Sequence record: OZ209023.1
From: Escherichia phage T4
Strand: one strand, 5' to 3'
DNA length: 64,000 nucleotides
Notes under the pieces: generated by a model
The model's database searches: none
What the model was told of the DNA's origin: nothing
Seen by the model: only the letters and a program-made list of their open reading frames with translations
Part shown: one piece after another, positions 1 to 64,000 of the stretch
Position numbering within the stretch: the stretch's first letter is position 1
How the letters are laid out: each line of letters opens with the position of its first letter
Program-made: the position numbers and the translations under genes

Positions 1-11
1 AATTTTCCTTA

Positions 12-2189
12 TTAGGCCGCAAGGGCCTTCATAGTTTTAGCGATTTGGGAAACTTCATCATCACTTAAAGAGTTGCGATAACCGATGAAGTCGGAAACAA
101 TACGGAATTTCTTGGTAAACTCAGCAACCATTTTATCACTGTTTTTTGAAGCATTATTTGATAATACATCAAAAAGATTAGTTACTGTCCAAATGTCATG
201 ACCGATGGTATCTTTTCCACCATTAAAATATACACCCTGTAATGAACTAACCATATTAGCGAGTCGTGTATATTCTTCAGAAACTTCATCTATACTGAAG
301 TACTTCATCATAAAATCTAACTCAGGATACTTGATAATTTTATCAATATATCGTTTAGCTGAACTTGAATAACCTACATACTTATCATAATCTACATCAT
401 CAAAAGCATCTACATATAAATCACGCAAAGCTTCAAAAATACATTGGCACTGACCGAGTTCTTTTACCTTTTTCTGTAAAAGCGGACGAATAACATAAAA
501 TTCATTAATGCCAATAAGATTAGCCATACGAATCAAAATATTCATAGATGGATGACAAAGAGATGTAGTACCATCCATAGAGAAAATATCAGAACGATGC
601 ATATACGCTACATAACCAGTAATTTCATCTGCTTCTGATGTGAGCGTAAATAATTCCTCTTTTTCCCAGCGCCCGTCTTTAATTTCAAACTTAAACGCTG
701 TAGCAGCTTTAGGACGAGGAGCTTTACTTTTAACTACCTTTGGAATATAACTTTTTACTAAAGCTTCAATTTCTGACAAATAATGAATGTTAACTTCATC
801 ACTTTCAAACATCGCCATAATATCAGGAAGCAAATCAATCTGCGATTCTACTTCTGGATTAATAAACAGAAGACGTTCGTTATGATGAATATTCAAAGTG
901 TTATTAAATTCACTATCATCTAACGCACGTGCTAATCCACGGACAATATTAACACGATTTTTAATATTATCAATAACGATATTAATTTTTGTTGTATTAA
1001 TACCAAACAGACGATAACTTGATGCAACGGCTGAAGTTTCATGACTTTGCTTAATGCGCTTCAGTCGAGGGTCAAGATTTACTTCATACACAACTCCCGC
1101 GTTGCATAACTTACTGTCAGGTTCAAACATGCTCTGCATCTTTTTATATGACAGATTTTTAGTCGTGAATTTGACTGAATTACTAATCATATAATCTCGA
1201 GCAGAATACCCCATCTTCATCAATTCACGATATGTGTGACGAGGAGATGTAGATTCTTTAAATCGTTTTACATCTTCATTAAATGCTTTCTCACTGAGTT
1301 CTTTAACTCGTTCAATAATATTTTTACGAGTGCGATCATCCAGTGAAAGAGCCTCGCGAGATGGAGCAATATCAAGTGAACCCATTGGAAACTTAATGTA
1401 ATTCACTTCATTGCGAATGCTTAGCCAGTTACGGTCTCTAATAACACCATCGATAGGATAAACAATACCACCGTAGATAGCATATAATCCACCACGATCA
1501 GGCCAGTATCTTTCTGGATTTACACCGTAATAGTCATCAAAATCCGGAAAATAATCAATTTCGCGGTCAAGACCATTAATGATAGCCAAATCTTTGAACG
1601 GTCGCATGATATAAGAAACTTCATAAGCAAAGTTTCTAAAGTCTTTTTCTTCAACTGGAACTACGATTTCAATACCAGTTTTATCATCTGGACCCATTTC
1701 TTTTACGAATGTAGGTTTAATCTGTGGACCATCACCATCCATGTAAGCTACATAACCACGAATTTCACCTTTATGATACGAAGTAATACTAAACGTATCA
1801 GTATAACTAAACGGAGATTTAGAACCTAAACCAAATCCGCCAATAAAGTCATTAGATTCAGCTTTAGATGAACTGAAGTATGAATTATACAACCCAGGAG
1901 AATTATCATCACCTTGAATATCAAAATCACTCATACCCGGACCAAAATCTCGACAAACAAATCGTGGGTCTAAACGTCCAGGAACTTGTATGATAAATTT
2001 TTCAGGATTTCCATTAAGTGCATGAGCATCAATCATGTTAGTAATCAATTCACGGACTACTGCGCGAATCTTGTTTGTATACAAATCAGATGACAGAATT
2101 TTAAATACTTTAGGAGATGCTGTGATGCTAAATGCTTTTGATTTAGAACCATTACCAAGAATTGTTTCTTTTTCAGTGGTGATAATCAT
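12..2189 (-). CDS. rIIA: rIIA protein (membrane-associated, GHKL-type ATPase-like N-terminal region)
   Basis: 725-aa ORF; N-terminal ELITNMIDA...DFGPGM resembles Bergerat-fold ATPase motifs; length, sequence and position match T4 rIIA. Confidence 0.9.
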
Positions 2190-2199
2190 AATTTCCTCA

Positions 2200-2403
2200 T
2201 TAATTCATATTACGCTTAATAACTTCAGCAACTTCTAGTAGTTCATCTTTAGTTGCGGTGTCGGATTGAATTTTATCTCTAATATCTTTAAAGCGGGTTT
2301 TAAATTCTTCGGCTTCTCCCATATCGAAAAAGCGTTGAATGATTCTATATTCTCGATGAACTGCTTTATCAAAAAGTTCTAAATTTACTTTATATGATTT
2401 CAT
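2200..2403 (-). CDS. small hypothetical protein (rIIA.1 position)
   Basis: 67-aa ORF directly upstream of rIIA, preceded by early-promoter-like element. Confidence 0.55.
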
Positions 2404-2428
2404 TTCAATATCCTCATTTGCCCAATTA

Positions 2429-2458
2429 ATTATACCACATCCTTGTGGTAAAGTAAAC
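2429..2458 (-). promoter_or_regulatory. sigma70-type phage early promoter (-35 GTTTAC, 18-nt spacer, -10 TATAAT on minus strand)
   Basis: plus-strand gtaaac at 2453-2458 and attata at 2429-2434; A/T-rich upstream; spacer contains palindrome ccaca-tcct-tgtgg. Confidence 0.5.
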
Positions 2459-2990
2459 TACTGGCTCATCCATTCTTTACGAAGGTCAGCATTATCTCCC
2501 ATGAGCATTTCAAAAAGCTCTTTCCAGTTCTCAGGAAGTTTAACAACATCATATACTGGGTTTTGAATCATCTCACGATATTCAGATTTTTCCAAAGAGC
2601 CAAGTCCCTTAATATAACGGATGCTATGTTTAGGTAGAGCATCTTTGGCACTCTCATATTCAGCGACTGTATAAAACCATTCTTGTTTTTTACCGACCTG
2701 AGCGATGATTACAGGAGTTTTGACAAAGCGAATTCGTCCTTGCTCAAACAATTCTGGCCAATTACTAAAAAATCCGAGCAGAGAAGGATAAATAGAACCT
2801 AATCCAATAATCTCTTAATTATGAGGTATTTCTATAGATAGCCCGAAGGCTATCCATCGTGATCTGCGTCTGTCATAATAGCGACATTCGCATAGTTCAT
2901 TGAAGAGGATTTAATAGAACGACGAACATTGTTCTGCAATTTATATTTTTTCATATCAACGCTAGAAGAATCAATTTTTACAAATTTCAT
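2458..2990 (-). CDS. 60: DNA topoisomerase II small subunit gp60, decoded by ribosomal bypassing: complement(join(2458..2802,2853..2990)), 160 aa
   Basis: N-terminal ORF MKFVKIDSSS...MTDADHDG ends at GGA-TAG (2855-2850); coding resumes after landing GGA (2805-2803) with LGSIYP...FEQGRIRF; 46+114 codons. Confidence 0.9.
2803..2852 (-). other. 50-nt translational bypass (coding gap) element of gene 60
   Basis: take-off GGA followed by TAG inside a hairpin with UUCG loop (plus 2838-2853 atagcc-cgaa-ggctat), landing GGA 47 nt downstream. Confidence 0.85.
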
Positions 2991-3789
2991 TATACACCTC
3001 ATAGAACTTTTCATCAGGAATCCAACCGCGTTTAAATTCATTAAATGCTCGGCCGAATAATTTTGAATTCACAGTTATATTATTAACTGATTTCCATTTA
3101 GCAACTCCCGTTCGTTTATAATGATCGGGGTCATATTTCGTGACGTACCATTCATATAAATTTGGTATTAATTTTACAGCCTCTGGATTTGTCGCTGATT
3201 TATTATACCATGGTTTCGCTTTTTCAAGTTCAGCTGCTTTTGCAGTAGCAGCAACAGTATTTCCAATACCAACTAATTTTTCAGTTTTAATGCGTGGATC
3301 ATTAACATGAAGACGAAAAACTTCGCCCTTTTCATTTTTAAAGCATGTCATGCCTTTAATTCCAGGAAGCTTAACACCTTTATTAACACCGCACCATTCC
3401 TTTGGGTTAAATGATCCTTTAATTAATAAGGCGCATTTACCCGATTTAATACTTCTCATTAAAACTTTATCTTTCATAAAGTTTTTTGACCATTCAGATA
3501 CTGCTCTTTGATGGTAAATTCTAGCAATTTCATATAATTTACTAGAACGTAAATATTTTTCAGTGTTTAACATTCTATTCATCGCATATGCCATTTCACG
3601 ATTACGATGAATTTTATATAGTAGAAAATGTGCTAAAAAGTGTTCACGAAAAGTCAGTTTCACCAAATTTTCTTTATCATCAGAACCTCCCATTGATCTT
3701 GGAAGGATATGATGAATTTCACCCTTAAATTTAGAAACGCGGGTTTTACCCCGCACTATTAAGTCATTATAGATTTTTTCGTAATTCAC
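2971..3789 (-). CDS. mobA: freestanding HNH homing endonuclease MobA
   Basis: 272-aa ORF between genes 39 and 60; HHILPRSMGGSDDKENLV...REHF HNH motif; N-terminus MNYEKIY shared with other Mob ORFs. Confidence 0.8.
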   Translation of the reverse strand: MNYEKIYNDLIVRGKTRVSKFKGEIHHILPRSMGGSDDKENLVKLTFREHFLAHFLLYKIHRNREMAYAMNRMLNTEKYLRSSKLYEIARIYHQRAVSEWSKNFMKDKVLMRSIKSGKCALLIKGSFNPKEWCGVNKGVKLPGIKGMTCFKNEKGEVFRLHVNDPRIKTEKLVGIGNTVAATAKAAELEKAKPWYNKSATNPEAVKLIPNLYEWYVTKYDPDHYKRTGVAKWKSVNNITVNSKLFGRAFNEFKRGWIPDEKFYEVYNEICKN

Positions 3790-5320
3790 CTACTGTTATC
3801 CATTTACCATTAATCTGTACTTCATCATTTTCATTTACGATAATTGTATCGCCATTTAGCTCGAAAGTAAACCACTCGCCATCTTCTTTTTCTTCAAACG
3901 CTTTTTCACCGAGAACTAGACCAGTGATTGCGCAAATATCAAATAGTTCTTTGTTTTTAAGCATATCTGCATAAGACATACCCCAACTGTTGAGAACTTT
4001 ACCACGCAATGGATAACCACCGTGAAGTTCTTTATCACGAACATCAATAAGATATCCGATAGCCGAATCACCCTCAGTCAAGAAAAGAGTAGTATCAGCA
4101 TCTTTACCGCAAAGATTCGCTTTGATATGTTTATGAACCTTAGCTTTAGAAGCCTTTTTAGCTGCTTTAGTTTCTGCTGCTTTTTCTGCCGCCAATTTAC
4201 GAGCCAAAGCAGCTTCAATAATCGGCATTAGAATTGCTTCATTATTTAGAATAGCACGTGAAATCTTTTTAGCATCAAGTTGAATATGACTACGAATTTC
4301 GCCAAATGGAGAAGTCAAACGCTCTTTAGTTTGAGAATCAAATCGCATGTTTTTCATATCACGAACAAACATAACGATAGTCAAACATTCTTTGACACGT
4401 GCTTTAGTCACATCAATTTTGAACTTACGTTTGATTTGTGGAATAAGGTCTTCACAAATATCATCCATAGCGCAGTCAATGTGATGGCCACCATTCTTAG
4501 TATGAATGTTATTGACGTATGTTAATTGACGAAAACCATCCGGTGAACGACCAACCGCAATAGAACAATTTTCTTGCTCTTGAACAATAGCATGTTCATC
4601 ATACTGCCGTGCATATTTCTTAAAATTGCCCTGAACCTTTTTACCATTAAAGGTAAATTGAATATCAGGATAAACTACAGCAAGTGTCTGGAGACGATCC
4701 AGTGTAATGTCAAGATAAACTTGGGACAGCTCATTAGTTTCAAATGACATAAAATCAGGAATGAAAGTAACACGAGTTCCTTTCCATTTTCCAGGAATAT
4801 CTTCCCATGATTTATTTTCCATGCCATTTGAACAACGAACTACAATATTATTTTGACCGTCGCCAGTTTCACCGACAAACATCACAGAAAAAATGTTTGT
4901 CAAACTAGAACCAACACCGTTCATACCGCCGGTGACGCGTTCTTTATCATCACCAAAGTTACCACCTGCTTTTGGAATAGTCCATGCGGCAACAGGACCA
5001 GGAATTTCTTCACCGGTAGGTGTTTTAACCATCGCTTGTGGAATACCGCGACCGTTATCTTCAACTGTTACTTGATTGTTTTTAATAGTAACATTAATTT
5101 TATTCGCGAATTTAAACTTAGTACGAATACCTTCATCTACTGAGTTATCGATAATTTCATCAATAAGCTTAACAAGACCAGGTACATACTGAACACTTTC
5201 CCATTTACCAAACATAAAGCGCTCATGCGTTTCATTAGCAGAAGAGCCAATGTACATGCCACTACGCTTTTTGATATGTTCAATATCGCTCAGAATTTTA
5301 ATTTCATTCTTAATCATCAC
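3767..5320 (-). CDS. 39: DNA topoisomerase II large subunit gp39 (GyrB-like ATPase)
   Basis: 516/517-aa ORF with GHKL ATPase motifs (ELIDNSVDE, GRGIP, GGMNGVGSS); true start probably the second Met. Confidence 0.9.
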   Translation of the reverse strand: MMIKNEIKILSDIEHIKKRSGMYIGSSANETHERFMFGKWESVQYVPGLVKLIDEIIDNSVDEGIRTKFKFANKINVTIKNNQVTVEDNGRGIPQAMVKTPTGEEIPGPVAAWTIPKAGGNFGDDKERVTGGMNGVGSSLTNIFSVMFVGETGDGQNNIVVRCSNGMENKSWEDIPGKWKGTRVTFIPDFMSFETNELSQVYLDITLDRLQTLAVVYPDIQFTFNGKKVQGNFKKYARQYDEHAIVQEQENCSIAVGRSPDGFRQLTYVNNIHTKNGGHHIDCAMDDICEDLIPQIKRKFKIDVTKARVKECLTIVMFVRDMKNMRFDSQTKERLTSPFGEIRSHIQLDAKKISRAILNNEAILMPIIEAALARKLAAEKAAETKAAKKASKAKVHKHIKANLCGKDADTTLFLTEGDSAIGYLIDVRDKELHGGYPLRGKVLNSWGMSYADMLKNKELFDICAITGLVLGEKAFEEKEDGEWFTFELNGDTIIVNENDEVQINGKWITVGELRKNL

Positions 5321-5370
5321 TTATCCTCGTTTGGTTTCGGGAATATTATACTCCGGTAATCATAAAGCTA

Positions 5371-5386
5371 AAGGCCCGAAGGCCTT
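5371..5386 (-). terminator. intercistronic stable hairpin with UUCG tetraloop (mRNA stabiliser/terminator)
   Basis: plus aaggcc-cgaa-ggcctt palindrome between the lipoprotein ORF and gene 39. Confidence 0.45.
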
Positions 5387-5647
5387 TTATTTAAAACGAA
5401 TAGTTGAATCCTTAAAGAACAGCCCAGAACATACTGTTCCTTCTACTTTCTGCCCGGTAGGTCCAATAGCACGAAATCCAGTATGCTGGAAATCATTTTC
5501 AGAGCAACCGAACCAATTATATCCAGTGATTTCAATATTAGTAAAACCACTTGAAGACAAAACTTTGGTTGCATTATCAGCATCAGTACATCCTATTAAA
5601 GACACTGCTAATACTAATGCTGCAATAGAACGATTAATATATTTCAT
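5387..5647 (-). CDS. small predicted lipoprotein (39.1 position)
   Basis: 86-aa ORF; signal peptide with lipobox LIGC. Confidence 0.6.
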   Translation of the reverse strand: MKYINRSIAALVLAVSLIGCTDADNATKVLSSSGFTNIEITGYNWFGCSENDFQHTGFRAIGPTGQKVEGTVCSGLFFKDSTIRFK

Positions 5648-5649
5648 AA

Positions 5650-5826
5650 TTACCCTTTAAGCAAGTCGTAAAATCCACCATTCACATGCTTAGGAGCGGA
5701 AACTAACCGAACAGCCAGCCGATGACAATCAGGACATACATCAGTATCTCTTTCAGAAATTTTCTTGATTTTTTCGTATTCTTTTGCACAGTCTTTGGAT
5801 TGACATTTATAATCATAAAGCGGCAT
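5650..5826 (-). CDS. small zinc-ribbon protein (FmdB-like CxxC...CxxC)
   Basis: 58-aa ORF MPLYDYKCQSKDCAKEYE...CPDCH, below the ORF-track cutoff; AAGGA SD 8 nt upstream of ATG. Confidence 0.5.
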   Translation of the reverse strand: MPLYDYKCQSKDCAKEYEKIKKISERDTDVCPDCHRLAVRLVSAPKHVNGGFYDLLKG

Positions 5827-5828
5827 AA

Positions 5829-6254
5829 TTATTCCTTAAAGTAAGCTTTCAACATCTGATATAAAGACCACGCCTGATCATTATTTTCAATAGTAACTTT
5901 CATGACTGGGAATTCTGTGAAATCTTCTATTTGTTCTTGCTCTTTCTCTTCCTGCTCTTGCTCTTCAACCGCCTGATATGGATTTTCCACTTCATCAAAG
6001 AACCCAGCTTCGTTAGTAGAGAGCCAGATAAAGTTTTCGTCAAGGATATCACCGCCGGCACAACGTTTGAGTACACCTATGGATGTCATAATTTTAGTAG
6101 GACGCCCAAGATAATCAGCATCTAAAATTTTAAAAGGCTCCATACCTAAACGTCGTGCATAGATTCCGTTATCAGTATGGTCTTTAATAAAATTTTCTTG
6201 AGCTTGTTTATTTTTAAATTGATACCATTTATTAACTTCAAATTTAATAGCCAT
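5829..6254 (-). CDS. hypothetical protein with acidic C-terminal tail
   Basis: 141-aa ORF, compact minus-strand packing. Confidence 0.55.
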
Positions 6255-6469
6255 TAATAAATTTCCTTCCAGTAAGTTGTGCCGTCTTCAGTAATTTCAC
6301 GAAATACACCATAAATTGGCTGTTTATCACCGACTTTCTCATACACATAAACAGAAGTCAAGTGAGTAAACTTGCTAGTATGTTCCTTTTGAACTACTAC
6401 CAAATTTGGATCAAATAATACATCTTCAAATTCATCATTAGTGCAATTCTGAACAATTTTACGTTTCAT
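6254..6469 (-). CDS. hypothetical small protein
   Basis: 71-aa ORF; stop/start overlap with downstream gene. Confidence 0.5.
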
Positions 6470-6639
6470 TACAATTTCCTCATTAATTGAACAGTGGAGC
6501 GATACGTTTCAGAAGAGTATCAACACCTTTAGCGAATTTTCCATTTTATTCTCCAAGTTGTTTTCTGTATCAGTAGTTGATATTGATATAGTACCATAAT
6601 CAACTACTGATGTATATAGTTTTATGAAAAATTTAAACT

Positions 6640-7128
6640 TTATGCATAGAGAGCATTGCTATAGTGTTTAATCCAACTTTCAGGAATGACTTTGTATGTT
6701 CCTAAAAATACCACGTTGTACAACTTAACACCATCTTCTACCCATTGATCGGTAATGTATCCACACATAGCGCGAGTATAAACAACCCTTCCATCATCTT
6801 TAATAAAGTTAAATTCACAAGGAGCAATGAACTTGATAGCCTGACCGAGTTTCCACTTAAAGTCTACACCTACATGCGAAGTATCAATCGTTTCAATTCC
6901 TTTAGCAGGAACAGCTTTTAAAAACGCAGACTCAAGAAATTTCGCACGAACATAGCCAAACTGGGGTTTAGACTTTCCATCTTTAGGAATGATACGCACT
7001 TTTACTTCAGAATCTTCATCTTTAACACCATGCTTAAGCTGAATGCTTACAACTTCGACCAATTTTCCTGCTGCTTTAGAACGGGATTTATCAGATACAC
7101 GAGCTAATTCACCAATATTAATAATCAT
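6640..7128 (-). CDS. hypothetical protein (positionally equivalent to T4 motB)
   Basis: 162-aa ORF; C-terminal domain paralogous to the next ORF (GYITDQWVEDGVKLYNVV). Confidence 0.55.
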   Translation of the reverse strand: MIINIGELARVSDKSRSKAAGKLVEVVSIQLKHGVKDEDSEVKVRIIPKDGKSKPQFGYVRAKFLESAFLKAVPAKGIETIDTSHVGVDFKWKLGQAIKFIAPCEFNFIKDDGRVVYTRAMCGYITDQWVEDGVKLYNVVFLGTYKVIPESWIKHYSNALYA

Positions 7129-7172
7129 AGTTATCTCTCACTTGTTAAAAAGATTTTATACTCCACGGGACC

Positions 7173-7202
7173 ATTATACTCTGGTCCCAAGAGTTTGTAA
7201 AC
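7173..7202 (-). promoter_or_regulatory. early promoter (GTTTAC / TATAAT on minus strand)
   Basis: plus gtaaac 7197-7202, attata 7173-7178; -10 lies in the loop of palindrome gggacc...ggtccc (7167-7188). Confidence 0.5.
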
Positions 7203-7204
7203 TA

Positions 7205-7636
7205 TTAATTCAAAATAGCTACCACTGCACTACGAGGAACTACGGAGTACTCTCCAGCATGAACTACGTTCAGAAGTTCAACGCCATCTTCAATCCATTG
7301 GTCAGTTACCCAACCACCAATCGGATTCGCAAATGGACGACGAATGTAAACTGCCTTACACAACAAATCAGTCGGGTCTTCAGGTTTTTCAATTTCTGTC
7401 AATAGATTAAAATCTTCTTCATAGATGATGAATGATGATACCCTTCCATAATAGTTTCTAATTTCCATGTACACTGTACCAATGAGAATTCCACTATTAA
7501 CACTAATGACAGTAAAAGGATATCCGCCAGTTGTACCAAGAAGTTCCCAAAATTTGCTATCAGTCGTATTCGACATTGTCTGAAAATCAATTTCAGATGG
7601 TTTTTTCATTTGATACGCAGTATTAATTTTAATCAT
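7205..7636 (-). CDS. hypothetical protein, paralogue of the downstream motB-like ORF
   Basis: 143-aa ORF; shared C-terminal motif GGWVTDQWIEDGVELLNVV. Confidence 0.55.
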   Translation of the reverse strand: MIKINTAYQMKKPSEIDFQTMSNTTDSKFWELLGTTGGYPFTVISVNSGILIGTVYMEIRNYYGRVSSFIIYEEDFNLLTEIEKPEDPTDLLCKAVYIRRPFANPIGGWVTDQWIEDGVELLNVVHAGEYSVVPRSAVVAILN

Positions 7637-7646
7637 AATTTTCTCT

Positions 7647-8186
7647 TTAGTTTAAGGTAATAAAGCCTTTTAGTTCGGCATAGGATTTACGGAACATTAC
7701 TTGATGCCCGCCAATGATAACTTGGTCATCTGGTACTTCGTATACAGCAAGATAAAATCCTTTCGAAGCTAATTCTTCACGCTCTTCTCGTGTGAACCAT
7801 TTCATCATATCATATTCGCTAGCAAAAGCAAAATGATAAAGAGCTACAAACCATCCGGGAATATGATATTCTACTCCAACATAATCTTTCTTGAACTTAG
7901 TATTAATTACGATATTAGCATTTTTAACTAATAGTTTGTCTTCGTGCGGCACAGGAATTCTTTTATTATCATTACTATGATGCATAAAATTAGGTCTGTC
8001 ATAACCTACATGTAATAACCACTCTTCACTCCATGAATCTATTATACTTCTATACGGCGTTATTTGAACACAAAGATCTCGGCGTATTGTTATAGCGTCT
8101 TCATAATTAAGAATACTAAACGATGATTCAACACGATAAATTTTCATTTTATTATCCTCAGTAGCTATGGTGTTATAGTACCACAA
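7647..8186 (-). CDS. hypothetical protein
   Basis: 179-aa ORF. Confidence 0.55.
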   Translation of the reverse strand: MWYYNTIATEDNKMKIYRVESSFSILNYEDAITIRRDLCVQITPYRSIIDSWSEEWLLHVGYDRPNFMHHSNDNKRIPVPHEDKLLVKNANIVINTKFKKDYVGVEYHIPGWFVALYHFAFASEYDMMKWFTREEREELASKGFYLAVYEVPDDQVIIGGHQVMFRKSYAELKGFITLN

Positions 8187-8204
8187 CTAACCGAGGAAGT
8201 AAAC
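8175..8204 (-). promoter_or_regulatory. early promoter (GTTTAC / TACTAT variant -10)
   Basis: plus gtaaac 8199-8204 and atagta 8175-8180, 18-nt spacer. Confidence 0.45.
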
Positions 8205-8210
8205 AACTTT

Positions 8211-8894
8211 TTATCGTTTTGTTGGAAGAGATAGAGGATCGCATTCTTCCTCTGATGGAGCATCTTCAAGACCCATAGCATATCGCAAAGCATACTTCAT
8301 CATCAGGATGTCTTTCGCACAGTCATGAATAGAATCATGTGCAACGAATCCATCTAAAGTTCCCTTTGGAAGAAGACACGTTGTCATATCACGAACAAGC
8401 AGAAGTGCTTCAATTCTAGTACGAATATCACGCTGATTCCAAAATTTACAAGGTTCTAACTTAAATGTATCAAGCTCATTCTCGGAAACGCCGTTAAGAC
8501 GTTGAATATCGCGAATAAGATCGACTAAAATTGGAAAATCAAACGACATTCCACGGCACCAGCCTTGAGATTTCCAAGGATCGATATTATGTGCATTGAT
8601 GTAATCATTAAATTTTGCAATACCGTCGATAGTGCTTACATCTTCATCGGATGGTGCAATATTTTTTCGAGCTTCAGGAGATTGATTCTTCCACCATTCG
8701 ATAGTACTTTTAGTAAAAAGACGGTGTCCTTTTTGGCTTTTTAAATCAAATTTGATTTTAATGCCACGTGAAACTAATTCATCGAATGTTTCAACTACTT
8801 CTGGATTAGGGTCAAAAGCAATTACAGCCAAATCAATAACCGCTGCTTTTTCACCACTTCCCATTGTTTCAAAATCTATAATAAAATCAAACAT
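8211..8894 (-). CDS. dexA: exonuclease A (DEDD-family 3'-5' exonuclease)
   Basis: 227-aa ORF; N-terminal FDFIIDFETMG exonuclease motif; length matches T4 DexA. Confidence 0.85.
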   Translation of the reverse strand: MFDFIIDFETMGSGEKAAVIDLAVIAFDPNPEVVETFDELVSRGIKIKFDLKSQKGHRLFTKSTIEWWKNQSPEARKNIAPSDEDVSTIDGIAKFNDYINAHNIDPWKSQGWCRGMSFDFPILVDLIRDIQRLNGVSENELDTFKLEPCKFWNQRDIRTRIEALLLVRDMTTCLLPKGTLDGFVAHDSIHDCAKDILMMKYALRYAMGLEDAPSEEECDPLSLPTKR

Positions 8895-9151
8895 TAAATT
8901 TTCCTCGCTAAATCACGAATTTGACCTACAGTATAGTCTTGAATATAAACTTTATTAATAGGCTCATCAATAAATTTTGCCATAGATTCAATATCTTTTT
9001 GTATTTCTTCAAGACTGTATACTATCTTTGAAGCTTTTTCGCGAATAGTGATATTTTCAGGACCCGGATTTTCTTGAATGACAACTTTAACATTTGTCAT
9101 AAGAGATTTAAACTGGTACCAACTTAATTCAATCATTAATAATCGCCTCAT
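8894..9151 (-). CDS. hypothetical small protein
   Basis: 85-aa ORF; paralogous to adjacent 86-aa ORF (shared LEEI..D motif). Confidence 0.5.
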   Translation of the reverse strand: MRRLLMIELSWYQFKSLMTNVKVVIQENPGPENITIREKASKIVYSLEEIQKDIESMAKFIDEPINKVYIQDYTVGQIRDLARKI

Positions 9152-9389
9152 AAAGATAGCTAATTTCGCCTAAAACATAATCATTGATTGTAACAGTTTT
9201 AACTTCACCGCAAAAGAATTCTAACGCAATTAAATCTCGTTCAATTTCTTCTAATTGAAGCATCAACTTACTAGATTCAATTTTTACAGTTTCACGATTT
9301 TTGCTATAAGCTATTTCATAAATTTCGCTTACTTTATCTTGAAGAAGATAAAACTGATCTTTAGTTATTTCCACGAATAGCTTCCTCAA
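9129..9389 (-). CDS. hypothetical small protein
   Basis: 86-aa ORF. Confidence 0.5.
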   Translation of the reverse strand: MRKLFVEITKDQFYLLQDKVSEIYEIAYSKNRETVKIESSKLMLQLEEIERDLIALEFFCGEVKTVTINDYVLGEISYLYEAIIND

Positions 9390-9395
9390 ATTTAA

Positions 9396-10715
9396 TCATA
9401 CATAAAACACATCATAACGACCACGGGTGACACCAACATAAAGAAGTTGTTGAGCTAATTCAGCATCTGCATAATGAATACAAGGCGTATAAATGAAAGC
9501 ACGGTCTACAGACATACCCTGCGCTTTATGGAATGTTGATGTAGGAAGTGCTTTCACTTTACTAAACTGTGATTTAGCATCCCAAAAATCACTCCACGGA
9601 GCTTTTCCGCCTTTGTTCCAATTTTTATAAGTTTCTGCTGTTTTACCTAAAAATAGGTTAAACTTATACAATTCTTCGTCAGATGAAATTATTTTAATCT
9701 TTTCACGATAATATTCATCATCGCCATAAGTTTCTACTGTTAAATCCCAATGACGAATTAGATATTCTCCAGGAACACCACGGGCTTTAACAAACGTTGA
9801 TGTATACTCTGCTTCTATAATACGAACTAATTGTCCGTTATTAAAAATAATTTCTGACACAGGCTTTCCATCAATTTTATATGTTTTAATTAATGGTTCC
9901 TGCATTACAATAATTTCACCGACAATAAAATCTTTATCAGTTTCAAAAATCTTTTTACGAATAATGCTATTTAACTTGTCAACAGATTTATTCGTAAATG
10001 CCATTACGCGATTTTCAAACAAATCATCTAGTGATTTGACGATTGAAAAATAATTTACCATAAAATCGCGTAAAGCGGTATCACCAGTAAATCCACGTAC
10101 TCCATGCCCGTCAACAACTTTATCATAAATCCACTTACCGTTGCGAACGTCAGTAGCTACATCAATAATAGGAGCATTACTGCGTTTAACTTCAGTGAGT
10201 TCACACTGATAAAAATCTTTATGTGTAAAGAATGGACTGATATAAGCAGTATTTTCTCCTGGGTCAACAGGTCTGATTTGCTTATTATCCCCTATTCCAA
10301 TTATAGTACACCAAGGTGGAATAGTTGAAAGCAGAATTTTAAATAGCTTTCTATCATACATTGACACTTCGTCGCAGATTAATACTCTGCATTTGGCTAA
10401 ATCAGGTACTTCTTTTTGTTCAAAAAGAACATTTTCTTCATATGTTACTGGGTTAATTTTAAGAATACTATGAATAGTACTCGCTTCTTTCCCTGATAGT
10501 TTTGAAAGAATCTTTTTAGCTGCATGTGTAGGAGCTGCTAAAATAATACCAGTTTCACCCGTAGATATTAAAGCTTCAATGATGAACTTAGTAAGAGTAG
10601 TCTTACCGGTACCAGCAGGTCCATTAATAGTTACATGATGTTTCTTTTCTTTAATAGCCTTCATAACAATGTTAAAGGCATTTTTCTGGCCTTCGGTCAA
10701 ATCATCAAATGTCAT
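9396..10715 (-). CDS. dda: Dda DNA helicase (SF1B)
   Basis: 439-aa ORF; Walker A GPAGTGKT; length matches T4 Dda. Confidence 0.9.
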   Translation of the reverse strand: MTFDDLTEGQKNAFNIVMKAIKEKKHHVTINGPAGTGKTTLTKFIIEALISTGETGIILAAPTHAAKKILSKLSGKEASTIHSILKINPVTYEENVLFEQKEVPDLAKCRVLICDEVSMYDRKLFKILLSTIPPWCTIIGIGDNKQIRPVDPGENTAYISPFFTHKDFYQCELTEVKRSNAPIIDVATDVRNGKWIYDKVVDGHGVRGFTGDTALRDFMVNYFSIVKSLDDLFENRVMAFTNKSVDKLNSIIRKKIFETDKDFIVGEIIVMQEPLIKTYKIDGKPVSEIIFNNGQLVRIIEAEYTSTFVKARGVPGEYLIRHWDLTVETYGDDEYYREKIKIISSDEELYKFNLFLGKTAETYKNWNKGGKAPWSDFWDAKSQFSKVKALPTSTFHKAQGMSVDRAFIYTPCIHYADAELAQQLLYVGVTRGRYDVFYV

Positions 10716-11023
10716 CGTAAATTCCCTGCAATTGGTATACTAACAATACGCCCAGTATCTAAAATTCGCTGATATAATCTTTGCGTGTCTACGTCAGGCT
10801 TAACATGTTTAACTTCTATTTTATTAAACCAAAATTTACGTGGAGTCTCAACTAATCTTGGAATTCCCTTACCTAAAGCTAATCGATACTGCTCTTTAAG
10901 AGTGGTAAATACTTTATCAGCAATCTTCCATTCAAAAAATACAGCAGGACGATGTTCATCAAGCGGAACTGGCGCTGTAAATCCGTCTTTGTCTCGGTAA
11001 ACTATCGCATATACATAAACCAT
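10712..11023 (-). CDS. hypothetical protein
   Basis: 103-aa ORF overlapping dda start by 4 nt. Confidence 0.5.
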   Translation of the reverse strand: MVYVYAIVYRDKDGFTAPVPLDEHRPAVFFEWKIADKVFTTLKEQYRLALGKGIPRLVETPRKFWFNKIEVKHVKPDVDTQRLYQRILDTGRIVSIPIAGNLR

Positions 11024-11024
11024 A

Positions 11025-11771
11025 TTATCCTCGGATAAGTTTAAAAATTGAACAATTTAGCGGATATCCTCTTTTCAGTTTAAGTTTATCAATAAAAGAC
11101 AAATTTTGATACCGCTCTACACCTTGAATAATTTTATCACACATATCATATTGCATTTCTGCTTCTGACAACTTTTTCACAATTTTCCAATCCGAGCCTT
11201 TAAGAAGAACGTTCAATTTAACAACTTCAGCGCCTTCTGCTATGCGAGAACCATCAATACGTGCTTTAAGTGCTATAATTCTCAGCTTAATGTCAGAGGT
11301 CTGTTTTGATTTAGAAAGCTGAGAAATGTGTTCAATTCGATTTTCACGTTTTTTCTGTATAGCTTTAATTTGATTATAAGTCTTTTTGATTTTAGCCCAT
11401 TTCTTTTCATCTAAATTTAGTTTATGAACTTTTTTCGCAGATGAACGACCAATTCGCAAAGCAAATAAATCACGCTTTTCAATCAACTCTTCTAAAGTAT
11501 AATCAGAACGAAATGTATTATACTTTTTCTTTACTGCAATAACATTCCCTTTAATGTATCCAACGTTATTATCAAAACGTTCTAATGATAATTTCTCTCC
11601 TTCAATACGATTATCAAAAGGTTCTCCCGAGTAAGCACAAACTTTTTGATCTAAAATGTTCTTAATGTAATTGAAGTCTAAGTTAAAATCTTTAGAACGT
11701 CTTTTTGCAGATGCCTGAGTATGCTCTAAACGACGTTTAATTTTACGAATTTGGTTATTAGACAGCTTCAT
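11025..11771 (-). CDS. hypothetical basic protein (positionally equivalent to T4 srd)
   Basis: 248-aa ORF with early promoter upstream. Confidence 0.5.
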   Translation of the reverse strand: MKLSNNQIRKIKRRLEHTQASAKRRSKDFNLDFNYIKNILDQKVCAYSGEPFDNRIEGEKLSLERFDNNVGYIKGNVIAVKKKYNTFRSDYTLEELIEKRDLFALRIGRSSAKKVHKLNLDEKKWAKIKKTYNQIKAIQKKRENRIEHISQLSKSKQTSDIKLRIIALKARIDGSRIAEGAEVVKLNVLLKGSDWKIVKKLSEAEMQYDMCDKIIQGVERYQNLSFIDKLKLKRGYPLNCSIFKLIRG

Positions 11772-11807
11772 ATTTTTCTCACATCTTACGGACGGTTAAC
11801 TACTTAT

Positions 11808-11837
11808 ACTATAACATTTTTACTTTAACTTGTAAAC
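11808..11837 (-). promoter_or_regulatory. early promoter (GTTTAC / TATAGT)
   Basis: plus gtaaac 11832-11837, actata 11808-11813. Confidence 0.45.
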
Positions 11838-11893
11838 AACTTTATGAAAAATGCTTTAAAACTTTCATGGTATAATGAATCTAAGTCCTTCCA

Positions 11894-12496
11894 TTATAGA
11901 TTAAATCCTTCAAAATCAAGAGTATAGATAGTGTATGTTGAACACTTTTTATACTCATATCTATCTGCAATTCTAAATACACTTCCAGCTGGTATCATTA
12001 CTTCTTGTTCATCTGAAACTAATTCCATATTACGATAACGATGACTATCCGGAAACTTAAAGTTTGGATTGTATTCTTTACAGCGTAGAGCTTTTATAGC
12101 ATACTCCTGGAAATTGAATACCATAGGAGCTTTGAATTCAAAAATAACTTGTGTGTTATACTCTAAACCAGAAGCAAAATGTAGAGCTATATTTTTATCA
12201 TATGAAGCTGATACGACTTTATCAAATGTAATAATATCAATTCCTTGATTTAATACTTGTTTAGTCTCAGCTGGAACACCTCTCCAAAGAGGTTTATCGT
12301 TTGGAACCAAACGAGATTTGATTATTTCATTTAACCAAGAATGGTCATCTGGTTTATTAGTAATACAATGAATTAAAAGTTCAATTTCAGATAAATTAAA
12401 CCCTTCAGAAAGTAATTCTTCACGAATAGAAGCACGCACCGATGCATCCATTGATTTTATTTTAAAATCTTTTAGTTGCATTACTGAGTATTTCAT
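11894..12496 (-). CDS. modA: ADP-ribosyltransferase ModA
   Basis: 200-aa ORF; R-S-E ADP-ribosyltransferase signature (LWRG ... EQEVMIPAG); paralogous to adjacent ModB. Confidence 0.75.
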   Translation of the reverse strand: MKYSVMQLKDFKIKSMDASVRASIREELLSEGFNLSEIELLIHCITNKPDDHSWLNEIIKSRLVPNDKPLWRGVPAETKQVLNQGIDIITFDKVVSASYDKNIALHFASGLEYNTQVIFEFKAPMVFNFQEYAIKALRCKEYNPNFKFPDSHRYRNMELVSDEQEVMIPAGSVFRIADRYEYKKCSTYTIYTLDFEGFNL

Positions 12497-13116
12497 TCAA
12501 CTACCTCAATATCATAAACTTTAAATGTTCCAAATGAATCGTGTAATTTTTCTTTTGAAATAGAAGTTATTTTATACTTTCCAATTGGAATCATCCATTC
12601 TTGTTCACGCACAATCATCATTAAGTTATCAGTACGCTCTGAATCTAATCCATCAGTATCTTCATACGTGTACTTAAACTCAGTATTAGGAGAAGAAAGT
12701 ATAATATCGCTGATATGGTCAGAATAATTAAAAGCTTTATCAGTTTTTAAACGAAGTATTGTTTCAGTGAAATATTCAGCATAAGAAAAAGAACACGCTG
12801 TATGCAAACTAGTAGTAAATGAATCTACCCTGTTCGTTGAAAACACTTCTCCAACTTGTAAATCTTTAATGAGTTCTTTTGTCGATTTTGATATACCACG
12901 ATATAATTGATAAGGCGATTTAGTTAAATGCTTTTTAATGATTTCATTTAAATGCTTATGAAGAGCTTCATTCTTTTTGGCTTCCATACATTGCCAAAGA
13001 ACAGACTGCTCAAAGTCAGTAAATTTTTCACAGACCTTTTTATACATATCATATTGAAAATCAACGCTTTCAGCTTTTATAGATAACTGTTCAACATCTG
13101 CAAGATTAATAATCAT
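12493..13116 (-). CDS. modB: ADP-ribosyltransferase ModB
   Basis: 207-aa ORF; LYRG ... EQEWMIPIG; 4-nt overlap with modA start. Confidence 0.75.
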   Translation of the reverse strand: MIINLADVEQLSIKAESVDFQYDMYKKVCEKFTDFEQSVLWQCMEAKKNEALHKHLNEIIKKHLTKSPYQLYRGISKSTKELIKDLQVGEVFSTNRVDSFTTSLHTACSFSYAEYFTETILRLKTDKAFNYSDHISDIILSSPNTEFKYTYEDTDGLDSERTDNLMMIVREQEWMIPIGKYKITSISKEKLHDSFGTFKVYDIEVVE

Positions 13117-13142
13117 GATAGCCTCCGTATACTTCAGAAGCT

Positions 13143-13172
13143 ATCATATCATCGTTAGAAAGGAAAGTAAAC
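13143..13172 (-). promoter_or_regulatory. early promoter (GTTTAC / TATGAT)
   Basis: plus gtaaac 13167-13172, atcata 13143-13148. Confidence 0.4.
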
Positions 13173-13183
13173 AACTTTTTGAA

Positions 13184-13366
13184 TTATTTTGCCCAGGGAG
13201 CCCAAGGCGGAGGGTCAAGATGGTATGAAGCTAGTTCTTCTAGAAGAGCATCTGGGGCTTCAATTCCATAATTCTGTAATACTATACGGTACTCTTTCTT
13301 ATAATCACTAGAATCATTCTGGTTATTCGTAGAATGATTATCTTCTAACATCTCAAATAAATCCAT
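13184..13366 (-). CDS. hypothetical small protein
   Basis: 60-aa ORF. Confidence 0.45.
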   Translation of the reverse strand: MDLFEMLEDNHSTNNQNDSSDYKKEYRIVLQNYGIEAPDALLEELASYHLDPPPWAPWAK

Positions 13367-13374
13367 ATTAATTC

Positions 13375-13845
13375 CTAGCGATAAAAACCAAATTTACGAT
13401 TAGTTTCAATGATCTTTCTTTCTTCTTCGGACATTCTCCAGCGTAGTCCAACATCAAAATGAGCCCAGACCATCCTAACAAATGCATTTATATCTTTAAT
13501 ATCTTCAATAATGAATGTTTTACTTTTAGAAGGTTGACTCGCTAATTTAACTTTATCGTCTTCAAACATGTCAAAAAGACCATATTCATGAGCTCTTTTA
13601 TAGCCTTTAATAGTTAAAGCTTCAGAAGAAGAAAATGGTGAATCTGTATTCTGCAAAATATCTTCAGTATGCTTTATAATTAGAATAATATTTTCTGGAT
13701 ATTTTCTTTCTTTTATATCTTTAATTAAAAAATCCGGATTTTCTGCTAAAGGAATAATTAATGAGCAATTTTTATCAAGTGTATTTACTGATTTACCTTC
13801 TTTAGACATAAATTCTATTGAATATAATTTTGCTACTTCAATCAT
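13375..13845 (-). CDS. hypothetical protein
   Basis: 156-aa ORF. Confidence 0.5.
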
Positions 13846-13998
13846 GTGATTTCCTTTTGCCTACTAATGGACCGTCAGGAATTTTATTTTCCTGGATATA
13901 TTTCTCATTTTCTTCCATCATTTTACTGCCAATTTTAAGAAGCAAATCCATTGCTTCATTTGCTTTTGCTTTAGCTTCTTCTAACGTCATATCTTTGT

Positions 13999-14202
13999 TC
14001 ATGATTTATCACCATAGATGTCTCTCATCAATTTAAGCGCTGAGCGTTCTAGTTTCTTTTCTTTCTCAGCACTAATCATTGATTTCATCCATTCTTCTGA
14101 TTCATTCTGCATTTCTTTATTTGCTTGTTCAACCCAACCGTCATCAATATACATTGAGTTTGGTCTATTGAACCATTCAAGCATCTTCTTCAGAACTTTC
14201 AT
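13999..14202 (-). CDS. hypothetical small protein
   Basis: 67-aa ORF. Confidence 0.45.
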
Positions 14203-14674
14203 TCGTTTTACCTAAAACAATAGTAGGAGCATCGTCAAATTTATGAATTTTTAGCAAATTTGGATTTAAATTATTCCATAAAGAGGTAATAAAATATGAT
14301 AGCGCACTTTCGTCCGTAATTATAAATTTATTTCCTTTATCTATTTTCCAATCATATATTGAATCATATGAATAGAAGGATAACGGTTTATTATTATAAT
14401 ATGCTTCAGCAACATCAATATAGTTAGATTTAGTAAATGCTTGAATTGCCATAAATGGAGAATTTTGTACAGTTTCAATAATTCCGATCTTTTTAAGTTT
14501 TATTTCAACATCTTCTGGAATTGGCATTGAAATAAAATCTTCTACTAGATACATATTATTGTCATATCTTTTATCAATCATTACTGCTACAGTAATTGGA
14601 ACATCCTTGACAAACGCCATACTAATACTATTGATAGACATTTCAAACAAAATTGCTTCCATAATTTTCCTCAA
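14177..14674 (-). CDS. hypothetical protein
   Basis: 165-aa ORF. Confidence 0.5.
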
Positions 14675-15012
14675 TCACAAGATGTAGATGAACAACTAGA
14701 ATCACAAGAACTTCCACATGAATCACCTGCCCATACATGAACAGGAACATTAGTATCATATGAATCAGAACTAGACTGTGTATTCTGTGTGTTAGATGAT
14801 GTAGTAGGTGTTGACCAGCGCCAAGGATTTTTATAATATTCTTGGGCTTCTTCATAAGTCATAGTAACTGCTTCTACTGTTCCATCTCCCATATAAACAT
14901 ATTCAACTACAGTTAAAGGAAGGTAGTCATTTGAAATAGGAACTACACCTTCCCCAGGAGTTGTAGAGAAAAAATCCGTAAAGAAACTTTTAAACCAATT
15001 AAAGATAAACAT
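14671..15012 (-). CDS. hypothetical protein with N-terminal hydrophobic segment and Cys/Ser-rich C-terminal tail
   Basis: 113-aa ORF ending [18 protein letters not shown]. Confidence 0.5.
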
Positions 15013-15218
15013 TACAAAAAGCCTCTTTTGAATTCGACTTGCTTCTCACCATAATCATATCGAATCTCTGCATTAAATTCGACAGAACCATCTGCGTACA
15101 TCATAAATGAATGCACAACAACTTCTGTAGACCATGGTTGTAGTTCATATTTCTTCATTACATGTCGTGAAATGATAATATCTAAATCTTCATTTGGTTT
15201 AATCCAACGATTTAACAT
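15012..15218 (-). CDS. hypothetical small protein
   Basis: 68-aa ORF. Confidence 0.45.
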   Translation of the reverse strand: MLNRWIKPNEDLDIIISRHVMKKYELQPWSTEVVVHSFMMYADGSVEFNAEIRYDYGEKQVEFKRGFL

Positions 15219-15244
15219 AGTACTCTCCTCTATAAGATAATTCT

Positions 15245-15274
15245 ATTATACCATACTCATTTTGGAAAGTAAAC
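15245..15274 (-). promoter_or_regulatory. early promoter (GTTTAC / TATAAT)
   Basis: plus gtaaac 15269-15274, attata 15245-15250. Confidence 0.5.
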
Positions 15275-15289
15275 CATTTAAATGAAAAA

Positions 15290-15309
15290 AGGACTCCCGA
15301 AGGAGTCCT
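15290..15309 (-). terminator. rho-independent terminator after soc (UUCG-loop hairpin + U-tract)
   Basis: plus aggactcc-cgaa-ggagtcct followed on the minus strand by TTTTTTT. Confidence 0.6.
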
Positions 15310-15316
15310 TGAGTTA

Positions 15317-15559
15317 TTAACCAGTTACTTTCCACAAATCTTCATTTGCAGCAATCCATTCAGTACGTTGATTTTCTTCATATACTGTAGAATATGCTGC
15401 TTTTTCTGAAGGGAATGTCTGGTAATGAGCGCCAGAAATTTTGTGAACGTCAGAATAAAGAGGGAAAGCTACAGAAATTTCCTTTCCTTCAATTTTCTTA
15501 TTTCCATCTAATTTCTGCTCAAATGTTTTGATATTAACATAACCGCGAGTACTAGCCAT
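15317..15559 (-). CDS. soc: small outer capsid protein Soc
   Basis: 80-aa ORF MASTRGYVNIKTFEQ...; recognised sequence. Confidence 0.9.
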   Translation of the reverse strand: MASTRGYVNIKTFEQKLDGNKKIEGKEISVAFPLYSDVHKISGAHYQTFPSEKAAYSTVYEENQRTEWIAANEDLWKVTG

Positions 15560-15588
15560 GTAATTCTCCTTTATTTAAATTACATGAT

Positions 15589-15596
15589 TATTTATA
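15589..15596 (-). promoter_or_regulatory. T4 late promoter TATAAATA upstream of soc
   Basis: plus tatttata = minus TATAAATA, about 30 nt upstream of soc ATG. Confidence 0.5.
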
Positions 15597-16281
15597 CATC
15601 TTCTTTTCTGAATAAGTAAATTAAATTCTTAAGAGCCGAACTTGTTACATCATATTTTCCTTTAAGCGCCTTTACAACCGGGCCTGTTGCTGGTTTACCT
15701 AAAGAAACCCATAACTCGTGTATTTCGCTTTTAAGTGGTTCATGCCAATGCGGTGCTTTTCTTTGCGCCCTTGAAGTTCCTTCTGAAATCTTTTTATTTC
15801 CGCCATTCGAATAAAACTTTTTCATTACTTCAGATTGCCGAGCTTTTCTTTCTGCCCTATTTTGGGCTATACGTTGTGAATTCTTCATCCGAGTTTTTGT
15901 TTCAGGATTGTTTAATCTAAGTTTATGTTCTAATCGTTGTTGCTCAGTCCATTTTCTTCCTTCTCCACCCTGACCACCAGGAGAAATATTAATGCAAGTA
16001 TCTGGGTGTTTACGTTTTAATGCAGATATTAGCTCACGTTCAACTTCATATGATTTTTCTCTAGAACCATGGCATTTTGACCATCGTATTTTATAATTAA
16101 ATCCATACTTACGATATATGTTCCATAGTATTTTACCTGAACCCGGATATTTATCATTATATGGATTTACAATAAATGATTCATGTTTCCCAGCGTACCA
16201 AAAGACGCCTTTCGGCGTCCTAACTTTTACTATATATGTTCTATAAAATTTTTGTTTAATATCCATTATCTTGACGTTCAA
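15592..16281 (-). CDS. segF: GIY-YIG homing endonuclease SegF
   Basis: 224-229-aa ORF; GIY-YIG-like N-terminus (YIVKVRT...FWYAGKH); located between soc and gene 56; start may be the internal Met at 16266. Confidence 0.65.
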   Translation of the reverse strand: MNVKIMDIKQKFYRTYIVKVRTPKGVFWYAGKHESFIVNPYNDKYPGSGKILWNIYRKYGFNYKIRWSKCHGSREKSYEVERELISALKRKHPDTCINISPGGQGGEGRKWTEQQRLEHKLRLNNPETKTRMKNSQRIAQNRAERKARQSEVMKKFYSNGGNKKISEGTSRAQRKAPHWHEPLKSEIHELWVSLGKPATGPVVKALKGKYDVTSSALKNLIYLFRKEDV

Positions 16282-16771
16282 AATTATGTTTGTTCTTCAG
16301 ATAATAAAGTTTAAAGATTTCTTCCGCATTCATTCCAAGGCCAACAAACATATTTAATACGAAATGAAATATATCCACAAGCTCAAATTTAATTTCGAGC
16401 TGGTCTTCGGGGGACATTTCATCAATGCGTTTTTCTTGCGCTTCAATATAACGTGCTTTCCATTTTTTCCATACAGCAGAAGCTTCTTTTTCACCACGTG
16501 ACATTTCACCAAGAGAAGTCAGAAGTTCGCGGAATTCATCATCAATACAGTCTTTTTGTTCACGCATCCAAGAAACAACATCACCGGCAGTTTCTAATTT
16601 ATCTGGATGATAGCAGTATTCGCGGACATTAGCCAAACGAATCTGTAAAGACCGCTGCATATCAAGCATAACTTGCAGCGGATCTTTTTCATCACCGAGA
16701 ATATCCCAGTATTCATTTTGAGCTTTATCAACACCTTCGATCAAATGAGCACATTCATTAAAGTGAGCCAT
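16256..16771 (-). CDS. 56: dCTP pyrophosphatase gp56 (MazG-like)
   Basis: ORF MAHFNECAHLIEG..., 171 aa from the Met at 16771; recognised sequence. Confidence 0.85.
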   Translation of the reverse strand: MAHFNECAHLIEGVDKAQNEYWDILGDEKDPLQVMLDMQRSLQIRLANVREYCYHPDKLETAGDVVSWMREQKDCIDDEFRELLTSLGEMSRGEKEASAVWKKWKARYIEAQEKRIDEMSPEDQLEIKFELVDIFHFVLNMFVGLGMNAEEIFKLYYLKNKHNFERQDNGY

Positions 16772-16831
16772 TAGTTTTCCTTTCAATTCATTAATAAGTT
16801 AAATAATTATATCATTTGAGTATGTAAGCAA

Positions 16832-17620
<789 letters not shown>

Positions 17621-17723
17621 TCATTTATTGCAGCAAAAATGAATTATACAATTCTTCATCATATGTATTTGATAGTAATACTAACACGTTTTGCGATAAA
17701 TATTAATTTAAAGGAGGATATAT

Positions 17724-17924
17724 ATGGTACAAAAATTAATGGCACTTGTTAATGCCATAAAAGGTAATAAGAAACGTATAGCTTTTACTATTTCTGCTAT
17801 GGTAGGAATTTTACTCTGGAACTTTATTTTATCACCTGTTGCAATTGCACATGGTGTTAATATTCCAGTAGTTACTCTTGATACATTCGTAGATTTAGCA
17901 TTTGCTTTAGTTGGGTTAATTTAA
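17724..17924 (+). CDS. candidate small membrane protein on the opposite strand
   Basis: 66-aa ORF with consensus SD AGGAGG 7 nt upstream of ATG; hydrophobic sequence; in the dam-61 intergenic region. Confidence 0.4.
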   Translation: MVQKLMALVNAIKGNKKRIAFTISAMVGILLWNFILSPVAIAHGVNIPVVTLDTFVDLAFALVGLI

Positions 17925-18949
17925 ATCTTAGCATATTTAGATAGCCGCATTTTAGCCATTAACCCCTGGGCAATATTATTTTTCATATATTCCATAATTT
18001 GTTCAGGGGTTGCACCTTCCTTTCTAATCATATCATTAACATCTTTTGATTTCCAGGGAGATTTATCCCAAAACATAACCCTTTCTCCTGCATCAACTAA
18101 TTTAGTCATTCGTTTAATAGTGTCAGGGTGACGAGGTTCATTATCTAAGACCCACACACGTCTATCTTTAAATGGAACAACTTCTAGGTCTAATTGACCG
18201 CCCGTAATAGCTATACCATTTTCAATAAAAAGTGAATCTATAGGTCCTTCTAGAACATATACATCACCATCTTTAACTCGTTCGACTCCATAGATTTTTG
18301 TTGCCTCAGGATAAGCTTTGATGGTGATATATTTTTGAGGAGCATCTTTCTTTAATGCACGTCCTTGAAAAGACTCAGCTTTTCCATTAGCATTATAAAT
18401 TGGAATAACAAGACGAGGCTCAGAAATTTCCTTTTTGTATGTTCCCGGTGCTATGCTATTAACTAATTTAGGCCATTCGGTTGTAAACCAAAGATATTTC
18501 CATTTATCCTTTGGAATACAACGAGCTTTTACGTATTTTATAATTGGATGGTCTTCCGCCAGTTTATCTAATCTAACACATGACGGAAGAGATTTAATTA
18601 TTTTCTTCTCGGGTTGTTTAGGAAGTTCTTTAGGTTTTTCTATTGGACGACTTTTACCTTTTTCTTTTCTTATTTCAAAGATATACTCACGATATAAATC
18701 GGGTTCAAACTCCTTTAAATATATTCCGATTGGTGCATGATAGTTACAGTTATAACAATGAATATTTCCTTCATTATTATCACCATAATACCATCCACGG
18801 GCTTTATTCTGGTCGGTTTTTGAATCTCCACAAACAGGGCATCTAAACCGTAATTTAAAAGTTGAACTATTATTTACTTGTGTGAATTTAGGTAAATGAG
18901 CTAATGCACGGTATGCAAACTCATTATCAATCCAAGGTATTGATGACAT
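17921..18949 (-). CDS. 61: DNA primase gp61
   Basis: 342-aa ORF; N-terminal zinc ribbon CPVCGDS...CYNC and TOPRIM-like core; length matches T4 gp61. Confidence 0.9.
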   Translation of the reverse strand: MSSIPWIDNEFAYRALAHLPKFTQVNNSSTFKLRFRCPVCGDSKTDQNKARGWYYGDNNEGNIHCYNCNYHAPIGIYLKEFEPDLYREYIFEIRKEKGKSRPIEKPKELPKQPEKKIIKSLPSCVRLDKLAEDHPIIKYVKARCIPKDKWKYLWFTTEWPKLVNSIAPGTYKKEISEPRLVIPIYNANGKAESFQGRALKKDAPQKYITIKAYPEATKIYGVERVKDGDVYVLEGPIDSLFIENGIAITGGQLDLEVVPFKDRRVWVLDNEPRHPDTIKRMTKLVDAGERVMFWDKSPWKSKDVNDMIRKEGATPEQIMEYMKNNIAQGLMAKMRLSKYAKI

Positions 18950-19117
18950 TTTTACTCTTCTTTTTCTTTAGATTCCTCTTTTTTCTTTTTAGGAATCTGT
19001 TCAGGACCTTTATTTACTACAGCGCCTGATGTTGTTCCAGTAGAGATATTTTCAGGATTACCACCTGAATCTCCAGCGACCATATCTTCTTTGATAAATT
19101 CTTTAAATGTTTTCATA

Positions 19118-19744
19118 TTAACCTCTATTCATAAAAGCATTAAAAATTTGGTCATCAATAGAAACATTTACTTTAGGCTGTTTTTCAGATGGCAATTCAT
19201 ATCCACATATTACAATTTTATGATCAATATCAAAATACACAGAAGCAATATGATTAATGATATTTTCAGTAAAGTCTAAATCAACATCAATATCTTTTTG
19301 ACCAAAGCCCAAAGGATAAATAATGCGAGTAATTCGATTATCTTTAACAAAGATTCCACCGACATACTCTGTGCTGCGTTTAAAGTCTACACGCCGACGA
19401 AATGAAAAATATTCAGGCTCTTTATGAGCTCGGCTCATAGGACACAACGAATAACTAGAATAAGAGATGTCAAATCCTACGCCTTCAATATGAACTAAAT
19501 TGTCATGATTAAACCAATTATAATCATATGCCAAGTCCATTAGATTGTCATATGTGAAAGGCACCGGATTAACATCATTGGTCACAAGCATATAATTAGC
19601 AACTGCTATAATTTCATTATTTTTAACGAATACAAACCGTGATTGATGCGAATGGCCTGGACCTGCGTTTTCACGATTAATGATATAACACTGGGCACCT
19701 TTATATTTGTACGTGTCTTTACACTTGTGCATTTGATAAAGCAT
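19118..19744 (-). CDS. hypothetical protein (61.1 position)
   Basis: 208-aa ORF. Confidence 0.55.
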   Translation of the reverse strand: MLYQMHKCKDTYKYKGAQCYIINRENAGPGHSHQSRFVFVKNNEIIAVANYMLVTNDVNPVPFTYDNLMDLAYDYNWFNHDNLVHIEGVGFDISYSSYSLCPMSRAHKEPEYFSFRRRVDFKRSTEYVGGIFVKDNRITRIIYPLGFGQKDIDVDLDFTENIINHIASVYFDIDHKIVICGYELPSEKQPKVNVSIDDQIFNAFMNRG

Positions 19745-20037
19745 TATTCACCTACCACTTCAGCGATGATATTTTTGTTATTAAAGTTTTTATCGAAATA
19801 CAGAACATAATTATACTGCATTACACCACCAGACTTAAGCTGTTTTTGCACTTCAGCTTTCATTTCAGGACGATCACGCTTAACGATATTCATAATATCT
19901 GCTTCAATTTGAGTTTCAACCTCAGTCTGATCCGCAGTCATAGACCATTCGCACAAATCTTTATCATAACCTGCCATAGCAGGCTGAGCAGCACAAGAAG
20001 CTAAAGCAAAAATTGTAGCAAAGATGAATTTTTTCAT
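19744..20037 (-). CDS. hypothetical secreted/lipoprotein-like protein
   Basis: 97-aa ORF with signal peptide MKKFIFATIFALASCAA. Confidence 0.55.
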   Translation of the reverse strand: MKKFIFATIFALASCAAQPAMAGYDKDLCEWSMTADQTEVETQIEADIMNIVKRDRPEMKAEVQKQLKSGGVMQYNYVLYFDKNFNNKNIIAEVVGE

Positions 20038-20097
20038 GATAATCTCCTCAGTAGTTTATGTTTATATAGTATCTCAATTTCCAACAAAAGTAAACAG

Positions 20098-20397
20098 TTA
20101 TTTTAAAATTTCTGCGTAATCACATGTTACAAACTGTTTCTCTAACTTGACGATTTTACGAAAGTATCTTTTGCATTGGCGAATCTGCCTCTTCGTAGGG
20201 CGAACAGCAAACTTAATAAATTCCACTCGACCAAATGGAGGGCTTTCTTCTGCTGGAATATCTAACACCAATTCCCACGTATCTGCAATAAGTGCTTTGA
20301 ATTGCGTATTTTTCCTGACGTTATACGGAGTAGGTTTAAATAAAACAATATGCATATTATCCTCGGCAATCCACTTCACATACTTTCTTGTCATCAA
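20098..20397 (-). CDS. hypothetical basic protein
   Basis: 99-aa ORF. Confidence 0.5.
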   Translation of the reverse strand: MMTRKYVKWIAEDNMHIVLFKPTPYNVRKNTQFKALIADTWELVLDIPAEESPPFGRVEFIKFAVRPTKRQIRQCKRYFRKIVKLEKQFVTCDYAEILK

Positions 20398-20539
20398 TGA
20401 AAGCTTTAACTAATGCTTTATTAACTTCAGCATATTGAGTAGTAGCCCATTGAACGTCATCTTTCATCATTGTGATTTCTTTAGTAAACATGCTTTCATT
20501 CTTAAACCACCCCATAAAAACTACCTTTACCAATTCCAT
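20357..20539 (-). CDS. dmd: Dmd, antitoxin against host RnlA/LsoA RNase toxins
   Basis: 60-aa ORF immediately downstream of gene 41; size, position and sequence consistent with T4 Dmd (gene 61.5). Confidence 0.6.
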   Translation of the reverse strand: MELVKVVFMGWFKNESMFTKEITMMKDDVQWATTQYAEVNKALVKAFIDDKKVCEVDCRG

Positions 20540-20568
20540 AACAATCTCCTCATTTAACCGACAAGACT

Positions 20569-20598
20569 ACTATACCATAGTCTTGTCAGCTTGTAAAC
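20569..20598 (-). promoter_or_regulatory. early promoter (GTTTAC / TATAGT)
   Basis: plus gtaaac 20593-20598, actata 20569-20574. Confidence 0.4.
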
Positions 20599-22025
20599 TA
20601 AAATTTTAATTCATTCGCCAAAGCATCTAACTGAGCTCGAGTCGATTCATTTCTTTGATAGCGATTCTGCTCAGCCTGAATCTGTTGTGAACCTGCTACT
20701 TCGTTCACTTCAGTTGGAGTAGAATCTTGTTCAATTTCTACCCATTTTTGATTTCCTTTTTGAACACCCATCAAAAACTTATTCCACTTATTCTTATCAC
20801 CATATCGTGATTTGATTTGCTTAATGAGTTGTTGTTCAGCAGCTGCTAGCTCCTCGGTTTCAATGACCGCAAGCATAAAATCGGCTGTTGCTGGAAGACC
20901 GGCAGATTCTGCAATATCGCTCATGTTAACATCGGAAGAGTCCCAAGCTTGTTTACCAACCTGTGCTGCAGTCCAAAGAACAGTTTCGGTTTCAACAGCC
21001 AGAGCACGTAATTCCTCTGCAATAGCTTTAACAGTTGTGTAACTATTTTCTGAATAAACTCTAATGCGGCAAGATTTACAAATACCTAGATAGTCGACAA
21101 TAATGATTGTTGGAACAAAATTCTTCTTGAGCTTCAATTCGTTTAAAAGTGATCGAAATGTATTAGCGTCTGCTCCACCAGTAGGATACTGTTTAACGAT
21201 TAAACGACCAAGAGTAGATTTCTCACGCCATTTTTCCATTTTTCCTTTATACTCAGCGTAAGAAATATGCCCATCATCAATGTCATCAAGAGAAACATCA
21301 AGCATATTAGCGTCAATACGTTTAGCACAGACTTCTTCTGCCATTTCCATGGAAATGTAAAGAACATTATGTCCGAGCTGTAAATAATCTGCCGCTAATG
21401 AACACAATCCTAATGATTTACCAACGTTAACGCCAGCCATTAAAACGTTCAGTGTTCCAGTTTCAGCTCCGCCTTTCGTAATTTTGTTCAGAATTCTGAG
21501 TTTAAATGGAACCTTACGAGCTTTATTCATATAAGATAGCCAACGTGCTTCGTAGTCATCCATCCAATCATGACCAACGTAACTATCAAATGAAATTGAT
21601 AATGCCTGGCGCATGATGTCAGGAATAGCACCAACATCCGGCATTTTCTTATTTCGTTTTTCCGGAGGAAGCTCAGCATTAGTTTGAATTTCGATTATTT
21701 TAGACGTAGCATTAAACATCGCCCTTTGCTGAACATATTTTTCTGTTTCTTTTACTAACCAGCTGTGGTCTTCCGGAGAATCAGCCAGTTTTGAAATAAG
21801 TGTTTTTACACCAGAATATTCTGTTTCAGTAAATGAACTATTTTCTAATGCAACATTTAACGCATTAATAGATGGAACGCTATGGTACTCATTAACATGA
21901 GATTTAATTAATTTGAATGTATTTTTAGCTGGACCACTTTCAAAATATTCTGAATCCATATATGGCCAAACTTTTGAAAAATAAGCTTGATCAAATATGA
22001 GATGAGAAAGAATAATTTCTACCAC
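20598..22025 (-). CDS. 41: replicative DNA helicase gp41 (DnaB-like)
   Basis: 475-aa ORF; Walker A GVNVGKS; length matches T4 gp41. Confidence 0.9.
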   Translation of the reverse strand: MVEIILSHLIFDQAYFSKVWPYMDSEYFESGPAKNTFKLIKSHVNEYHSVPSINALNVALENSSFTETEYSGVKTLISKLADSPEDHSWLVKETEKYVQQRAMFNATSKIIEIQTNAELPPEKRNKKMPDVGAIPDIMRQALSISFDSYVGHDWMDDYEARWLSYMNKARKVPFKLRILNKITKGGAETGTLNVLMAGVNVGKSLGLCSLAADYLQLGHNVLYISMEMAEEVCAKRIDANMLDVSLDDIDDGHISYAEYKGKMEKWREKSTLGRLIVKQYPTGGADANTFRSLLNELKLKKNFVPTIIIVDYLGICKSCRIRVYSENSYTTVKAIAEELRALAVETETVLWTAAQVGKQAWDSSDVNMSDIAESAGLPATADFMLAVIETEELAAAEQQLIKQIKSRYGDKNKWNKFLMGVQKGNQKWVEIEQDSTPTEVNEVAGSQQIQAEQNRYQRNESTRAQLDALANELKF

Positions 22026-22034
22026 ACTTACTCC

Positions 22035-22397
22035 TTAAAAGAATTTAAATTTTTTCTTTGACCTTTTATTAAATGCATCTTGCAGTTGCATTGTAATACA
22101 TTTTTCTACATGAGGAGCTAACTCAGCTTTTCTTTCTTGGTCAAGAACAGCAAAGTCCATTACAACCTTTCCATCAACCCAATCCAGTTTAGTTACATAC
22201 ACTATATGCGTAGAACCATCTTCTAGTTTAATGACAATCTCCTGGATAACATTTTCCATAGCAGATTTAATTATCTTAAGAGACTCATTAAAAAGACGTT
22301 CTTTTCTTTCTTCTTCCCCCTCCGAAGAGGGGGATTCATCGATAATTTCTAGATCTAAATCTAAATCATCTTTATTCATTAAATTCTTCCATATCAC
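22035..22397 (-). CDS. hypothetical acidic protein (gene 40 position)
   Basis: 120-aa ORF between 41 and uvsX. Confidence 0.55.
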   Translation of the reverse strand: MIWKNLMNKDDLDLDLEIIDESPSSEGEEERKERLFNESLKIIKSAMENVIQEIVIKLEDGSTHIVYVTKLDWVDGKVVMDFAVLDQERKAELAPHVEKCITMQLQDAFNKRSKKKFKFF

Positions 22398-23547
22398 TTA
22401 GCTGTTCGAGGTCAGTTTCTAAATCAGCAGCTGATTTACTTTTACTTTCTGGAGATTTAAATTTTTCAACCTTTGAGTTAATCAATTCATCAACTTCAGC
22501 TTCAACAATTTCATTACTATCAATAGCACCTAACTGATAAGCACGTTTAATAGCATCTCGGAATGGTTGATGCTTAAATAAAGGACCCCAGAATGTAGTG
22601 CAGTTGGTATCTTTTGCACGCCAAGATTTTTCTTCGCGAATCATCTCGCCAGTTTCTTCGTCAAGAAATTCACGAGCATACCAGCCATTTTTAGGTTTTA
22701 CCACGAATCCTAATTCTAGAGCCATATCTAACAATCCAGAATAAGGATCGATACCACCGTCAAATTTAACATCAATAAAGAATTTACTTTTTTCTTTAAC
22801 GGTACGAGATTTTTCTACATTTAGAACAAATTGATACCCCTGAAGATCAGAACCATCTTTAATCTGGCGTTTACCGATAATGAATACGGTATCAGCCGAA
22901 TACATCGGTCCAGTACCACCTCCCATAACTGTTTTACTAAACATTTCTTGTGTTTCGTATGTATGGTTAATAGCAATACATGGAATATTTTTAGTACTAA
23001 AATAGGGAGTTACGATACGAAATAAGCTTTTCATTGTTTTAGCTCTAGTCATATCACTAACAACTTTTTCATTTAAAGCATCTTCAGTTTCTTTCTTAGA
23101 AGCTAAGTTACCAAGTGAATCGATAAAAACGACTACCTTTTCGCCGCGTTCAATTGCATCCAATTGATTAACCATGTCAATACGTAATTGCTCAAGTGAT
23201 TGAACCGGAGTATGAATTACTCGTTCTGGATCGACTCCCATAGACCGCAAATAAGCAGGAGTAATACCAAATTCACTATCATAAAACAAACATACTGCAT
23301 CAGGATATTGACGCATGTAAGATGACACCATTGTTAATCCAAAGTTTGATTTAAATGATTTTGATGGACCTGCCAAAATTAACAGACCAGATTGCATACC
23401 ACCAGTAATTTCACCAGAAAGTGCAATATTCATCATAGGAATTTTTGTTCGAACTACATCTTTTTCATTAAAGAATTTAGATGCTGTTAATTCTGCAGTC
23501 AATTTAGAAGTAGAAGCTTTAATCAAACGAGATTTTAAATCAGACAT
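22372..23547 (-). CDS. uvsX: UvsX recombinase (RecA/Rad51 family)
   Basis: 391-aa ORF; Walker A GPSKSFKS; length matches T4 UvsX. Confidence 0.9.
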   Translation of the reverse strand: MSDLKSRLIKASTSKLTAELTASKFFNEKDVVRTKIPMMNIALSGEITGGMQSGLLILAGPSKSFKSNFGLTMVSSYMRQYPDAVCLFYDSEFGITPAYLRSMGVDPERVIHTPVQSLEQLRIDMVNQLDAIERGEKVVVFIDSLGNLASKKETEDALNEKVVSDMTRAKTMKSLFRIVTPYFSTKNIPCIAINHTYETQEMFSKTVMGGGTGPMYSADTVFIIGKRQIKDGSDLQGYQFVLNVEKSRTVKEKSKFFIDVKFDGGIDPYSGLLDMALELGFVVKPKNGWYAREFLDEETGEMIREEKSWRAKDTNCTTFWGPLFKHQPFRDAIKRAYQLGAIDSNEIVEAEVDELINSKVEKFKSPESKSKSAADLETDLEQLSDMEEFNE

Positions 23548-23555
23548 ATAATACC

Positions 23556-24233
23556 TTATAGTAGTGTTCTTGTTCCACGAAATACTTCGAGCATTCTTGC
23601 ATAAGATTTATTTGGAAATCCAGCTTCAATTGCTAATTTTTTAAGCTTAATAGCACCGGGTTTTCCAGAGTTTTCCCATATTTCTTTAATCTTTTCAATG
23701 TTATCCCACATTATTGGGTCACGTTTATGTGATGGTTTATTTCTATTATAACCATATGGATTATTAAGCAAAGCTTCTTTTCGTTTTGCTTTAGTTTCTT
23801 CTGACTGCTTTTTGCCTAGCTGGGCTTTCCGGCAAACATCACTAAATCCAAGATGTTTTGGTTTTCCTTTTTGAGCTTTTGAAATTTTTTCTTTGGTTTC
23901 TGATGAAACTCTATAACCAATTCTTCTACCACCCTCTCCACCAATTTTTAAATTATAAGTCATAGGATCATTTACCACATCTATTGTTACTAATTCTCTT
24001 TCAGCATCACGGGCTGATTTAAAATCTTTATAAAACCCAAGAATGCTTAAATTAAAATTTTTCTTACCATACTTTTTCTTGGCTTGTGCTAATAAAGTTC
24101 CTGATCCCATATAACCATCATTTAAATCATCGGTTGAATGAGTTCCATAGTAAATTTTATTATTAACTAAATTAGTTATAACATAAGTATAATTATATTT
24201 CTTTTCTTTATGTCTTTTCATGTCATTAATCAA
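23556..24233 (-). CDS. segA: GIY-YIG homing endonuclease SegA
   Basis: ORF with YVITNLVNNKIYYGTHS...YMGSG GIY-YIG motif between uvsX and beta-gt. Confidence 0.7.
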   Translation of the reverse strand: MINDMKRHKEKKYNYTYVITNLVNNKIYYGTHSTDDLNDGYMGSGTLLAQAKKKYGKKNFNLSILGFYKDFKSARDAERELVTIDVVNDPMTYNLKIGGEGGRRIGYRVSSETKEKISKAQKGKPKHLGFSDVCRKAQLGKKQSEETKAKRKEALLNNPYGYNRNKPSHKRDPIMWDNIEKIKEIWENSGKPGAIKLKKLAIEAGFPNKSYARMLEVFRGTRTLL

Positions 24234-24385
24234 CTGCTATTCGATGAACTTCTCTCTTTTCTAATCAATATAACAAAAGAAGTCCCAAAAAGCAAACAGA
24301 CCTAAACCGATAATAAGCAATAAAGGTCCTAACATTTATTCCACCGGTTAAAGATAAATAACTTTCTAATAATAGTTCATAATTT

Positions 24386-25441
24386 TTATAAATCAATAGC
24401 TTTTTTGAACGCATCTTGCCATTCGGCTTTCTTTGCACGGGTTTTATTTAAAATATCATGTTAAATAGAAAGCATCTCTTTACGCAAAACATCACTGTGT
24501 TTTAACTCATTGACTCTATCAATGAGTTCAGCACGATTATTTACATAAAAACGAGCATCATTAATAATTCGATGTTTGGTATCAAATTCTTCGTCAATTA
24601 GCATCACTGCATCAGATGCCATTGTTTCCCAGACGCGTAAGGTAATAAAGTTGTCATTATAATTCTTGTCACCAATAATTAATGCAGCAATAGCTTGACT
24701 ATTCTTTTCAGATACCATGTTCATAGGAATTTTTCCAGTGAACACCGGAGCTTTGGTCCAAGGATATTTAGGATTTTTAAACTGTTTTTCTCGTGCATTG
24801 CCAAAAAACTCAATATTTAAACCGGTGTCAAATAAGAATTCTACCATCTTGGATTCGCGTTGACCGGACCGAAATGAACCGCCATAAATAACATCCAAAG
24901 TTTTCTTGGTAGGCTTAGATAATTGAAAATCGTTCATATGAATTTTATATTGTTCAATAGGAAAATATTCAAATTCAATAACATTATCAACTTTCTTATG
25001 CGCAGCCTTAGCAATGTCTAAATTTATACCTTGGGAAATCACTTTAATTGGTGATTTAATTAATAGCTCTTCTTCAGTGTACAAATATGCCCATGGTCTA
25101 TTTTTAACATTTGGCCAAGACTGCGAAAACGGCAAACGTATATCTGTAAATAAATAATAAATTTTACTTTTGTATTTTGCCATAAATTTTTGCGCAGATA
25201 AAATTGCTAAATTAGGTTTACCGCCAAAAAAGTTAATAGAAGAATTAACAACTATCAAACGGTCATAATCATTAACATCTACTTCATCAAAAGATTTAGT
25301 GTAAACACCATTTTTAAGAGAAATAATGTCGACATTAAGACCCATTTCAGAAATAACTTTAAAAAGATAAATAGTTTCAGAAGATGGAACAGTTTTAAAA
25401 TTAATAACATTATTACCCATATTAATTATAGCAATTTTCAT
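24386..25441 (-). pseudogene. bgt: DNA beta-glucosyltransferase gene interrupted by in-frame ochre codon at 24461-24463 (product 326 aa instead of 351)
   Basis: ORF MKIAIINMGNNVINFKTVPSSETIYL... stops at TAA; the next 24 codons continue in frame (HDILNKTRAKKAEWQDAFKKAIDL) to a second stop at 24386, restoring a 351-codon gene. Confidence 0.7.
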
Positions 25442-25464
25442 ATTATTCCTTTTATGTTAAACGA

Positions 25465-26205
25465 TTAAGCGTATTTTCCTACATAATCTTTTTTCGAAAT
25501 ATGTGTTTCGCCAGTTTTCCACCAATGATCAACCAAATAAAAATGACGAGAATACACATGTAGGCTTCCAACATTCCATATAATGGAACCTGCTTTATAC
25601 TGGCGAGTTGAATCACCTGCATTCAAATCAGATACTAATTTATCTAATACGTATTTTTGCCATGCATAATCATTACGGAATCCGAAGACCACGTCATTTG
25701 AGCGCATGTTAACAACCGCATTGATTTTCTTGTCACGAATCAGGTATTGTACTGTATTCGTGCACATGAAATCTGACATACCATCTTTATTATAGTCAAA
25801 CTGCATAGATGGACGAGTATAAATCATGATACCACGTCGAGAATCAGGATTTTGACCAAGTTCAGCTAAACACATGTCATACTGAGCATAGTTATCTTCT
25901 GACCAGATAGCCCAACCATAATTCGAGTTAATTTCACCTTTAGAAGATGCTACTTGTTGCCAAATCTTCGGTGTTTCACCCGGAATATCTTTAACGAACA
26001 AGCTTTTAGATTTATACCATTCAAGTTCACGCTGAATGTATTCATCATTAAGAGCGCCAAAAATAAACGGTTCATCTGCTACAAATGATGCGCCAATAAT
26101 TTCAATAGTTTTAACACCTGTTTTATCAACTACGAAATCTTTTTCTTTTAATGCAAGCCCCAAATGAAGACGGATTTCTTCAACTGTCATAGAGTCACTA
26201 ATCAT
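25465..26205 (-). CDS. 42: dCMP hydroxymethylase gp42
   Basis: 246-aa ORF, thymidylate-synthase-like fold; recognised sequence. Confidence 0.9.
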   Translation of the reverse strand: MISDSMTVEEIRLHLGLALKEKDFVVDKTGVKTIEIIGASFVADEPFIFGALNDEYIQRELEWYKSKSLFVKDIPGETPKIWQQVASSKGEINSNYGWAIWSEDNYAQYDMCLAELGQNPDSRRGIMIYTRPSMQFDYNKDGMSDFMCTNTVQYLIRDKKINAVVNMRSNDVVFGFRNDYAWQKYVLDKLVSDLNAGDSTRQYKAGSIIWNVGSLHVYSRHFYLVDHWWKTGETHISKKDYVGKYA

Positions 26206-26358
26206 TTAAACCTCAATTGATACATTCATATTTAACTTGTAACAGTAATAAACTCCAACCTAAAATAATAGTTGGAATCATAAGAGGAACCGTTACACTA
26301 TAGTATATACTTATTATAATCATCAAGATTAAAAGCAATGCTGCTATAATTTTGCTTT

Positions 26359-26610
26359 TCATTCCTTCTCTCTGATGATAATTACCTGATTTGGCTGCGC
26401 AGACTTTTTAGTTTCACCTGCAATTGACCAAATAAATGTAATAAACCAACCAATAATTGACCAGTTAAACAGTAAAGATGCGAAAAAGATTCCTACTGTC
26501 GATTTTGACCCACGCATCAAGGCGATAAACCATGGAAGCATGTATATAATAATAGCCAACACGCCTGAAACTAAAACCATAAAAATTGAACCTGCTACTA
26601 AAGTTTCCAT
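26359..26610 (-). CDS. imm: superinfection immunity membrane protein Imm
   Basis: 83-aa ORF with two hydrophobic helices. Confidence 0.8.
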   Translation of the reverse strand: METLVAGSIFMVLVSGVLAIIIYMLPWFIALMRGSKSTVGIFFASLLFNWSIIGWFITFIWSIAGETKKSAQPNQVIIIREKE

Positions 26611-26617
26611 GTTTTCC

Positions 26618-27010
26618 TCACTTAGTCAAATTTTTTACACATGAATTATAAGAATTCACTACATACTCCATCGGAGCGTTTTTACCTGTACGCCACTGGT
26701 AATTATTAGCCCAATTTGCCCAAAGCTCAGCGCAGTAGTTTTCAATTTTTTCTTCGCGTGTAATTACATCTGAATTACGATATGCTTGAGCAGATTCATT
26801 TGGACGAATAGCTTCGTCAAAATTCGCCTGCATTTGTTCTACTGTCTGTTTTGGAGCTTCTTTATAACACTTGACATTAGGATTATAAAATTTGCTTGAA
26901 CAGTTTACAATTTTTCCTACATCAGACTGATTTACTACCGGTCCTTGAGCTACACAACCAGCAAGACCTAATGCAATAACCAAAATAGCGATTTTCATTT
27001 CATTCTCCAA
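26618..27010 (-). CDS. hypothetical secreted protein (imm.1 position)
   Basis: 130-aa ORF with signal peptide and Cys residues. Confidence 0.55.
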   Translation of the reverse strand: MENEMKIAILVIALGLAGCVAQGPVVNQSDVGKIVNCSSKFYNPNVKCYKEAPKQTVEQMQANFDEAIRPNESAQAYRNSDVITREEKIENYCAELWANWANNYQWRTGKNAPMEYVVNSYNSCVKNLTK

Positions 27011-27035
27011 ATCCGTATCAGTAGTTGATAGTTGT

Positions 27036-27065
27036 ATAGTACCATGGAAGAACAGTCTTGTAAAC
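27036..27065 (-). promoter_or_regulatory. early promoter (GTTTAC / TACTAT) within a repeated 22-nt block
   Basis: plus gtaaac 27060-27065, atagta 27036-27041; block agttgatagttgtatagtacca also at 52824 and 54265. Confidence 0.45.
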
Positions 27066-27182
27066 AGTTTTGTGAAAAAATTTTTAGGGAATCCAAAGGG
27101 TCCAGAATCATCTCTTTTTCATAAGTATAGATTTATATTACTTGTATGAAAAAGGGACCTGGAGGTCCCTAGATTTATTCTA

Positions 27183-29879
27183 TCAGCCAAACAGGAAGTC
27201 TAACGAAGCTTTTTCTTCATAGTCCATGCCAGCCGATTCACACATACCCGCAAGCGGTTTAACAAACGATTTTTGGAACAAAGTTGAGTGGTCAATCCAA
27301 GATAGCACATCAGAACGAATTTCTTTTGGAAGTTCTGTACCCGATGGCCAAGCAATGCACTTGTCACCAAATGGATTTCCTTCACGTAATGGAAGAACCA
27401 TTACTTTATTTCCATCCAAAATTGGAGCTACACCTAAACCGCTAACAGCTCGACGATAAGTTAGCACACCACGAATATGGAACGGGCATTTAAATCCTGG
27501 CCAACCTTTATCATCATATTTCGCTATATCGTTCGCAGTTTTTACTTCAGCAATAACTTTATAGTCAAGTTGACGATATTCTTTCTCGAAGTTCTTGTAG
27601 TATTCTTGGACAGACTCTTCACCTTCCTGAAGAATACGACGAATACTTTCTTCGAGAGCTTCTTGCACTGCTTTTGGTGTTGAACTCTGCTGAGTTTCCA
27701 TACCCATGATTTTTAGATGCGGTTCAGCAAATCGCTTATCTTCCATATCATAAACGTTCAGAGCATAACGCTTTTTCGCTTTCCAAAATCCACCAACGCC
27801 CTTTGAACCAAGCGGAGGGCAAGAAATAGCTTCACGGTCCATATGCATCAGATGCTCGCGGTTATTCATATAATCACATAACTCACGATATGCAACATCA
27901 ATCATAGGTTCCATCTTTTTCTTACCGAACTGATTCATGAATTCAACCAAATCGTTCTGCTCTTTGAATCGGTCAAGACCAACTTTTTCAATAACTTTAT
28001 CTACGCAAACATATACCGAATCAGTATCACCTGCTGCAATGAAATCTTCATCATTAGTTCCGCATACTTTATTCAGATATTCATTAATTTTACGAGCAAT
28101 CCACTGAATACCGACTTGGCCGAAAATTGTGATAGCAGTAGCATTTCGCAAATCATAGTAACGGAAATGAATATTACCAAGAGCACCATAAAGACTGTTA
28201 ATGAGAATTTTACGGTTCAGCTGATTTGTATTAGCAAGTGTAGCTGCTTTTTCACATTCTTCAATCAGACTATTGAGAACAGATTCGGTGTAATTCGATA
28301 GTTCATTTAAGAAATCATCACTGAACTTAACATATCGTTCAACTTCTGGTTTAGTTGAACAAGACCCTGCGCCTTTCATAATAATCTTTTTAATAGCTTC
28401 GGCATTCATTTCTTCAGCGAACATTTTCTTTTTCCAGTCTTTACGCTGGAAAAATACTTTAGCGATTTCCTTTGGAATGATACCTTCTTGATGTTTATCA
28501 TACATCCATCCATTCGGAGAACAAGAATATTCATCACTCGGTTTAGGAGCTGTTCCTGCGATATATTCATGAATTGGATGAACTTTAAACTGACCACGAA
28601 TAGTTTCAGGACTAATGTTAACCTGGCGAATAATGCTCGGATACAGAGACGTCAAGTCAAAACTCATAATGTATCGACGTGCAATTGGTTTAGGTTCAAA
28701 CACAAATGCACCCGGAAAACTCTGTTTAACGTGCGAACCTTGTTGAGGAATAACCTTATGTTCACCTTTCAATGAGTTAAAAATAATAGCATCCCAAGTT
28801 TTAATAGGACTCATTACATCAGAAAAAGGCATTTTAGCGTAATAAGACATACTTAAAACTAGATCGATAAACCCACGAATTTTATCGATTGCTTGAACTG
28901 ATTCTACGTCAATGATGTTATAACTAATGTATCGTTGATGATTAGTCTCACGAAGTTTATTAATAGGACCGTCGTATGGTAATTTACCTTTTTTGGTTTC
29001 ATGTTGAGCAACTGATTCCAAAGAGAATGACGGCAAATTAGTAAAAGCGAATTTCTTGTACAAATCTAAATAATCAAGAATAGATACGCCATCAATAGAA
29101 TAAATTTCTTTGCTACCGTACATATTTTGAATTAGTTTAGATTTTACCCGACCGATTGGAGAGAAACGTTTCATACTACGTTCACCCAGAATCATTTTAA
29201 CACGATTCATGATATACGGAACGTCAAACCCCTCAATATTCCAACCAGTAAAAATAGCAGGTCGTTTCTGTTCCCAAAGATTGATATATTCCATGAGCAT
29301 ATCACGCTCATTATCGAATGGCATATAAATTACTCGGTCAAGAATTTCTTGAGGAACTTCATCACCACCTTCACAGTCAAGCTTAGCAGCTAACTTTGCA
29401 TCCCATTTTGATACTGAACCGTACATTGAATTCAAAAGGTCGAAAACATAAAAACGATCGTCAATTGAATCGTAATGAGTGATAGCATCAATTTCATATT
29501 CTGCTTTCATTGGGTCAGGAAATTTATCACCAGTAACCTCAATGTCACAGTTAGCTACACGAACAAATTTTCGGTCATAAACAATTTCTGAACCATATGT
29601 ATCACTTATATAAGCGAGTTTAAAATCGTTCATACCGAGAGCTTCGAGACCGATGTCTTCCATTCGCTTCATCCAATCTCGAGCATCTTTCATTGATGGA
29701 AATTTTTGAGGAGCGCAGTTTTTACTATAGATGTCTTTGTATTTTGACTCTTCCTTACAATGCCTAAACATAGTTGGAAGATATTCTACTTCACGGGTAC
29801 GTTCCTTTCCATTTTCATCAATATAACGTTCAACAATGTTATTTCCGACTGTTTCAATAGAGATATAAAATTCTTTCAT
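27183..29879 (-). CDS. 43: DNA polymerase gp43 (family B)
   Basis: 898-aa ORF; exo motifs (FDIE), polymerase motifs (DTDS, KILINSLYGALG). Confidence 0.95.
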   Translation of the reverse strand: MKEFYISIETVGNNIVERYIDENGKERTREVEYLPTMFRHCKEESKYKDIYSKNCAPQKFPSMKDARDWMKRMEDIGLEALGMNDFKLAYISDTYGSEIVYDRKFVRVANCDIEVTGDKFPDPMKAEYEIDAITHYDSIDDRFYVFDLLNSMYGSVSKWDAKLAAKLDCEGGDEVPQEILDRVIYMPFDNERDMLMEYINLWEQKRPAIFTGWNIEGFDVPYIMNRVKMILGERSMKRFSPIGRVKSKLIQNMYGSKEIYSIDGVSILDYLDLYKKFAFTNLPSFSLESVAQHETKKGKLPYDGPINKLRETNHQRYISYNIIDVESVQAIDKIRGFIDLVLSMSYYAKMPFSDVMSPIKTWDAIIFNSLKGEHKVIPQQGSHVKQSFPGAFVFEPKPIARRYIMSFDLTSLYPSIIRQVNISPETIRGQFKVHPIHEYIAGTAPKPSDEYSCSPNGWMYDKHQEGIIPKEIAKVFFQRKDWKKKMFAEEMNAEAIKKIIMKGAGSCSTKPEVERYVKFSDDFLNELSNYTESVLNSLIEECEKAATLANTNQLNRKILINSLYGALGNIHFRYYDLRNATAITIFGQVGIQWIARKINEYLNKVCGTNDEDFIAAGDTDSVYVCVDKVIEKVGLDRFKEQNDLVEFMNQFGKKKMEPMIDVAYRELCDYMNNREHLMHMDREAISCPPLGSKGVGGFWKAKKRYALNVYDMEDKRFAEPHLKIMGMETQQSSTPKAVQEALEESIRRILQEGEESVQEYYKNFEKEYRQLDYKVIAEVKTANDIAKYDDKGWPGFKCPFHIRGVLTYRRAVSGLGVAPILDGNKVMVLPLREGNPFGDKCIAWPSGTELPKEIRSDVLSWIDHSTLFQKSFVKPLAGMCESAGMDYEEKASLDFLFG

Positions 29880-29937
29880 AGATATTCCTTAGTTTATAGC
29901 CCGAGTTATTAGGCTCTTGATATATTATACTCCAAAT

Positions 29938-29955
29938 AAGGGGCCGAAGCCCCTT
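29938..29955 (-). terminator. intercistronic UUCG-loop hairpin
   Basis: plus aaggggc-cgaa-gcccctt between regA and gene 43. Confidence 0.4.
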
Positions 29956-29957
29956 GC

Positions 29958-30326
29958 TTAATTACCAATCGTATATTTAGGAACGAGCTTCCATTCATGT
30001 TTTTGTTTAAAAGAAATAACTCGGAAGTTATTAGTTAAATCTTTCATAAAAGTTCTTTGACCAGGAACGATTTCAATTAGTCCCCAATCTTCTAATAGCC
30101 ATGCAATCGAATCACGACGAACTTCATCTTCTTCTGTCATTTCAACTTGACGACCATCCATACGAAGCATTTCTTTAAAATGAACGATATAGTATAGTCC
30201 TTTTTTCTGAAGAATATGACAGGACTGATATAGAACTTTATCTTTATTATTAGCAATTCCCATACGAGTCAAAGTTTCTTTTACTTTCAGAAAATCTTCA
30301 GGTTTTTTAAGAGTAATTTCAATCAT
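29958..30326 (-). CDS. regA: translational repressor RegA
   Basis: 122-aa ORF; recognised sequence. Confidence 0.85.
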   Translation of the reverse strand: MIEITLKKPEDFLKVKETLTRMGIANNKDKVLYQSCHILQKKGLYYIVHFKEMLRMDGRQVEMTEEDEVRRDSIAWLLEDWGLIEIVPGQRTFMKDLTNNFRVISFKQKHEWKLVPKYTIGN

Positions 30327-30327
30327 T

Positions 30328-30891
30328 TTACCATTCCAATGCTAGTTTTTTGAGTTGTTTCTGTTCTTTTACGTTCTTAGTCACTTCTTTCAAAAAATCA
30401 TCCGTGACTAAACCTTTTAGTTCTTTTAATACTAAAGGAAGTTTTCCATTTTTAGTAAGAATTGATTTATAGTTAATTGCATCATTTGTATTAACTTGAT
30501 ACCGCTTAGCAAGTAACTTAATAATCAATACTTCGGTGGAATCTTCAACCAGTTTTGCCCATTTACCATATCTTTTACCACGAGGAACTGCAGCCATTAG
30601 ATAATTAAAATGAGCTTCATCACTTAAGCCTGATCCAATTAAATTCATAGCATATACAGCTGGCATACACTCTGGAAATTGTGATAATGCATTTTCAACC
30701 ATGAATTTTGAATAATCTTTTTGAGCAATAGAGCATTTAGTTTTATTATTAATAGCTCCAATTATTTCAAAAAATTCATTTTCTGCTTTTTCTTTAAAAG
30801 AATCAGCAGCGGATTGGACAGCTGTCCAATCTTTTGAATACCAAGCAACTTGATGCTCGTTTAATTGAATATCATCTTTAAATAAGCTCAT
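30328..30891 (-). CDS. 62: clamp loader small subunit gp62
   Basis: 187-aa ORF; position in 45-44-62-regA operon. Confidence 0.85.
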
Positions 30892-30892
30892 A

Positions 30893-31852
30893 TCACTTCC
30901 ACTGCATTTCGCATGCTAATTGAATGAAAAGATAAGCTAAATGCAATTCAGTATTAGCTGCAATACCATGATACTGATTATTTTCGCCGACAATTTCGTA
31001 CATACGAATAATACTTTGTGGAGTTACACGTGAATAGATTTCTTCGGCAAGTTTACCCACGAACCACGAATAATCAGCCGCATATTTTGGTGCTAAAGCT
31101 CTGAGTTGTTTAACATCTTTATTTTTGAGAGACTCAAGAACATCATCAATAGCACCACGATCGTTAGTAACCAGTGATAAAATACCAGCATCCAAAACAC
31201 CTTTAGACGAATAACTATCGAGCTCGCCAATAGTTTTACGAAAATCAGGAAAATTCTTTTTAACCAAAGCTGCTACAACTTTCATATCAGCTATAGCAAT
31301 TCCTTCATGCTTGCAGATTTCAGTCAATCGACGAATCATCTGCTTCATCATTTCAATTTTATCTTCATCAGTTGGTTGACCGAATGTAATAACTCGGCAG
31401 CGTGACTGAAGCGGTTTAATAATACCATCAATATTATTAGCAGTAATAATAATACTACAGTTTGAACTATAAGCTTCCATAAAGGAACGAAGATGTCGCT
31501 GAGACTCTGCTAACCCTGAACGGTCAAATTCATCAATAACGATTACTTTTTGACGACCATCAAATGAAGCGGCGCTGGCAAAATTAGTCAAAGGACCACG
31601 AACGAAATCAATTTTACAATCTGACCCATTCACAAACATCATATCAGCATTTACATCATGACATAATGCTTTTGCTACAGTTGTTTTACCTGTTCCTGGA
31701 GAAGGAGAATGAAGAATAATATGTGGAATCTTACCTTTACTTGTAATAGATTTAAAGGTTTCTTTATCAAAGGCGGGAAGAATACATTCATCGATAGTAA
31801 ATGGACGATATTTCTGTTCAAGAATGTGTTCTTTTTCATTTACAGTAATCAT
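30893..31852 (-). CDS. 44: clamp loader ATPase gp44 (AAA+)
   Basis: 319 aa from [17 protein letters not shown]; Walker [14 protein letters not shown] Walker B. Confidence 0.9.
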
Positions 31853-31886
31853 AATTTCCTCATTCAAGTTTTAGTGTAAATTATAA

Positions 31887-31900
31887 AGGGCCGAAGCCCT
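31887..31900 (-). terminator. intercistronic UUCG-loop hairpin
   Basis: plus agggc-cgaa-gccct between genes 45 and 44. Confidence 0.4.
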
Positions 31901-31903
31901 CTA

Positions 31904-32590
31904 TTAAAAATCGTGGGTAGAATCAGCTTCAAGAGCTACCACATAATTCGCGTGTTCACCTTCAAATTTAGCAGCACCTTGTTTACCTTTTGCCCAAAGC
32001 AGAAGTTTATAATTTCCTGGTTGCATTTTCATATTTGCCATATTGATAATGAAATTAAATGTATTTTCACCATCATAATCACCAAGAGTCAAAGAATATT
32101 TAACACGGGTCAGAGCAGAATCTTCTACTTTATTAAAACCGTTAATTACGATTTTACCTTCTTTTACCGTGATAGCAATTGTATCAATTTGCAGACCACG
32201 AGATACACGCAACAGCTGTTGAAGGTCTTCAGCTTTAATTTCAGTAACAGCAGATGCTACCGGGAATGGAATTGGTTTATTAGGAGCAACTACTGTACTC
32301 GGATCGGCTGCTGGCCAAAAAATTGTTGAGCGGGCATCAGCAATTTTAATATTTCCATCTTCTGACTGGGAAATTTCTGCATCATCATTAACTAAAGACA
32401 GAATACCGAGAAAACCGTTCAAATCGTAAATTGCTACATCAAAATCAATAACGTCAGAAATATTTGCTTCCGCATAAGTTGTACCATTAACTGCGCGAGT
32501 CATAATAAATTGACCGGATTTAAGCATAATACCAGAGTTAATAGTAGCGAAATTTTTAAGCAGAGCAGTAGTATCTTTAGACAGTTTCAT
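31904..32590 (-). CDS. 45: sliding clamp gp45
   Basis: 228-aa ORF; recognised sequence. Confidence 0.9.
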   Translation of the reverse strand: MKLSKDTTALLKNFATINSGIMLKSGQFIMTRAVNGTTYAEANISDVIDFDVAIYDLNGFLGILSLVNDDAEISQSEDGNIKIADARSTIFWPAADPSTVVAPNKPIPFPVASAVTEIKAEDLQQLLRVSRGLQIDTIAITVKEGKIVINGFNKVEDSALTRVKYSLTLGDYDGENTFNFIINMANMKMQPGNYKLLLWAKGKQGAAKFEGEHANYVVALEADSTHDF

Positions 32591-32645
32591 GTAATTTCCT
32601 TCAATTCAAATGAGATTTAATTTTATAACTAATTTAATAAAGCAA

Positions 32646-33035
32646 TTAACGATTAAAATCAGCCGCAATTGTTTCCGCAACAATTTGAGCAGCAACAATT
32701 AGACGTTCATCTGCATTACCGCAATAATCATCTTCAAGGCGTTCACCACATGAAGTCATAATAAATTTAGCACCGGCGTTTAGGGATTCTGTAGTATGTT
32801 TGCGCATTAGTTCAATCCATTTATTACTTACTTCACGATCGATAGCTTCATAATACGCATGACGAGCAGGTGCAGATTTAATTTTGTTCTGAATAACTTC
32901 CATTGCGTTATCAGAAAGAGACAAAACCCATGCTCGACGAATTTTATTTTGGTTTTGTGGATTTGATTCAGAACGCACGTGTTTTGGCTGAATATCTTTT
33001 ACATCAACAGTATAATTCACAGTAATTTTAGTCAT
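32646..33035 (-). CDS. rpbA: RNA polymerase binding protein RpbA
   Basis: 129-aa ORF directly upstream of gene 45. Confidence 0.65.
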
Positions 33036-33044
33036 AATACACCT

Positions 33045-33233
33045 TTAGTCATAATAATCAGTAACAGTCCAAGCTTCATTTCTATTGGACATTATTTTTG
33101 TATATTCTGCTTTAAATGCATTCCTAAGCATAGATTCAGTAACTATATGCTCTTCATTAGAAAAATTATTTCTCAGAATATATCGTTTTATTTCAGGAAT
33201 AGTTAATAGATGCTGTCCAGTTGAATATTCCAT
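33045..33233 (-). CDS. hypothetical small protein
   Basis: 62-aa ORF. Confidence 0.45.
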   Translation of the reverse strand: MEYSTGQHLLTIPEIKRYILRNNFSNEEHIVTESMLRNAFKAEYTKIMSNRNEAWTVTDYYD

Positions 33234-33288
33234 GTTTTTCCTCCATAGAGATTATACTCTAATAAATTAAAGCATAATCTCTTATAAA

Positions 33289-34971
33289 TTAAACCATTAC
33301 AGTAAATCGACCAACTTTCTTCATTTGAAGATGCTGACCATATTCTTGCGGGTCATGGTCTTTATGCGAAATTATAAAAACGTTAGTGTTTTTCATTGAA
33401 TTTATAATATTAGCTACACCTTTAATACCTTCGGCATCAAATGACCCATCAAACACTTCATCAAGAATTAATGTACTAATACTAACACCAGATACGATAG
33501 AAGCAATATCACGCCAAGTAAATAAAAGAGCAATATCGATTCGTGCCTTTTCACCTTCACTAAATGAAGCATAACTAAAATCTTCACGACCACGGGATTT
33601 AATTGTCTCATTAAATTCTTCATCTAATGTAAACACATAATCCGCTTCCATTATTTTAAGATAATGGTTAATCTGCTTATTAAATAATGGAATGTACTTT
33701 TTAATAATAGCACCTTTAATACCAGAATCTTTGAGCATATCAGTCAAAATTCCTCGGTGGTATTTTTCCATTACTAAATTAGTTTTTGTCTTAACAATTT
33801 TATCAAGTTCTTCTTGAAGCAGTGCTATTTCATCAGCATGGTCAATAAACTCAGAAGATGCTTTTTCTATAGCCGCTTTAACTTTTTTAGCTTTATCTAC
33901 TGCTGCGATCAGAGATTGCTTTTTATTGCGAATATCATTTGCCAACGACTGCTGGGTTTTAATATTATCTCGGTATTCATCAACAAGAACTTTTAAATTA
34001 TCACGATGTGTTGAAAGCTGTTCAAACGAATGTGTGCATTCAGAAACTTTATCTTTAATTTTAGAAACAACTTTATCACCGGAACTCAATTGTGACAAAC
34101 AGGTTGGACATAATCCACCTTCGTGATACATATTAATGACTTTATTATACGAGTCAATTTTTGATTTAATTAAAAATGCTTCTTGACCGATTTTATTAAA
34201 TGCATCAGTCGGGTCTTCGTCCAAAACAATATTAACTAATCTTTCGTTAGCTTCTTCTATTTCCGATTTTAGCGTTCTAGCTTCTTTTGCCAAATCATCA
34301 TACATATTTTGTAGACGAGTAAGGTTGTCACCCGTTAATTTTTTCTGGCGTTCAACATTATCATTATATATTTTAATTTGTTGGATAATACTATCTTTTT
34401 TAACATCAAGCACTTGGTTCTGCGAATTTAATTCACGTATTAGTGCTTTATTAAGCTTATCCATTTCAGCTAATGTTCCTACCTCAAGCAGGTCTTCCAC
34501 AAGCTTTCTTCGCGCAGGGGTCGACAAACCCATGAAAGGGGTATACCCTGCTGTACCAAGGACAACAATCTGCTTGAAACTGGCATATGACATTCCGATA
34601 AGCTGTTCAAATTCTGCTTGGAAATCTTTACTGCTGGCAGATTCATTAAGACGTGTACCGTTAACGGTGATTTCGAAAACGTTTGGTTTTTGTCCTCTTT
34701 TGATATAGTACTTTTTCTCATCATATTCCATCCACAGTTCAACTAAAAGTTCTTTCTTATTTGTGCTGTTTATTAATTGACCTTTCTTTACATCGCGAAA
34801 TGGCTTACCAAAAAGCCCAAATGTGATGGCTTCTAGCATAGTAGACTTACCACCGCCATTTCGTCCAGTAATAAGAGTTTTTTGAACCTTATCTAATTGA
34901 ATGTCAATCCCATTTTGACCAACTGACATTATATTTTTATATTTTACTCTATTAAGTTTAAAATTCTTCAC
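33289..34971 (-). CDS. 46: recombination nuclease subunit gp46 (Rad50/SbcC-like ATPase)
   Basis: 560-aa ORF; Walker A GRNGGGKST, coiled-coil middle, CPTC zinc hook, signature/Walker B at C-terminus. Confidence 0.9.
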   Translation of the reverse strand: MKNFKLNRVKYKNIMSVGQNGIDIQLDKVQKTLITGRNGGGKSTMLEAITFGLFGKPFRDVKKGQLINSTNKKELLVELWMEYDEKKYYIKRGQKPNVFEITVNGTRLNESASSKDFQAEFEQLIGMSYASFKQIVVLGTAGYTPFMGLSTPARRKLVEDLLEVGTLAEMDKLNKALIRELNSQNQVLDVKKDSIIQQIKIYNDNVERQKKLTGDNLTRLQNMYDDLAKEARTLKSEIEEANERLVNIVLDEDPTDAFNKIGQEAFLIKSKIDSYNKVINMYHEGGLCPTCLSQLSSGDKVVSKIKDKVSECTHSFEQLSTHRDNLKVLVDEYRDNIKTQQSLANDIRNKKQSLIAAVDKAKKVKAAIEKASSEFIDHADEIALLQEELDKIVKTKTNLVMEKYHRGILTDMLKDSGIKGAIIKKYIPLFNKQINHYLKIMEADYVFTLDEEFNETIKSRGREDFSYASFSEGEKARIDIALLFTWRDIASIVSGVSISTLILDEVFDGSFDAEGIKGVANIINSMKNTNVFIISHKDHDPQEYGQHLQMKKVGRFTVMV

Positions 34972-35231
34972 AAAAGATTCCTTTTAATGTATCTTTTAGA
35001 CCATTCTATCATATCATCATAATCTAAAAAGTATTCATCAAATTCAGCCATGCAAACAACGCCTTGTGCTGTTTTTGATGTGATATAAATTATTCCAACA
35101 TATCTAGAATCTTCTTCGGTATAATCAATATTTGCTATGAATTCATCATTAATGTCAAATGTCGAAAACTTCACAGTATGCATCCTTAATACAAGATACA
35201 GCCATATCTCGTAATGATTTAGGTGTGTCAT
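34968..35231 (-). CDS. hypothetical small protein
   Basis: 87-aa ORF. Confidence 0.45.
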   Translation of the reverse strand: MTHLNHYEIWLYLVLRMHTVKFSTFDINDEFIANIDYTEEDSRYVGIIYITSKTAQGVVCMAEFDEYFLDYDDMIEWSKRYIKRNLL

Positions 35232-35418
35232 TATCTAAAATGTTGAAGTTAAAAGATACAGCCCAGTCAGTGCAGACAGTAACCTTTTTAATACAATTAT
35301 CTTCAACCTCTAACGGTTCAAACCAGTATTCAATAATTTCTTTATGACCAATATCATCTTTTACTTCACATTTAAAATGCTGACTCATCATAACATTTTT
35401 AAATTCATCAAAAGTCAT
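35155..35418 (-). CDS. hypothetical small protein
   Basis: 87-aa ORF. Confidence 0.45.
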   Translation of the reverse strand: MTFDEFKNVMMSQHFKCEVKDDIGHKEIIEYWFEPLEVEDNCIKKVTVCTDWAVSFNFNILDNDTPKSLRDMAVSCIKDAYCEVFDI

Positions 35419-36434
35419 TGTGTTGCCTCTACATATAGCTGATTTGCATATTGAATAAGTGCTTCACGGTCAGAATCAGTGATGTCTGGAATTGCATTAA
35501 TATACTCTTCCATTAATGTCTGAAGCGATTGAACTTCAACTTCTTCACTGTCATCTGACTCGACAGAGTTATCAATCTTTGACACAACTCGTAATGAATG
35601 CACAACTTTTTCTAGTTCAGATTCGAACTTCGTCAGATTTTTGTCTACTTCAGTTACTATAACACGTACTGATAGATTTGTAAAATCTTTATAGTCAATT
35701 TTTCCTTTAAATGGATAATGAATTCTACGATGCCAGGTAGTATTGTTTGGAATAAATTCCGTTCGTTCTGTTTCTGTATCAAACATCCAGAACCCACGAG
35801 GGTCATTCTCGTCACCTGCGGTTAGTGTCCATGGTGTCCCAATATATCTGACGTTTGCAGCCTCAGAAATAGTATGGAAGTGACCAGACCACACTTCTTT
35901 ATAAGTCTTAAGGAAATCGGGTTCAAGACCATGAGATTTCATTCCTTTATAAAAATAAAATCCATTCAGTTCCCAGTGACCAACACAAAAAGAAGCAGAT
36001 GAAGTTTTGATATGCTCAAGAATTTCACCAGTATTTTCTTCGCACATCCAAGGAATCAAATCAATCAAACACCCGTCAAAATCTACTGTAGTAGGCTTAT
36101 CATACACTTTAACATTAGGATATTTAGCCAAAAGCTCAGTAGAAGCATTTGGATGCATTACATTTTTATAGTGGAGATCGTGATTTCCTACAATAGTGTG
36201 TAATGTAATTCCAGCATCATCAAGCGTTTGAACTATTTCACGGGCAAACTCCATAGTTTTATGTGTGATCGCTTTTCGCACATCAAAAATATCACCGTAT
36301 TGAATCCAGGTAGTAATTCCATTTTTCTTAGAATATTCTATCGCTTGCTTAATTCCATCAATTTGAATACCGCGAATCCACTCATCATCAGCTTTAACGC
36401 CTAAATGCCAATCACCTAAATTTAAAATTTTCAT
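35415..36434 (-). CDS. 47: recombination nuclease subunit gp47 (Mre11/SbcD-like phosphoesterase)
   Basis: 339-aa ORF; calcineurin-like motifs (LGDWH, GNHD, GHWE). Confidence 0.9.
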   Translation of the reverse strand: MKILNLGDWHLGVKADDEWIRGIQIDGIKQAIEYSKKNGITTWIQYGDIFDVRKAITHKTMEFAREIVQTLDDAGITLHTIVGNHDLHYKNVMHPNASTELLAKYPNVKVYDKPTTVDFDGCLIDLIPWMCEENTGEILEHIKTSSASFCVGHWELNGFYFYKGMKSHGLEPDFLKTYKEVWSGHFHTISEAANVRYIGTPWTLTAGDENDPRGFWMFDTETERTEFIPNNTTWHRRIHYPFKGKIDYKDFTNLSVRVIVTEVDKNLTKFESELEKVVHSLRVVSKIDNSVESDDSEEVEVQSLQTLMEEYINAIPDITDSDREALIQYANQLYVEATQ

Positions 36435-36571
36435 ATATCAAGAACCGTCATTGAAATGCAAAATAAAATTATTGAAATAAATCCATCTGGAGTGCTAAAG
36501 AACCCAATCCAACATGCTCTAGTGAATAGATAAAATGCAAGAAAAAGTATCACATATCCAAGAAATATCAT
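36431..36571 (-). CDS. small hydrophobic protein translationally coupled to gene 47
   Basis: 46-aa ORF MIFLGYVILFLAFYLF...; GGAG SD; its TGA stop overlaps the gene 47 ATG (ATGA). Confidence 0.45.
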   Translation of the reverse strand: MIFLGYVILFLAFYLFTRACWIGFFSTPDGFISIILFCISMTVLDI

Positions 36572-36594
36572 TATATCAAACTCCGTATAAAGCT

Positions 36595-36612
36595 AAAGGG
36601 CCGAAGCCCTTT
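36595..36612 (-). terminator. UUCG-loop hairpin overlapping stop of the alpha-gt remnant
   Basis: plus aaagggc-cgaa-gcccttt. Confidence 0.4.
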
Positions 36613-36748
36613 ATTTTGTAATAATGTCAAACTGTTCTTTAAAGCAGAAGCTTGAATCTTGATGCTGATACAAAAATTCATATGCTTTTTCTCGCTCACG
36701 GTCATAAAGAGCTCGGTCAGCTCGAGCCATAAAAATGCAAATACGCAT
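36611..36748 (-). pseudogene. agt: remnant of DNA alpha-glucosyltransferase gene: 45-codon in-frame fusion of extreme N- and C-terminal codons
   Basis: ORF MRICIFMAR-A-DRALYDREREKAYEFLYQHQDSSFCFKEQFDIITK with SD; T4 alpha-GT is about 400 aa and lies between 47 and 55; about 1.07 kb of coding sequence is absent. Confidence 0.65.
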
Positions 36749-36806
36749 AGTTTTCCTCTTTTCATTTAATAAATCATGTAAATAATATTTTATTTTCTAT
36801 AAAACG

Positions 36807-37601
36807 CTACGAATAGGCCCAAACATATCCATAAGCAATTTTGCTTTTTCCAGATATGCACTTTTTAATATTAGACATGCATCCTTTAACGGATACAGCT
36901 GCGTCTTTAATTCTAGGAAATACTCGTAATAATTTTCCAGTAGTATCATATTGAAATACTGGCACATTTCTTTTCTGAGTTATCCCACGTTTAGATTTAG
37001 ACATTTTTTGTTTAGTTGCATTAGACATCCTAGAGGGCTTTCCTATGTTATCAGAATAATAATATTTCCATTGAAATCCTCCAGCGGTTTTCCTTTTACC
37101 ATCTACACATTGTTTAATTGAAGTTGAACAGCTATATGACATATCTTCTGCAGCATCTGTAATACATCTATATTTGCGAATAAAATTTCCATTTAAATCA
37201 TATTGATAAATTGGTTTTCCAGCATTTCGTCTAGCGTTAGACATGTATTTTTTATTATCATCATCTTTCCAGAACTCTTTCATGCTTTCCGATATTGAAG
37301 AAGATACAGCTGTTTTAATCCATCCATACATTTTATTATTTAGTCTTGTTCCGTCAGAACTATAACACATCATACGAATAGCTAAAGCCAATTTAGGAAG
37401 TCTATAAATTTTAAATAATAATAAATGCGCGGTAAAATGTTCTTCTGGTGTCAAAAGAACTAAATTAGTTTTATCATCTGTACCACCCATACATCTAGGA
37501 ATTATATGATGTGTTTCAGTATAGTATGTCAAAAGACTTTTATCATTGTCTCTGTTTAGTCCTTTTTCGATCAGTAAATTATATATGTTTAAATAATTCA
37601 T
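36807..37601 (-). CDS. mobB: freestanding HNH homing endonuclease (MobB-like)
   Basis: 264-aa ORF; N-terminus MNYLNIY, HHIIPRCMGGTDDKTNLVLLTPEEHF HNH motif. Confidence 0.6.
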   Translation of the reverse strand: MNYLNIYNLLIEKGLNRDNDKSLLTYYTETHHIIPRCMGGTDDKTNLVLLTPEEHFTAHLLLFKIYRLPKLALAIRMMCYSSDGTRLNNKMYGWIKTAVSSSISESMKEFWKDDDNKKYMSNARRNAGKPIYQYDLNGNFIRKYRCITDAAEDMSYSCSTSIKQCVDGKRKTAGGFQWKYYYSDNIGKPSRMSNATKQKMSKSKRGITQKRNVPVFQYDTTGKLLRVFPRIKDAAVSVKGCMSNIKKCISGKSKIAYGYVWAYS

Positions 37602-37652
37602 TTTAGTTTATTTTACCAAAAAATTTATAAAGCAATATAAGAGCCGAAGCTC

Positions 37653-37844
37653 CTATCCACATAATACGCCATACAGAGGCTCGTTAGAACTTTTAAATTT
37701 TATGCGCTTATATGTTATAGTTCCTTCTGCTTTAGCTTTATCATGAGCCTCTTTAAAGCGTCTCATCATTTCCTCTCTAGAGGAACGAATTTTATTATAA
37801 TCTATTTCAGAAGTCGGATGTTCATCTTTCACAGTTGCCACCAT
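37653..37844 (-). CDS. hypothetical small protein
   Basis: 63-aa ORF. Confidence 0.4.
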   Translation of the reverse strand: MVATVKDEHPTSEIDYNKIRSSREEMMRRFKEAHDKAKAEGTITYKRIKFKSSNEPLYGVLCG

Positions 37845-38035
37845 TTTTTGACTTGATAAGAATCAACCCACACTTTCATATTAGGGTCTGCTCTTACAAT
37901 AGGAGGATTAACTTCTTTGATTGAACTATCACGGTATTCTTTTTCAGAAATTTTCACGCAAAGATGACCATTCAAAGATTCAGTAAATCCTGCATTAATT
38001 TTAAGACGCTTGAATTTTACGTGTGTAAGCATCAA
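37829..38035 (-). CDS. hypothetical small protein
   Basis: 68-aa ORF. Confidence 0.4.
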   Translation of the reverse strand: MMLTHVKFKRLKINAGFTESLNGHLCVKISEKEYRDSSIKEVNPPIVRADPNMKVWVDSYQVKKWWQL

Positions 38036-38318
38036 TCATATCCTCAATCTGCGATCTAGTAGTCTTCCAAAGAATACTGATGAGTTCATCGTTATATGGC
38101 TGTTTTAGAATATCCCGACTTTTCTTGATAGCATATTCGTATTGAGCAAAATTATTATTTTCAGCTGCGATCTGAGCGTGCTTATAAAGACGATTCAGTT
38201 CGCGTTTGTTTTTAGACAATAACTTATTTGCTTTTCTTTCTGCTTCAAGACGGTTCTTTTCTTCAATAGAAGAAATAAGCTTTTCCACTTCATCATTAAT
38301 TTCGGGTTTATCAGTCAT
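38001..38318 (-). CDS. hypothetical protein
   Basis: 105-aa ORF. Confidence 0.45.
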   Translation of the reverse strand: MTDKPEINDEVEKLISSIEEKNRLEAERKANKLLSKNKRELNRLYKHAQIAAENNNFAQYEYAIKKSRDILKQPYNDELISILWKTTRSQIEDMIDAYTRKIQAS

Positions 38319-38319
38319 A

Positions 38320-38565
38320 TTATTTCTCTAATATAAAATAAAAATCATCATCTGTTAAATGATACCGATAGTTTAATTCTACACCATTAGATTTAAAAGC
38401 GGTATCATACGGATTTTCTGGATCAATATCAATGTCAAGAGCTAAAACTTCCCTGAGATACATTTTAAGTAAATAGGGAATAGCTTCAACTTCAGGTATT
38501 TCTTCCAAGAATCCGGAGAGGTTAATCGTTAGCCTCATATAAAAAATCCAAACTAGGAGAATCAT
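38320..38565 (-). CDS. hypothetical small protein
   Basis: 81-aa ORF. Confidence 0.45.
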
Positions 38566-39079
38566 CTACAACACTTTTCTTTTCAGCCCCCGGTGTTCTA
38601 TAGGTTGATTCTTCGTAATGCGTCATTTTATCATAGATGTCTTGAATAAAAGTTTCATCTACTAACGCAACCATATCGTCGTCACGGCTGTCATAGACAT
38701 TGTGAACGAAGTAACTATATTTCTTTGCAACTTCCTTACGTTCTTTTTTAATACGTTGGACGAATGCATTAAAACAAGCTTGAGTTATATACGCATGTGG
38801 GTTTTTATATTTCGTTTCATCAAAATTGTGAAGCCCCTTAATAGAAGCTTCTATACCATCTGCAATCATTTCTTGTTTCCAAGACTGGGTGTATCCTGAA
38901 AAGTTGAAACGTTTAGATAAGCCTTCTGCAATAAGCATAATGGCTAATCCGATAGTATCATTCTGACGAACTACTTTATTTGGGTCTTTATTATTTGCTA
39001 ATTCTGTTTTCCAATCAATAATAGCTTGTAAAAGCTCTTTATTGTTTACGTAATTATATTTAGGCTTAGTTTCTGACAT
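38522..39079 (-). CDS. 55: late transcription sigma factor gp55
   Basis: 185 aa from [24 protein letters not shown]; recognised sequence. Confidence 0.85.
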
Positions 39080-39161
39080 TTTCACCTCTTAGCTCAATTC
39101 ATAGATCTATTATATCATAATATTTGAAGACCTATCTTAAAGCATAGAGGATGAATCAATT

Positions 39162-39377
39162 TCAAGCATTCATCAGATTAGCCGCTCCAAGAGCTGCATC
39201 TAGTGAATCAAATTGGTCAACATATTCAATTAATTCGCCGTAATTAGCGTATAACCACCATTGGCTAAATTCATACTCAAGGATGAATCCATTTCCTTCA
39301 ATTTGAGTTAAACCAATGCCATTTGTATTTACTTCATACCCAGCGAGACGTAAATCGTTAATAAGAGCTTCGTTCAT
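39162..39377 (-). CDS. hypothetical small protein
   Basis: 71-aa ORF. Confidence 0.45.
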   Translation of the reverse strand: MNEALINDLRLAGYEVNTNGIGLTQIEGNGFILEYEFSQWWLYANYGELIEYVDQFDSLDAALGAANLMNA

Positions 39378-39379
39378 AA

Positions 39380-39706
39380 TTATACCTTAGTAATTTTCAG
39401 GTCTGCAAATTTTTTCTTGCGTTGATTTTTCATGCGACGAATAGTTTTATCGGAAATTTCATGCTTTTGATAAGCTTTAGATTCTACACCAAAAGCTTTA
39501 ACATCAAATTCTGACAAGATATATTGAACCAACAATTCACGGACAGTATTGCGTCCAATCTTCTGATCATTCTGTTTCATCGTCTGATGAAGCTCTTTTT
39601 CCCATTTATCCAAAATTTGAGGAGTTACAATATCGCCTTTTTCTAGCAAAGAAACTACTTTATCATATGCGTAAGAATTGATGGCGTTTTTAATTTGAAT
39701 AGTCAT
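39380..39706 (-). CDS. hypothetical protein
   Basis: 108-aa ORF. Confidence 0.45.
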   Translation of the reverse strand: MTIQIKNAINSYAYDKVVSLLEKGDIVTPQILDKWEKELHQTMKQNDQKIGRNTVRELLVQYILSEFDVKAFGVESKAYQKHEISDKTIRRMKNQRKKKFADLKITKV

Positions 39707-39758
39707 ACATTATCCTCAATTACGTTAAAATTTTATTATCCAAAAAGGGCCGAAGCCC

Positions 39759-39959
39759 TTAGCTAAACTTTTTGGCACCCTTCCAGCCTTCGTACATCAT
39801 TGCGACTGACAATGACAAAGCTCCTTCACATGCTGCATACTTATTATTCCAGAACCAATTTAGAAAAACTTCATCCTCAATACCGTTGTGTTTCATGTTC
39901 TGGAAAAATTTGGCGCGTTCTTCAGCAATTCGCTGCGATAATTTAGATTCAGGATTCAT
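39759..39959 (-). CDS. hypothetical small protein
   Basis: 66-aa ORF. Confidence 0.45.
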   Translation of the reverse strand: MNPESKLSQRIAEERAKFFQNMKHNGIEDEVFLNWFWNNKYAACEGALSLSVAMMYEGWKGAKKFS

Positions 39960-40175
39960 TTAAATTTCCCAATTGCCATTTTCATCAATAAATTTAATCC
40001 AGTCATTTACTGACCACTTGGTCGTATCGCCTTTTGGAGTAACATTTAAAGTGTATAGCCCTTGCTTAAAAAGCATGCGTTTGATATTCATATTTTCCTC
40101 AGCTGTAACGATAACACTCGTTTGATTTACGTTTAGCAACTCGTTGAGAAGTATTATAATCAAAATCATCATCAA
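39960..40175 (-). CDS. hypothetical small protein
   Basis: 71-aa ORF. Confidence 0.4.
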   Translation of the reverse strand: MMMILIIILLNELLNVNQTSVIVTAEENMNIKRMLFKQGLYTLNVTPKGDTTKWSVNDWIKFIDENGNWEI

Positions 40176-40437
40176 TGTAAACTGATTTTTTCAACTTTCT
40201 TACTTCACCGCGTAATTGACGATTTAACTCATCTTTAACTTCTGAATCAATACCTTTCATTCTACGCCATTTATCTGAGCGAAAAATGTTTTCAACCATA
40301 TCTTTATGACTTACCCCATCAGGAGCTTTACGCTTTCCGAAATAGTCATAATCACGCACTTTTAAGTCTTTACGACGATACGTTTTACCCATGGAGTTTA
40401 ATTTCCTTAGCAACTGAACTAAATACAGCACGATCAC
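40099..40437 (-). CDS. hypothetical basic protein
   Basis: 112-aa ORF, likely internal start. Confidence 0.4.
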   Translation of the reverse strand: MIVLYLVQLLRKLNSMGKTYRRKDLKVRDYDYFGKRKAPDGVSHKDMVENIFRSDKWRRMKGIDSEVKDELNRQLRGEVRKLKKSVYIDDDFDYNTSQRVAKRKSNECYRYS

Positions 40438-40567
40438 AAATCATACGTTTATGTAACTTGAGTATAAGATAGTAAACATCAAAACCATTTACATAAGTAA
40501 CACGAACAACATTACCATTCACGAGATAATACTGTCCCTTTTTAATCTCTTTATCAACCACAACCAT
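40385..40567 (-). CDS. hypothetical small protein
   Basis: 60-aa ORF with early-promoter-like element upstream (40598-40627). Confidence 0.4.
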   Translation of the reverse strand: MVVVDKEIKKGQYYLVNGNVVRVTYVNGFDVYYLILKLHKRMICDRAVFSSVAKEIKLHG

Positions 40568-40708
40568 ATCAATTCCTCAAAGGTAATTCATATGTTAATA
40601 ATACCACGGTTTGAACTTGTTGTAAACAACTTTGTGAAAAATATTTTAGGGAATGATAAGAAAGGAACGATAGCTTAGAATGGTAATATACAGAATGTGA
40701 GAAAGAAA

Positions 40709-40722
40709 GGCCCAGAGGGCCC
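40709..40722 (-). terminator. hairpin downstream of nrdH
   Basis: plus ggccc-agag-gggcc. Confidence 0.35.
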
Positions 40723-40725
40723 GTC

Positions 40726-41034
40726 TTAATCTTCTATGATATCTCTATCATATCCAAGTGAAATGAGAGTTTCTTTGAAGTGTTTAATGTTCTTTTGTCT
40801 AGAATCATTAATGAAAATGACTGGATAACGAATGTTAAGAGATGTGAATCCAGCGCGTTTAGCAAGAGATACAATCAGCGGACGATCATACTCAATCTTA
40901 CCATTATTTGTAAGAACTTTATAGAAAGTAAAAGGAGCATTGAGCTCCTTTAGAAGTTTTGTAACTGATTGACATCCAGGACAACGACCTACTTCATCTG
41001 GAATTCCATAGACTTCAATCTTATTTTGTTTCAC
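40726..41034 (-). CDS. nrdH: glutaredoxin-like protein NrdH
   Basis: 102-aa ORF with CPGC redox motif. Confidence 0.75.
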   Translation of the reverse strand: MKQNKIEVYGIPDEVGRCPGCQSVTKLLKELNAPFTFYKVLTNNGKIEYDRPLIVSLAKRAGFTSLNIRYPVIFINDSRQKNIKHFKETLISLGYDRDIIED

Positions 41035-41036
41035 AA

Positions 41037-41249
41037 CTATTCCTTACTAAGAGCAGCATTCAGCTTGTTAGTAATTTTATCCAGACGCTCATTGAATTCA
41101 CTAGAAGATAAGCCCTTTTCTGGAGAAATCAAACTAATCACGAAAAATATAGCAATAAAAGGAATAAGGAAAATAGCTCCAACTGCCATAAACAGAAAGA
41201 ATGTTACAGTTGTAAGAAAATCAGCTAAACCTTTACGAAATTTATACAT
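41037..41249 (-). CDS. small membrane protein
   Basis: 70-aa ORF with central hydrophobic helix. Confidence 0.45.
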   Translation of the reverse strand: MYKFRKGLADFLTTVTFFLFMAVGAIFLIPFIAIFFVISLISPEKGLSSSEFNERLDKITNKLNAALSKE

Positions 41250-41367
41250 TTACATTTACCTTTAATTGATTAACCAAGCATTGATAAGCACTAAACTATA
41301 CTGCGAATAAAATTCTGGATCAAAATGAAAAATCATATCATTTATAGTATCCATAATGTAATTCAAT

Positions 41368-41838
41368 TTAATCATGTTTCCACACCCCATCGGTATTTGA
41401 CCAAAGTCGCTGATTATCTGATCCTCGCCACAGCTTTTTGGTCGGAAGATTTTTCTCATACTTCCCATCAATAATAACATCAACATATTTAAGCATTTCT
41501 AGTTGTTTAATATCTTCAAACTTATATCCTGTCCACAACCAGATATCTTTCTCCGGAAATCTTGCTTTAACCCAAGAAACTAAATTTGAAATCTCTTCTC
41601 GGTTCTGTGGATAAAGTGGGTCACCGCCGGTTAAGGTAAGGCCTTGGATATACGATTTGCTTAAATGGGACGCAAGTTCTTTAACGGTATTCATAGTGAA
41701 TAACTGTCCGTTACGAGCATTCCAAGTACTACGATTATAACAACCTTCGCATTTATGCAAACATCCAGTGACGAAGAGAACGACCCTACATCCAGGGCCG
41801 TTAACGAAATCGCATGGATAAATTCTATCATAATTCAT
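41368..41838 (-). CDS. nrdG: anaerobic ribonucleotide reductase activating protein NrdG (radical SAM)
   Basis: 156 aa from MNYDRIYPCDFVNGPGCR...CxxxCxxC radical-SAM cluster motif. Confidence 0.85.
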   Translation of the reverse strand: MNYDRIYPCDFVNGPGCRVVLFVTGCLHKCEGCYNRSTWNARNGQLFTMNTVKELASHLSKSYIQGLTLTGGDPLYPQNREEISNLVSWVKARFPEKDIWLWTGYKFEDIKQLEMLKYVDVIIDGKYEKNLPTKKLWRGSDNQRLWSNTDGVWKHD

Positions 41839-42460
41839 CTTTATATTTCCAAGTATATCCCTTATGAATAGATTGAATTCCTTTGCAACATTTATAAACA
41901 GCAGAATGAAAAAATCCTGCATTTCTTATTTCAGTTGCTCCAGTTAGTTCTATTGTATTTCCGTCTGGTGAATAGCCAATAACCGTTTTGGTGTTAAAGC
42001 GATTTCTAGAACTATTTTTGATATGCTCTTTATGATTAGTAGACAAAGTTCTTCCTGTTAGCCCATCAGATATCCTTTTTCCAAAATCATCAGGAAGAGT
42101 TACTTTAGACCTAGCTATGCTCATTAGCTTCTTAGTTTTATCGCTTCTTTTTGCGCCACGCTGATTTTCAAATTTCTTAGCTTTTGCATACGCGTATTGT
42201 GAAGAAGTAACTTTTCTATGCTTACTATTACTCATTATCCAATATGCATCATACATCTTTCCACCATATATTTTAGCCAATAAATGGTGAGCAGTATAGT
42301 GGGCCTTATAAGTTAAAAATACTAAGTTGTCTAAATCATCTGAACCACCCATACTTCTTGGAATTATATGATGAAGTTCATACCCGGCTTTAGTTTGACG
42401 GGGCTTAGATGGGTGTTCAGCAGAATTAACTAGATTTGAATAGATTCTGTCATAATTCAT
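41828..42460 (-). CDS. mobC: freestanding HNH homing endonuclease MobC
   Basis: 210-aa ORF; HHIIPRSMGGSDDLDNLVFLTYKAHY HNH motif; between nrdD and nrdG. Confidence 0.7.
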   Translation of the reverse strand: MNYDRIYSNLVNSAEHPSKPRQTKAGYELHHIIPRSMGGSDDLDNLVFLTYKAHYTAHHLLAKIYGGKMYDAYWIMSNSKHRKVTSSQYAYAKAKKFENQRGAKRSDKTKKLMSIARSKVTLPDDFGKRISDGLTGRTLSTNHKEHIKNSSRNRFNTKTVIGYSPDGNTIELTGATEIRNAGFFHSAVYKCCKGIQSIHKGYTWKYKDEL

Positions 42461-45307
42461 TGGTGCTTAACCCTATGCATGATTTCTTTATTTTTACCGA
42501 GATTAAATCCGCGTTCGTTCGGATTTCCCAAATAACCACATGTTCTTCTTATGGTATTCATCTTTTTAGGATCAGTTTCTCCACAAATAGAACAAACAAA
42601 TCCGTTTTCAGTAGGAGTCATTTCATGGGTACTTCCACATGTAAAACATTTATCTACTGGCATATTAACACCAAAATAATCTAAATGCTGTGCAGCATAA
42701 TCCCACACGGCCTCAAGACCTTTTAAGTTATTTTTCATATCAGGAAGTTCAACATAAGAAATGTGACCACCTGTCGCAATGAAATGATATGGCGCTTCAC
42801 GAGAAATCTTTTCAAACGGAGTAATATTTTCTTCTACTGAAACATGGAAACTGTTAGTGTACCAGCCTTTATCGGTAACATCTTTTACGCTTCCATATTT
42901 TTCTGTATCGAGTTTACAGAAGCGATAACACAGGTTTTCAGCAGGAGTCGAATATAAACTAAAAGCAAATCCGGTTCTTTCAGTCCACTGTTTAAGATGA
43001 GCATTCATTTTAGTTAAAATTTCTCGTCCAATATCACGACCGACAAGAATATTCAATTCGTGAATACCAATGTATCCTAAAGACACTGAACTTCTACCGT
43101 TTTTAAATAACTCAATTATGTCGTCATCAGGTTTAAGACGAACCCCGAATGCACCTTCTTGGTAAAGAATAGGAGCAACAGTAGCTTTAACTCCTTTTAA
43201 GGAACTAATTCTACACATCAAAGCTTCAAAACATAAATCCATTCGTTCATTAAATAGCTCAACAAATTTCTGTTCATTGAACTGTGTTCCAATATAAGAA
43301 TCTAACGCGATGCGAGGAAGATTCAGTGTTACAACACCAAGATTATTGCGTCCATCAAGAATTTCATTGCCAGTCGAATCTTTCCATACGCTCAAGAAAC
43401 TACGGCAACCCATCGGAGAAACAGGAACAGATGAACCAGTGATAGCTTTATTGTTCTTAGCTGAAATAATATCAGGATACATCCTTTTGCTTGCGCACTC
43501 TAGAGCAAGCTGTTTAATATCATAGTTCGGATCGTCTTTATAAAGATTAACACCTTCTTCAACGAACATAACAAGCTTAGGGAAAATAGGAGTTATCCCA
43601 TCACGACCAAGACCTTTAATACGATTTTTCAGAATTGCTTTCTGAATCATTCGTTCAGTCCAGTCAGTTCCCGTACCAAATGTAATTGTTACAAAAGGAG
43701 TCTGTCCGTTTGAACTGAATAACGTGTTCACTTCATCAATGTGTTCAGTAGAGTTCGCTACTTCTCTACCCGTTTATATGAAACAATGTAATTTGGATAA
43801 TTGTCATCTAAACACAAATCTTTAATACGACTTGGGTGGAGTTTTAAATCTTTAGCAGCATCCACAAATGATTTATAGATATTGTCATTTATTTTAACAT
43901 ATTCTGGGACGGGATGAATTGTTATTTTTATATCTATAACATTTGGATGATTACTAACCTGTTCTTCAGAGCATTTAAGAAATTTTGCAGCTGATTTAAA
44001 ACTTCTAAATTTATTTCCGGATTTTAAAGCTATAGAAACAGTCTTTTTAGCCGTTCTACTACCAATATTATTTTTAACATGAGCTTCACTTCTACTATTA
44101 TTTTTATAATGCTCAATCAATTTCTCTCGTATCTTATCTTTATGTTTTAAAGATAAGATTTTACCTTTATGGGCATTACTAAGTTTTTGCTTATGTTCTT
44201 CTGAATCCGGATATTTGTTAAATTTATATCCACCTATAGATTTATTAAGAATAAATTCGTTATTAAAATATTTCCTAATAAGCATTTCTTCATGTTTAAG
44301 GGCCGATTCATAAGAATCAAAAACTTGAAGAATTATCCACTTAGCTTTATAATCTTTAAGCTTTTCTTTAACAAGCTTAGATGACGAATTGTATTCTTTC
44401 CAATTTGTATCTTTACCATATATAGTTTTGAATTTTTTAAAACCTATATAAAAAGACTTATCAGGAAATCTTACCATATAGGTAAATGCTACAGAATTGG
44501 CAATTTTTAAGCTTTTTCTTAATTTCCATTTCATCGTTTCACCTCGTATTCATATTTATACGAGGATAAACAGCTGCATGTCACCATGCAGTTCAGACTA
44601 TATCTTCAACTCTTAGAGTTGTCTGCCGTTTCGGGTCGCTTGACCCTACTCCCTTACATTCATCAGGGATAGTCGTTGGGCATTTACAGCTACTGCTGAT
44701 TTAGCAACGGATTGTCTCAGTGAGAGTTTCCCGTTTTAGGCAGATTTTACATGAGCTTGACTTACGTTAACTCATAAGCTTGGAATGCATCGTATACGTC
44801 TTTTTCTGTTTTAGATTGAGCATAATTCAACGCATCAGCGATTTGCCATTTTTCTGCATCCTCAATATGTTTTGCATAGGTGCGTTTAACATAAGGAGAA
44901 AGTACTTTATCTACATTCGCAAAAGTCGTTCCGCCGTATTGGTGAGAAGCAACTTGCGCAGTAATTTGTGCCATAATTGCAGTAGCAACTCCAATTGATT
45001 TAGGAGTTTCAATCTGCGCATTACCAAGCTTAAATCCGTTTTCAAGCATTCCTTTTAAATCTACTAAACAGCAATTAGTAAATGGAAGAGCAGGGGAATA
45101 ATCAATATCATGCACGTGAATAATTCCGCTTTCATGCGCTTTCATAATAAAAGACGGGACCATATTTTTGGCAATGTGTTTAGACACAATACCAGCCATA
45201 AGGTCCCGTTGAGTTGGAAAAACACGAGAATCTTTATTAGCATTCTCGTTTAAAAGGTCTTTATTAGTTTTATGAATTAATCCTTCAATTTCTTTTTCAA
45301 TTGTCAT
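42457..45307 (-). CDS. nrdD: anaerobic ribonucleoside-triphosphate reductase NrdD, interrupted by group I intron: complement(join(42457..43736,44770..45307)), 605 aa
   Basis: exon 2 has C-terminal glycyl-radical motif RRTCGYLG and Cys cluster; exon 1 ORF runs into intron; splice sites placed so exon 1 ends in U, intron ends in G and is 1033 nt. Confidence 0.8.
43758..44534 (-). CDS. I-TevII: intron-encoded GIY-YIG homing endonuclease I-TevII
   Basis: 258-aa ORF inside the nrdD intron; N-terminal FYIGFKK GIY-YIG-like motif. Confidence 0.8.
   Translation of the reverse strand: MKWKLRKSLKIANSVAFTYMVRFPDKSFYIGFKKFKTIYGKDTNWKEYNSSSKLVKEKLKDYKAKWIILQVFDSYESALKHEEMLIRKYFNNEFILNKSIGGYKFNKYPDSEEHKQKLSNAHKGKILSLKHKDKIREKLIEHYKNNSRSEAHVKNNIGSRTAKKTVSIALKSGNKFRSFKSAAKFLKCSEEQVSNHPNVIDIKITIHPVPEYVKINDNIYKSFVDAAKDLKLHPSRIKDLCLDDNYPNYIVSYKRVEK
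44542..44565 (-). promoter_or_regulatory. late promoter TATAAATA (44553-44560) embedded in a hairpin that sequesters the I-TevII SD
   Basis: palindrome cctcgtat...atacgagg; minus-strand TATAAATA and GAGG SD just upstream of I-TevII ATG. Confidence 0.6.
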
Positions 45308-45777
45308 TTTAAACTCTTTCTAAGCTGCTTCTTGAATGAAGCTATTAATTGTGTTTTGGTGTCAGATTCATTATATTCAAATCCTCTTTGAAGCATCTCG
45401 GCCATCATTTCCTCTTTTCCTAAACGAGAAAATTCCTTTGATTTATCTCCAACAAAGTTAGGGTGAATATTATTTTGGGTGTAATCGGATTTTAAATAAG
45501 TAAGTAAATTTTCTAACCATTCAAGATAATCAACACCTTGTCCCTTTAAGCCAGAACGATTAAATTTATGCTTCATTTGACCTTCTGCAGCATTGCATAG
45601 ATTACAAAGCAATCCACGCACCTTTCCTGCTTTTGGTCCATTTAATTCATGGTCATGGTCGAGGTGATTAGCTTGAACATCAGGATTTAGTTCTCGTTGG
45701 CAAATTAAGCATTTACCGTTTTGTGCATCATAAAATTTCTGTTTTTCTTCTTTGTATAATTTGCCAGTCAATAACAT
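45304..45777 (-). CDS. 49: endonuclease VII (Holliday junction resolvase) gp49
   Basis: 157-aa ORF; zinc-binding CLICQ...CNLCN and HxxxH motifs; recognised sequence. Confidence 0.9.
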   Translation of the reverse strand: MLLTGKLYKEEKQKFYDAQNGKCLICQRELNPDVQANHLDHDHELNGPKAGKVRGLLCNLCNAAEGQMKHKFNRSGLKGQGVDYLEWLENLLTYLKSDYTQNNIHPNFVGDKSKEFSRLGKEEMMAEMLQRGFEYNESDTKTQLIASFKKQLRKSLK

Positions 45778-45818
45778 AATAAACCCTTACCTTAAATAGA
45801 TAAGGGTATTTATTATTT

Positions 45819-46322
45819 TCAAGTATTGTAAAACATTTGATGCAATCGCTTATATTGCTGAATCATTCGGTCAGAAAAAGAAATTTGAGTTTCAAGCCAT
45901 TCAATGTACTCTGCGGCAGCTTGCATTAAATTTCCTTCATAGCCATCGTTATTTTCTTGTGCAGCTAATTTAGCTAATGCGTATGAAATACGTTCACCTT
46001 GAAAATCGGCTTTAGGCTTCTGAACAACTTGATTAGTTCGCTCTACAACTTCTTCAATTTCGCCATTTTCTACTGATTCAGTATTCCACAAACACCAATA
46101 CGTAATTGGCTTATCGTAGATGTTAATAATCTTTCCATCAGAAAGTTCAATTTCAATAATTCCAGTGTCAGGCTCTATATCATCTTCACATTCTTTTACA
46201 AGTTCACGAACTTTAAAGACAGTACCTGCACTAAGTTCCGGCCAGTAATTACACAGCCCTGTATCAGCACGATTAATTCTAAACCATTTATCTACTGTAA
46301 TCATGTCCCATCTCCATATCAA
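45819..46322 (-). CDS. pin: protease inhibitor Pin (positional assignment)
   Basis: 161-167-aa ORF immediately upstream of gene 49. Confidence 0.5.
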   Translation of the reverse strand: MIWRWDMITVDKWFRINRADTGLCNYWPELSAGTVFKVRELVKECEDDIEPDTGIIEIELSDGKIINIYDKPITYWCLWNTESVENGEIEEVVERTNQVVQKPKADFQGERISYALAKLAAQENNDGYEGNLMQAAAEYIEWLETQISFSDRMIQQYKRLHQMFYNT

Positions 46323-46427
46323 TTAAGTCATTTATCGTTGGTTCATTATACACCGTTTCTTCATCAGTGTAAACCGGTTCTTCCGGCTCTGGCTCTACAG
46401 TTTCCCATCTAGCCGCCCACCAAGGTT

Positions 46428-46748
46428 TTATAGCGTAATCCATTCTCGTACTGTCTGAGTTACTACACGTTCTCGAAGCTCAACCAGTTCAACAGTAGGA
46501 ACTGCATAATACCAGTCAGAATGGTAAGAACCTGAGCGAGATTCATTTACAGCCACATGTACATTATGTTTTGGACTAAAATAAACACACTGACGATATT
46601 GGCATTTACCATCTTGCACCCAGTCTTCTATTTCGATAGGTTTAAGATAGTCGGAAAAATCGAAATCATAGTTTTCCGAAAATGCATCATGGTCTTCAAT
46701 GATTTCGCTCAGAACTGCATCAACATCTAATTTATTTTCAATATTCAT
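46428..46748 (-). CDS. hypothetical acidic protein
   Basis: 106-aa ORF. Confidence 0.5.
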   Translation of the reverse strand: MNIENKLDVDAVLSEIIEDHDAFSENYDFDFSDYLKPIEIEDWVQDGKCQYRQCVYFSPKHNVHVAVNESRSGSYHSDWYYAVPTVELVELRERVVTQTVREWITL

Positions 46749-47053
46749 TTTTCACACCACCAACTGCTTACTTCAAAATCGGGTTCGCCATGTTCCCAGA
46801 ACCAGGGGCCGATAGGAATCCACTTACCTTCATCGGTGACGTCATATTCTTCGGATTTAAGCCCAACGTATCGCCATTCGACTTCATAAGCGGTACCACC
46901 GATTACAACTGTGTTCTCGCCATACGGGTTAGACACAACAAAGTCTATACCTTCTGCTTTAGCTAACCAAATCATGTATTCATAGAGTTTATATTCCAGG
47001 TCGCCTTCTGTTCCATCGCCTAGAAAAATAATTTGTTCATTTAATTCTATCAT
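46745..47053 (-). CDS. hypothetical protein
   Basis: 102-aa ORF; overlapping stop/start with neighbours. Confidence 0.5.
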   Translation of the reverse strand: MIELNEQIIFLGDGTEGDLEYKLYEYMIWLAKAEGIDFVVSNPYGENTVVIGGTAYEVEWRYVGLKSEEYDVTDEGKWIPIGPWFWEHGEPDFEVSSWWCEK

Positions 47054-47313
47054 TTAAAGTATTCCCGCAATTGGTCAAATCCACCAATATGACTTCCATC
47101 AGGAGCAAATACCTGAGGCATTGTTAAGCCGATTTGAGTATCACGACCTAGTTTAGTCAGAAGCTCAGCAATTTTCTCATCATCAAAAACACCTTTTTCC
47201 GGCATAATGTTGATAAATTCAAACGGCTGTTTCTTCACAGTCAAAAGACGTTTTGCATTATCGCAATACACACATTTATGAATGTTGCTATCATAACCAT
47301 ATACTTTAAACAT
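47050..47313 (-). CDS. nrdC: glutaredoxin/thioredoxin NrdC
   Basis: 87-aa ORF with CVYC redox motif; recognised sequence. Confidence 0.85.
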   Translation of the reverse strand: MFKVYGYDSNIHKCVYCDNAKRLLTVKKQPFEFINIMPEKGVFDDEKIAELLTKLGRDTQIGLTMPQVFAPDGSHIGGFDQLREYFK

Positions 47314-47314
47314 A

Positions 47315-47557
47315 TTATTCCTTAATTCCTAGTACTTGTTTAAAAGTCTCGTCGTAATCAAGACTTTGGCCCGTTTGTTCTTTATGCTTGTATATAATAT
47401 CACTTACTTCTGATAGCATATTTTTATATGAACGAGTTAAAGCAGATTTAAGCACGCTGTATCTATCAGGAAATTTACCGTGTTCATTATAATAAGCTAT
47501 TGCTAATTCACGGACTGCCTTTTCAGCAGTCTCCATATATTCTTTACGCTTTGTCAT
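47315..47557 (-). CDS. hypothetical protein
   Basis: about 80 aa from internal Met (MTKRKEY); longer ORF overlaps upstream gene. Confidence 0.45.
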
Positions 47558-47858
47558 TTTCTTCTCGGTCAAATCGGTGTTTACAATGGCGACATTTATA
47601 ACGAAGATTATTAGTCTGCCAATGGACCAATTGCACCTGTTCAGTTCCACATTCAGGGCAATTAGGAACGTTTTTAGAAGCCCTTTCGCGACGTTCAACC
47701 ATGACCATTACAGAATCCCAATTAACAGGAGGGCTATAATCATCACAACCATAAATCTTTCCACGCATTTCCAGATCGTCTTCTTCACCAGCCATAATAA
47801 TTTTAATTAGACTAGAATTACTTGAAGCTGCAATGTCTTCTAATAGACGCTTTTTCAT
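47544..47858 (-). CDS. zinc-ribbon protein
   Basis: 104-aa ORF with CPECG...CRHCKH. Confidence 0.5.
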
Positions 47859-48781
47859 TTCAATACCTCAATAGCATTACGTAAACCATTTGCTTTGGCG
47901 GTTAAATCCTTAAGAACTTTAGTATGCTCTTCAATCTGTTTTTCAACTTCAATCAAACGGGTACTGAGATATTCGCGTTCTTCTTTCATAGTATCATTCC
48001 CATGATTGGGCTTTGGCGTAGGTTTAAATTTATTAGGGTCCTTTAACTTAATAACAACTTTAGTTTCAAACAGTGAAAGACCATAATTCGTATTATCATC
48101 AAAGGATTCAACTACGTCCATTTTAGACAATAACGTACGAAGATTATAAGTCAAAGAACGAATCGTTTTATTATGTTTATTAGCTTCACATGGTTTCATA
48201 TATGGAAGATTTTTATATATTTCATGCGGAGCACAAACAATAATTAACAATTCAAATGGTCCATTCTGTGATGATGGAATGAATTTAGCCGTAACCCAAT
48301 CTTTTACATTTACATTAATAGTACGATCATCGCCATGACAAAACAGTCTACGAGAATGCTTAAAAAGCATATTCACATTATTATTAAATTCGTGTGAAAA
48401 CTCACTGGCAAATTTTTCTTTACTATCTTTAGAAAACCATTCTTCTAAATAAGTTCTTTTCACGTCGTTAATAATATTAAATGTAACAACATTATCATTT
48501 GATACATTAGTCTCAATGTAGCTTGGATACATAAATTTTTTAACATTATTAACAGCTATCACAGAAGATAGTAATCGGGAACGTTTGAACCACTCGAGCA
48601 AAGAACCAAGAGAATGTGAATACGCATTTTGTGTATCTTTACAAATATGGTTTTCCCATCCAATATAGTCTAAAAAATCACGAAGAATATTATTGATTAC
48701 TTCTCTATGTCCTTTCTGATAATCACGATGTTTAGTAATAAGACTGTCAAAATAATCAATATAATGTTTACGAGTTTTCAT
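47855..48781 (-). CDS. hypothetical protein with C-terminal coiled coil (member of tandem family)
   Basis: 308-aa ORF. Confidence 0.55.
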   Translation of the reverse strand: MKTRKHYIDYFDSLITKHRDYQKGHREVINNILRDFLDYIGWENHICKDTQNAYSHSLGSLLEWFKRSRLLSSVIAVNNVKKFMYPSYIETNVSNDNVVTFNIINDVKRTYLEEWFSKDSKEKFASEFSHEFNNNVNMLFKHSRRLFCHGDDRTINVNVKDWVTAKFIPSSQNGPFELLIIVCAPHEIYKNLPYMKPCEANKHNKTIRSLTYNLRTLLSKMDVVESFDDNTNYGLSLFETKVVIKLKDPNKFKPTPKPNHGNDTMKEEREYLSTRLIEVEKQIEEHTKVLKDLTAKANGLRNAIEVLK

Positions 48782-48835
48782 GTTCTTCTCACTTGGTTAA
48801 TGATTTATACTCCGAGCCATCCTTGGCTTTAAATT

Positions 48836-49837
48836 TTACTTAATTAACTGCAAAGCTTGTTCTAGACGATCAAGACGATTAACGGATTCTTCCCAAATCT
48901 TTTTAGCCTGCTCATATTCTTTCTGCGCTTTATTAGAAATTTCTAGAACTTCTTTATAAGCTTTTTCTAGTGCAATAACTTCTGGACGAATTTCTATCGG
49001 TTCAGGTGAATCATCAAGACATTCCATTAGTTCCTCAAGGGTAGTTTCTTCTTTAGGAGTATTCACAATTTCATCACATTTTTGTTGGTAAATTTCTTTA
49101 CTAGTAGGTGAATAAGCACATTTCACTTCACGAAGGCTAATTACGAGTTTATATCCTTCCCAACCGCATATATTCTTAAAAGGATATGTATGAATATTTT
49201 CTACTGTTTCCATACAAAGTAATGCGGTCTCTAATTGACGAGTTATAGTGCTAGCAATTGAGAAAAATTTATTAATATTCTTTTGGTTAGTTTCTGGTGT
49301 AAAAAATCCATAATTCACAAAAATAGATACTTTATTTTTATCAAGTTCATATTCTTTTATGATAATCATATCAGAAGCCAAAGGATGAATTTGACGATAA
49401 TCGCCATAACATAATTTAGAAGCTGATTTTAGAATTTGCTTCTTGAAAAGTCTGAAATTACTAATCCAACGACGAGTAAAAATATTCTCAGGGTCTTCTT
49501 TATTATTGAGATGATAAGAATTAACATCACCGAACCAATTATATCCTACTACATCTTTAGTTCGTTTAATTTCTTTCCCAAAATTACCAAGAATATCCCG
49601 ATTAACCAAATATGAAAGAAGACGAGACTCTTTAAAGGTTTTCTTGATAACATCTTTATCTACACGGCTAGAAATTTTACGAATTTCATGAATAAATTTA
49701 GTAGAAGAAACAATACTTGCATCAACACTATTGAGCCACTGATTGATAATAGAAAGAACGCTATTTTGGCCAAACATCGGTATAGCTTTATCATCAATAA
49801 CGCTATTGAATGATTTGATATATTCGTTACGAGTCAT
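48836..49837 (-). CDS. hypothetical protein, paralogous family member with C-terminal coiled coil
   Basis: 333 aa from Met preceded by GAGGAG SD; shares RRWISNFRLFKKQILKSASKL block with the next ORF. Confidence 0.55.
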   Translation of the reverse strand: MTRNEYIKSFNSVIDDKAIPMFGQNSVLSIINQWLNSVDASIVSSTKFIHEIRKISSRVDKDVIKKTFKESRLLSYLVNRDILGNFGKEIKRTKDVVGYNWFGDVNSYHLNNKEDPENIFTRRWISNFRLFKKQILKSASKLCYGDYRQIHPLASDMIIIKEYELDKNKVSIFVNYGFFTPETNQKNINKFFSIASTITRQLETALLCMETVENIHTYPFKNICGWEGYKLVISLREVKCAYSPTSKEIYQQKCDEIVNTPKEETTLEELMECLDDSPEPIEIRPEVIALEKAYKEVLEISNKAQKEYEQAKKIWEESVNRLDRLEQALQLIK

Positions 49838-49865
49838 ATTAATCTCCTCAGTAGAAAGTAAGAAC

Positions 49866-49895
49866 ATTATACCACATCCTTGTGGCAAAGTAAAC
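49866..49895 (-). promoter_or_regulatory. early promoter (GTTTAC / TATAAT), near-identical copy of the element at 2429-2458
   Basis: plus attataccacatccttgtgg(c/t)aaagtaaact shared with 2428-2459. Confidence 0.5.
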
Positions 49896-50917
49896 TAGTT
49901 CAGTGCATTTAGTGCATTGTTCAGTTTAGAACGTTGCTTTGTCAGATTTTGAACCCTTGACTGAGCTTGTTCTAACGCCTTTTCAGCTTCTAGCACTTCA
50001 TTGGTCGCTTTAACTAATTCAGCATCTACTGCCTTAAGAGACTTCTCAATCGCATCCGCGTGCCATTTTTCAACAGGTTTAAGACTTGGATTTTCAACAG
50101 GAAGAAAATTCACTTTATTGAATTTCCATGCATCTTTATTACCTGAGCTATACATCCAAAATTTAGGATCGTTTGATAAGTAATTAGATAAATTTAAGTT
50201 ATCTTGCACTTCTTGCTTTTTCTCTTGTGTGACTTCGTCCTTTCTCAAAAATTCATATTTAAATGAAACGATCATATCAAGTTCATATGATGTTGTATCT
50301 AACTTAAATCGTTCAAAACGAGGTAAAATCTTAGATTGAACAGCAGCAACAACATCCATATACTTAAATGCTTCTGTCAACTGCGATTTAAGGCATTCGC
50401 AAATTGAAAGAGAATTTTTTGTATTAGGTTTAAAGCTAATTCGTGCAGTTCTATTATTTTCTTTTAACGGTCTTACTTCCATCTGAAGAGTATAACCATC
50501 AAATTTCAGATTCTTTAAGTTAATGTCAGAGCCTTTTAATCGACTAGCAGTAGACAAAATTTGCTTTAATTGTCTACGGAACAGAGCAATAAATCTCCAT
50601 TCAATACGATAATGATTTGGATTGAAAAATCCAGATGATAAATCGACCTTACTTTGACCAACGCCTTGAACAAATAGAGGATTTTTATAATCAATAGTTT
50701 TACAGAAATCGGTGAGCTGTTCACGAGCAGTCATTTGAGTAATATACCCTGCTTTACTAAAATTACGCACCCATTCACTGCTATTCGTATACTTAAAGTG
50801 ATGAATAACACGATTAACTTTATCAGGGTCTAAATTATTTTCACACAAAAATGTCATAACATCACGAGTATAGCTGGCATTACGAACCATATCTTCAATT
50901 TGAGAACGAGTTTTCAT
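49895..50917 (-). CDS. hypothetical protein, paralogous family member with C-terminal coiled coil
   Basis: 340-aa ORF; RIEWRFIALFRRQLKQILSTASRL block. Confidence 0.55.
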   Translation of the reverse strand: MKTRSQIEDMVRNASYTRDVMTFLCENNLDPDKVNRVIHHFKYTNSSEWVRNFSKAGYITQMTAREQLTDFCKTIDYKNPLFVQGVGQSKVDLSSGFFNPNHYRIEWRFIALFRRQLKQILSTASRLKGSDINLKNLKFDGYTLQMEVRPLKENNRTARISFKPNTKNSLSICECLKSQLTEAFKYMDVVAAVQSKILPRFERFKLDTTSYELDMIVSFKYEFLRKDEVTQEKKQEVQDNLNLSNYLSNDPKFWMYSSGNKDAWKFNKVNFLPVENPSLKPVEKWHADAIEKSLKAVDAELVKATNEVLEAEKALEQAQSRVQNLTKQRSKLNNALNALN

Positions 50918-50925
50918 GGTGTTCC

Positions 50926-51840
50926 TTAAGATTTAAGTAAATCAACAATTTTAATTAACTTTTCACGCTCAGATTTAGCTTTACTACTCAATCCAGATAG
51001 TCTGAAAATTTCATCATCATATTGTTGAATAGAAATATTCAGCTCTTCAATTTGCTTATTAAAATAATCAATTTGTTCAGAATGTTTTTCGTTACTACGA
51101 ACTGGTACAGGTTTTGTAGGCAATTTAGTTGAACTGGATTCATTCGGGCGATAAATTAAAATGCAATTTGAACCAATCGGGCATTTAGCACCAGATGAAT
51201 ATTCTAACGTTCCAGCTTCTTTTAAAACTTCAAAAGCTAAACAGAGATGATGCCCCATATTAACATAATCAGTAGAGCGAGCTCTGATGTAATAATCATC
51301 TCCACGAGTGCTAAATTTAAAGCATTTAAGGTCTTCTGTATTATTAGTTTTAAAAATCATTTGTTTATCTAGACCTTTAGCCAATCGAGCACCTAATGCT
51401 AATAATCGTCGTTGATTTTCCCACAAATCTGCGATCATTTGGTCAAATGATAATTTCGGCATTAGCCGACCATAAAGGTCATATCCTTTATTATAATTGC
51501 GAAGGATTTCACTCGCATTAATACGAGACAACGCTCCAATTTTATTAAGGGCTTTCATAATACGATTAGATAAACTCATTCCAGACCCGTTTGTTCGCTG
51601 TAAATGTTTTTCTAATCCAAATCCAATATCAACTTTAAATTTATCTAAAATTTCAGCATGAACATCTCTGTCAATAACATTCAAATCCAAAGTTGGGTTA
51701 AATCTATGAAAAAATTTATCTGGCTCTCCACGACGTAAAACAGTCCATTCATTCATCATTTTTTTATTAACTAAAGATTTAATTACTGCGTTGACATTAT
51801 TAATTACTACTGACATATTTTCCTCACTCAATTTTACCAA
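50926..51840 (-). CDS. hypothetical protein, paralogous family member with C-terminal coiled coil
   Basis: 304-aa ORF; WENQRRLLALGARLAKG block. Confidence 0.55.
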   Translation of the reverse strand: MVKLSEENMSVVINNVNAVIKSLVNKKMMNEWTVLRRGEPDKFFHRFNPTLDLNVIDRDVHAEILDKFKVDIGFGLEKHLQRTNGSGMSLSNRIMKALNKIGALSRINASEILRNYNKGYDLYGRLMPKLSFDQMIADLWENQRRLLALGARLAKGLDKQMIFKTNNTEDLKCFKFSTRGDDYYIRARSTDYVNMGHHLCLAFEVLKEAGTLEYSSGAKCPIGSNCILIYRPNESSSTKLPTKPVPVRSNEKHSEQIDYFNKQIEELNISIQQYDDEIFRLSGLSSKAKSEREKLIKIVDLLKS

Positions 51841-52225
51841 TTACGCGGAATAAGATTGAACAGACTATATAAGTACCACATATAGATTGAACTAATGCCA
51901 TTCCAAAGAACCAAACAATATTATCAAACCATGTCTGTTTTACGTCGAAAGGACGTAAACTTACAGTAATATTATCACCTTTTTCTATTGAAGAATACAT
52001 CTCTGGGGAAATATATTCACTAAATCTATAACCGTCTTTGAGTTCATATACAGCAATAAACGATAAACTAGACCCCTTTCCTTGAGTTCCTGTAAGGGTA
52101 TTAACTACAGTAACATCATAATCTTTATAATGCATATAATCATTAATTGCGTAATAACCATATGCAATTACTATACATAAACAACATATCAATAAATTCA
52201 ATCTTTTAATTATCAACTGTTTCAT
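51824..52225 (-). CDS. small membrane protein
   Basis: 133-aa ORF with two hydrophobic segments. Confidence 0.5.
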   Translation of the reverse strand: MKQLIIKRLNLLICCLCIVIAYGYYAINDYMHYKDYDVTVVNTLTGTQGKGSSLSFIAVYELKDGYRFSEYISPEMYSSIEKGDNITVSLRPFDVKQTWFDNIVWFFGMALVQSICGTYIVCSILFRVIGKIE

Positions 52226-52280
52226 AATAATCTCAATTAAAAGGGCTTAGAACCATTATACCATCCTTGGTATAAAGCGG

Positions 52281-52808
52281 TTATGCGAGTACCGTATTTA
52301 ACCGTTCTTCAAACTTCCGAAGAGTGTTCTGGCGTTCAGCTCTTTGCTTTTTGTAAGTTTCAATACGCTCTGAAATGAGAGTGTATCGTTCATTTACTGA
52401 TTCTTTCATAAAATCAGGAATTTCACGAGAAGCTTTAATCTCGTCAAATTTATCAATAACAGCTTGCTCTTCAGCAATTAAGTTATCATACATCAAAATA
52501 TCTTTCTTGATGAACTCAATATCTTCTTGAGTTACACGAGATAATTTAGATGCTTTATCCTTTTTGTACTGTTCGTTAGTATCACGAGACCAGTGTAATG
52601 TACGATTTTTATTCGTATTCTTGTAAATTTCTACAATACCAATCTCATCGATAATAACGATCCAATTCCAACGGGATTTGTAAATTTGTCCTCCATTAAC
52701 AGTGATTTCACCTCCGATTGAGATGTCATTAAAGAACTTGCTTTGTGCTTCTGATTTAAATTTACCATCGTTGTAATTTACCAGGTTGAAAATATCTTTA
52801 GCGTTCAT
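52281..52808 (-). CDS. hypothetical protein
   Basis: 175 aa from Met preceded by GGAGG SD. Confidence 0.5.
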   Translation of the reverse strand: MNAKDIFNLVNYNDGKFKSEAQSKFFNDISIGGEITVNGGQIYKSRWNWIVIIDEIGIVEIYKNTNKNRTLHWSRDTNEQYKKDKASKLSRVTQEDIEFIKKDILMYDNLIAEEQAVIDKFDEIKASREIPDFMKESVNERYTLISERIETYKKQRAERQNTLRKFEERLNTVLA

Positions 52809-52836
52809 TTTGTGTTCCTCCGTAGTTGATAGTTGT

Positions 52837-52866
52837 ATAGTACCACAGAGGAACGGTCTTGTAAAC
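52837..52866 (-). promoter_or_regulatory. early promoter (GTTTAC / TACTAT) in repeated 22-nt block
   Basis: plus gtaaac 52861-52866, atagta 52837-52842. Confidence 0.45.
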
Positions 52867-52868
52867 AA

Positions 52869-53183
52869 CTAAAAGAAACTTCTTTCACAATTTTTTCCAC
52901 TGAACCAAGCGCTCACTGCTTTCTTAGTTTCAGGAGCAGTGTTATCCATAAACCATTCAAAGGCAGCCTTTTTATGATTCTGGAGGGCTTCTCGGGCTTT
53001 AATCTGCTCACGGTCTATTAACACTAACATATGAGCCTTTCTTGTCACCAGGGGCTTCTTATGATTTTTTGAATACTCCCAATCATTTGTCCATCGCATC
53101 GTTGTTGCGAATTGAAATACAGCTTCTTTAATCTTAGTTTCGTAAATTTCACGAGCCTTTGAGTATAACATCATTACCTCCAT
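52869..53183 (-). CDS. hypothetical protein
   Basis: 104-aa ORF. Confidence 0.5.
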   Translation of the reverse strand: MEVMMLYSKAREIYETKIKEAVFQFATTMRWTNDWEYSKNHKKPLVTRKAHMLVLIDREQIKAREALQNHKKAAFEWFMDNTAPETKKAVSAWFSGKNCERSFF

Positions 53184-53273
53184 TTACCAGTTTAATTCTA
53201 GTCATCTTTTTGATGGCAGTCCATATAATCTATTTCTGAACTGCCTTTTTGTCTTAGAAGGCCTCTTATGAAT

Positions 53274-54254
53274 TTATTTCAGAAGAGTAACCGTAGCGAT
53301 TTCTTCCCAACCGTTTTTGTCGGTCATAATAAAGTCAGCAAGATAAAGTGCAGTACGCAGTGAAACATTACGTAAACGGTTAACATTGACTTTCATCCAT
53401 GATAATGCTTTATAAGTTTCTTCATCAGAAAGACCACGCTTTTGCATCATGTCGGTTGAAAGAATAACATCTTCAACCCTGACCATAATTTCTTCATTAG
53501 TGTGAACACCCAAATCCAAATAAACTGAGCGGGACACTAATGCTTGTAAATGTGGAGCAAGTTTAGTACCACGGTCTAATTCGCGGTCAATGTCAACGTT
53601 TGTGATAAAAACAATTGTTCCTTTAAATTCAAACTCACGCTCAATGCCTTTTTCTTCTAAGTAAGAAGATGCAGTGCTCCAGCAGACTTTACGGGTCTCT
53701 CCAGTGTCCAGAGCAGCTTTCAGAAGATTAAGAATGTCCATATCAGAGAAAACATCCACATCATCAATCAAAAGGACAGAATTCTCTTCACGATTATTCC
53801 AAAGCTGTTCATAAAGACCGATACCAGAGATTTTACCGTTAATGCTTTTATACTCAATGTATCCAATATCATTTGCTTTATTCAAAGCTTTATCTAAAGA
53901 ATATGTTTTACCAATACCCGCCGCACCAGAGATAATTAATGAACGAATATTTCCGTTAATAATACCATTCGTCATCATTCCCATAACATTAAATCTTTTA
54001 TTAATGCGGGTTTTCATATCTTCATATGATTCTTTAACTTCTTCAACTTTTACACCATCATATGAAATGTCTGATTTGTAAACCCAAACACCGCGACGTT
54101 TACCGTCAATTTCAACAAAAACTTTACCATCTCCTTGTGCATCTACCGGAGCATTATCAGGGAACCATTCACCTAAGAGCTCAAAAGTTCCAGAGATTTC
54201 TTTACCGAAGTAGATACCCTTATTGATAGTTACAGTTTTCATTTTATTCTCCAA
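53274..54254 (-). CDS. P-loop NTPase of unknown function
   Basis: 326-aa ORF; Walker A GAAGIGKT, Walker B LLIDDVD. Confidence 0.6.
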   Translation of the reverse strand: MENKMKTVTINKGIYFGKEISGTFELLGEWFPDNAPVDAQGDGKVFVEIDGKRRGVWVYKSDISYDGVKVEEVKESYEDMKTRINKRFNVMGMMTNGIINGNIRSLIISGAAGIGKTYSLDKALNKANDIGYIEYKSINGKISGIGLYEQLWNNREENSVLLIDDVDVFSDMDILNLLKAALDTGETRKVCWSTASSYLEEKGIEREFEFKGTIVFITNVDIDRELDRGTKLAPHLQALVSRSVYLDLGVHTNEEIMVRVEDVILSTDMMQKRGLSDEETYKALSWMKVNVNRLRNVSLRTALYLADFIMTDKNGWEEIATVTLLK

Positions 54255-54277
54255 ATCCGTATCAGTTGATAGTTGTA

Positions 54278-54307
54278 TAGTACCATAAAGCTTTATGCTT
54301 GTAAACC
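54278..54307 (-). promoter_or_regulatory. early promoter (GTTTAC / TACTAT) in repeated 22-nt block
   Basis: plus gtaaac 54302-54307, atagta 54278-54283, A/T-rich UP-like tract upstream. Confidence 0.45.
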
Positions 54308-54337
54308 GTTTTGTGAAAAAATTTTGAAATAAAAAAG

Positions 54338-54355
54338 GGAGCCCGAAGGCTCCCT
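54338..54355 (-). terminator. rho-independent terminator (UUCG-loop hairpin + U-tract)
   Basis: plus gggagcc-cgaa-ggctccc followed on minus strand by TTTTTTATTT. Confidence 0.55.
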
Positions 54356-54356
54356 A

Positions 54357-55403
54357 TCATTTATAATAACTTCGATGGTTTTCAAGATAAACCCTCTCAA
54401 GGAAGTCATCCCAGAAACTCATGTCTACTTTTTGCTGCATACCGTTCTTAGAAGCTTCAGTAGATGCTGCTTCTACTTGATCGACCACATCTTCCAAAAA
54501 CTCTTGAACGGTTTTAAATGGATGCTTACCCAACTTCACGTCGAGAATAAATGGAGCATCTTGGAGTGGATAAACCAAGTCACCAGTTTTGTAAATTTCC
54601 AATAGTTGAAGTCCACCACGACAAGCATGGCTCAGAGCTTTCCAGTCAATGCCTTCATTGGCTTCGGCCTTACGAGCACGTTCGCCGTATTCAGCATCTA
54701 ATTTGTTCAGTGACTGCTTAAGCTCAATAAGAGAAAGCGTTGTCTGATATTTACGACCCAACACTGTGTAAAACGTTTGTGGGCCTGTTTTCTCATGATT
54801 ATGGAACACCCATTCACAGAATTCGTTTTCTGGAAGACGATGCTTAATATCTTCAACTTTAGTACGACGCTGCTTAATGGAACCATCTTCTTGGTAATCA
54901 ACCCATTGCTCAGGGATTTGATTAACTACTTTCAATACATCGCGTAATGCAGCCAAACGAGAACCCTTGACGCCGTATTTAGAAGCTTGCTTGCGGACAT
55001 ATCCTAAATATGATTTCATGTTAGTCGTATAAAAACGAGAACGGTTGTCTTGAATAAACTTCCACACATCAGGCAAATCGGATTTAACCACTAGTTCAGG
55101 TGGAGTGTGGAGCATATCCAATGCTACAGTTTCACCATCTGCTGCTAATTTAAAGAAATACTTAAGACTATACAATTCGTGGTCAATATCATCTTTAGTG
55201 TTTTTAGATGATGTGTTGTTGGTATTTTTACTCATGTGCTCTTTGACGTTTCCAATAAGAATATCGCGAGCAGGAGGAACAAAGATTTCTTTAAAATCTA
55301 CATCAGATTCTGGAGTAGAAGTTCCATAAAGATGACTACCAAAATAAGACTTAACTACAGTTTTCATTATTAGACCTTTCATAATCTTCATTAAATTGTA
55401 CAA
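54357..55403 (-). CDS. predicted nucleotidyltransferase-fold protein
   Basis: 348-aa ORF; YFGSHLYGTSTPESDVDF matches the minimal nucleotidyltransferase hG[GS]...DxD signature. Confidence 0.55.
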   Translation of the reverse strand: MYNLMKIMKGLIMKTVVKSYFGSHLYGTSTPESDVDFKEIFVPPARDILIGNVKEHMSKNTNNTSSKNTKDDIDHELYSLKYFFKLAADGETVALDMLHTPPELVVKSDLPDVWKFIQDNRSRFYTTNMKSYLGYVRKQASKYGVKGSRLAALRDVLKVVNQIPEQWVDYQEDGSIKQRRTKVEDIKHRLPENEFCEWVFHNHEKTGPQTFYTVLGRKYQTTLSLIELKQSLNKLDAEYGERARKAEANEGIDWKALSHACRGGLQLLEIYKTGDLVYPLQDAPFILDVKLGKHPFKTVQEFLEDVVDQVEAASTEASKNGMQQKVDMSFWDDFLERVYLENHRSYYK

Positions 55404-56130
55404 TCAATCGATGATAATTAGATTTTGGATATCCTAATTTACTTATATAAGTTCCGAATGACCCACGTTTAGGTCTATTTAATTTAATCCATAACTTATA
55501 AAGTAAGTCATAGTCTTGCCAATGTTTACCAGTTCTTTGTCTAATTTTAGATGAATTTGATTGTTTCTTTTTAGTTTCAAAATTATTCAAAGATTTTTTG
55601 ACTGCAGCAGAGTGTTTTTCTTTAACTCCCGGTCGTTTAAAAGCAGCTTTCACCCCTTTAGATATTTTTTCTTTAACTTCCGGTTTGTTTTGTGCTTCTA
55701 ACTGGGATTCTGAAATTTTAGCCCTTATTTCAGGAAGACTTAATGTTATCGAACGTTTTTCTCTGTATTCATTAGACTTCCACATTTCTTTCATTGTATT
55801 AGAATGTATTTTTGAAAATTTTTCTCTAACTAACTGATATCCTCTTGAAGTTAATTTGAGATTTCTTCCTAAAGAATCTTCTCCAAAATTATAAAATGAC
55901 CACCATGCATAAATTAATCCAGGCGAATTGTAATGAATTTTAGCTAAAAGCCAATGGGCTATAAAATGCTCTCTAGCTGTTAATAAAACTAGATTATCAG
56001 AATCATCATTACCACCAATACAAGATGGAATAATATGATGCTTTTCCGTATAAAAATTTAATTTAGATTTATCTAATTTTCTGAGTTTTCCTTTCTTAAT
56101 TAAATTATTATATACTTTAGTATAATTCAT
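55351..56130 (-). CDS. mobD: freestanding HNH homing endonuclease MobD
   Basis: 259-aa ORF; MNYTKVY N-terminus, HHIIPSCIGGNDDSDNLVLLTAREHF. Confidence 0.7.
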   Translation of the reverse strand: MNYTKVYNNLIKKGKLRKLDKSKLNFYTEKHHIIPSCIGGNDDSDNLVLLTAREHFIAHWLLAKIHYNSPGLIYAWWSFYNFGEDSLGRNLKLTSRGYQLVREKFSKIHSNTMKEMWKSNEYREKRSITLSLPEIRAKISESQLEAQNKPEVKEKISKGVKAAFKRPGVKEKHSAAVKKSLNNFETKKKQSNSSKIRQRTGKHWQDYDLLYKLWIKLNRPKRGSFGTYISKLGYPKSNYHRLIVQFNEDYERSNNENCS

Positions 56131-56204
56131 TGGTTCTTCGTCTCATTTAATTTTGCTTTGCATTTATAACACATGTCTGTTCCACTTGAAATAAACATAT
56201 TTCC

Positions 56205-56750
56205 TCACTTTGAAATCATAGTTGGAATAACAGAATCAAGATAAGTCTTTAGTGCAATAGCTTCGTCTTTGTTTAATGTAATGATATGTGATCGAAAATC
56301 ATCAATTTGACGAATAGATACTACATCTCCCTCTTCATAGCATTTTGAAACATTTAAAATAGTTTCATCATTCTGATTACAGGAGTTAGTAATAATAGCA
56401 TTACATTTTTTAAACCATTTTAAATTATGTTTTCTTTTAGTAGAATCATAAAAATATTTAATGTTAGTTATAAAATTATCCCAATTATTAATTGATAAGC
56501 ACATTGACTCGCTTTTAATATTAAATCCTGGGCATGAAGAATAAAAATGAATTTTATGCTCATCATTAATGCTTACAATTTTATCAGTGTAAGCATATTC
56601 AATTTGGGTTAAACGAACAATTTCGCTAGGCGTAAAATATAGCATGTCATCTTCTTGCGTCAAACGATACATGTTATTTACTTTTTCTATAGCCAATTCA
56701 CCAAAAAGTGGACTAACTTCTAATACTAGTCGTTTCGCCTCGCTCATCAT
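56205..56750 (-). CDS. hypothetical protein
   Basis: 181-aa ORF with early-promoter-like element upstream (56883-56912). Confidence 0.5.
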   Translation of the reverse strand: MMSEAKRLVLEVSPLFGELAIEKVNNMYRLTQEDDMLYFTPSEIVRLTQIEYAYTDKIVSINDEHKIHFYSSCPGFNIKSESMCLSINNWDNFITNIKYFYDSTKRKHNLKWFKKCNAIITNSCNQNDETILNVSKCYEEGDVVSIRQIDDFRSHIITLNKDEAIALKTYLDSVIPTMISK

Positions 56751-57077
56751 TACATACTCCTCTGAATCATATTAATAATGTTATTCACCAGATTATAAGT
56801 AAACATTGGGTAATTATATTGAATCATCACATATATAACAAACAAAACTTTCATTCTCTTCTCCTTGGCAGTTGACAAGATTACTATACCATAATCTTGT
56901 CAACTTGTAAACCATTAAATGACGTTTTCGATAAAATTTTGAAGCTTTGTATGAGCATCAACCATGATTTTCATTTCTTCCTTGGCAAAAGCTGTGCCTC
57001 TTTCCCGAGAAGAACATTCATAGTCAGAAACTGCATTAGCATATTCTTCAATTAGCTTCATTAAAAACATCTGTTTT

Positions 57078-57272
57078 TCAGTTTTCATTATTCCACCTAA
57101 TCATTTCAAGATATTGAACTAACTTAGCTTTGGATTTATCCAAATCCCTTTTAGCTGCTTCTATACCGTCGTATGAATATCCTTCACAATGCTCAACTGC
57201 TAATTGATATGAATCTATTTCAATATCATGCGCTAATTTAATGATTTTTTCAAACTGTTCGCGTGTTAGCAT
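57078..57272 (-). CDS. hypothetical small protein
   Basis: 64-aa ORF. Confidence 0.4.
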   Translation of the reverse strand: MLTREQFEKIIKLAHDIEIDSYQLAVEHCEGYSYDGIEAAKRDLDKSKAKLVQYLEMIRWNNEN

Positions 57273-57274
57273 AC

Positions 57275-57493
57275 TTAAACTCTCGTATTATGATCGATAA
57301 TTTCATCAAGAAACATATCTAACGCTTCTACAGCATTATTAACTTTAGCTTCAAATTCTTCAATACCTGATAAGGCAAAGTTAATGCGTTCCTCATCTGC
57401 TTTACGAATTAAAGCTACCAATTCCTTAATTTTATCCGCTTGTTCGATACTAATCATTATTCCACCACATATGAAAGAGAGAATATTGCACAC
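57275..57493 (-). CDS. hypothetical small protein
   Basis: 72-aa ORF. Confidence 0.4.
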
Positions 57494-57690
57494 GCCATGT
57501 GAGTTGCAACTTCATCACACATATTATAACGTTTCTTAAGAAGTTCTACAAGTTCTTCACTAGTAACTTCATCCATGTCGACGAAAAAATCACCATTAAT
57601 GATGACGTAGATATTTCCTTCTTGATTGAGTGCTTCAATTTTCATGATGTTCTCCTCTTTATCCGATGGTTGTATAGTACCACAGCTCAA
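57457..57690 (-). CDS. hypothetical small protein
   Basis: 77-aa ORF. Confidence 0.4.
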
Positions 57691-57703
57691 ACGGAAAGTA
57701 AAC
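57674..57703 (-). promoter_or_regulatory. early promoter (GTTTAC / TACTAT)
   Basis: plus gtaaac 57698-57703, atagta 57674-57679. Confidence 0.45.
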
Positions 57704-57719
57704 CGGTAAAATGAAAAAA

Positions 57720-57735
57720 GTCTCCCGAAGGAGAC
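57720..57735 (-). terminator. rho-independent terminator (UUCG-loop hairpin + U-tract)
   Basis: plus gtctcc-cgaa-ggagac followed on minus strand by TTTTTT. Confidence 0.55.
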
Positions 57736-57740
57736 TAATG

Positions 57741-57962
57741 TTATTCGAGGGAAAGAAGATACTTACTCTGGTAAAACATTCCAGTAATATCATCTATCGT
57801 GCTTTGGATGGCTGGAGGCATTTCTTTATAAATGCTGTTAGATTGGTCTAGTATGCGATCAATCATTTTAATTGTGTCGGTAGGAAGTTTACTGGCATCT
57901 GGAATTGAAGGCGTGTATTTTCGACCAGAATACCCCAAATATTGCTCACCCAAATTTATCAA
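57741..57962 (-). CDS. hypothetical small protein
   Basis: 73-aa ORF. Confidence 0.45.
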
Positions 57963-58128
57963 TCAAATCTGGCAACTCGGAAAAAATAAAATCGTATGCT
58001 TTGTGTCTAGCATAACTTTTAGTTTCAAAATGTGCAGAATGAAAATAAGCTTGTGCAGCCATTAATAAACCTAAGTATTCATCTGCCTTTGAAGGTTTTC
58101 CACTTTGTGAAAAGTCGCTGAATTTCAT
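57946..58128 (-). CDS. hypothetical small protein
   Basis: 60-aa ORF. Confidence 0.4.
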   Translation of the reverse strand: MKFSDFSQSGKPSKADEYLGLLMAAQAYFHSAHFETKSYARHKAYDFIFSELPDLIDKFG

Positions 58129-58418
58129 TCAGTCTCCAATTTAATGTTCATAATTCTAGCGTATGATTGTGCCATCTCCGCGCCTCGCTCTATACATTCA
58201 AAATCAGAAGAGCACGGGTCATTTTTATAGGTCGTTCTCATAAAACTATAGAATTGTTCAGACGATTCTACGCTTTTATTTTCAAAAAGCATATAAACGT
58301 GCCTAATACCAGATTCCATAAATTTATCAAAATGAGGATCGACATTCGCTTCAATCGATGGAGATAAAACAAATGACAATCCTAGCATGGCAAAAAGTGC
58401 TGTTGCTTTTAAGGCCAT
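58125..58418 (-). CDS. rI: lysis inhibition regulator rI (periplasmic, signal-anchor)
   Basis: 97-aa ORF; N-terminal hydrophobic segment; size and position upstream of tk match T4 rI. Confidence 0.75.
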   Translation of the reverse strand: MALKATALFAMLGLSFVLSPSIEANVDPHFDKFMESGIRHVYMLFENKSVESSEQFYSFMRTTYKNDPCSSDFECIERGAEMAQSYARIMNIKLETE

Positions 58419-58430
58419 AAAGGCCTCCTA

Positions 58431-58643
58431 TCATTTTTGTCCTGTATTTACTTTGTGCCGATGCACGGCCTTAACTTTATCAAGGTATTTTTCAAAATTT
58501 CGCAATCTAGTATAGTCTGCCGGAGATTGGTTGAGTGATACTTCTCGACGCAAAGCTGAAATGATATTTCCAACTTCCCTACGAATTTCATCTAATTGAA
58601 GAACAGTAAGATTGCGAAGTTGCTTTTCAGTTAATTGTAGCAT
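58431..58643 (-). CDS. hypothetical small protein (rI.1 position)
   Basis: 70-aa ORF. Confidence 0.5.
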
Positions 58644-58668
58644 ATATACCCCTTTAGTTAGATAAACC

Positions 58669-58676
58669 TATTTATA
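58669..58676 (-). promoter_or_regulatory. T4 late promoter TATAAATA upstream of the rI region
   Basis: plus tatttata = minus TATAAATA, 26 nt upstream of the ORF starting at 58643. Confidence 0.5.
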
Positions 58677-58685
58677 ACTTTTGCA

Positions 58686-59267
58686 CTAACCGAGCTTTTT
58701 AGTTAATTCATTCCAATGTTTTCTACACAAAGAAACATAAATTTCATCACCAATACAAATTTGATTACCTTCTTTAACTGGTGTTCCATCTTCCATTAAT
58801 CGAGCTGTCATAATCGCTTTTTTACCACAATGACAAACTGCTTTTAGTTCAATAAGTTTATCTGCAATCGCTAAAAGTTCTTTAGAACCTTCAAATAATT
58901 TTCCAGCGAAATCAGTCCTTAGCCCATAAGCCATAACAGGAACATTATATGTATCAACAATTCGGCTCAATTGATGCACCTGTTCAGTTTTTAAAAACTG
59001 AGCTTCATCTACAAATACGCAATGAATATCTTTTTGTGCTTCAGCCCATTTATAGAACTCGAAAATATCCATATCATCTGTAATAATATTCGCTTCCTGC
59101 TTAATTCCAATGCGAGAAACGACTTCACAGACAGAATCGCGAGTATCAATAGCAGGCTTAAGAACTAATACACTCATTCCACGTTCTTTATAATTATGTG
59201 CAGCAGTCAAAAGAGAAGCAGATTTTCCAGCATTCATTGCTGCATAAGTAAAAATTAAACTCGCCAT
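58686..59267 (-). CDS. tk: thymidine kinase
   Basis: 193-aa ORF; Walker A AAMNAGKS; zinc ribbon CHCGKK...C; recognised sequence. Confidence 0.9.
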   Translation of the reverse strand: MASLIFTYAAMNAGKSASLLTAAHNYKERGMSVLVLKPAIDTRDSVCEVVSRIGIKQEANIITDDMDIFEFYKWAEAQKDIHCVFVDEAQFLKTEQVHQLSRIVDTYNVPVMAYGLRTDFAGKLFEGSKELLAIADKLIELKAVCHCGKKAIMTARLMEDGTPVKEGNQICIGDEIYVSLCRKHWNELTKKLG

Positions 59268-59268
59268 C

Positions 59269-59457
59269 TTAGTCCTTAGTTAAATTTTCTAAATATGTTT
59301 CTAAATCATTTTCAGCTTTATCGATAGATTTTACTAATTCGTAATATGTTTCGGCATCTCCATATTCAGAAGATATTTCAAAAGACAAATCCTTTTCTAA
59401 ACTAATAATTTCACCAACTAAAAATAATATTTCGTTCTTTTGTTCGCGAGTAATCAT
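59269..59457 (-). CDS. hypothetical small acidic protein
   Basis: 62-aa ORF. Confidence 0.45.
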   Translation of the reverse strand: MITREQKNEILFLVGEIISLEKDLSFEISSEYGDAETYYELVKSIDKAENDLETYLENLTKD

Positions 59458-59645
59458 AAGGAATTTATATAATCAATGAGTTCTTGTTCTTTATTATCGA
59501 ATTCTTTAGAAAGTTCTTCGTACTCGTTTGCGCTAAAAGGACCGCATTCATTACAAACTTTTTCCAATTCACTATTTTTATCCATAACTTCGTGGATAAG
59601 AGAAAAGAGTGTGTCTTTTTGTTCTTTGCTTAAACTCATAACCAT
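59454..59645 (-). CDS. hypothetical small acidic protein (paralogue of previous)
   Basis: 63-aa ORF, similar E-rich pattern. Confidence 0.45.
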   Translation of the reverse strand: MVMSLSKEQKDTLFSLIHEVMDKNSELEKVCNECGPFSANEYEELSKEFDNKEQELIDYINSL

Positions 59646-59863
59646 GTCACCTTTAAGCAGTATTCTTCTACATGCTGTTTACGACCTTTCTTATCAATAA
59701 AGGTATATTCAACGAATGTTCCAATGTAGTCTTTATCTACATCATGTGGACTATTAATTGGACATTTAGTGCGACAAATGCGTTCCCATTGACGAATAAT
59801 TACTGCCTTATTCTTTGGGTCATATGGATGTGGATAATGTATATTCATAATAATGGTTCCCAA
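59636..59863 (-). CDS. hypothetical small protein
   Basis: 75-aa ORF. Confidence 0.45.
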   Translation of the reverse strand: MGTIIMNIHYPHPYDPKNKAVIIRQWERICRTKCPINSPHDVDKDYIGTFVEYTFIDKKGRKQHVEEYCLKVTWL

Positions 59864-60312
59864 TCAACAATCACAATTTCTAATTTAGAGGAATATGTAT
59901 CTAAAATCCCCTCAATAATATCCCAGTTCCCTTTACCTATGCCTGCACCAATCCTAGGCATATAGATTGTAGGTTTAATCAGTTTATTTTCACCAAACTC
60001 ATTTAATTCTAACATACAATTCATTAAAGCGGAATACTCAAAATTTGGCCCTGGTTGAAATTGAGTATAAAGATTGAAGCAGTAAGCTTTATGAGTCCTA
60101 AAGTATTTTTCATAGACTGAGTAAGAACCGAGTTTAGTTACATCACCCCATTCAGTCTGTAATTTATCAGCTTCCAAAATTTTAGGGAAAGCTTTGGTTA
60201 ATTGACCCGCTACGCCTGAACCCATAGTATGAAAACAATTACATCCATGTGCAATATTTTTACCTTCAGCGAAAAGGGCGACAATATCGCCCTTGATATA
60301 TTTTACAATCAT
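59845..60312 (-). CDS. macro-domain protein (putative ADP-ribose binding/processing)
   Basis: 155-aa ORF; N-terminal KGDIVALFAEGKNIAHGCNCFHTMGSGVAGQL resembles macro-domain GDI...N/H...G.G.A signature. Confidence 0.55.
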   Translation of the reverse strand: MIVKYIKGDIVALFAEGKNIAHGCNCFHTMGSGVAGQLTKAFPKILEADKLQTEWGDVTKLGSYSVYEKYFRTHKAYCFNLYTQFQPGPNFEYSALMNCMLELNEFGENKLIKPTIYMPRIGAGIGKGNWDIIEGILDTYSSKLEIVIVDWEPLL

Positions 60313-60656
60313 CTAGTACTCAATCCTCGATTATAAGAATCTACCAAACGGTCAACCATTGAATGACAAGCGGCTTTATCTTTCTCCTCCGCAACTGAAC
60401 ATTCTAAGGTATTCCACTTTTTAGCATATCGTTTTAACAATGTATCGTTTTTGTATCTGCTTGATTTATCTCTTTCTCCGTCTTTATATGCATATATTAA
60501 TTTCTGTGCAAATTCAGCTTGGCATGCCTTATTTTTCCCACAATAATCTGCCGCAGTGCGGTTTACATATTCTCTAATTTCAGTATATGATGTATCTGCT
60601 GACGCAGAAGCAGAAAATGAAATTAATCCTATACATAAAACCAAAATTTTAGTCAT
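60309..60656 (-). CDS. secreted small protein (T4 vs position)
   Basis: 115-aa ORF with signal peptide MTKILVLCIGLISFSASASA. Confidence 0.5.
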   Translation of the reverse strand: MTKILVLCIGLISFSASASADTSYTEIREYVNRTAADYCGKNKACQAEFAQKLIYAYKDGERDKSSRYKNDTLLKRYAKKWNTLECSVAEEKDKAACHSMVDRLVDSYNRGLSTR

Positions 60657-61194
60657 TTACTATTTCCAAAAGTTTATTATTTTTAAGGTAATTAGCCTTT
60701 TCTAGGACTTCAGAAGCATATTTAGAACCTGCTTTAACATTCCATCCCGAATTATAAGAGGATATTGCTTTTCTTATATCGCCCTTATGTATATTTAACC
60801 AATAAGAAAGTTCAATGTACGCCCAGGAAGCTGAATTGGATCGTTTATTCAACATTCTTTTTATTTCAGCATCGGTCATATTATAACCAAGTTCCTTAAC
60901 TCTTGCTCGCATAGTAGGCAAATAATTTTGGAACATTCCGTAGGCGTGATGCTTTGGTTTAGATTTTAAATTAACTCCGCCAGAGCTTTCTTGCCATAAA
61001 ATGGCAGCCATTATATGACCTAATCCGCTCTTGTGGATATTTTTGTGTGTTTTATATTTTCCATCCTTAGAAAATTGTTCCCCGAATTGATACGCGTAAC
61101 GCATGTTATCGAGTTGGACATTACTGAAAGTATGCTCGGAGCTATGTGCCATCATTGAAATGGCCAATAGACCAGCGAGTAGTGCTTTTCTCAT
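60649..61194 (-). CDS. secreted protein with lytic-transglycosylase-like region
   Basis: 181-aa ORF; signal peptide; motif ILWQESSGG resembles SLT-domain catalytic region. Confidence 0.45.
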   Translation of the reverse strand: MRKALLAGLLAISMMAHSSEHTFSNVQLDNMRYAYQFGEQFSKDGKYKTHKNIHKSGLGHIMAAILWQESSGGVNLKSKPKHHAYGMFQNYLPTMRARVKELGYNMTDAEIKRMLNKRSNSASWAYIELSYWLNIHKGDIRKAISSYNSGWNVKAGSKYASEVLEKANYLKNNKLLEIVND

Positions 61195-61201
61195 GCTTAC
61201 C

Positions 61202-61663
61202 TCATTGAGTTTTAATTACTGCTTTAGAAGCCTTTCCTGGTAAACGACGACTGTTGATAATTGCCATCCTACATTGAAGTGACGGGTCTTTGAACTTCTC
61301 GTTAGGTTTACAAACTGTAAATCCAAGCCAAAGATTTCCATCTGTGATTTCTAAACGTCCAGGACGATATTCAACCCCATCAATAAAATCCTCGTCAATG
61401 TCAGGACGCGGAGGCATACTCAGGAATTCATTAACTTCTAAAACATGGTCTTTTATTTTATGGAATAATTCAAAAACGTATGTCTCATCAATCTCCCGTT
61501 GAATTGCGCGATCAAGAAGATGTTGAGAATATTTTAGATGAAACGATGAGACTCCTGCTGCTTTTGATGCCTCACGAATCTCATTGTTAATTTGACGAAA
61601 CTCCGACTCAAAGTGACGACGAAGCTTATTTCGACGGATAAAAACTTCTGTATTGATAGTCAT
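61202..61663 (-). CDS. regB: sequence-specific endoribonuclease RegB
   Basis: 153-aa ORF MTINTEVFIRRNKLRRHFE...; recognised sequence; early promoter upstream. Confidence 0.85.
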   Translation of the reverse strand: MTINTEVFIRRNKLRRHFESEFRQINNEIREASKAAGVSSFHLKYSQHLLDRAIQREIDETYVFELFHKIKDHVLEVNEFLSMPPRPDIDEDFIDGVEYRPGRLEITDGNLWLGFTVCKPNEKFKDPSLQCRMAIINSRRLPGKASKAVIKTQ

Positions 61664-61690
61664 GTTATTCTCCTCTTAACTGATAGAAAA

Positions 61691-61720
61691 ATTATACCAC
61701 AGTCAAGAGGAAAAGTAAAC
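61691..61720 (-). promoter_or_regulatory. early promoter (GTTTAC / TATAAT) upstream of regB
   Basis: plus gtaaac 61715-61720, attata 61691-61696. Confidence 0.5.
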
Positions 61721-61722
61721 AG

Positions 61723-62043
61723 TTATTCTTTAAATCTAATCAATTTATTCATAGACTTTGAAACTTCGGCACGAACCTCATGTAGATTTTTGAGCTGTTC
61801 AAGACGCTGCGTATAGTAAGCAATTTCATCTTCTTCGAGACAGTCCTGCGAATCTTCTTTAAGATAACGTGCATAGTCCTGGAAAGCGTTACGGACTACT
61901 TCCTGGAAGTCATCAAGACTTTGAATTTTCTTAGGAGCAACAGATACACGACGAGGGGCAGTATAATACTCATAACCAAACCCTGCGCTTAATTGAGCCA
62001 TTAGTATTTTTCCTCTGGTTGGAACACTGCACGACAAGCCCAC
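61723..62043 (-). CDS. hypothetical small protein
   Basis: ORF of 92-106 aa depending on start. Confidence 0.45.
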
Positions 62044-62303
62044 ATACTGGCTTCTTTGAGTTTCGTTTTAGCAATAGTTAACTGATCGAGACTTTCAGCA
62101 TAATTCTTCGCGAATTCACAGTCTTCGCAATTATCTAGTGCTTCCCAGAATTCATCATATAAAGCATCAAAGATAAGTCCTAAACGAACTTCAGCGTCTT
62201 TAATAGCATTTACTTTACCGATTTTCTCTTCAGTATGTGGTTTATAACCCTTAATATCTTCAATCATATTTGACTTCCTCACCAGTACATAAATCGTATT
62301 CAA
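62001..62303 (-). CDS. hypothetical small protein
   Basis: ORF of 88-100 aa; GAGGAAG SD before internal Met. Confidence 0.45.
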
Positions 62304-62481
62304 CTAAACGAATAGGTTCATGAATGCCATAGCCTTGAACAGAAATTTCTGTCGTAGGATAAATTCCATCAATATCACCCATATTCCACGCTTCATTAAA
62401 TTGCTGTTCGCCTGAGTTACTAAACCACTCGGCGAAAGCATTTAGCACATCTTCAGAACCTTCAATAATTATCTTTGCCAT
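62260..62481 (-). CDS. hypothetical small acidic protein
   Basis: 73-aa ORF. Confidence 0.45.
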   Translation of the reverse strand: MAKIIIEGSEDVLNAFAEWFSNSGEQQFNEAWNMGDIDGIYPTTEISVQGYGIHEPIRLVEYDLCTGEEVKYD

Positions 62482-62843
62482 TACAAACTTTCAGTAAAGG
62501 TACGAGCGATAACGTCGCGCTGCTGTTCCGGAGTCAGAGAGTTAAAGCGAACTGCATAACCGGATACACGGATGGTCAGCTGCGGATATTTTTCCGGATG
62601 CTTAACTGCATCTTCCAGAGTTTCACGACGCAGAACGTTAACGTTCAGGTGTTGACCACCTTCAATTTTAACTGTAGGTTGTGGCTCAATTTCAATTTCA
62701 CGGGCATGCAAACCATAGAAAATTTCTGGGTCTACAAAAGAGTCCTCTTTAAAGGTTTTAGAGACAATAATTCGTGCTTGAATACCATCTTCAAAATAAA
62801 TAGTACCTTTATGTGTGCCTTCAAGAATTTGATATGCTTTCAT
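62481..62843 (-). CDS. autonomous glycyl-radical cofactor (GrcA/YfiD-like; T4 Y06I-type)
   Basis: 120-aa ORF with C-terminal glycyl radical motif RVSGYAVRF; 3' half visibly more G+C-rich than surrounding phage DNA. Confidence 0.8.
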
Positions 62844-62850
62844 ATAAACC

Positions 62851-63231
62851 TCAATTAGAAAATAAATTTATCCAAGATTGTTCTTTAATTAAAAATGGCT
62901 CAGAATCATATGCCATTAAACTTTGCGTAATTAATCCTTTAAAAGGTCCATCAATAAATTCCATGGTAAAATATGGAATTTTATTCATTAGCCGTGCATT
63001 AGGAGCAGTGCACAAAACTCTGCATCCTTTGAATACGCCTTTTTGTAATTTGTATTGCTTGGGATAAAATTCGCTCAAAATGTTATTTTTTGCCAAAATT
63101 TCAAAATGATTCACCAATTTATTTTTAATAGTTTTTGGCGAAAAATAAAGATATTCGAAAAGCTGAGTGTCTGTCATCATTGCATTCCGATTACGAAAAA
63201 CTGTGGACGAGTAATACCACCAATGCAACAT
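62851..63231 (-). CDS. hypothetical protein
   Basis: 126-aa ORF. Confidence 0.45.
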
Positions 63232-63827
63232 TTACTATTACAGCAGTAGTGTACGGTGTCAATATGGACACTATAAATCTTATCCATATCAGGAGATTTG
63301 ACAGGCTCATCAATTATATACAAAATTCGCGAAAGCTTTAAACCTCTGAACTTGCTTCCTTTATTACCAATAAAACTGCGTACAGAATCAGTAAATAAAC
63401 GAAAACGTATATCATCATTAGAATAACGCGAAAATTCCTTTTTGATGTTATTTGCAGAAATTTTAGCATAAGCTGAAGTATTAGAAAGAACAATAACTGT
63501 TCCGCCATCATACAACCAATTAGCAGCAAAGTTAGTCACAGCAATTGATTTACCGGATTGACGTCCACCATCTAGTCGAAGTGTACAATACTGTTTAAGT
63601 AAGTCTTCAAATGGCGGGATATATTCGTTTTTACAAATTTCTTCTACTCTAGCATCAGAATGGTGTGTAAAAGCATTCATCAGGGATAGATAAGGACCAG
63701 TTAAAAATGTTCTCATTTCTTCTCTATAAGTTTGGGCCATTCCGTGGCGCATGAATTGTCCATTTCTGTATTTACCCATTACCGCGCTTGGGCTCGACCT
63801 TATTACAGGTTGGCGGGAATCCCTCAT
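63177..63827 (-). CDS. hypothetical P-loop protein
   Basis: ORF up to 216 aa with Walker A-like GGRQSGKS and hhhhDE (ILYIIDEP); start codon uncertain. Confidence 0.45.
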   Translation of the reverse strand: MRDSRQPVIRSSPSAVMGKYRNGQFMRHGMAQTYREEMRTFLTGPYLSLMNAFTHHSDARVEEICKNEYIPPFEDLLKQYCTLRLDGGRQSGKSIAVTNFAANWLYDGGTVIVLSNTSAYAKISANNIKKEFSRYSNDDIRFRLFTDSVRSFIGNKGSKFRGLKLSRILYIIDEPVKSPDMDKIYSVHIDTVHYCCNSKCCIGGITRPQFFVIGMQ

Positions 63828-63853
63828 ATAATCATGAGGTCCAGGTTGTTCCC

Positions 63854-64000
63854 TTATGCATAAATCGCCTTACCGTAGTATTTGTACCAAGTAGGACGTT
63901 GTGCAATTTTTTCATCTAAACGAGCTTGTGATATAGCAATAGAAGCTTCATGGGGAATATAATCACCACGGAATTCCTGAGGAATATCACTAATATCCTG
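63854..64000 (-). CDS. denV: endonuclease V (pyrimidine dimer DNA glycosylase) DenV, C-terminal 48 codons; gene continues beyond window
   Basis: minus-strand translation of window end gives ...[48 protein letters not shown] stop; recognised T4 DenV C-terminus. Confidence 0.85.

Follow-up and report, generated by a model that had tools for sequence, protein, structure and literature searches.

The window analysed here is a stretch of 64,000 nucleotides of Escherichia phage T4 DNA (sequence record OZ209023.1), and the genes and features around gene 60 are listed in Table 1. The genes follow the order gene 39, mobA HNH endonuclease, gene 60, and mobA shares 23 nt with the 3' end of gene 39 and 20 nt with the 5' end of gene 60. 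The HNH match of MobA (E = 7e-4) falls just below the Pfam cut-off. An intact mobA ORF of 272 aa is present in the window and in 11 re-sequenced T4-type records; in NC_000866.4/AF158101.6 mobA is split into '60.1' and a 'defective' mobA, and gene 39 is shifted. Comparison of NC_000866.4 with the first 6 kb of the window shows 15 mismatches and 19 gap positions, and the old reference is therefore the outlier. The mobA of laboratory T4 was still termed a pseudogene in a 2022 preprint (10.1101/2022.08.31.505936). Directly after the gene 60 stop and upstream of rIIA.1 lies a sigma-70-like promoter match (2429..2457, minus strand; TTTACT, 17 nt, TATAAT, with an upstream TG, 10/12), which is the best of seven in 2150..5500, fewer than the 12.5 expected from shuffled sequence.

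Table 1. Genes and sequence features at the gene 60 locus, in window coordinates.
Feature	Position	Strand	Basis or remark
rIIA	12..2189	-	ORF list
rIIA.1	2200..2403	-	ORF list
Gene 60 segment 2, codons 47-160 + stop	2458..2802	-	translation; annotation
50-nt non-coding gap including UAG and landing GGA	2803..2852	-	misc_feature in NC_000866.4 and T4T
Landing codon GGA	2803..2805	-	decoding restarts at UUA 2802..2800 (Leu47)
GAG, mini Shine-Dalgarno, 6 nt 5' of landing codon	2812..2814	-	sequence; role from literature
Take-off stem-loop, 10 bp, UUCG 2847..2844; apical 6 bp 2853..2838	2834..2857	-	fold
GGG in hairpin, cognate codon without wild-type landing use	2842..2844	-	sequence; non-use from literature
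UAG directly after take-off codon	2850..2852	-	sequence
Take-off codon GGA, Gly46	2853..2855	-	sequence
Gene 60 segment 1, codons 1-46	2853..2990	-	translation; first join piece in NC_000866.4 and T4T
Predicted 5' stem-loop (UGCG/CGCA + UGUCG/UGACA)	2865..2892	-	minimum-free-energy fold
Codons 14-30 (KKYKLQNNVRRSIKSSS), nascent-peptide bypass signal	2901..2951	-	translation; role from literature
mobA, HNH homing endonuclease, 272 aa, intact	2971..3789	-	ORF list, annotation, Pfam
Shine-Dalgarno GAGG, 6 nt upstream of gene 60 ATG, inside mobA 3' end	2997..3000	-	sequence
Gene 39, N-terminal part of split topoisomerase II large subunit	3767..5317 (517-aa ORF 3767..5320)	-	HATPase_c, DNA_gyraseB
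Joined gp60, bypass product			160 aa, about 18.6 kDa, G46-L47 junction
Tryptic peptide expected over gp60 junction			SSSMNYANVAIMTDADHDGLGSIYPSLLGFFSNWPELFEQGR

When 2400..3100 is read on the minus strand, ATG 2990..2988 is the start of gene 60, whose first segment comprises 46 codons (MKFVKIDSSSVDMKKYKLQNNVRRSIKSSSMNYANVAIMTDADHDG), the last of which is GGA (2855..2853), followed by TAG (2852..2850). The landing GGA is found at 2805..2803, with a spacing of 47 nt (2852..2806) between both GGA codons, and the frame past it (LGSIYPSLLGFFSNWPELFEQGRIRF...) closes at the stop 2460..2458. By convention the coding gap is counted from the UAG through the landing GGA and is thereby 50 nt long (2852..2803). 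Each reading frame is closed inside the gap, frame 0 by two UAG codons and frames +1 and +2 by one UAA each. Apart from the landing codon, GGN triplets occur in the gap only as the overlapping pair GGG/GGC at 2844..2841, within the hairpin. The GAG at 2814..2812 is followed by AUUAUU and then by the landing GGA, and the nascent-peptide signal at residues about 14-30 (KKYKLQNNVRRSIKSSS, including KKYK) is present in the first segment. An earlier sequence-only reading of this DNA had claimed that the first frame stops after codon 46 with GGA-TAG and that a second GGA 47 nt downstream leads into an ORF continuing the protein; translation from ATG 2990 and the coordinates agree with both claims. 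The arrangement that it had named as contrary to its proposal, two segments in the same frame with no gap, does not occur, as the segments lie in different frames (50 mod 3 = 2 by a scripted check) and are separated by the 50-nt gap. It had also stated that an ORF finder splits the gene into 2850..3041 and 2458..2751, and the ORF list contains exactly these two. The start assigned to the first is an ATG further upstream, within mobA, while gene 60 really starts at ATG 2990; the second is given an internal TTG as its start, while coding really restarts at position 2802.

Alignment to T4 gene 60, which the same reading had put forward as a check, gave 100% identity over the 701 nt of 2400..3100 to 13 T4-type records, mostly at the same coordinates; these include NC_000866.4, AF158101.6, T4T HM137666.1, KJ477684-6 and MT984581.1. 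The same 50 nt are found in about 40 related phages at 97-99.6% identity. Both NC_000866.4 and T4T give gene 60 as join(2458..2802, 2853..2990) and label 2803..2852 "non-coding translational bypass region in mRNA", so that the proposed match to the programmed 50-nt bypass is borne out by the annotation of T4 records at the same coordinates. Because 2400..3100 is 100% identical to the T4 references at the same coordinates, chance is not at issue, and the window corresponds to the beginning of a T4 genome. Judged by its sequence, the region is almost certainly the canonical T4 gene 60 programmed translational bypass, and none of the results obtained speaks against this. This bypass, or 'hop', was first described in 1988. 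It is reviewed in Atkins 2016 (PMC5009743). The gene 60 bypass in the window is intact, already known and the founding example of its class, and it presents no new biology. The warning that naive annotation would miss the gene was also justified, with several GenBank records giving two separate CDS or 'hypothetical proteins'. Many T4-like records carry the gene 60 homologue as two 'DNA topoisomerase' CDS, and mis-annotation is widespread: the homologues in Thanatos-1 (MT457552.1, 2399..2927) and UoN_LG358_1 (OK570374.1, 501..1028) are separate 'hypothetical protein' CDS, and the GenBank record of Pm5461 likewise has two separate CDS.

Elsewhere in the window there are several differences from T4T. 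At 36720 to 36721, 1065 bp are absent (T4T HM137666.1 36721..37785), corresponding to most of the alpha-glucosyltransferase gene a-gt (T4T 36611..37813), and the deletion junction reads GGTCAG joined to CTCGAGCC. This junction is spanned by none of the 503 matching phage records, and the source is therefore a T4 derivative absent from the phage collection. In b-gt, codon 327 (24461..24463, minus strand) is changed from CAA to TAA, which converts Q327 to ochre and truncates the roughly 351-aa beta-glucosyltransferase; the 181-nt stretch around this codon has no phage record matching at 100%, the best match being 99.4%. The TGA at b-gt codon 341 is T4T-specific. Together, the a-gt deletion and the b-gt ochre codon suggest a glucosylation-deficient laboratory strain of T4. 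Over 722..41320 the window differs from T4T at fifteen single positions, most of the changes being G:C to A:T transitions, and missense differences from T4T are found in rIIA, dexA, dda, segF, sp, imm.1, gene 43 (G52S, G354D), gene 44 (S18F), mobB and 55.9.

The joined 160-aa product of gene 60 matches Pfam TOPRIM_C above the cut-off (E = 6e-8). Phage T2 has one uninterrupted gene 39 of 605 aa, and comparison of T2 gp39 with T4 gp39 plus joined gp60 reveals no indel at the position between G46 and L47 (...MTDADHDG-LGSIYPSLL..., the hyphen marking the junction). Across the junction T2 gp39 reads ...NIAIMTDADHDGLGSIYPSLLGFF..., or in longer form ...NIAIMTDADHDGLGSIYPSLLGFFSNWPELFEQGRIRF.... In PDB 8yo3 and related entries, residues 517-676 of the T4 gp39-gp60 chain have exactly the sequence of the joined gp60, which is also colinear with T6 gp39 (PDB 8ylu). 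Residues 1-46 of the joined gp60 are those of PDB 5np6 chain C (46/46), the nascent chain of the take-off-stalled ribosome. According to the structural paper, the natural three-subunit enzyme and a gp39-gp60 fusion both relax DNA. Segment 2, as predicted from its sequence, completes the Toprim/C-terminal part of the topoisomerase II large subunit.

Folding of 2862..2828 as RNA gives a 10-bp stem (2857..2834) closed by a UUCG loop (2847..2844), with a free energy of -14.7 kcal/mol and a z value of -4.54 relative to dinucleotide shuffles, 1 of 200 of which was as stable. The hairpin with a UUCG tetraloop that had been claimed at 2838-2853 is thus present and forms part of this longer stem, which takes in the take-off codon. 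Upstream, a 5' stem-loop is predicted at 2892..2865, where the fold of 2905..2856 has a free energy of -10.8 kcal/mol and a z value of -1.6, which alone is not significant; a 5' stem-loop has been described at the same position (10.1101/2022.08.31.505936; Agirrezabala 2017, PMC5462505). For the published 3' stem-loop past the landing site, no stable fold was recovered in 2812..2760 (z = +0.96). Because the sequence is identical to that of T4, the published 5' and 3' stem-loops should both be present. The take-off hairpin was also considered as an intrinsic terminator and rejected, as there is no T-run and CUAUAGAAAU comes next; a terminator scan of 2150..5500 gave no terminator-like site at 2834..2857. 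The only matches of 2400..3100 to Rfam at E <= 10 were four snoRNA/miRNA entries at chance level. The bypass element is not represented by any Rfam family and is therefore without an independent model-based match.

The gap itself is covered in only 59 of the 693 phage records that match 2740..2920; the remaining matches (e.g. T2) are downstream only, with a fused gene 39. A tblastn search of the phage collection with the 46-aa N-terminal peptide yielded 73 carrier records from Escherichia, Salmonella, Shigella, Proteus, Acinetobacter, Aeromonas and Shewanella phages, from which seven distinct lineages were taken and tabulated (Table 2). In all seven lineages a single tRNA can read both the take-off and the landing codon, and in all seven the junction restores DxDxDG-x-GS(I/F)(Y/F)P. 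One-tRNA codon pairs across lineages are predicted by re-pairing and are not required by reinitiation or splicing. In six lineages the take-off codon is situated in a stable hairpin whose stem varies by compensatory changes, these being seen in S16, Pm5461, fHyAci03 and Thanatos-1, and the hairpin of the seventh, Aes012, is weak and reduced. Six of the seven lineages have an SD-like triplet (GAG, or GGG in Aes012) 5-7 nt upstream of the landing codon, and none is found at that distance in Thanatos-1. The seven-lineage table reproduces Manning and Atkins (10.1101/2022.08.31.505936) and is corroboration, not discovery. The Acinetobacter and Shewanella cassettes were considered as a new observation, and this was dropped because they were already described by Manning and Atkins 2022. 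A scan of IMG/VR for GAYTAGCCTTNGGGCTA was likewise discarded: its 15 loci were unrelated hairpins without gene 60-like coding context, the pattern being too unspecific. In Pm5461 (KP890823.1, about 636..690) the gap is in frame and the UAG is its sole in-frame stop; simple UAG readthrough, an alternative to hopping in this phage, would add 17 residues.

Table 2. Take-off and landing codons and gap lengths in seven phage lineages.
Lineage	Take-off / landing	Gap	Remark
T4	GGA / GGA	50 nt	
Salmonella S16 (and UoN_LG358_1)	GGU / GGC	48 nt	
Proteus Pm5461	GGG / GGA	51 nt	
Aeromonas Aes012	GAC / GAC	17 nt	
Acinetobacter Stupor	GGU / GGC	42 nt	AGG, no stop, after take-off
Acinetobacter fHyAci03	GAU / GAC	43 nt	
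Shewanella Thanatos-1	GGU / GGU	52 nt	

Four other explanations for the split gene were weighed against programmed bypass. It is exceedingly improbable that the 50 nt represent an intron, or that splicing or processing takes them out of the mRNA in some other way. Group I introns do occur elsewhere in T4 (e.g. nrdD with I-TevII, annotated), but a self-splicing intron needs far more than 50 nt, and no intron is among the Rfam matches to 2400..3100 at E <= 10. The gene 60 mRNA keeps the full 50 nt according to the original literature. Moreover, a defined, unspliced gene 60 mRNA shows bypass in reconstituted systems, and the structure of the take-off ribosome holds the gap hairpin in the A site (PMC5462505; PMC6551183). 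Termination at the UAG followed by reinitiation would produce two independent polypeptides that assemble. The 46-aa product does exist, as roughly every second ribosome fails to complete the hop (10.1101/2022.08.31.505936; PMC5462505), and the SD-like GAG lies within the gap; however, the resume frame has no ATG, GTG or TTG from the gap until TTG 2751, and reinitiation at that TTG would drop the conserved GSIYPSLLGFFSNWPEL, which is colinear with T2/T6 gp39. Reinitiation also needs no match between the take-off and landing codons, yet the match is kept in seven lineages, and we regard this explanation as highly improbable.

A further explanation is that the segments are joined at GGA-UAG by conventional programmed frameshifting or by readthrough of the stop. 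Segment 2 is indeed in another frame, and the supposed shift site is followed by a stop, as it is in prfB-type +1 frameshifting, and readthrough draws some support from the Proteus homologue, whose 51-nt gap is in frame with one in-frame stop. In the T4 sequence, however, no single shift at the take-off site reaches segment 2, frameshifting and readthrough are impossible because each of the three frames meets a stop in the gap, and a product with gap-encoded residues would break the colinearity with T2/T6 gp39; the chance that either accounts for gp60 is minute. It is close to inconceivable that a sequencing error or an inactivating mutation has left gene 60 as a pseudogene. ORF calling does yield two fragments, and some records annotate separate or hypothetical proteins, but the same 50 nt are found at 100% in 13 independently deposited T4-type records, homologous gaps are kept in distant phages, and structures have been solved for the joined protein, which functions as a topoisomerase subunit. 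We consider splicing, frameshifting, readthrough and reinitiation excluded or very unlikely.

For the programmed bypass, the steps of the hop are inferred from published experiments on exactly this sequence, comprising biochemistry, single-molecule work and cryo-EM. As the ribosome approaches the take-off site, the nascent peptide slows the last codons, with KKYK being most important, and it also holds the peptidyl-tRNA in place and promotes the hyper-rotated state of the ribosome (10.1101/2022.08.31.505936; PMC5462505; PMC5009743); besides KKYK, the residues Y16, Q19, V22 and R24 have roles in this signal (10.1101/2022.08.31.505936; PMC5009743). EF-G would then catalyse pseudotranslocation, a movement along the gap that consumes GTP (Klimova 2019, PMC6551183), and the peptidyl-tRNA-Gly would unpair from GGA yet remain in the P site. 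The ribosome would slide across the gap, the mRNA refolding behind it and aiding forward movement. [quoted passage not shown] Contact between the GAG and the anti-SD would aid positioning, consistent with the reported assistance of landing by the GAG:anti-SD contact and downstream structure (10.1101/2022.08.31.505936), and the tRNA would re-pair at the landing GGA, with decoding restarting at UUA. Bypass is completed by about half of the ribosomes (10.1101/2022.08.31.505936). No function of bypass beyond protection from MobA cleavage is known in the gene 60 literature. That the phage makes use of the incomplete (about 50%) bypass and does not just bear it as the price of a selfish cassette, for example either to set the gp60:gp39 stoichiometry by temperature or translation status or through a functional 46-aa peptide, is conceivable but unlikely.

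Gene 60 is the classic proof that a ribosome can carry peptidyl-tRNA over 50 untranslated nucleotides, and its bypass bears on the limits of reading-frame maintenance and on annotation pipelines that split this gene. The gap and mobA together form a mobile homing-endonuclease cassette (10.1101/2022.08.31.505936), and gene 60 is thereby an example of such a cassette supplying its own recoding signal. According to Bonocora et al. 2011, as summarised in 10.1101/2022.08.31.505936, PMC5009743 and the structural paper, the cassette split an ancestral gene 39 and the gap shields its carrier from MobA cleavage.

Compared with the bypass of reference T4, the codons, gap, hairpin and nascent peptide in the window are the same and gene 60 is without any difference, whereas the genome around it is that of a T4 derivative and not the reference. 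The other MobA-cassette bypasses of the Straboviridae (S16, Pm5461, Aes012, KARL-1/fHyAci03/Stupor and Thanatos-1) share with T4 the insertion site in the Toprim DxDxDG motif and the order gene 39, HNH endonuclease, gene 60. With T4 included, a UAG follows the take-off codon in six of the seven lineages, and six have a hairpin of the CC-NNNN-GG type, which is reduced in Aes012. The homologues differ from T4 in their gaps (17-52 nt compared with 50 nt) and in their codon pairs (GGU/GGC, GGG/GGA, GAC/GAC, GAU/GAC and GGU/GGU), and their N-terminal peptides are only 52-59% identical to that of T4. In Stupor the rare codon AGG replaces the stop and the loop is GCAA, and in Thanatos-1 the loop is UUAG.

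More distant parallels are the 'byp' elements of Magnusiomyces capitatus mitochondria, which 10.1101/2022.08.31.505936 describes as non-coding inserts of 27-55 nt in protein genes. As in gene 60, the ribosome is described there as skipping from a take-off codon to a matching landing codon, and the elements as having spread by mobility. Compared by description, they differ from gene 60 in being unrelated in sequence and present in many copies per genome. Their take-off codon is followed by a sense codon without a tRNA, where gene 60 has a stop, and no nascent-peptide signal is known for them, whereas gene 60 has one. Programmed frameshifting (prfB +1, dnaX -1) resembles the gene 60 bypass in that re-pairing is aided by a slow A-site codon, mRNA structure and SD-like contacts. 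In frameshifting, however, the tRNA re-pairs on an overlapping codon after a shift of 1-2 nt, whereas in gene 60 it re-pairs 50 nt away, across a gap in which the frames are closed.

What the first reader, a model, noticed from the sequence alone, without database searches (positions are those of the whole stretch)
36435..36806. Alpha-glucosyltransferase gene reduced to a 45-codon in-frame remnant
Between gene 47 and the MobB-like HNH gene, where T4 carries the roughly 400-aa alpha-glucosyltransferase, only a 138-nt ORF remains (complement 36611..36748). It encodes MRICIFMAR-A-DRALYDREREKAYEFLYQHQDSSFCFKEQFDIITK, which I recognise as the extreme N- and C-terminal codons of alpha-GT fused in frame, so roughly 1.07 kb (about 355 codons) is absent. 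The SD and downstream UUCG hairpin are intact, so this looks like a clean internal deletion rather than decay. With the beta-gt nonsense codon, it predicts a phage with non-glucosylated hydroxymethylcytosine DNA, a genotype with major consequences for host restriction (McrBC/GmrSD sensitivity) and typical of engineered or selected T4 gt-minus strains.
Basis: partly seen in the sequence, partly recalled or inferred. Interest (0 to 1): 0.8.

Follow-up and report, generated by a model that had tools for sequence, protein, structure and literature searches.

The report
Engineered alpha-glucosyltransferase deletion in phage T4
The 45-codon stub is the scar of a deliberate, published laboratory deletion of phage T4's alpha-glucosyltransferase gene (strain T4Δα-gt, ENA OZ209023), so it is real but already known, and the strain's DNA is reported to remain sugar-coated through the second enzyme.

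Summary
Window 36611..36748(-) is a 45-codon in-frame remnant of T4 a-gt. Exactly 1,065 bp (355 codons; NC_000866.4 36734-37798) are missing, with no inserted bases and no microhomology.

It is neither decay nor a classical gt-minus strain. It is the designed deletion of T4Δα-gt (Bhoobalan-Chitty, Stouf & De Paepe 2024), made with short homology arms and Cas13b counter-selection.
- Their breseq table reads "36,721, Δ1,065 bp, coding 29-1093/1203".
- Their repair oligos span the window's junction.
- The exact remnant protein is CAM1376833.1, on one 167,856-bp contig.

The b-gt stop (Q327→TAA, window 24463) is also real, but it is probably not a second engineered hit. The same allele occurs in at least 23 public assemblies of the same T4 lineage, and runs from the same series carry an intact a-gt. 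The authors' comparison with their own wild type did not list it.

The predicted phenotype (non-glucosylated DNA) conflicts with published LC-MS/MS: T4Δα-gt has 99% β-glucosylated 5-hmC and is fully virulent on an RM+ host. Whether the 326-aa β-GT is active or the stocks differ remains unresolved.

Verdict: already known, low interest.

The parts
36611..36748 (-). 45-codon in-frame remnant of a-gt (a-GT residues 1-9, hybrid Ala, residues 366-400); identical to CAM1376833.1
   Evidence: no Pfam family matches it
36720..36721 (.). Deletion junction: 1,065 bp (NC_000866.4 36734-37798; a-gt coding nt 29-1093 of 1203) absent between these two bases; no filler, no microhomology
   Evidence: matches the authors' breseq line '36,721, delta 1,065 bp, coding (29-1093/1203 nt)'
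36635..36803 (.). Stretch corresponding to the published repair template pBAD24-HA(alpha-gt): left arm 36635-36720, right arm 36721-36803
   Evidence: the two published oligos map to 36635-36730 and 36710-36803 and overlap across the junction
36755..36758 (-). Native a-gt Shine-Dalgarno (GAGG), retained
   Evidence: identical to the reference
36594..36613 (-). Native hairpin (8-bp stem, UUCG loop) overlapping the a-gt stop codon, retained
36431..36571 (-). Gene 47.1 (46-aa predicted membrane protein), intact, downstream of the remnant
36807..37601 (-). mobB HNH/NUMOD1 homing endonuclease, intact, upstream of the remnant; carries the lineage-specific G18D change
24386..25441 (-). b-gt with CAA->TAA at codon 327 (window 24461-24463), giving a 326-aa product identical to CAM1376818.1 of OZ209023
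24464..24493 (-). Protospacer of the authors' type VI-B (BzCas13b) beta-gt spacer AATAGAAAGCATCTCTTTACGCAAAACATC; the TAA stop directly abuts its mRNA 3' end

Best explanation
The window is the first 64 kb of the engineered phage T4-delta-alpha-gt of Bhoobalan-Chitty, Stouf & De Paepe (Front Genome Ed 2024; ENA OZ209023). Wild-type T4 was grown on E. coli DH10B carrying a plasmid with two roughly 85-bp arms (the 5' and 3' ends of a-gt) fused together. Rare recombinants that copied the fusion lost a-gt coding nt 29-1093. They were then enriched on a strain expressing BzCas13b with a spacer against a-gt mRNA, which blocks phages that still make the target transcript. The scar is in frame and keeps the native SD, start codon, stop codon and hairpin, so a 45-aa peptide with no glycosyltransferase domain can still be made. 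That design would be expected to limit effects on the neighbouring genes mobB, 47.1, 47 and 46 (this last point is inferred, not tested). Loss of alpha-GT leaves all hydroxymethylcytosine to beta-GT; the authors measured 99% beta-glucosylation. The b-gt Q327 stop in the same genome is most likely an older polymorphism of the parental T4 stock, which implies (not shown) that the 326-aa beta-GT still works in vivo.
For: Deletion position, size and coding interval equal the authors' breseq output. The published repair oligos map contiguously across the junction. Both a-gt Cas13 protospacers lie in or across the deleted interval. The window is identical over all 64 kb to the sibling strain OZ209057.1 (T4-delta-beta-gt), apart from the two engineered deletions and one SNP (window 58004) that the authors list for the sibling as H42P at 59,069. 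The exact remnant protein is CAM1376833.1, on one contig of 167,856 bp (= 168,921 - 1,065), and the exact 326-aa beta-GT is CAM1376818.1, which the 2026 NAR supplement assigns to OZ209023.1. For the b-gt stop being ancestral: the allele is on at least 23 assemblies, whereas the remnant is on one. Those contigs are 100% identical to the window and include the lineage SNPs. Runs of the same SRA series have an intact a-gt next to the lineage-specific MobB G18D. No 351-aa beta-GT was seen beside the lineage-specific Spackle variant. breseq against the lab's own wild-type assembly did not list the stop.
Against: OZ209023 itself is not in the searchable phage collection, so identity rests on exact protein matches, the paper and the sibling genome. 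The second listed mutation (gp37 T939I at 159,371) lies outside the window. On the b-gt side issue: the C-terminal 25 residues are retained in homologues down to about 31-50% identity, which argues against a dispensable tail. The authors also purified beta-GT through a C-terminal His tag using native primers, which requires a template without the stop. Co-occurrence of the stop and an intact a-gt was shown within the same run series, not within the same run.
Confidence: 0.97

Rival explanations
1. Classical glucosylation-negative T4 (strain 147 / T4gt, a-gt57 b-gt14), carrying old mutagenesis-derived lesions in both transferase genes.
For: Both genes carry lesions in the window. Seven of seven lineage SNPs between 24.4 and 37.6 kb are G:C->A:T transitions, a pattern also expected from chemical mutagenesis.
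Against: KJ477685.1 (strain 147) lacks a-gt and mobB together, with a different junction, and its b-gt has a Ser->Phe missense and no stop. The window's junction equals a 2024 synthetic oligo.
Confidence: 0.01
2. Spontaneous deletion: a CRISPR-escape or replication-slippage event between short repeats, or natural decay of a-gt in a wild T4-like phage.
For: The authors report that Cas13b escapers often carry deletions across the protospacer, formed at microhomologies (Suppl. Fig. 10).
Against: There is no microhomology at the junction. The junction is written into the repair oligos. The deletion is exactly in frame. The flanks are 100% identical to a lab lineage. None of 50,697 phage genomes shares the junction.
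Confidence: 0.01
3. The genome really is glucosylation-null: the b-gt stop inactivates beta-GT, and the sequenced or deposited clone differs from the stock that was phenotyped.
For: The stop removes 25 C-terminal residues that are conserved in length and alignable in distant homologues. No suppressor tRNA is present in the isogenic sibling. Stocks are propagated in DH10B, which lacks McrA, McrBC and Mrr, so loss of beta-GT would be unselected there. The C-terminally His-tagged beta-GT was purifiable, so a CAA allele existed in the lab.
Against: Published T4-delta-alpha-gt has 99% beta-glucosylated 5-hmC and wild-type virulence on RM+ MG1655. breseq against the lab wild type did not flag the site. 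The same allele is widespread in the lineage alongside an intact a-gt.
Confidence: 0.2
4. The b-gt stop is a Cas13b escape mutation, selected when this phage was exposed to the lab's beta-gt spacer, because it directly abuts that protospacer.
For: Window 24463 is the first base 3' of the protospacer at 24464-24493. A random SNP in 64 kb would land in or next to a 30-nt site about 5 times in 10,000.
Against: The same allele is present in a sister lineage that carries a-gt S237F, which the INRAE strains lack, so it predates the engineering. The change keeps the NAA flank the authors required, so it should not abolish targeting. The adjacency is explained if the spacer was designed on their own sequence against an NAA motif that happens to be the stop codon. 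The reported escapers have changes inside the protospacer or deletions.
Confidence: 0.04

Closest known systems
T4-delta-alpha-gt (Bhoobalan-Chitty, Stouf & De Paepe 2024, Front Genome Ed 6:1495968; ENA OZ209023)
   Same: Identical deletion position, size, coding interval and junction; identical remnant and beta-GT proteins; identical parental lineage.
   Different: Nothing detectable within the window. The record's other listed change (gp37 T939I) lies outside it. The paper does not mention the b-gt stop that the deposited genome carries.
T4 strain 147 / T4gt (a-gt57 b-gt14; KJ477685.1)
   Same: A T4 derivative that lacks alpha-GT through a deletion at the same locus.
   Different: Its deletion removes a-gt and mobB together, running from just after the a-gt stop to upstream of mobB. 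Its b-gt carries Ser->Phe and not Q327stop. It lacks the window's lineage SNPs.
[quoted passage not shown] 2026, NAR gkag531)
   Different: Its b-gt is deleted. The window keeps a full-length b-gt gene with only a stop at codon 327.
Brig1 escaper mutants of T4 (Hossain et al. 2024; Ramirez-Chamorro et al. 2026, Table S4)
   Same: Loss of alpha-GT function in T4.
   Different: Those escapers carry point mutations or single-base indels with no size change. A public run of the sister lineage shows such an allele, a-gt Q175amber.

Membership tests
Engineered strain T4-delta-alpha-gt (OZ209023) | Deletion of 1,065 bp at position 36,721, a-gt coding nt 29-1093 of 1203 | tested here: met
   against the breseq table
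Engineered strain T4-delta-alpha-gt (OZ209023) | Junction sequence equals the fused homology arms of pBAD24-HA(alpha-gt) | tested here: met
   the oligos map to 36635-36730 and 36710-36803; the few gaps are PDF text-extraction errors
Engineered strain T4-delta-alpha-gt (OZ209023) | Proteins identical to those annotated in the deposited record | tested here: met
   45-aa remnant = CAM1376833.1 on a 167,856-bp contig; 326-aa beta-GT = CAM1376818.1, assigned to OZ209023.1
Engineered strain T4-delta-alpha-gt (OZ209023) | Isogenic with the lab's T4 lineage (sibling OZ209057.1) | tested here: met
   100% identity over 64 kb apart from the two engineered deletions and the sibling's own H42P SNP
Engineered strain T4-delta-alpha-gt (OZ209023) | gp37 T939I (C->T at 159,371) | not testable with these tools
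   the position lies outside the 64-kb window, and the record is not in the collection
Functional DNA alpha-glucosyltransferase (Pfam PF11440, AGT) | Presence of the AGT domain (residues 14-368 of T4 alpha-GT) | tested here: not met
   the remnant matches no Pfam family; wild-type alpha-GT scores 862 bits; residues 10-365 are deleted
Classical gt-minus strain T4 147 (a-gt57 b-gt14) | a-gt/mobB deletion and b-gt Ser->Phe as in KJ477685.1 | tested here: not met
Microhomology-mediated CRISPR-escape deletion | Short direct repeat shared by the two deletion end points | tested here: not met
   no shared bases at the junction
Glucosylation-null (hmC-only) T4 genotype | alpha-GT inactive | tested here: met
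Glucosylation-null (hmC-only) T4 genotype | beta-GT inactive | tested here: inconclusive
   stop at codon 327; the tail is conserved; no suppressor tRNA in the sibling; but the published strain is 99% beta-glucosylated and the allele is widespread in an a-gt+ lineage

The most novel reading that the evidence does not exclude
A widely used laboratory lineage of 'wild-type' T4, seen in four SRA run series and in both INRAE mutants, carries an unreported ochre codon at b-gt position 327. The resulting 326-aa beta-GT lacks a C-terminal segment conserved across homologues, yet it would still glucosylate essentially all hydroxymethylcytosine in vivo. If so, that segment is dispensable for activity, and many published T4 experiments were done with a truncated enzyme.
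Probability: 0.5. Interest if true: 0.3.

Novelty: already known. Interest (0 to 1): 0.1.

Why it matters
The a-gt stub itself adds nothing new: it is a designed, published and deposited deletion. So either the truncated beta-GT is active or the deposited sequence and the phenotyped stock differ, and users of OZ209023 or of the strain should know this. Second, the b-gt stop and a set of non-synonymous changes in replication genes mark a T4 stock lineage that recurs in public data under the label 'wild type'.

Tried and rejected
1. Classical strain 147 as the source: rejected by direct comparison.
2. A restriction-site-based deletion, because CTCGAG and GAGCTC flank the junction: both sites are native T4 sequence and the break is not at a cut position.
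3. Phage-encoded ochre suppression of the b-gt stop: all eight tRNAs of the isogenic sibling have wild-type anticodons.
4. The b-gt stop as a Cas13b escape: attractive at first because it abuts the lab's protospacer, but the allele is shared with a sister lineage in public runs.
5. Fetching OZ209023.1 directly: it is not in the collection.
6. Identifying the SRA series through the literature library: no relevant paper cites those run numbers.
7. A fuzzy-regex mapping of the oligos timed out and was replaced by blastn-short.
8. Testing whether the lineage ever shows a 351-aa beta-GT: none was seen, but near-identical places are collapsed in the output, so this is weak evidence.

Full report
**What is in the sequence.** The window is phage T4 from the rIIA end and is collinear with NC_000866.4 positions 1 to about 65,085. 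At 36611..36748 on the minus strand there is a 138-nt ORF encoding MRICIFMARADRALYDREREKAYEFLYQHQDSSFCFKEQFDIITK. Walking the alignment in from both sides places a single break between window 36720 and 36721. Reference bases 36734-37798 (1,065 bp, 355 codons) are missing. Nothing is inserted, and the two ends share no bases. The product is alpha-GT residues 1-9, one hybrid alanine codon (G|CT), then residues 366-400 of the 400-aa enzyme. The Shine-Dalgarno sequence, start codon, stop codon and the UUCG hairpin that overlaps the stop are all native and intact. The CTCGAG and GAGCTC sites near the junction are native T4 sequence, not linkers. The Pfam AGT domain covers residues 14-368 of the wild-type protein, and the remnant matches no family.

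**Where it comes from.** No record among 50,697 phage genomes spans a 120-nt junction probe. The best match to the flanks, at 100.0%, is OZ209057.1, whose locus tags read "T4mut_betagt". Over all 64 kb the window differs from that record at only three places: the a-gt deletion (window), an 838-bp b-gt deletion (OZ209057.1) and one SNP at window 58004.

The source paper is Bhoobalan-Chitty, Stouf & De Paepe, Front Genome Ed 2024 (PMC11693715). [quoted passage not shown]
- Its Supplementary Figure 5 lists for T4-delta-alpha-gt "36,721, delta 1,065 bp, coding (29-1093/1203 nt), agt".
- For the sibling it lists "24,429, delta 838 bp" and "59,069 T->G H42P". The latter equals window 58004 + 1,065.
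- The two published repair-template oligos map to window 36635-36730 and 36710-36803, so they overlap across the junction.
- Both a-gt Cas13 protospacers fall inside or across the deleted interval.
- An exact-sequence look-up finds the 45-aa remnant as CAM1376833.1 on a single 167,856-bp contig (168,921 minus 1,065). It finds the window's 326-aa beta-GT as CAM1376818.1, which the authors' 2026 supplement assigns to OZ209023.1.

OZ209023 itself is not in the searchable collection, which explains the empty junction search.

**How it was made and what it does.** According to the paper, T4 was grown on DH10B carrying a plasmid with arms of roughly 80 bp from the two ends of a-gt, fused together. 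Recombinants were then selected on a strain expressing BzCas13b and an a-gt spacer. The in-frame scar keeps the translation signals, so a 45-aa peptide without any transferase domain can be made. I infer, without having tested it, that the design also limits polar effects on mobB upstream and on 47.1, 47 and 46 downstream.

**Rivals.** The classical gt-minus strain 147 (KJ477685.1) is excluded. Its deletion removes a-gt and mobB together, and its b-gt has a Ser->Phe change and no stop. A spontaneous microhomology deletion is excluded by the absence of any repeat at the junction and by the match to the synthetic oligos.

**The b-gt stop codon.** The window's b-gt has CAA->TAA at codon 327 (window 24463). 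The authors' breseq table does not list it, yet their own later table gives the OZ209023 beta-GT as 326 aa. The mutated base directly abuts the protospacer of one of the lab's beta-gt Cas13b spacers (window 24464-24493), which at first suggested an escape mutation. Public assemblies argue otherwise.
- The exact 326-aa protein is on at least 23 contigs, whereas the a-gt remnant is on one.
- Those contigs come from runs SRR27475xxx and SRR24798xxx. They are 100% identical to the window over up to 12.5 kb, including the lineage SNPs.
- In the same run series, the window's lineage-specific MobB (G18D) sits next to an intact 400-aa alpha-GT.
- That sister lineage differs by a-gt S237F, which the INRAE sibling lacks. 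One run adds a-gt Q175amber.
- No 351-aa beta-GT was seen beside the lineage-specific Spackle variant.

The stop therefore most likely predates the engineering. That would explain why a comparison with the lab's own wild-type assembly did not report it. The adjacency to the spacer also follows if the spacer was designed on their own sequence against the "NAA" flank they required, which here is the stop codon.

**Phenotype.** The 2026 paper from the same group (PMC13216743) reports that T4-delta-alpha-gt has 99% of its 5-hmC beta-glucosylated and is as virulent as wild type on MG1655. Only the separate double deletion is hmC-only and restricted by McrBC and McrA. If the phenotyped stock carries the stop, the 326-aa enzyme must be active.

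Some evidence points the other way. Homologues down to about 31-50% identity align through residues 345-351. The lab also purified beta-GT by a C-terminal His tag using native primers, which needs a template without the stop. A phage-encoded ochre suppressor is excluded in the isogenic sibling, because all eight tRNAs have wild-type anticodons. The question can be settled by mapping the deposited reads at position 24,463 and by testing a sequence-verified clone.

**Verdict.** The finding is real and was read accurately, but it is an already published engineered deletion. The accompanying phenotype prediction is probably wrong. The only open point is the status of the b-gt stop, which is a matter of strain quality control with modest structure-function interest.

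Noticed in passing
window 24461-24463 (b-gt codon 327) and 24464-24493: The b-gt ochre codon is present in the deposited T4-delta-alpha-gt genome but absent from the authors' mutation table. It directly abuts their Cas13b beta-gt protospacer, and the same 326-aa allele occurs on at least 23 public assemblies of the same lineage.
   Followed up: yes
window 24463, 26800, 28819, 29726, 31800, 37549, 37640: All seven differences from an independent modern T4 (MT984581) in the 24.4-37.6 kb stretch are G:C->A:T transitions. Besides the b-gt stop they give imm.1 D67N, gp43 G354D and G52S, gp44 S18F, MobB G18D and one intergenic change. The six outside b-gt are shared with OZ209057.1, so they mark the parental stock. 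The polymerase and clamp-loader changes were not evaluated.
   Followed up: partly
L019-L027 (Logan assemblies of SRR27475xxx, SRR24798xxx, SRR32808571, SRR34076306): A sister lineage carrying the same MobB G18D has a-gt S237F, which the INRAE strains lack. SRR27475715 additionally has a-gt Q175amber, as expected for a phage selected for loss of alpha-GT. The origin of these run series could not be identified.
   Followed up: partly
window 27031 (start of L010, L011, L012, L013, L016): Contigs from several independent runs of two SRA series all end at exactly the same base, between imm.1 and gene 43. The cause (mixed population, coverage gap or repeat) was not examined.
   Followed up: no
window 58004: T here versus G in OZ209057.1. 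This matches the authors' H42P (T->G at 59,069) listed for T4-delta-beta-gt, so the window carries the ancestral base.
   Followed up: yes
window 3450-3670 and 63722: Eleven single-base deletions relative to NC_000866.4 in the 60.1/mobA region merge these genes into one long homing-endonuclease ORF (annotated 2971-3789 in OZ209057.1 and 2971-3756 in MT984581). A 9-bp deletion relative to the old reference also lies in vs.8. The mobA difference is probably an error or variant in the old reference sequence.
   Followed up: partly
window 24386-25441 and flanks: The beta-gt homology-arm oligos printed in Supplementary Table 2 of the 2024 paper match nothing in the window, although b-gt and its flanks are in it. 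The pCas13b-Spc(beta-gt) spacer in Table 2 (maps to 24863-24892) also differs from the VI-B beta-gt spacer in Table 1 (24464-24493).
   Followed up: no
protein cluster of the remnant (P0017): Short contigs labelled Enterococcus faecalis encode fragments of T4-like alpha-GT and beta-GT, for example a 48-aa MESTLERIKDLSSDRALY... protein. This suggests T4-like phage DNA contaminating those assemblies.
   Followed up: no

What the first reader, a model, noticed from the sequence alone, without database searches (positions are those of the whole stretch)
41815..42460. nrdG and the upstream HNH gene mobC share an identical 7-codon start
mobC begins ATGAATTATGACAGAATCTAT (MNYDRIY) at 42460 and nrdG begins ATGAATTATGATAGAATTTAT (MNYDRIY) at 41838. 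The 21 nt differ only at two synonymous positions. All four Mob HNH ORFs in the window start MNY..(I/V)Y. This suggests either that nrdG acquired its start from the inserted endonuclease gene or that a recombination or duplication footprint marks the insertion junction.
Basis: seen in the sequence. Interest (0 to 1): 0.45.

Follow-up and report, generated by a model that had tools for sequence, protein, structure and literature searches.

The report
mobC reuses the nrdG start codon
In phage T4 the selfish endonuclease gene mobC sits inside the first codons of the nrdG gene: it reads from a copy of nrdG's own start and carries a replacement nrdG start behind it, so the shared seven codons are an insertion and recombination junction, not a start that nrdG borrowed.

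Summary
The window is phage T4. In detail: mobC (41828-42460, minus strand) and nrdG (41368-41838, minus strand) both begin MNYDRIY, with 19 of 21 nt identical and copies 622 nt apart.

"nrdG took its start from mobC" is refuted. MN[YF]DR[IYF]Y opens 83 of the 120 best NrdG homologues, bacterial ones included. mobC-free phages have nrdD directly followed by nrdG with the same 21 nt.

The "junction footprint" reading is supported, with the direction reversed. In three Klebsiella phages the 633-nt mobC ORF differs from T4's only at nt 8-9. There it carries the local nrdG codon (MNF), and the upstream DNA is unrelated to T4's. So the 21 nt act as the left recombination arm.

A second, unrelated HNH gene, which I call HE2, is fused to the first 40 nt of the resident nrdG in two phage genera.

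All mobC-carrying T4 relatives also carry about 270 nt of Klebsiella-phage-type nrdG. That is co-conversion.

One caveat applies. Mob-family proteins natively begin MNYxKIY, and one environmental member begins MNYDRIY at another locus. Part of the T4 match is therefore family conservation.

This is a variant of intronless homing, of moderate interest.

The parts
42440..42460 (-). Upstream copy of the 21-nt repeat. It forms codons 1-7 of mobC (MNYDRIY). Its ATG overlaps the nrdD stop (ATGA, 42457-42460), the same position that the nrdG start occupies in mobC-free phages.
   Evidence: It is the only in-frame ATG/GTG/TTG before the HNH histidines.
41818..41838 (-). Downstream copy of the repeat. 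It forms codons 1-7 of nrdG (MNYDRIY). The mobC stop (TGA, 41828-41830) lies inside it, giving an 11-nt overlap.
   Evidence: The identical 21 nt start nrdG in the mobC-free genomes L038 and L041.
41828..42460 (-). mobC, a free-standing HNH endonuclease gene of 210 aa. The body from nt 22 onward is the mobile part.
   Evidence: Pfam HNH PF01844 scores 27.6 bits against a cut-off of 21.4. The body is at least 99.3% identical in 31 phage records. The ORF differs from the Klebsiella phage copies (Boboto, Wolf_ER13) only at nt 8-9.
41368..41838 (-). nrdG, the class III ribonucleotide reductase activase (156 aa).
   Evidence: Pfam Fer4_12 at 2e-50 and Radical_SAM. Homologues.
41539..41808 (-). nrdG nt about 31-300, a tract of Klebsiella-phage (Jiaodavirus) type inside T4 nrdG. 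It was co-converted with mobC. From nt 301 onward nrdG is ordinary Tequatrovirus type.
   Evidence: In 30-nt bins, T4 versus KP185 is 87-100% identical and T4 versus T2/RB14 is 40-90% over nt 31-300, dropping to 40-77% over nt 91-300. From nt 301 onward T4 versus T2/RB14 is 97-100% within nrdG. All 28 records with the T4-type junction plus tract contain mobC, and the best other matches to the tract are Klebsiella phages at 90-94.5%.
42457..43731 (-). 3' exon of nrdD. Its last 300 nt are of local Tequatrovirus type, so there is no co-conversion upstream of mobC.
   Evidence: 289-294 of 300 nt are identical to T2, RB14 and RB32.

Best explanation
The two copies of the 7-codon start are the footprint of an endonuclease-gene cassette that sits inside the 5' coding end of nrdG, not between genes. 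The arrangement is [nrdG nt 1-21] - mobC body - [a complete nrdG beginning again at its ATG].

The upstream copy stays where the nrdG start lies in empty-site phages, with its ATG overlapping the nrdD stop. It now serves as the only start codon of mobC, so MobC is made from nrdG's translation-initiation context. The cassette carries a replacement nrdG start at its 3' end, overlapping the mobC stop by 11 nt, so nrdG stays intact.

During homing, the nrdG sequence downstream of mobC is the right homology arm. The 21-nt nrdG start is, or is part of, the left arm. This lets the cassette enter any genome with a similar nrdG, whatever lies upstream.

Shown here:
- The junction position and the chimeric start in Klebsiella phages.
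- The co-converted nrdG tract in T4.
- The same design, with a 40-nt arm, for a second HNH gene (HE2).

Inferred:
- Codons 4-7 of T4's mobC (GAC AGA ATC TAT) were inherited from a Jiaodavirus-type nrdG during an earlier stay in such a phage.
- The native Mob N-terminus (MNYxKIY) supplied the microhomology that fixed the junction in register.
- MobC itself makes the break in nrdG.
For: 1. Empty site. In T2, RB14 and RB32 the nrdD stop overlaps the nrdG start (caATGAATTATGATAGATTTTATCC). In T4 the same context precedes mobC.

2. Klebsiella phages. Boboto, Wolf_ER13 and Shark_ER15 carry mobC starting ATGAATTTCGACAGAATCTAT (MNF...). That is 20 of 21 nt identical to the nrdG start of their mobC-free relative KP185, and the upstream 300 nt are local (290/300 against KP185; 25/60 against T4). 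Across the whole 633-nt ORF, the only differences between the T4 copy and the Boboto or Wolf copies are nt 8-9.

3. Downstream of mobC these phages have a T4-type nrdG start, and nrdG nt 1-112 match T4 at all or all but one position in Wolf_ER13 and Boboto; Shark_ER15 instead carries the variant 'PCC'-type start over nt 1-36.

4. In all six mobC-carrying Tequatrovirus/Mosigvirus genomes examined, nrdG nt about 31-300 are Jiaodavirus type. In all HE-free genomes, and in those with other endonuclease genes, this stretch is Tequatrovirus type. All 28 database records with the T4-type junction plus tract contain mobC.

5. A second HNH gene, HE2 (OMNI12 type, 32 records, only 38% identical to MobC over 60 aa), begins with nrdG nt 1-40. 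This is 39/40 against RB14 in OMNI12 and 40/40 against KP185 in Roth78, and similarity then stops abruptly. HE2 is followed by a fresh nrdG start with the same 11-nt overlap. Its T2 paralogue has a different native N-terminus.

6. mobC has no other possible start codon before His30.

7. Y3 is nearly invariant in the Mob family. The only exception is the Klebsiella-phage MobC, whose F3 equals the local NrdG.
Against: 1. The Mob HNH family natively begins M(N/D)YxK(I/H)Y. An environmental Mob-type gene (L040) with its own ribosome-binding site begins ATGAATTATGACAGAATTTAC (MNYDRIY) next to a DNA-polymerase fragment, far from any nrdG. MobC could therefore have had MNYDRIY natively. In that case the match in T4 is a coincidence that was exploited rather than a product of the insertion.

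2. Within T4 the excess over background is only 3-4 nt.

3. No endonuclease activity or cleavage site is known for MobC; it is listed as 'ND, target unknown' in PMC2988022.

4. No genome with a precise mobC deletion was found.

5. The original insertion event cannot be reconstructed.
Confidence: 0.68

Rival explanations
1. Native coincidence, exploited. MobC always began MNYDRIY, within the natural range of the Mob N-terminal motif, and NrdG always began MNYDR(I/F)Y. The chance 19-21-nt similarity is why this endonuclease gene settled at the nrdG start and why crossovers fall there. T4's mobC codons 1-7 are its own and are not derived from nrdG.
For: The family consensus is MNYxKIY. The L040 HNH gene starts MNYDRIY at a non-nrdG locus and is 19/21 nt identical to both T4 copies. 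nrdG shares 15-16 of 21 nt with mobA, mobB and mobD anyway.
Against: None of 15 sampled relatives has D-R at positions 4-5. L040 came from a targeted search of 2.9 million contigs for this very pattern. T4's mobC nt 10-20 (GACAGAATCTA) are 11/11 identical to the Jiaodavirus nrdG start, differ from the Tequatrovirus nrdG at 3 positions, and are linked to a Jiaodavirus-type nrdG tract. HE2 shows that outright capture of nrdG codons does happen at this site. In the Klebsiella phages at least codon 3 of mobC is demonstrably nrdG-derived.
Confidence: 0.22
2. Pure coincidence with no role. Two unrelated families happen to start alike, and the insertion boundaries lie outside the repeat.
For: Both N-termini are family-conserved. 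The genome is AT-rich with similar codon use.
Against: T4 and the Klebsiella phages share no similarity upstream of the ATG, yet they are identical from nt 10 of mobC onward. The boundary therefore lies within the repeat. The repeat is the best direct repeat of the region and unique in the window.
Confidence: 0.04
3. nrdG acquired its start from the inserted endonuclease gene.
For: Only the shared 7 codons in T4 itself.
Against: The start MN[YF]DR[IYF]Y occurs in 83 of the 120 best NrdG homologues, bacterial ones included. The same 21 nt occur in mobC-free phages with nrdD and nrdG adjacent. T2, RB14 and RB32 match at 20 of 21 nt.
Confidence: 0.01
4. Ongoing gene conversion between the two copies within a genome keeps them alike (concerted evolution).
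For: T4's nrdG has Ile6, like mobC, whereas T2, RB14 and RB32 have Phe6.
Against: In Boboto and Wolf the two copies differ at 4 of 21 nt and have not been homogenised. Ile6 is the commonest residue in phage NrdG without any mobC.
Confidence: 0.03

Closest known systems
Intronless homing of free-standing T4 endonuclease genes (SegF, SegG, MobE; SegH at this same nrdD/nrdG site)
   Same: It is a free-standing endonuclease gene without a promoter of its own, lying between conserved genes. Its distribution among close relatives is sporadic, and flanking markers are co-converted. RNR genes are the target neighbourhood, and different endonuclease genes occupy the same site (PMC2988022).
   Different: In the described cases the gene lies between intact genes and has its own start. 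Here the cassette is inserted after codon 7 of the target gene (after nt 40, in codon 14, for HE2). It reads from the target's start codon and carries a replacement gene start. MobC activity has never been shown.
Endonuclease insertions that split a phage gene (Aeh1 mobE in nrdA; T4 mobA between genes 60 and 39)
   Same: An HNH Mob-type gene is inserted inside a coding sequence of an essential nucleotide-metabolism or topoisomerase gene, with host function retained (PMC3653736; bioRxiv 10.1101/2022.08.31.505936).
   Different: Those insertions leave the host gene in two pieces that must reassemble or be bypassed. Here a 21-nt or 40-nt duplication restores a complete nrdG, and the N-terminal fragment is recycled as the endonuclease's own N-terminus.
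[quoted passage not shown]
   Same: The endonuclease ORF gains the host gene's translation signals by in-frame fusion. Gene conversion of flanks produces partial duplication and partial foreign replacement of the host gene (PMC8393795).
   Different: Those elements sit in self-splicing introns of organelle genes. Here there is no intron: Rfam finds only the nrdD group I intron at 44574-44805 and nothing at mobC. The system is a lytic phage.
Target-site duplications of transposable elements
   Same: A short direct repeat of target sequence flanks the inserted gene.
   Different: The repeat length is not fixed (21 nt for mobC, 40 nt for HE2). The copies are diverged and lineage-specific. There are no terminal inverted repeats and no transposase. 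The repeat always begins exactly at the nrdG ATG.

Membership tests
Free-standing HNH (Mob-type) homing endonuclease gene | HNH catalytic motif | tested here: met
   PF01844 scores 27.6 bits against a cut-off of 21.4, at residues 28-50. E28, H30, H31, N45, H54 and H58 are invariant in the family alignment.
Free-standing HNH (Mob-type) homing endonuclease gene | Sporadic presence at one site among close relatives, with empty sites in the others | tested here: met
   31 of about 835 records with this nrdD-nrdG region carry mobC. T2, RB14, RB32, KP185, L038 and L041 are empty sites.
Free-standing HNH (Mob-type) homing endonuclease gene | Horizontal spread with co-conversion of flanking markers | tested here: met
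   The mobC body is 100% identical between T4 and Klebsiella phages whose upstream flanks are unrelated. A Jiaodavirus-type nrdG tract is strictly linked to mobC in Tequatroviruses.
Free-standing HNH (Mob-type) homing endonuclease gene | Site-specific cleavage near the insertion site in genomes that lack the gene | not testable with these tools
   The literature lists MobC activity as not determined and its target as unknown (PMC2988022).
NrdG, class III RNR activase (radical SAM) | Fer4_12/Radical_SAM domain with a CxxxCxxC cluster motif | tested here: met
   Fer4_12 matches at 2e-50. GCLHKCEGC is at residues 25-33.
NrdG, class III RNR activase (radical SAM) | The N-terminus MNYDR.Y is part of the family and not a T4 novelty | tested here: met
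   83 of 120 homologues start MN[YF]DR[IYF]Y.
Intron-encoded homing endonuclease | The ORF is embedded in a self-splicing intron | tested here: not met
   The only Rfam hit in 41000-45500 is the nrdD group I intron at 44574-44805. mobC abuts and overlaps both neighbouring genes.
Transposon-type target-site duplication | Fixed-length duplication, terminal inverted repeats and a transposase | tested here: not met
   The repeat is 21 nt for mobC and 40 nt for HE2. No inverted repeats lie at the cassette ends. The only gene in the cassette is the HNH nuclease.

The most novel reading that the evidence does not exclude
HNH endonuclease genes that invade nrdG may have a distinct cassette design: 'start-codon capture plus gene-start replacement'. 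In this design the cassette is bracketed on both sides by sequence of the same target gene (nt 1-21 or 1-40 on the left, nt 1 onward on the right). That makes it a self-contained homing unit. It can cross between phage genera that do not share the upstream neighbour, as between T4-like coliphages and Klebsiella Jiaodaviruses. It also ties MobC synthesis to the host gene's translation signals and nrdG translation to passage through mobC. On this reading T4, the reference phage, owes its mobC and two thirds of its nrdG to such an intergeneric exchange, and MobC is a currently active element with a target in the conserved CxxxCxxC-coding part of nrdG.
Probability: 0.4. Interest if true: 0.55.

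Novelty: new variant of a known kind. Interest (0 to 1): 0.42.

Why it matters
mobC has been in the T4 map for decades as a putative homing endonuclease with no shown activity and no known target.

- The junction analysis gives sequence-level evidence that it has moved very recently between coliphages and Klebsiella phages.
- It shows that T4's own nrdG is a mosaic made by that movement.
- It shows how a free-standing endonuclease gene can lodge inside the first codons of a conserved gene without harming it, while borrowing that gene's start codon.
- It gives concrete predictions for experiments: the left junction lies in the 21 nt, and the target and immunity differences lie in nrdG nt about 24-112.
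- It warns annotators. Several database records call the fused endonuclease 'NrdG', or start nrdG at the wrong ATG.

Tried and rejected
1. RNA structure at either start. Folds of 86-nt windows are no better than shuffles (z = +1.18, -0.58, -0.48). No regulatory hairpin is claimed.

2. Promoter and terminator scan of 41300-42900. Fewer promoter-like sites than in shuffles, so nothing usable.

3. Intron remnant around mobC. Rfam finds none.

4. Transposon-like ends. There are no inverted repeats at the cassette ends.

5. 'Scar' genomes in which recombination between the two copies had deleted mobC precisely while leaving the T4-type nrdG tract. A synthetic deletion-product query found none. All 28 full-coverage hits contain mobC, and the one contiguous hit (236Ecol005PP) is T2-type.

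6. IMG/VR scan for further duplicated nrdG starts. It returned 23 loci, each with a single match and no new fusions. It did turn up L040 and L035, HNH genes that natively start MNYDRIY, which weakened my earlier argument that 'DR' must come from nrdG.

7. Close MobC relatives at other loci. None exist in the protein database (best hit 38-48% identity) or in the phage collection, so the native MobC N-terminus cannot be read directly.

8. The primary paper on this locus (Sandegren et al. 2005, NAR 33:6203) is not held. I cannot exclude that it already remarks on the shared start.

Full report
**Identity of the window and check of the observation**

The region is 100% identical to phage T4. All genes here are on the minus strand.
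- nrdD 3' exon: 42457-43731.
- A 210-aa HNH ORF (mobC): 41828-42460.
- nrdG: 41368-41838.

RefSeq T4 has the same three genes. mobC overlaps the nrdD stop by 4 nt (ATGA), and nrdG overlaps the mobC stop by 11 nt (ATGAATTATGA).

mobC starts ATGAATTATGACAGAATCTAT and nrdG starts ATGAATTATGATAGAATTTAT. Both encode MNYDRIY, 19 of 21 nt are identical, and the copies lie 622 nt apart.
- The pattern occurs nowhere else in the window even with 3 mismatches allowed (expected 0.07).
- It is the top direct repeat of the region.
- The four Mob ORFs in the window start MNYEKIY, MNYLNIY, MNYDRIY and MNYTKVY.

Within T4 alone, however, it is only modestly above background. nrdG shares 15-16 of 21 nt with the other three mob starts, and the mob paralogues share 14-17 of 21 with each other.

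**Is the nrdG start borrowed? No**

- In mobC-free T2, RB14 and RB32 the nrdD stop overlaps an nrdG that begins ATGAATTATGATAGATTTTAT (MNYDRFY).
- In two mobC-free T4-like genomes from IMG/VR (L038, L041), nrdD is followed directly by nrdG with exactly T4's 21 nt.
- Of the 120 best NrdG homologues, 83 begin MN[YF]DR[IYF]Y. They include bacterial proteins named by NCBI as Chromobacterium, Chitinibacter and Deefgea NrdG (MNYDRYY...), and 11 are exactly MNYDRIY.

**Is the Mob start family-intrinsic? Yes**

Twelve metagenomic MobC homologues (30-48% identity), together with mobA, mobB and mobD, align from residue 1 with consensus MNYxKIYxxLI. M1 and Y7 are invariant and Y3 is nearly invariant. None of these 15 relatives has D-R at positions 4-5.

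A targeted pattern scan of IMG/VR did find one Mob-type HNH gene (L040, 41% identical to MobC) that starts ATGAATTATGACAGAATTTAC (MNYDRIY). It has its own Shine-Dalgarno sequence and a TATAAATA element, and it lies after a DNA-polymerase-like fragment rather than near nrdG. The scan also found a degenerate HNH gene with the same start in a high-GC phage (L035). MNYDRIY is therefore rare in the family but lies within its natural range.

**Decisive comparative evidence**

The 601-nt mobC body is at least 99.3% identical in 31 phage records. These comprise T4 strains, other Tequatroviruses, a Mosigvirus record and three Klebsiella Jiaodaviruses: Boboto, Wolf_ER13 and Shark_ER15.

Jiaodaviruses have a small DUF7415 ORF between nrdD and nrdG, so their DNA upstream of nrdG is unrelated to T4's (25/60 identical). 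Their mobC-free relative KP185 starts nrdG with ATGAATTTCGACAGAATCTAC (MNFDRIY). In all three mobC-carrying Klebsiella phages mobC starts ATGAATTTCGACAGAATCTAT (MNFDRIY).

Over the entire 633-nt ORF, Boboto and Wolf_ER13 differ from T4 only at nt 8 and 9. These are exactly the positions where the local nrdG start differs. Upstream of the ATG each phage has its own lineage's sequence (290/300 for Boboto against KP185; 289-294/300 for T4 against T2, RB14 and RB32).

The left boundary of the transferred DNA therefore lies inside the 21-nt repeat: nt 10-20 in the Klebsiella phages and nt 10-11 in Tequatroviruses. At least the first three codons of the Klebsiella-phage mobC come from the resident nrdG. 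F3 in these proteins is the only exception to the near-invariant Y3 of the family.

**Right side: co-conversion**

Downstream of mobC, the Klebsiella phages Boboto and Wolf_ER13 carry a T4-type nrdG start, and their nrdG nt 1-112 match T4 at all or all but one position; Shark_ER15 instead has the variant 'PCC'-type start described under side observations.

In the other direction, in T4 and in all five other mobC-carrying Tequatrovirus/Mosigvirus genomes examined:
- nrdG nt about 31-300 are of Jiaodavirus type (87-100% per 30-nt bin against KP185; 40-90% against T2 and RB14 over nt 31-300, and 40-77% over nt 91-300).
- From nt 301 onward nrdG is ordinary Tequatrovirus type (97-100%).

HE-free phages, and phages with other endonuclease genes at the site, have the Tequatrovirus type throughout.

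A query made of the T4 nrdD end joined directly to T4 nrdG nt 1-330 found 28 records that cover it. All of them have mobC in between. The best remaining matches to the nrdG part are Klebsiella phages at 90-94.5%.

T4's nrdG is thus a mosaic whose 5' two thirds arrived with mobC from a Jiaodavirus-like donor. The 100% identity of mobC between T4 and Boboto or Wolf points to a second, very recent exchange. T4's mobC codons 4-7 (GAC AGA ATC TA-) equal the Jiaodavirus nrdG start at 11 of 11 nt and differ from the Tequatrovirus nrdG at three positions. This fits inheritance from that earlier residence, though it is an inference.

**A second, unambiguous case at the same site**

Another HNH gene, which I call HE2 (OMNI12 type), has these properties:
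- It is 278-279 aa long and occurs in 32 records. The Tequatrovirus and Klebsiella-phage copies are about 85% identical.
- It is only 38% identical to MobC, over 60 aa.
- It begins with nrdG nt 1-40 of the resident lineage: 39/40 against RB14 in OMNI12 and 40/40 against KP185 in Roth78. Similarity stops abruptly after that.
- The 60 nt upstream are 60/60 local.
- It is followed by a fresh, diverged nrdG start (MNYDRIYPCC...), again overlapping the endonuclease stop by 11 nt.
- Its T2 paralogue, at another locus, has a different native N-terminus, and homology begins only at 'KLAL'.

HE2 has no native MNY motif. Capture of the nrdG start codon by an endonuclease gene is therefore a real process at this site and not an artefact of family resemblance. 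SegH-type GIY-YIG genes occupy the same site without sharing the start.

**Mechanism proposed**

The cassette lies within nrdG, after codon 7 for mobC and after nt 40, within codon 14, for HE2. The upstream copy of the nrdG start keeps its original translation context. For mobC it is the only possible start codon, since there is no other in-frame ATG, GTG or TTG before His30. The cassette's 3' end supplies a new nrdG start.

In homing, the break would be repaired from a mobC-carrying genome using nrdG as the right arm. Observed right junctions lie at about nt 113-130 in the Klebsiella phages and about nt 300-330 in Tequatroviruses. The nrdG start would serve as the left arm, plus upstream DNA where that is shared.

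The exact register of the fusion in MobC (MNYDRIY + SNLVNSA aligned with MNYxKIY + xxLIxxA) is best explained by recombination through the microhomology between a native Mob start and the nrdG start.

The following are not shown: that MobC makes the break, where it cuts, and how the first insertion arose.

As a lead, the mobC-linked nrdG haplotype is identical over nt 52-112 in eight of the nine mobC-carrying genomes compared (Boboto differs at nt 66). It differs from every HE-free allele at the synonymous positions nt 24 and 63, and from most of them at nt 69, 72, 75 and 96. This stretch covers the CxxxCxxC-coding region.

**Rivals**

- MobC natively began MNYDRIY, and the coincidence was the cause rather than the result of its location. 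L040 keeps this alive. I rate it about 0.2. It shares the conclusion that the repeat is the recombination junction.
- Pure coincidence without any role is contradicted by the Klebsiella-phage junctions.
- Gene conversion between the copies is not supported: they differ at 4 of 21 nt in Boboto and Wolf.
- No RNA structure, intron remnant, transposon ends or precise-deletion scars were found.

**Literature**

The T4 mobile-element review lists mobC as free-standing, HNH, activity not determined and target unknown. [quoted passage not shown] A 2022 preprint notes that segH replaces mobC in some genomes. No held paper mentions the shared start. The primary paper, Sandegren et al. 2005, is not held.

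In fungal mitochondria, in-frame fusion of endonuclease ORFs to upstream exons, and N-terminal duplications of host genes through intron mobility, are described (PMC8393795). These are the closest conceptual parallels.

**Verdict**

- The first interpretation (nrdG borrowed the start) is refuted.
- The second interpretation (junction or duplication footprint) is supported, with the direction and mechanism now specified.
- This is a new variant of intronless homing rather than a new kind of element. Interest is moderate.

Noticed in passing
L014/L015/L016/L017 1502-1550; L012 1502-1550; L006 1470-1520; L009 1668-1720; L008 and L010 1462-1510: An nrdG allele with D10C (MNYDRIYPCCFVNGPG; ATGAAYTATGAYAGAATATAYCCNTGYTGC) lies downstream of three different endonuclease genes: mobC, the OMNI12-type HNH gene (HE2), and segH-like genes. 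It was not seen in any HE-free genome examined. It may be an immunity allele.
   Followed up: partly
L014, L015, L016, L017 positions 840-880: In SHFML-11, ELT1, BCPSen_003 and BEU50 the nrdD 3' end differs from T4's up to 22 nt before the mobC ATG, and nrdD stops (TAG) 12 nt before mobC. This is a second type of left junction, and it alters the NrdD C-terminus.
   Followed up: no
L040 1664-2913 (IMG/VR 3300035665_001376): A Mob-type HNH gene (2128-2913) natively starts MNYDRIY and has its own GAGG ribosome-binding site and a TATAAATA late-promoter-like element. It follows an ORF resembling the N-terminus of T4-type DNA polymerase, so the polymerase gene may be split.
   Followed up: partly
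window 41839-41922; L011 1418-1972; records OL870318.1, KY000080.1, AP018813.1: Annotation problems caused by this architecture. nrdG is called from the upstream in-frame ATG (window 41922, giving 184 aa) in some records. The fused HE2 is labelled 'activating protein' in UTI-K1 and KPV15. T2 record AP018813.1 has scrambled product names, with nrdG labelled 'tail sheath monomer'.
   Followed up: no
window 42457-42460: The 2010 review (PMC2988022) states that mobC overlaps the upstream ORF by 24 bp and has an RBS 27 nt upstream. The sequence and RefSeq give a 4-nt ATGA overlap with nrdD.
   Followed up: yes
window 41727-41815 (nrdG nt 24-112): The mobC-linked nrdG haplotype is identical over nt 52-112 in eight of nine mobC-carrying genomes from two phage genera (Boboto differs at nt 66). 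It differs from all HE-free alleles at the synonymous positions nt 24 and 63, over the CxxxCxxC-coding region. This is a candidate MobC target and immunity region.
   Followed up: partly
L004 637-870; L005 652-876: Klebsiella Jiaodaviruses carry a 77-aa DUF7415 ORF between nrdD and nrdG that T4-type phages lack. Its 3' end overlaps the nrdG (or mobC) start by 29 nt.
   Followed up: no
window 44574-44805 and 43758-44534: The nrdD group I intron (Rfam RF00028, 105 bits) and its 258-aa GIY-YIG-like ORF lie just upstream. The nrdD-nrdG segment of T4 thus carries two unrelated endonuclease genes within 3 kb.
   Followed up: no

What the first reader, a model, noticed from the sequence alone, without database searches (positions are those of the whole stretch)
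43737..44769. Group I intron in nrdD with boundaries inferred from splice rules
The nrdD reading frame breaks at about 44770 and resumes near 43736. Between them is a GC-richer segment with recognisable group I core sequences and a 258-aa GIY-YIG ORF (I-TevII). Placing exon 1 to end at U (44770) and the intron to end at G (43737) gives a 1033-nt intron and a 605-aa NrdD, both matching what is established for T4. The intron interrupts the gene of a glycyl-radical enzyme, a conserved catalytic target typical of homing introns.
Basis: partly seen in the sequence, partly recalled or inferred. Interest (0 to 1): 0.5.

Follow-up and report, generated by a model that had tools for sequence, protein, structure and literature searches.

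The report
Phage T4 nrdD self-splicing intron

Summary
The window is phage T4 itself: it is 100% identical to NC_000866/AF158101, and window position + 1078 gives the T4 position. The interval 43737-44769 (- strand) is the 1033-nt nrdD (sunY) group I intron.

- **Ribozyme:** Rfam's group I model matches at 105 bits (E 2.8e-26). The P1-P9 fold is recovered by free-energy folding and supported by compensatory changes in diverged relatives.
- **Boundaries:** they are fixed to the nucleotide without using splice rules. 621 phage records carry the two exons contiguous, and an intron-less allele joins exactly at 44770|43736.
- **Product:** removing the interval gives a 605-aa NrdD identical across the junction to the crystallised T4 protein (PDB 1H78; the only difference is its engineered G580A).
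- **Endonuclease:** the 258-aa ORF is the annotated I-TevII. It is preceded by a late-promoter motif inside a hairpin that hides its ribosome-binding site.

Only the 196-nt ribozyme core is GC-rich (45%); the whole intron (31%) is below the exons (36%). The insertion site is a conserved NrdD motif, but not the catalytic Cys290 or Gly580.

Verdict: observation and interpretation are correct, and the feature is already known.

The parts
44770..45307 (-). nrdD exon 1 (538 nt; codons 1-179 plus the first base of codon Tyr180). The last 7 nt, UAUGAGU (44776-44770), form the 5' strand of P1 and end in the U of the U-G wobble pair.
   Evidence: ORF list, translation, T4 annotation, P1 pairing table.
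43737..44769 (-). The complete nrdD (sunY) group I intron, 1033 nt, subgroup IA2.
   Evidence: 100% identical to T4 44815-45847. Boundaries fixed by intron-less alleles and by the 605-aa product matching PDB 1H78.
44574..44769 (-). Ribozyme core, intron nt 1-196. Elements: guide sequence GCUCAUG 44756-44750; P3 44744-44739 with 44627-44622; P4 44735-44730 with 44711-44706; P5 44725-44715; P6/P6a 44705-44680; P7 44674-44670 with 44600-44596 (pseudoknot with P3); P7.1 44669-44650; P7.2 44646-44633; P8 44620-44608; P9 44591-44574. There is no P2.
   Evidence: Rfam RF00028, 105 bits. The minimum-free-energy fold recovers every helix except the pseudoknotted P7. Covariation: 96.5% of cells paired against 30-48% when slid, and 11 pairs changed on both sides. 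Hand table of P6a, P7.2, P8 and P9.2.
44542..44565 (-). Hairpin CCUCGUAU-AAAUAUGA-AUACGAGG. It buries the I-TevII Shine-Dalgarno sequence (GAGGU, 44545-44541) and contains the T4 late-promoter motif TATAAATA (44560-44553). A 17-mer resembling the spliced exon junction (14 of 17 matches) lies at 44554-44538.
   Evidence: Fold of -17.1 kcal/mol, z = -4.4. Motif searches. Published regulatory scheme in PMC2988022 and the Loizos observation cited in PMC3984707.
43758..44534 (-). I-TevII homing endonuclease ORF (258 aa, stop included). It lies 3' of the catalytic core. Its last codons run into the 5' arm of P9.2, and its stop codon lies in the P9.2 loop.
   Evidence: annotated I-TevII; PHROG 314 homing endonuclease, E 8e-29; weak SegE_GIY-YIG and NUMOD hits; coordinates.
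43737..43769 (-). 3'-terminal intron domain: the P9.2 hairpin GUAGAG-AAGUAGCGAA-CUCUAC (43769-43748) and the tail UGAACACAUUG, which ends in the terminal G (43737).
   Evidence: Fold. The hairpin is kept through compensatory changes, and the tail consensus YUGAAYAYAWUG is shared with the JEP6-type, phi92 and td introns.
42457..43736 (-). nrdD exon 2 (1277 nt plus the stop codon). It contains the catalytic Cys290 and the glycyl-radical Gly580.
   Evidence: (Pfam NRDD 571 bits, Gly_radical 90 bits).

Best explanation
The interval is the bacteriophage T4 nrdD (sunY) group I intron of subgroup IA2, a mobile self-splicing ribozyme carrying a homing endonuclease gene.

- **Fold (shown here).** In the pre-mRNA, the first 196 nt fold into the P1-P9 core. 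The guide sequence GCUCAUG pairs with the end of exon 1 and places the U-G wobble at the 5' splice site.
- **Splicing (inferred from established group I chemistry and published T4 work).** An exogenous guanosine attacks after U44770. The freed exon 1 then attacks after the terminal G at 43737. That G is brought to the core from about 840 nt away by the 3' domain (P9.2 plus the conserved tail).
- **Result (shown here).** The exons are joined into an mRNA for the 605-aa anaerobic ribonucleotide reductase.
- **Endonuclease expression (sequence features shown here, regulation inferred from the literature).** The 258-aa I-TevII ORF sits between P9 and P9.2. It is silent in early and middle read-through transcripts because its Shine-Dalgarno sequence is locked in a hairpin. 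Late transcripts start from the TATAAATA promoter inside that hairpin and leave the site free.
- **Homing (inferred from the literature).** I-TevII makes a double-strand break in intron-less nrdD alleles of co-infecting phages. Repair from the intron-containing copy copies in the intron together with flanking exon sequence.
For: **Identity**
- 100% DNA identity to phage T4 across 3 kb and across the intron.
- The T4 records annotate a two-piece nrdD CDS and I-TevII at the same coordinates.

**RNA structure**
- RF00028 scores 105 bits, E 2.8e-26.
- The minimum-free-energy fold of exon 1 plus the core gives P1, P3-P6a, P7.1, P7.2, P8 and P9.
- On 7 related introns, 96.5% of cells pair. Eleven pairs have changes on both sides, 0 of 500 shuffles reach this, and the slid controls give 30-48%.
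- P6a, P7.1, P7.2, P8 and P9.2 differ in sequence but still pair in the 66%-identical intron at the same site in JEP6.

**Boundaries**
- 621 records have the junction contiguous, and ECML-134 shows a gap of 0.

**Product**
- The 605-aa product aligns end to end with PDB 1H78 and with Pfam NRDD at 571 bits.

**Endonuclease regulation**
- Hairpin of -17.1 kcal/mol, z = -4.4.
- One of only three TATAAATA motifs in the 64 kb lies in that hairpin.

**Literature**
- PMC2988022 and PMC1865063 state that the T4 nrdD intron is a mobile group I intron encoding the active GIY-YIG endonuclease I-TevII, and describe the promoter and hairpin regulation.
Against: Nothing found here contradicts it. The limits are as follows.
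- No RNA data can be produced with these tools, so splicing, the cleavage specificity of I-TevII and the late-promoter start rest on the literature.
- General GIY-YIG profiles score I-TevII below their curated cut-offs (PF19835, 21.6 bits against 25; no PF01541 hit). No solved structure is detectable by sequence.
- P10 and the published long-range contact between the 3' end and the core were not established here.
- The covariation set holds only 7 related sequences. Several helices had to be compared by hand because MAFFT put them out of register.
Confidence: 0.98

Rival explanations
1. The gene is truly split by a free-standing endonuclease cassette and is never spliced. The two halves would be translated separately and assemble, as published for nrdA of Aeromonas phage Aeh1, which is split by mobE.
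For: - Several automatic annotations of relatives list two separate NrdD CDSs flanking a 'homing endonuclease'.
- Split RNR genes without introns do exist (PMC2988022; PMC3653736).
Against: - A full group I core with a guide sequence matched to the exon 1 end is present.
- Exon 2 has no start codon or ribosome-binding site of its own at the junction. The listed GTG at 43731 is only the mechanical ORF start.
- The junction falls inside a codon.
- The crystallised T4 protein is a single 605-aa chain that is continuous across the junction.
Confidence: 0.01
2. It is a group I intron, but with boundaries shifted from those proposed, or with use of a proximal alternative 3' splice site just after P9.
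For: - The true 3' splice site lies about 840 nt from the core, and G residues follow P9 closely.
- From my own knowledge, the literature discusses how such proximal splicing is suppressed (Michel et al. 1992).
Against: - Only 44770|43736 reproduces the sequence of intron-less alleles and an open 605-codon frame.
- Shifts of +1 or -1 give a different junction sequence.
- The tail ...UGAACAYAWUG| is conserved just before the 3' splice site in the same-site (JEP6-type), other-site (phi92) and td introns.
Confidence: 0.01
3. It is a decayed, non-mobile intron: it still splices, but the endonuclease ORF is an inactive relic, like the I-TevIII ORF of the T4 nrdB intron.
For: - Pfam domain scores are below their cut-offs.
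- An ORF-deleted derivative of the sister intron exists in phage BYEP01, so such decay does happen in this family.
Against: - The ORF is intact at 258 aa and 56% identical over its full length to the JEP6-type protein, with no frame disruption.
- Its promoter, hairpin and Shine-Dalgarno arrangement is intact.
- The intron is 99-100% identical across 24 records from different isolates, which fits recent spread.
- The literature lists I-TevII as active and the nrdD intron as mobile.
Confidence: 0.01

Closest known systems
Bacteriophage T4 nrdD (sunY) intron with I-TevII (GenBank AF158101 / NC_000866, T4 positions 44815-45847)
   Same: It is identical in sequence, position, length (1033 nt), host gene, encoded ORF and flanking genes (gene 49 upstream, mobC and nrdG downstream).
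   Different: Nothing differs; it is the same object.
T4 td intron with I-TevI (seen here in phage RB9, locus L011)
   Same: - Same IA2 architecture, including P7.1/P7.2, an identical P7 and P9, a P9.2 hairpin and the tail CUGAACAUAAUG.
- The 3' half of the core is 85% identical to the nrdD intron.
- It also carries a GIY-YIG endonuclease under late-promoter and hairpin control.
   Different: - The td intron has a P2 hairpin, and its ORF is in the P6 loop. The nrdD intron has no P2, and its ORF lies after P9.
- The guide sequence and the host gene are different.
JEP6 / SHSML-52-1 type nrdD intron (Tequatrovirus and Mosigvirus phages)
   Same: - Same insertion site to the nucleotide, same guide sequence and same ORF position.
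- 1045 nt against 1033 nt.
- The endonuclease is 56% identical.
   Different: - Only about 66% DNA identity, with many compensatory helix changes.
- Its P4-P5 segment is closer to td (87%) than to the T4 nrdD intron (74%).
Second-site nrdD introns of phi92, nieznany and Vibrio phage F95
   Same: The IA2 core is 70-81% identical, with the same guide sequence GCUCAUG and the same host gene.
   Different: - They are inserted about 110 codons downstream, at ...(S/Y)MG|C, immediately before the catalytic cysteine.
- They are either ORF-less (phi92) or carry an ORF in the P6 loop: an HNH endonuclease in F95, a hypothetical protein in nieznany.

Membership tests
Group I intron (Rfam RF00028) | Conserved catalytic core of paired elements P3-P9, including the P3/P7 pseudoknot that forms the guanosine-binding site. 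| tested here: met
   - 105.3 bits against a gathering score of 50.
- The helices are recovered by the minimum-free-energy fold.
- P7 (GACUA/UAGUC) is invariant in 7 relatives, and P3 has 5 of 6 pairs changed on both sides.
Group I intron (Rfam RF00028) | P1 helix between the end of the 5' exon and an internal guide sequence, with a U-G wobble at the 5' splice site. | tested here: met
   UAUGAGU (44776-44770) pairs 7 of 7 with GCUCAUG (44756-44750), and the last exon U pairs with G. Intron-containing alleles have G at -2 (a G-C pair), whereas the intron-less ECML-134 has A.
Group I intron (Rfam RF00028) | The intron ends in a guanosine (terminal G), and precise excision restores the host reading frame. 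| tested here: met
   - G at 43737.
- The product is 605 aa with no internal stop and is identical across the junction to PDB 1H78.
- The junction is contiguous in 621 intron-less records.
Group I intron (Rfam RF00028) | Self-splicing by guanosine-initiated transesterification. | not testable with these tools
   Reported for the T4 introns in the literature cited in PMC2988022 and PMC3653736.
Subgroup IA2 (phage-type group I introns) | An extra P7.1/P7.2 pair of hairpins inserted between the 5' strand of P7 and the 3' strand of P3. | tested here: met
   P7.1 lies at 44669-44650 and P7.2 at 44646-44633. Both are kept by compensatory changes in the JEP6, phi92, F95 and td introns. The subgroup definition is taken from PMC3984707 and from my own knowledge.
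I-TevII / GIY-YIG homing endonucleases | N-terminal GIY-(10-11 aa)-YIG catalytic module detectable by family profiles. | tested here: inconclusive
   - The motif FTY-x10-YIG is visible (residues 17-32, FTYMVRFPDKSFYIGF) and conserved in the JEP6 homologue.
- Pfam PF19835 SegE_GIY-YIG scores 21.6 bits, below its cut-off of 25. There is no PF01541 hit and no PDB relative by sequence.
- The PHROG 314 'homing endonuclease' family matches at E 8e-29.
- The family assignment therefore rests on the T4 annotation and on PMC2988022 Table 1.
I-TevII / GIY-YIG homing endonucleases | Site-specific double-strand cleavage of the intron-less allele near the insertion site, driving homing. | not testable with these tools
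   Stated in the literature. One indirect trace here: all 7 differences between T4 and an intron-less allele within -166..+154 of the site lie at -2 and +8..+20 and are silent. This fits a co-converted exon tract.
Class III (anaerobic) ribonucleotide reductase NrdD, a glycyl-radical enzyme | Full-length NRDD domain with a C-terminal glycine-radical motif. | tested here: met
   Pfam NRDD 571.5 bits over residues 21-604 and Gly_radical 90.5 bits over 481-586. It is identical to the T4 NrdD crystal-structure sequence apart from the engineered G580A.

The most novel reading that the evidence does not exclude
The same IA2 ribozyme lineage, with an identical guide sequence GCUCAUG, occupies two different sites in phage nrdD genes. 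One is the T4 site (...UAUGAGU|) and the other is a site next to the catalytic cysteine in phi92, nieznany and Vibrio phage F95 (...AUGGGU|). Both exon ends fit the guide sequence. This would be expected if the intron moved between the sites by guide-sequence-directed reverse splicing, or by illegitimate homing, rather than by two independent invasions. The data here do not exclude this and do not demonstrate it. It concerns relatives, not the T4 intron itself.
Probability: 0.2. Interest if true: 0.3.

Novelty: already known. Interest (0 to 1): 0.04.

Why it matters
For discovery it does not matter. This is one of the three classic T4 introns, studied since the 1980s as a model for RNA catalysis and intron homing. 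Its value here is as a positive control. A reader working from raw sequence placed both splice sites to the nucleotide, and every independent test agrees: covariance model, intron-less alleles, crystal-structure sequence and covariation. The by-products are small leads for phage-intron evolution and do not change what is understood about this locus. They are a diverged sister intron at the same site, an ORF-deleted derivative, a second nrdD intron site with the same guide sequence, and a tight cluster of silent exon changes next to the insertion site.

Tried and rejected
- **I-TevII against solved structures.** A sequence search found nothing even at E <= 10, so no structural support for the GIY-YIG fold was obtained. 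I ran no further search on an already characterised protein.
- **Sigma-70 promoter scan of 43600-45900.** It found 8 sites against 9.4 expected, which is uninformative. T4 middle and late promoters are not covered by this scan. One 'terminator-like' hit (44591-44574) is simply the P9 hairpin.
- **Homing-site-like 17-mer.** TATGAGTATGAAGTGAA with up to 3 mismatches hits once, at 44538-44554, right before the I-TevII start. However, 46 of 100 shuffles also give at least one hit, so the match is not significant on its own and is meaningful only through its position and the published report.
- **MAFFT alignment A1.** It put P6a, P7.2, P8 and P9.2 out of register. The formal pair count therefore covers only P1, P3-P6, P7, P7.1 and P9, and the other helices were compared by hand. 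I did not build a custom covariance model, because the Rfam model already answered the question.
- **P10 and the core contact with the 3' end.** I looked for these. I saw only a possible 2-bp L7.2/L9.2 covariation (AAGC with GCGA in nrdD, AAGU with ACGA in td) and do not claim it.
- **Rejected readings.** An intein is excluded because the frame is broken by stops and the insert is an RNA fold. A split gene without splicing and shifted boundaries are dealt with under the rival explanations.
- **Failed call.** One literature search failed on a term that was too short.
Full report
**1. What the window is**

A 3-kb stretch around the finding (42400-45400, - strand) is 100.0% identical over its full length to Escherichia phage T4 (NC_000866.4, AF158101.6 and other T4 records). 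The proposed intron interval alone (43737-44769) is 100% identical to T4 positions 44815-45847. Window coordinate + 1078 therefore gives the T4 coordinate.

In both T4 records this region is annotated, on the minus strand, as follows:
- gene 49 (endonuclease VII);
- nrdD as a two-piece joined CDS, 43535..46385;
- I-TevII (44836..45612), described as a 'DNA endonuclease encoded by group 1A intron in nrdD; GIY-YIG family';
- mobC and nrdG.

The joined CDS spans 2851 nt. Subtracting 1033 leaves 1818 nt, which is 605 codons plus a stop.

**2. Check of the observation**

Reading the minus strand, the nrdD frame opens at 45307 and runs into a stop at 44762-44764 (ORF 44762..45307). The downstream frame continues to the stop at 42457.

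The sequence at the proposed 5' boundary is ...GCUUAUGAGU|UAACGUAAG, with U at 44770. At the 3' boundary it is ...GAACACAUUG|AUGAAGUG, with G at 43737. Joining 44770 to 43736 gives 538 + 1277 coding nt, or 605 codons with no internal stop. The junction splits codon Tyr180 (U|AU).

One descriptive detail is only partly right. The intron as a whole is not GC-richer than its surroundings: it is 31% GC, against 36-37% for the exons. Only the first 196 nt, the ribozyme, are GC-rich at 45%. The ORF is 27% GC.

**3. Is it a group I intron?**

- **Covariance model.** A scan of the whole window against Rfam 15 gives a single hit above gathering score. It is RF00028 (group I catalytic intron) at 44805-44574 (-), scoring 105.3 bits against a threshold of 50, E 2.8e-26, and covering model positions 1-253 of 253.
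- **Free-energy fold.** Plain minimum-free-energy folding of the last 8 exon nt plus intron nt 1-196 independently returns P1, P3, P4, P5, P6, P6a, P7.1, P7.2, P8 and P9. P7 (GACUA 44674-44670 with UAGUC 44600-44596) is the expected pseudoknot and cannot be returned by that algorithm.
- **Architecture.** There is no P2. The P7.1/P7.2 insertion marks subgroup IA2.

**4. Independent support from relatives**

A sensitive search found a diverged version of the intron (about 66% identity and 96% coverage in the listed JEP6-type records) among the records that match the intron less closely than the 24 T4-type copies do. The relatives used were:
- **JEP6 and SHSML-52-1.** A 1045-nt intron sits at exactly the same nucleotide of nrdD. 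Its endonuclease is 56% identical to I-TevII over the full length.
- **BYEP01.** It carries a 345-nt derivative of that intron with the ORF deleted.
- **phi92, nieznany and Vibrio phage F95.** These carry a similar core at a different nrdD site.
- **The td intron (in RB9) and a Pseudomonas phage thyA intron.** These were added as further IA2 relatives.

On a MAFFT alignment of seven such sequences, I counted the helices that were in register: P1, P3, P4, P5, P6, P7, P7.1 and P9.
- 96.5% of cells form standard pairs, against 30-48% when the 3' partners are slid by 1-3 columns.
- 11 pairs show changes on both sides.
- 0 of 500 column shuffles reach the observed pairing or covariation score.
- P3 alone has 5 of 6 pairs with double changes.

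MAFFT put four helices out of register: P6a, P7.2, P8 and P9.2. Compared by hand, they are fully paired in every sequence although their sequences differ. Examples, T4 then JEP6:
- P6a: CAGC/GCUG and GUUC/GAAC;
- P7.2: GGGUC/GACCC and GAAUAG/CUAUUC;
- P9.2: GUAGAG/CUCUAC and GCAUGA/UCAUGC.

The hand table is fitted by eye. It is weaker evidence than the formal count, but it points the same way.

**5. Boundaries without splice rules**

I queried a 300-nt artificial spliced junction against the phage collection. It matches in one contiguous piece over at least 80% of its length in 621 records, at up to 97.7% identity. These are natural intron-less nrdD alleles.

In ECML-134 the two 40-nt exon flanks abut with a gap of 0. 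The intron-less junction reads GAAU|AUGAAG. Moving both T4 boundaries by one base either way would give GAGGAUGAAG or GAGUUUGAAG, so the placement is unique.

The conceptual 605-aa product aligns residue for residue, positions 1-605, with the crystallised T4 NrdD chain (PDB 1H78 and related entries). This includes ...AFQAYEYEVNTLF... across the junction. The only difference is the engineered G580A of the crystal construct. Pfam gives NRDD at 571 bits and Gly_radical at 90 bits.

The 3' end is further supported by a conserved terminal motif just before the 3' splice site:
- T4 nrdD: CUGAACACAUUG;
- JEP6: CUGAAUAUAAUG;
- phi92: UUGAACAUAAUG;
- td: CUGAACAUAAUG.

In each case the motif is preceded by a P9.2 hairpin.

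**6. The endonuclease gene and its control**

The ORF at 43758-44534 (258 aa) occupies the coordinates annotated as I-TevII. It lies downstream of P9, not in a core loop. Its last codons (..R V E K stop) run into the 5' arm and loop of P9.2.

Profile searches are weak:
- SegE_GIY-YIG, 21.6 bits (cut-off 25);
- NUMOD1, 22.5 bits (cut-off 22.8);
- NUMOD3, 18.8 bits (cut-off 20.4);
- no PDB relative by sequence;
- PHROG 314 'homing endonuclease' at E 8e-29.

A motif FTY-x10-YIG is visible and is conserved in the JEP6 homologue. Membership in the GIY-YIG family is therefore taken from the annotation and the literature, not shown here.

Immediately upstream, CCUCGUAU-AAAUAUGA-AUACGAGG (44565-44542) forms a hairpin that contains the GAGGU Shine-Dalgarno sequence. 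Its fold energy is -17.1 kcal/mol, z = -4.4, and 0 of 200 shuffles fold as well.

The hairpin also contains TATAAATA (44560-44553), the T4 late-promoter consensus. That motif occurs only three times in the 64 kb, all on the minus strand, against 11 expected.

This is the published arrangement. Read-through transcripts hide the ribosome-binding site, while late transcripts start inside the hairpin and expose it (PMC2988022).

A 17-mer matching the spliced exon junction at 14 of 17 positions lies at 44554-44538. By count alone this is not significant. It does correspond to the homing-site-like or operator sequence reported by Loizos et al. and reviewed in PMC3984707 and PMC2988022.

**7. Mechanism**

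Shown here:
- the fold;
- the P1 pairing with the U-G wobble;
- the terminal G;
- exact restoration of the gene on excision;
- the presence of an intact endonuclease ORF with its regulatory hairpin and promoter motif.

Inferred from established group I chemistry and the T4 literature:
- guanosine-initiated two-step transesterification;
- late expression of I-TevII;
- a double-strand break in intron-less alleles;
- homing with co-conversion of the flanking exons.

A trace consistent with co-conversion is visible. Between T4 and intron-less ECML-134, every one of the 7 differences within -166..+154 of the insertion site lies at -2 or at +8, +11, +14, +15, +17 and +20, and all are silent. The G at -2 is shared by all intron-containing alleles and makes a G-C pair in P1. 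The intron-less allele has A there.

**8. Comparison with the known, and verdict**

The object is not merely similar to the T4 nrdD/sunY intron; it is that intron. [quoted passage not shown]

The statement that the intron targets 'a conserved catalytic target' needs softening. The site lies in a motif conserved in cellular NrdD proteins: YEVNTLFSSNGQTPF in T4 and YEINTLFTSNGQTPF in the chain of PDB 9D3X. The radical-bearing residues Cys290 and Gly580 are elsewhere. It is the second intron site, seen in phi92, nieznany and F95, that abuts the catalytic cysteine.

- Novelty: already known.
- Interest: very low, except as a validation that the first-stage reading was accurate.

Noticed in passing
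window 41828-42460 (-) and 41818-41838 (-): The free-standing HNH endonuclease gene mobC begins with a 21-nt copy (19 of 21 identical) of the start of nrdG, so both proteins start MNYDRIY. mobC has taken over the ATGA overlap with the nrdD stop that nrdG has in phages without mobC (for example SHSML-52-1). The nrdG start now overlaps the mobC stop. This looks like an insertion footprint or target duplication.
   Followed up: partly
window 43717-43729 and 44771 (-), compared with locus L004 (ECML-134): Between T4 and an intron-less allele, all 7 differences within -166..+154 of the intron insertion site lie at -2 and at +8, +11, +14, +15, +17 and +20, and all are silent. The JEP6-type intron alleles keep the 'intron-less' version of exon 2. 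This suggests a short co-converted exon tract that travels with the T4-type intron, or resistance to cleavage.
   Followed up: partly
L005:396-1440 (JEP6), L003:1132-2176 (SHSML-52-1): A sister intron of 1045 nt sits at exactly the T4 nrdD insertion site in JEP6, SHSML-52-1 and other Tequatrovirus and Mosigvirus phages. It is only about 66% identical in DNA and its endonuclease is 56% identical, with many compensatory helix changes. Automatic annotations list nrdD there as two separate genes.
   Followed up: partly
L006:1496-1840 (phage BYEP01): A 345-nt derivative of the JEP6-type intron in which almost the whole endonuclease ORF is deleted. The first few codons and the last roughly 25 codons remain, and the ribozyme core, P9.2 and the tail are intact. 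It is a natural ORF-less version at the same site.
   Followed up: partly
L009 (phi92), L008 (nieznany), L007 (Vibrio phage F95): A second group I intron site in nrdD, after ...(S/Y)MG and immediately before the catalytic Cys (T4 Cys290 equivalent). It is occupied by an IA2 intron with the same guide sequence GCUCAUG as the T4 intron. The intron is ORF-less in phi92 and has an ORF in the P6 loop in nieznany and F95 (an HNH endonuclease in F95). Both exon ends read AUGRGU.
   Followed up: partly
alignment A1 (composite cores): The similarity among these phage introns looks mosaic. The 5' half of the T4 nrdD core is closest to Vibrio F95 (85%) and its 3' half is closest to td (85%). The P4-P5 segment of the JEP6-type intron is closer to td (87%) than to T4 nrdD (74%). 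The segments are small, so this is only suggestive of recombination between introns.
   Followed up: no
window 15589-15596, 44553-44560, 58669-58676 (all - strand): The T4 late-promoter motif TATAAATA occurs only 3 times in the 64 kb, against about 11 expected from shuffles. It never occurs on the + strand.
   Followed up: no
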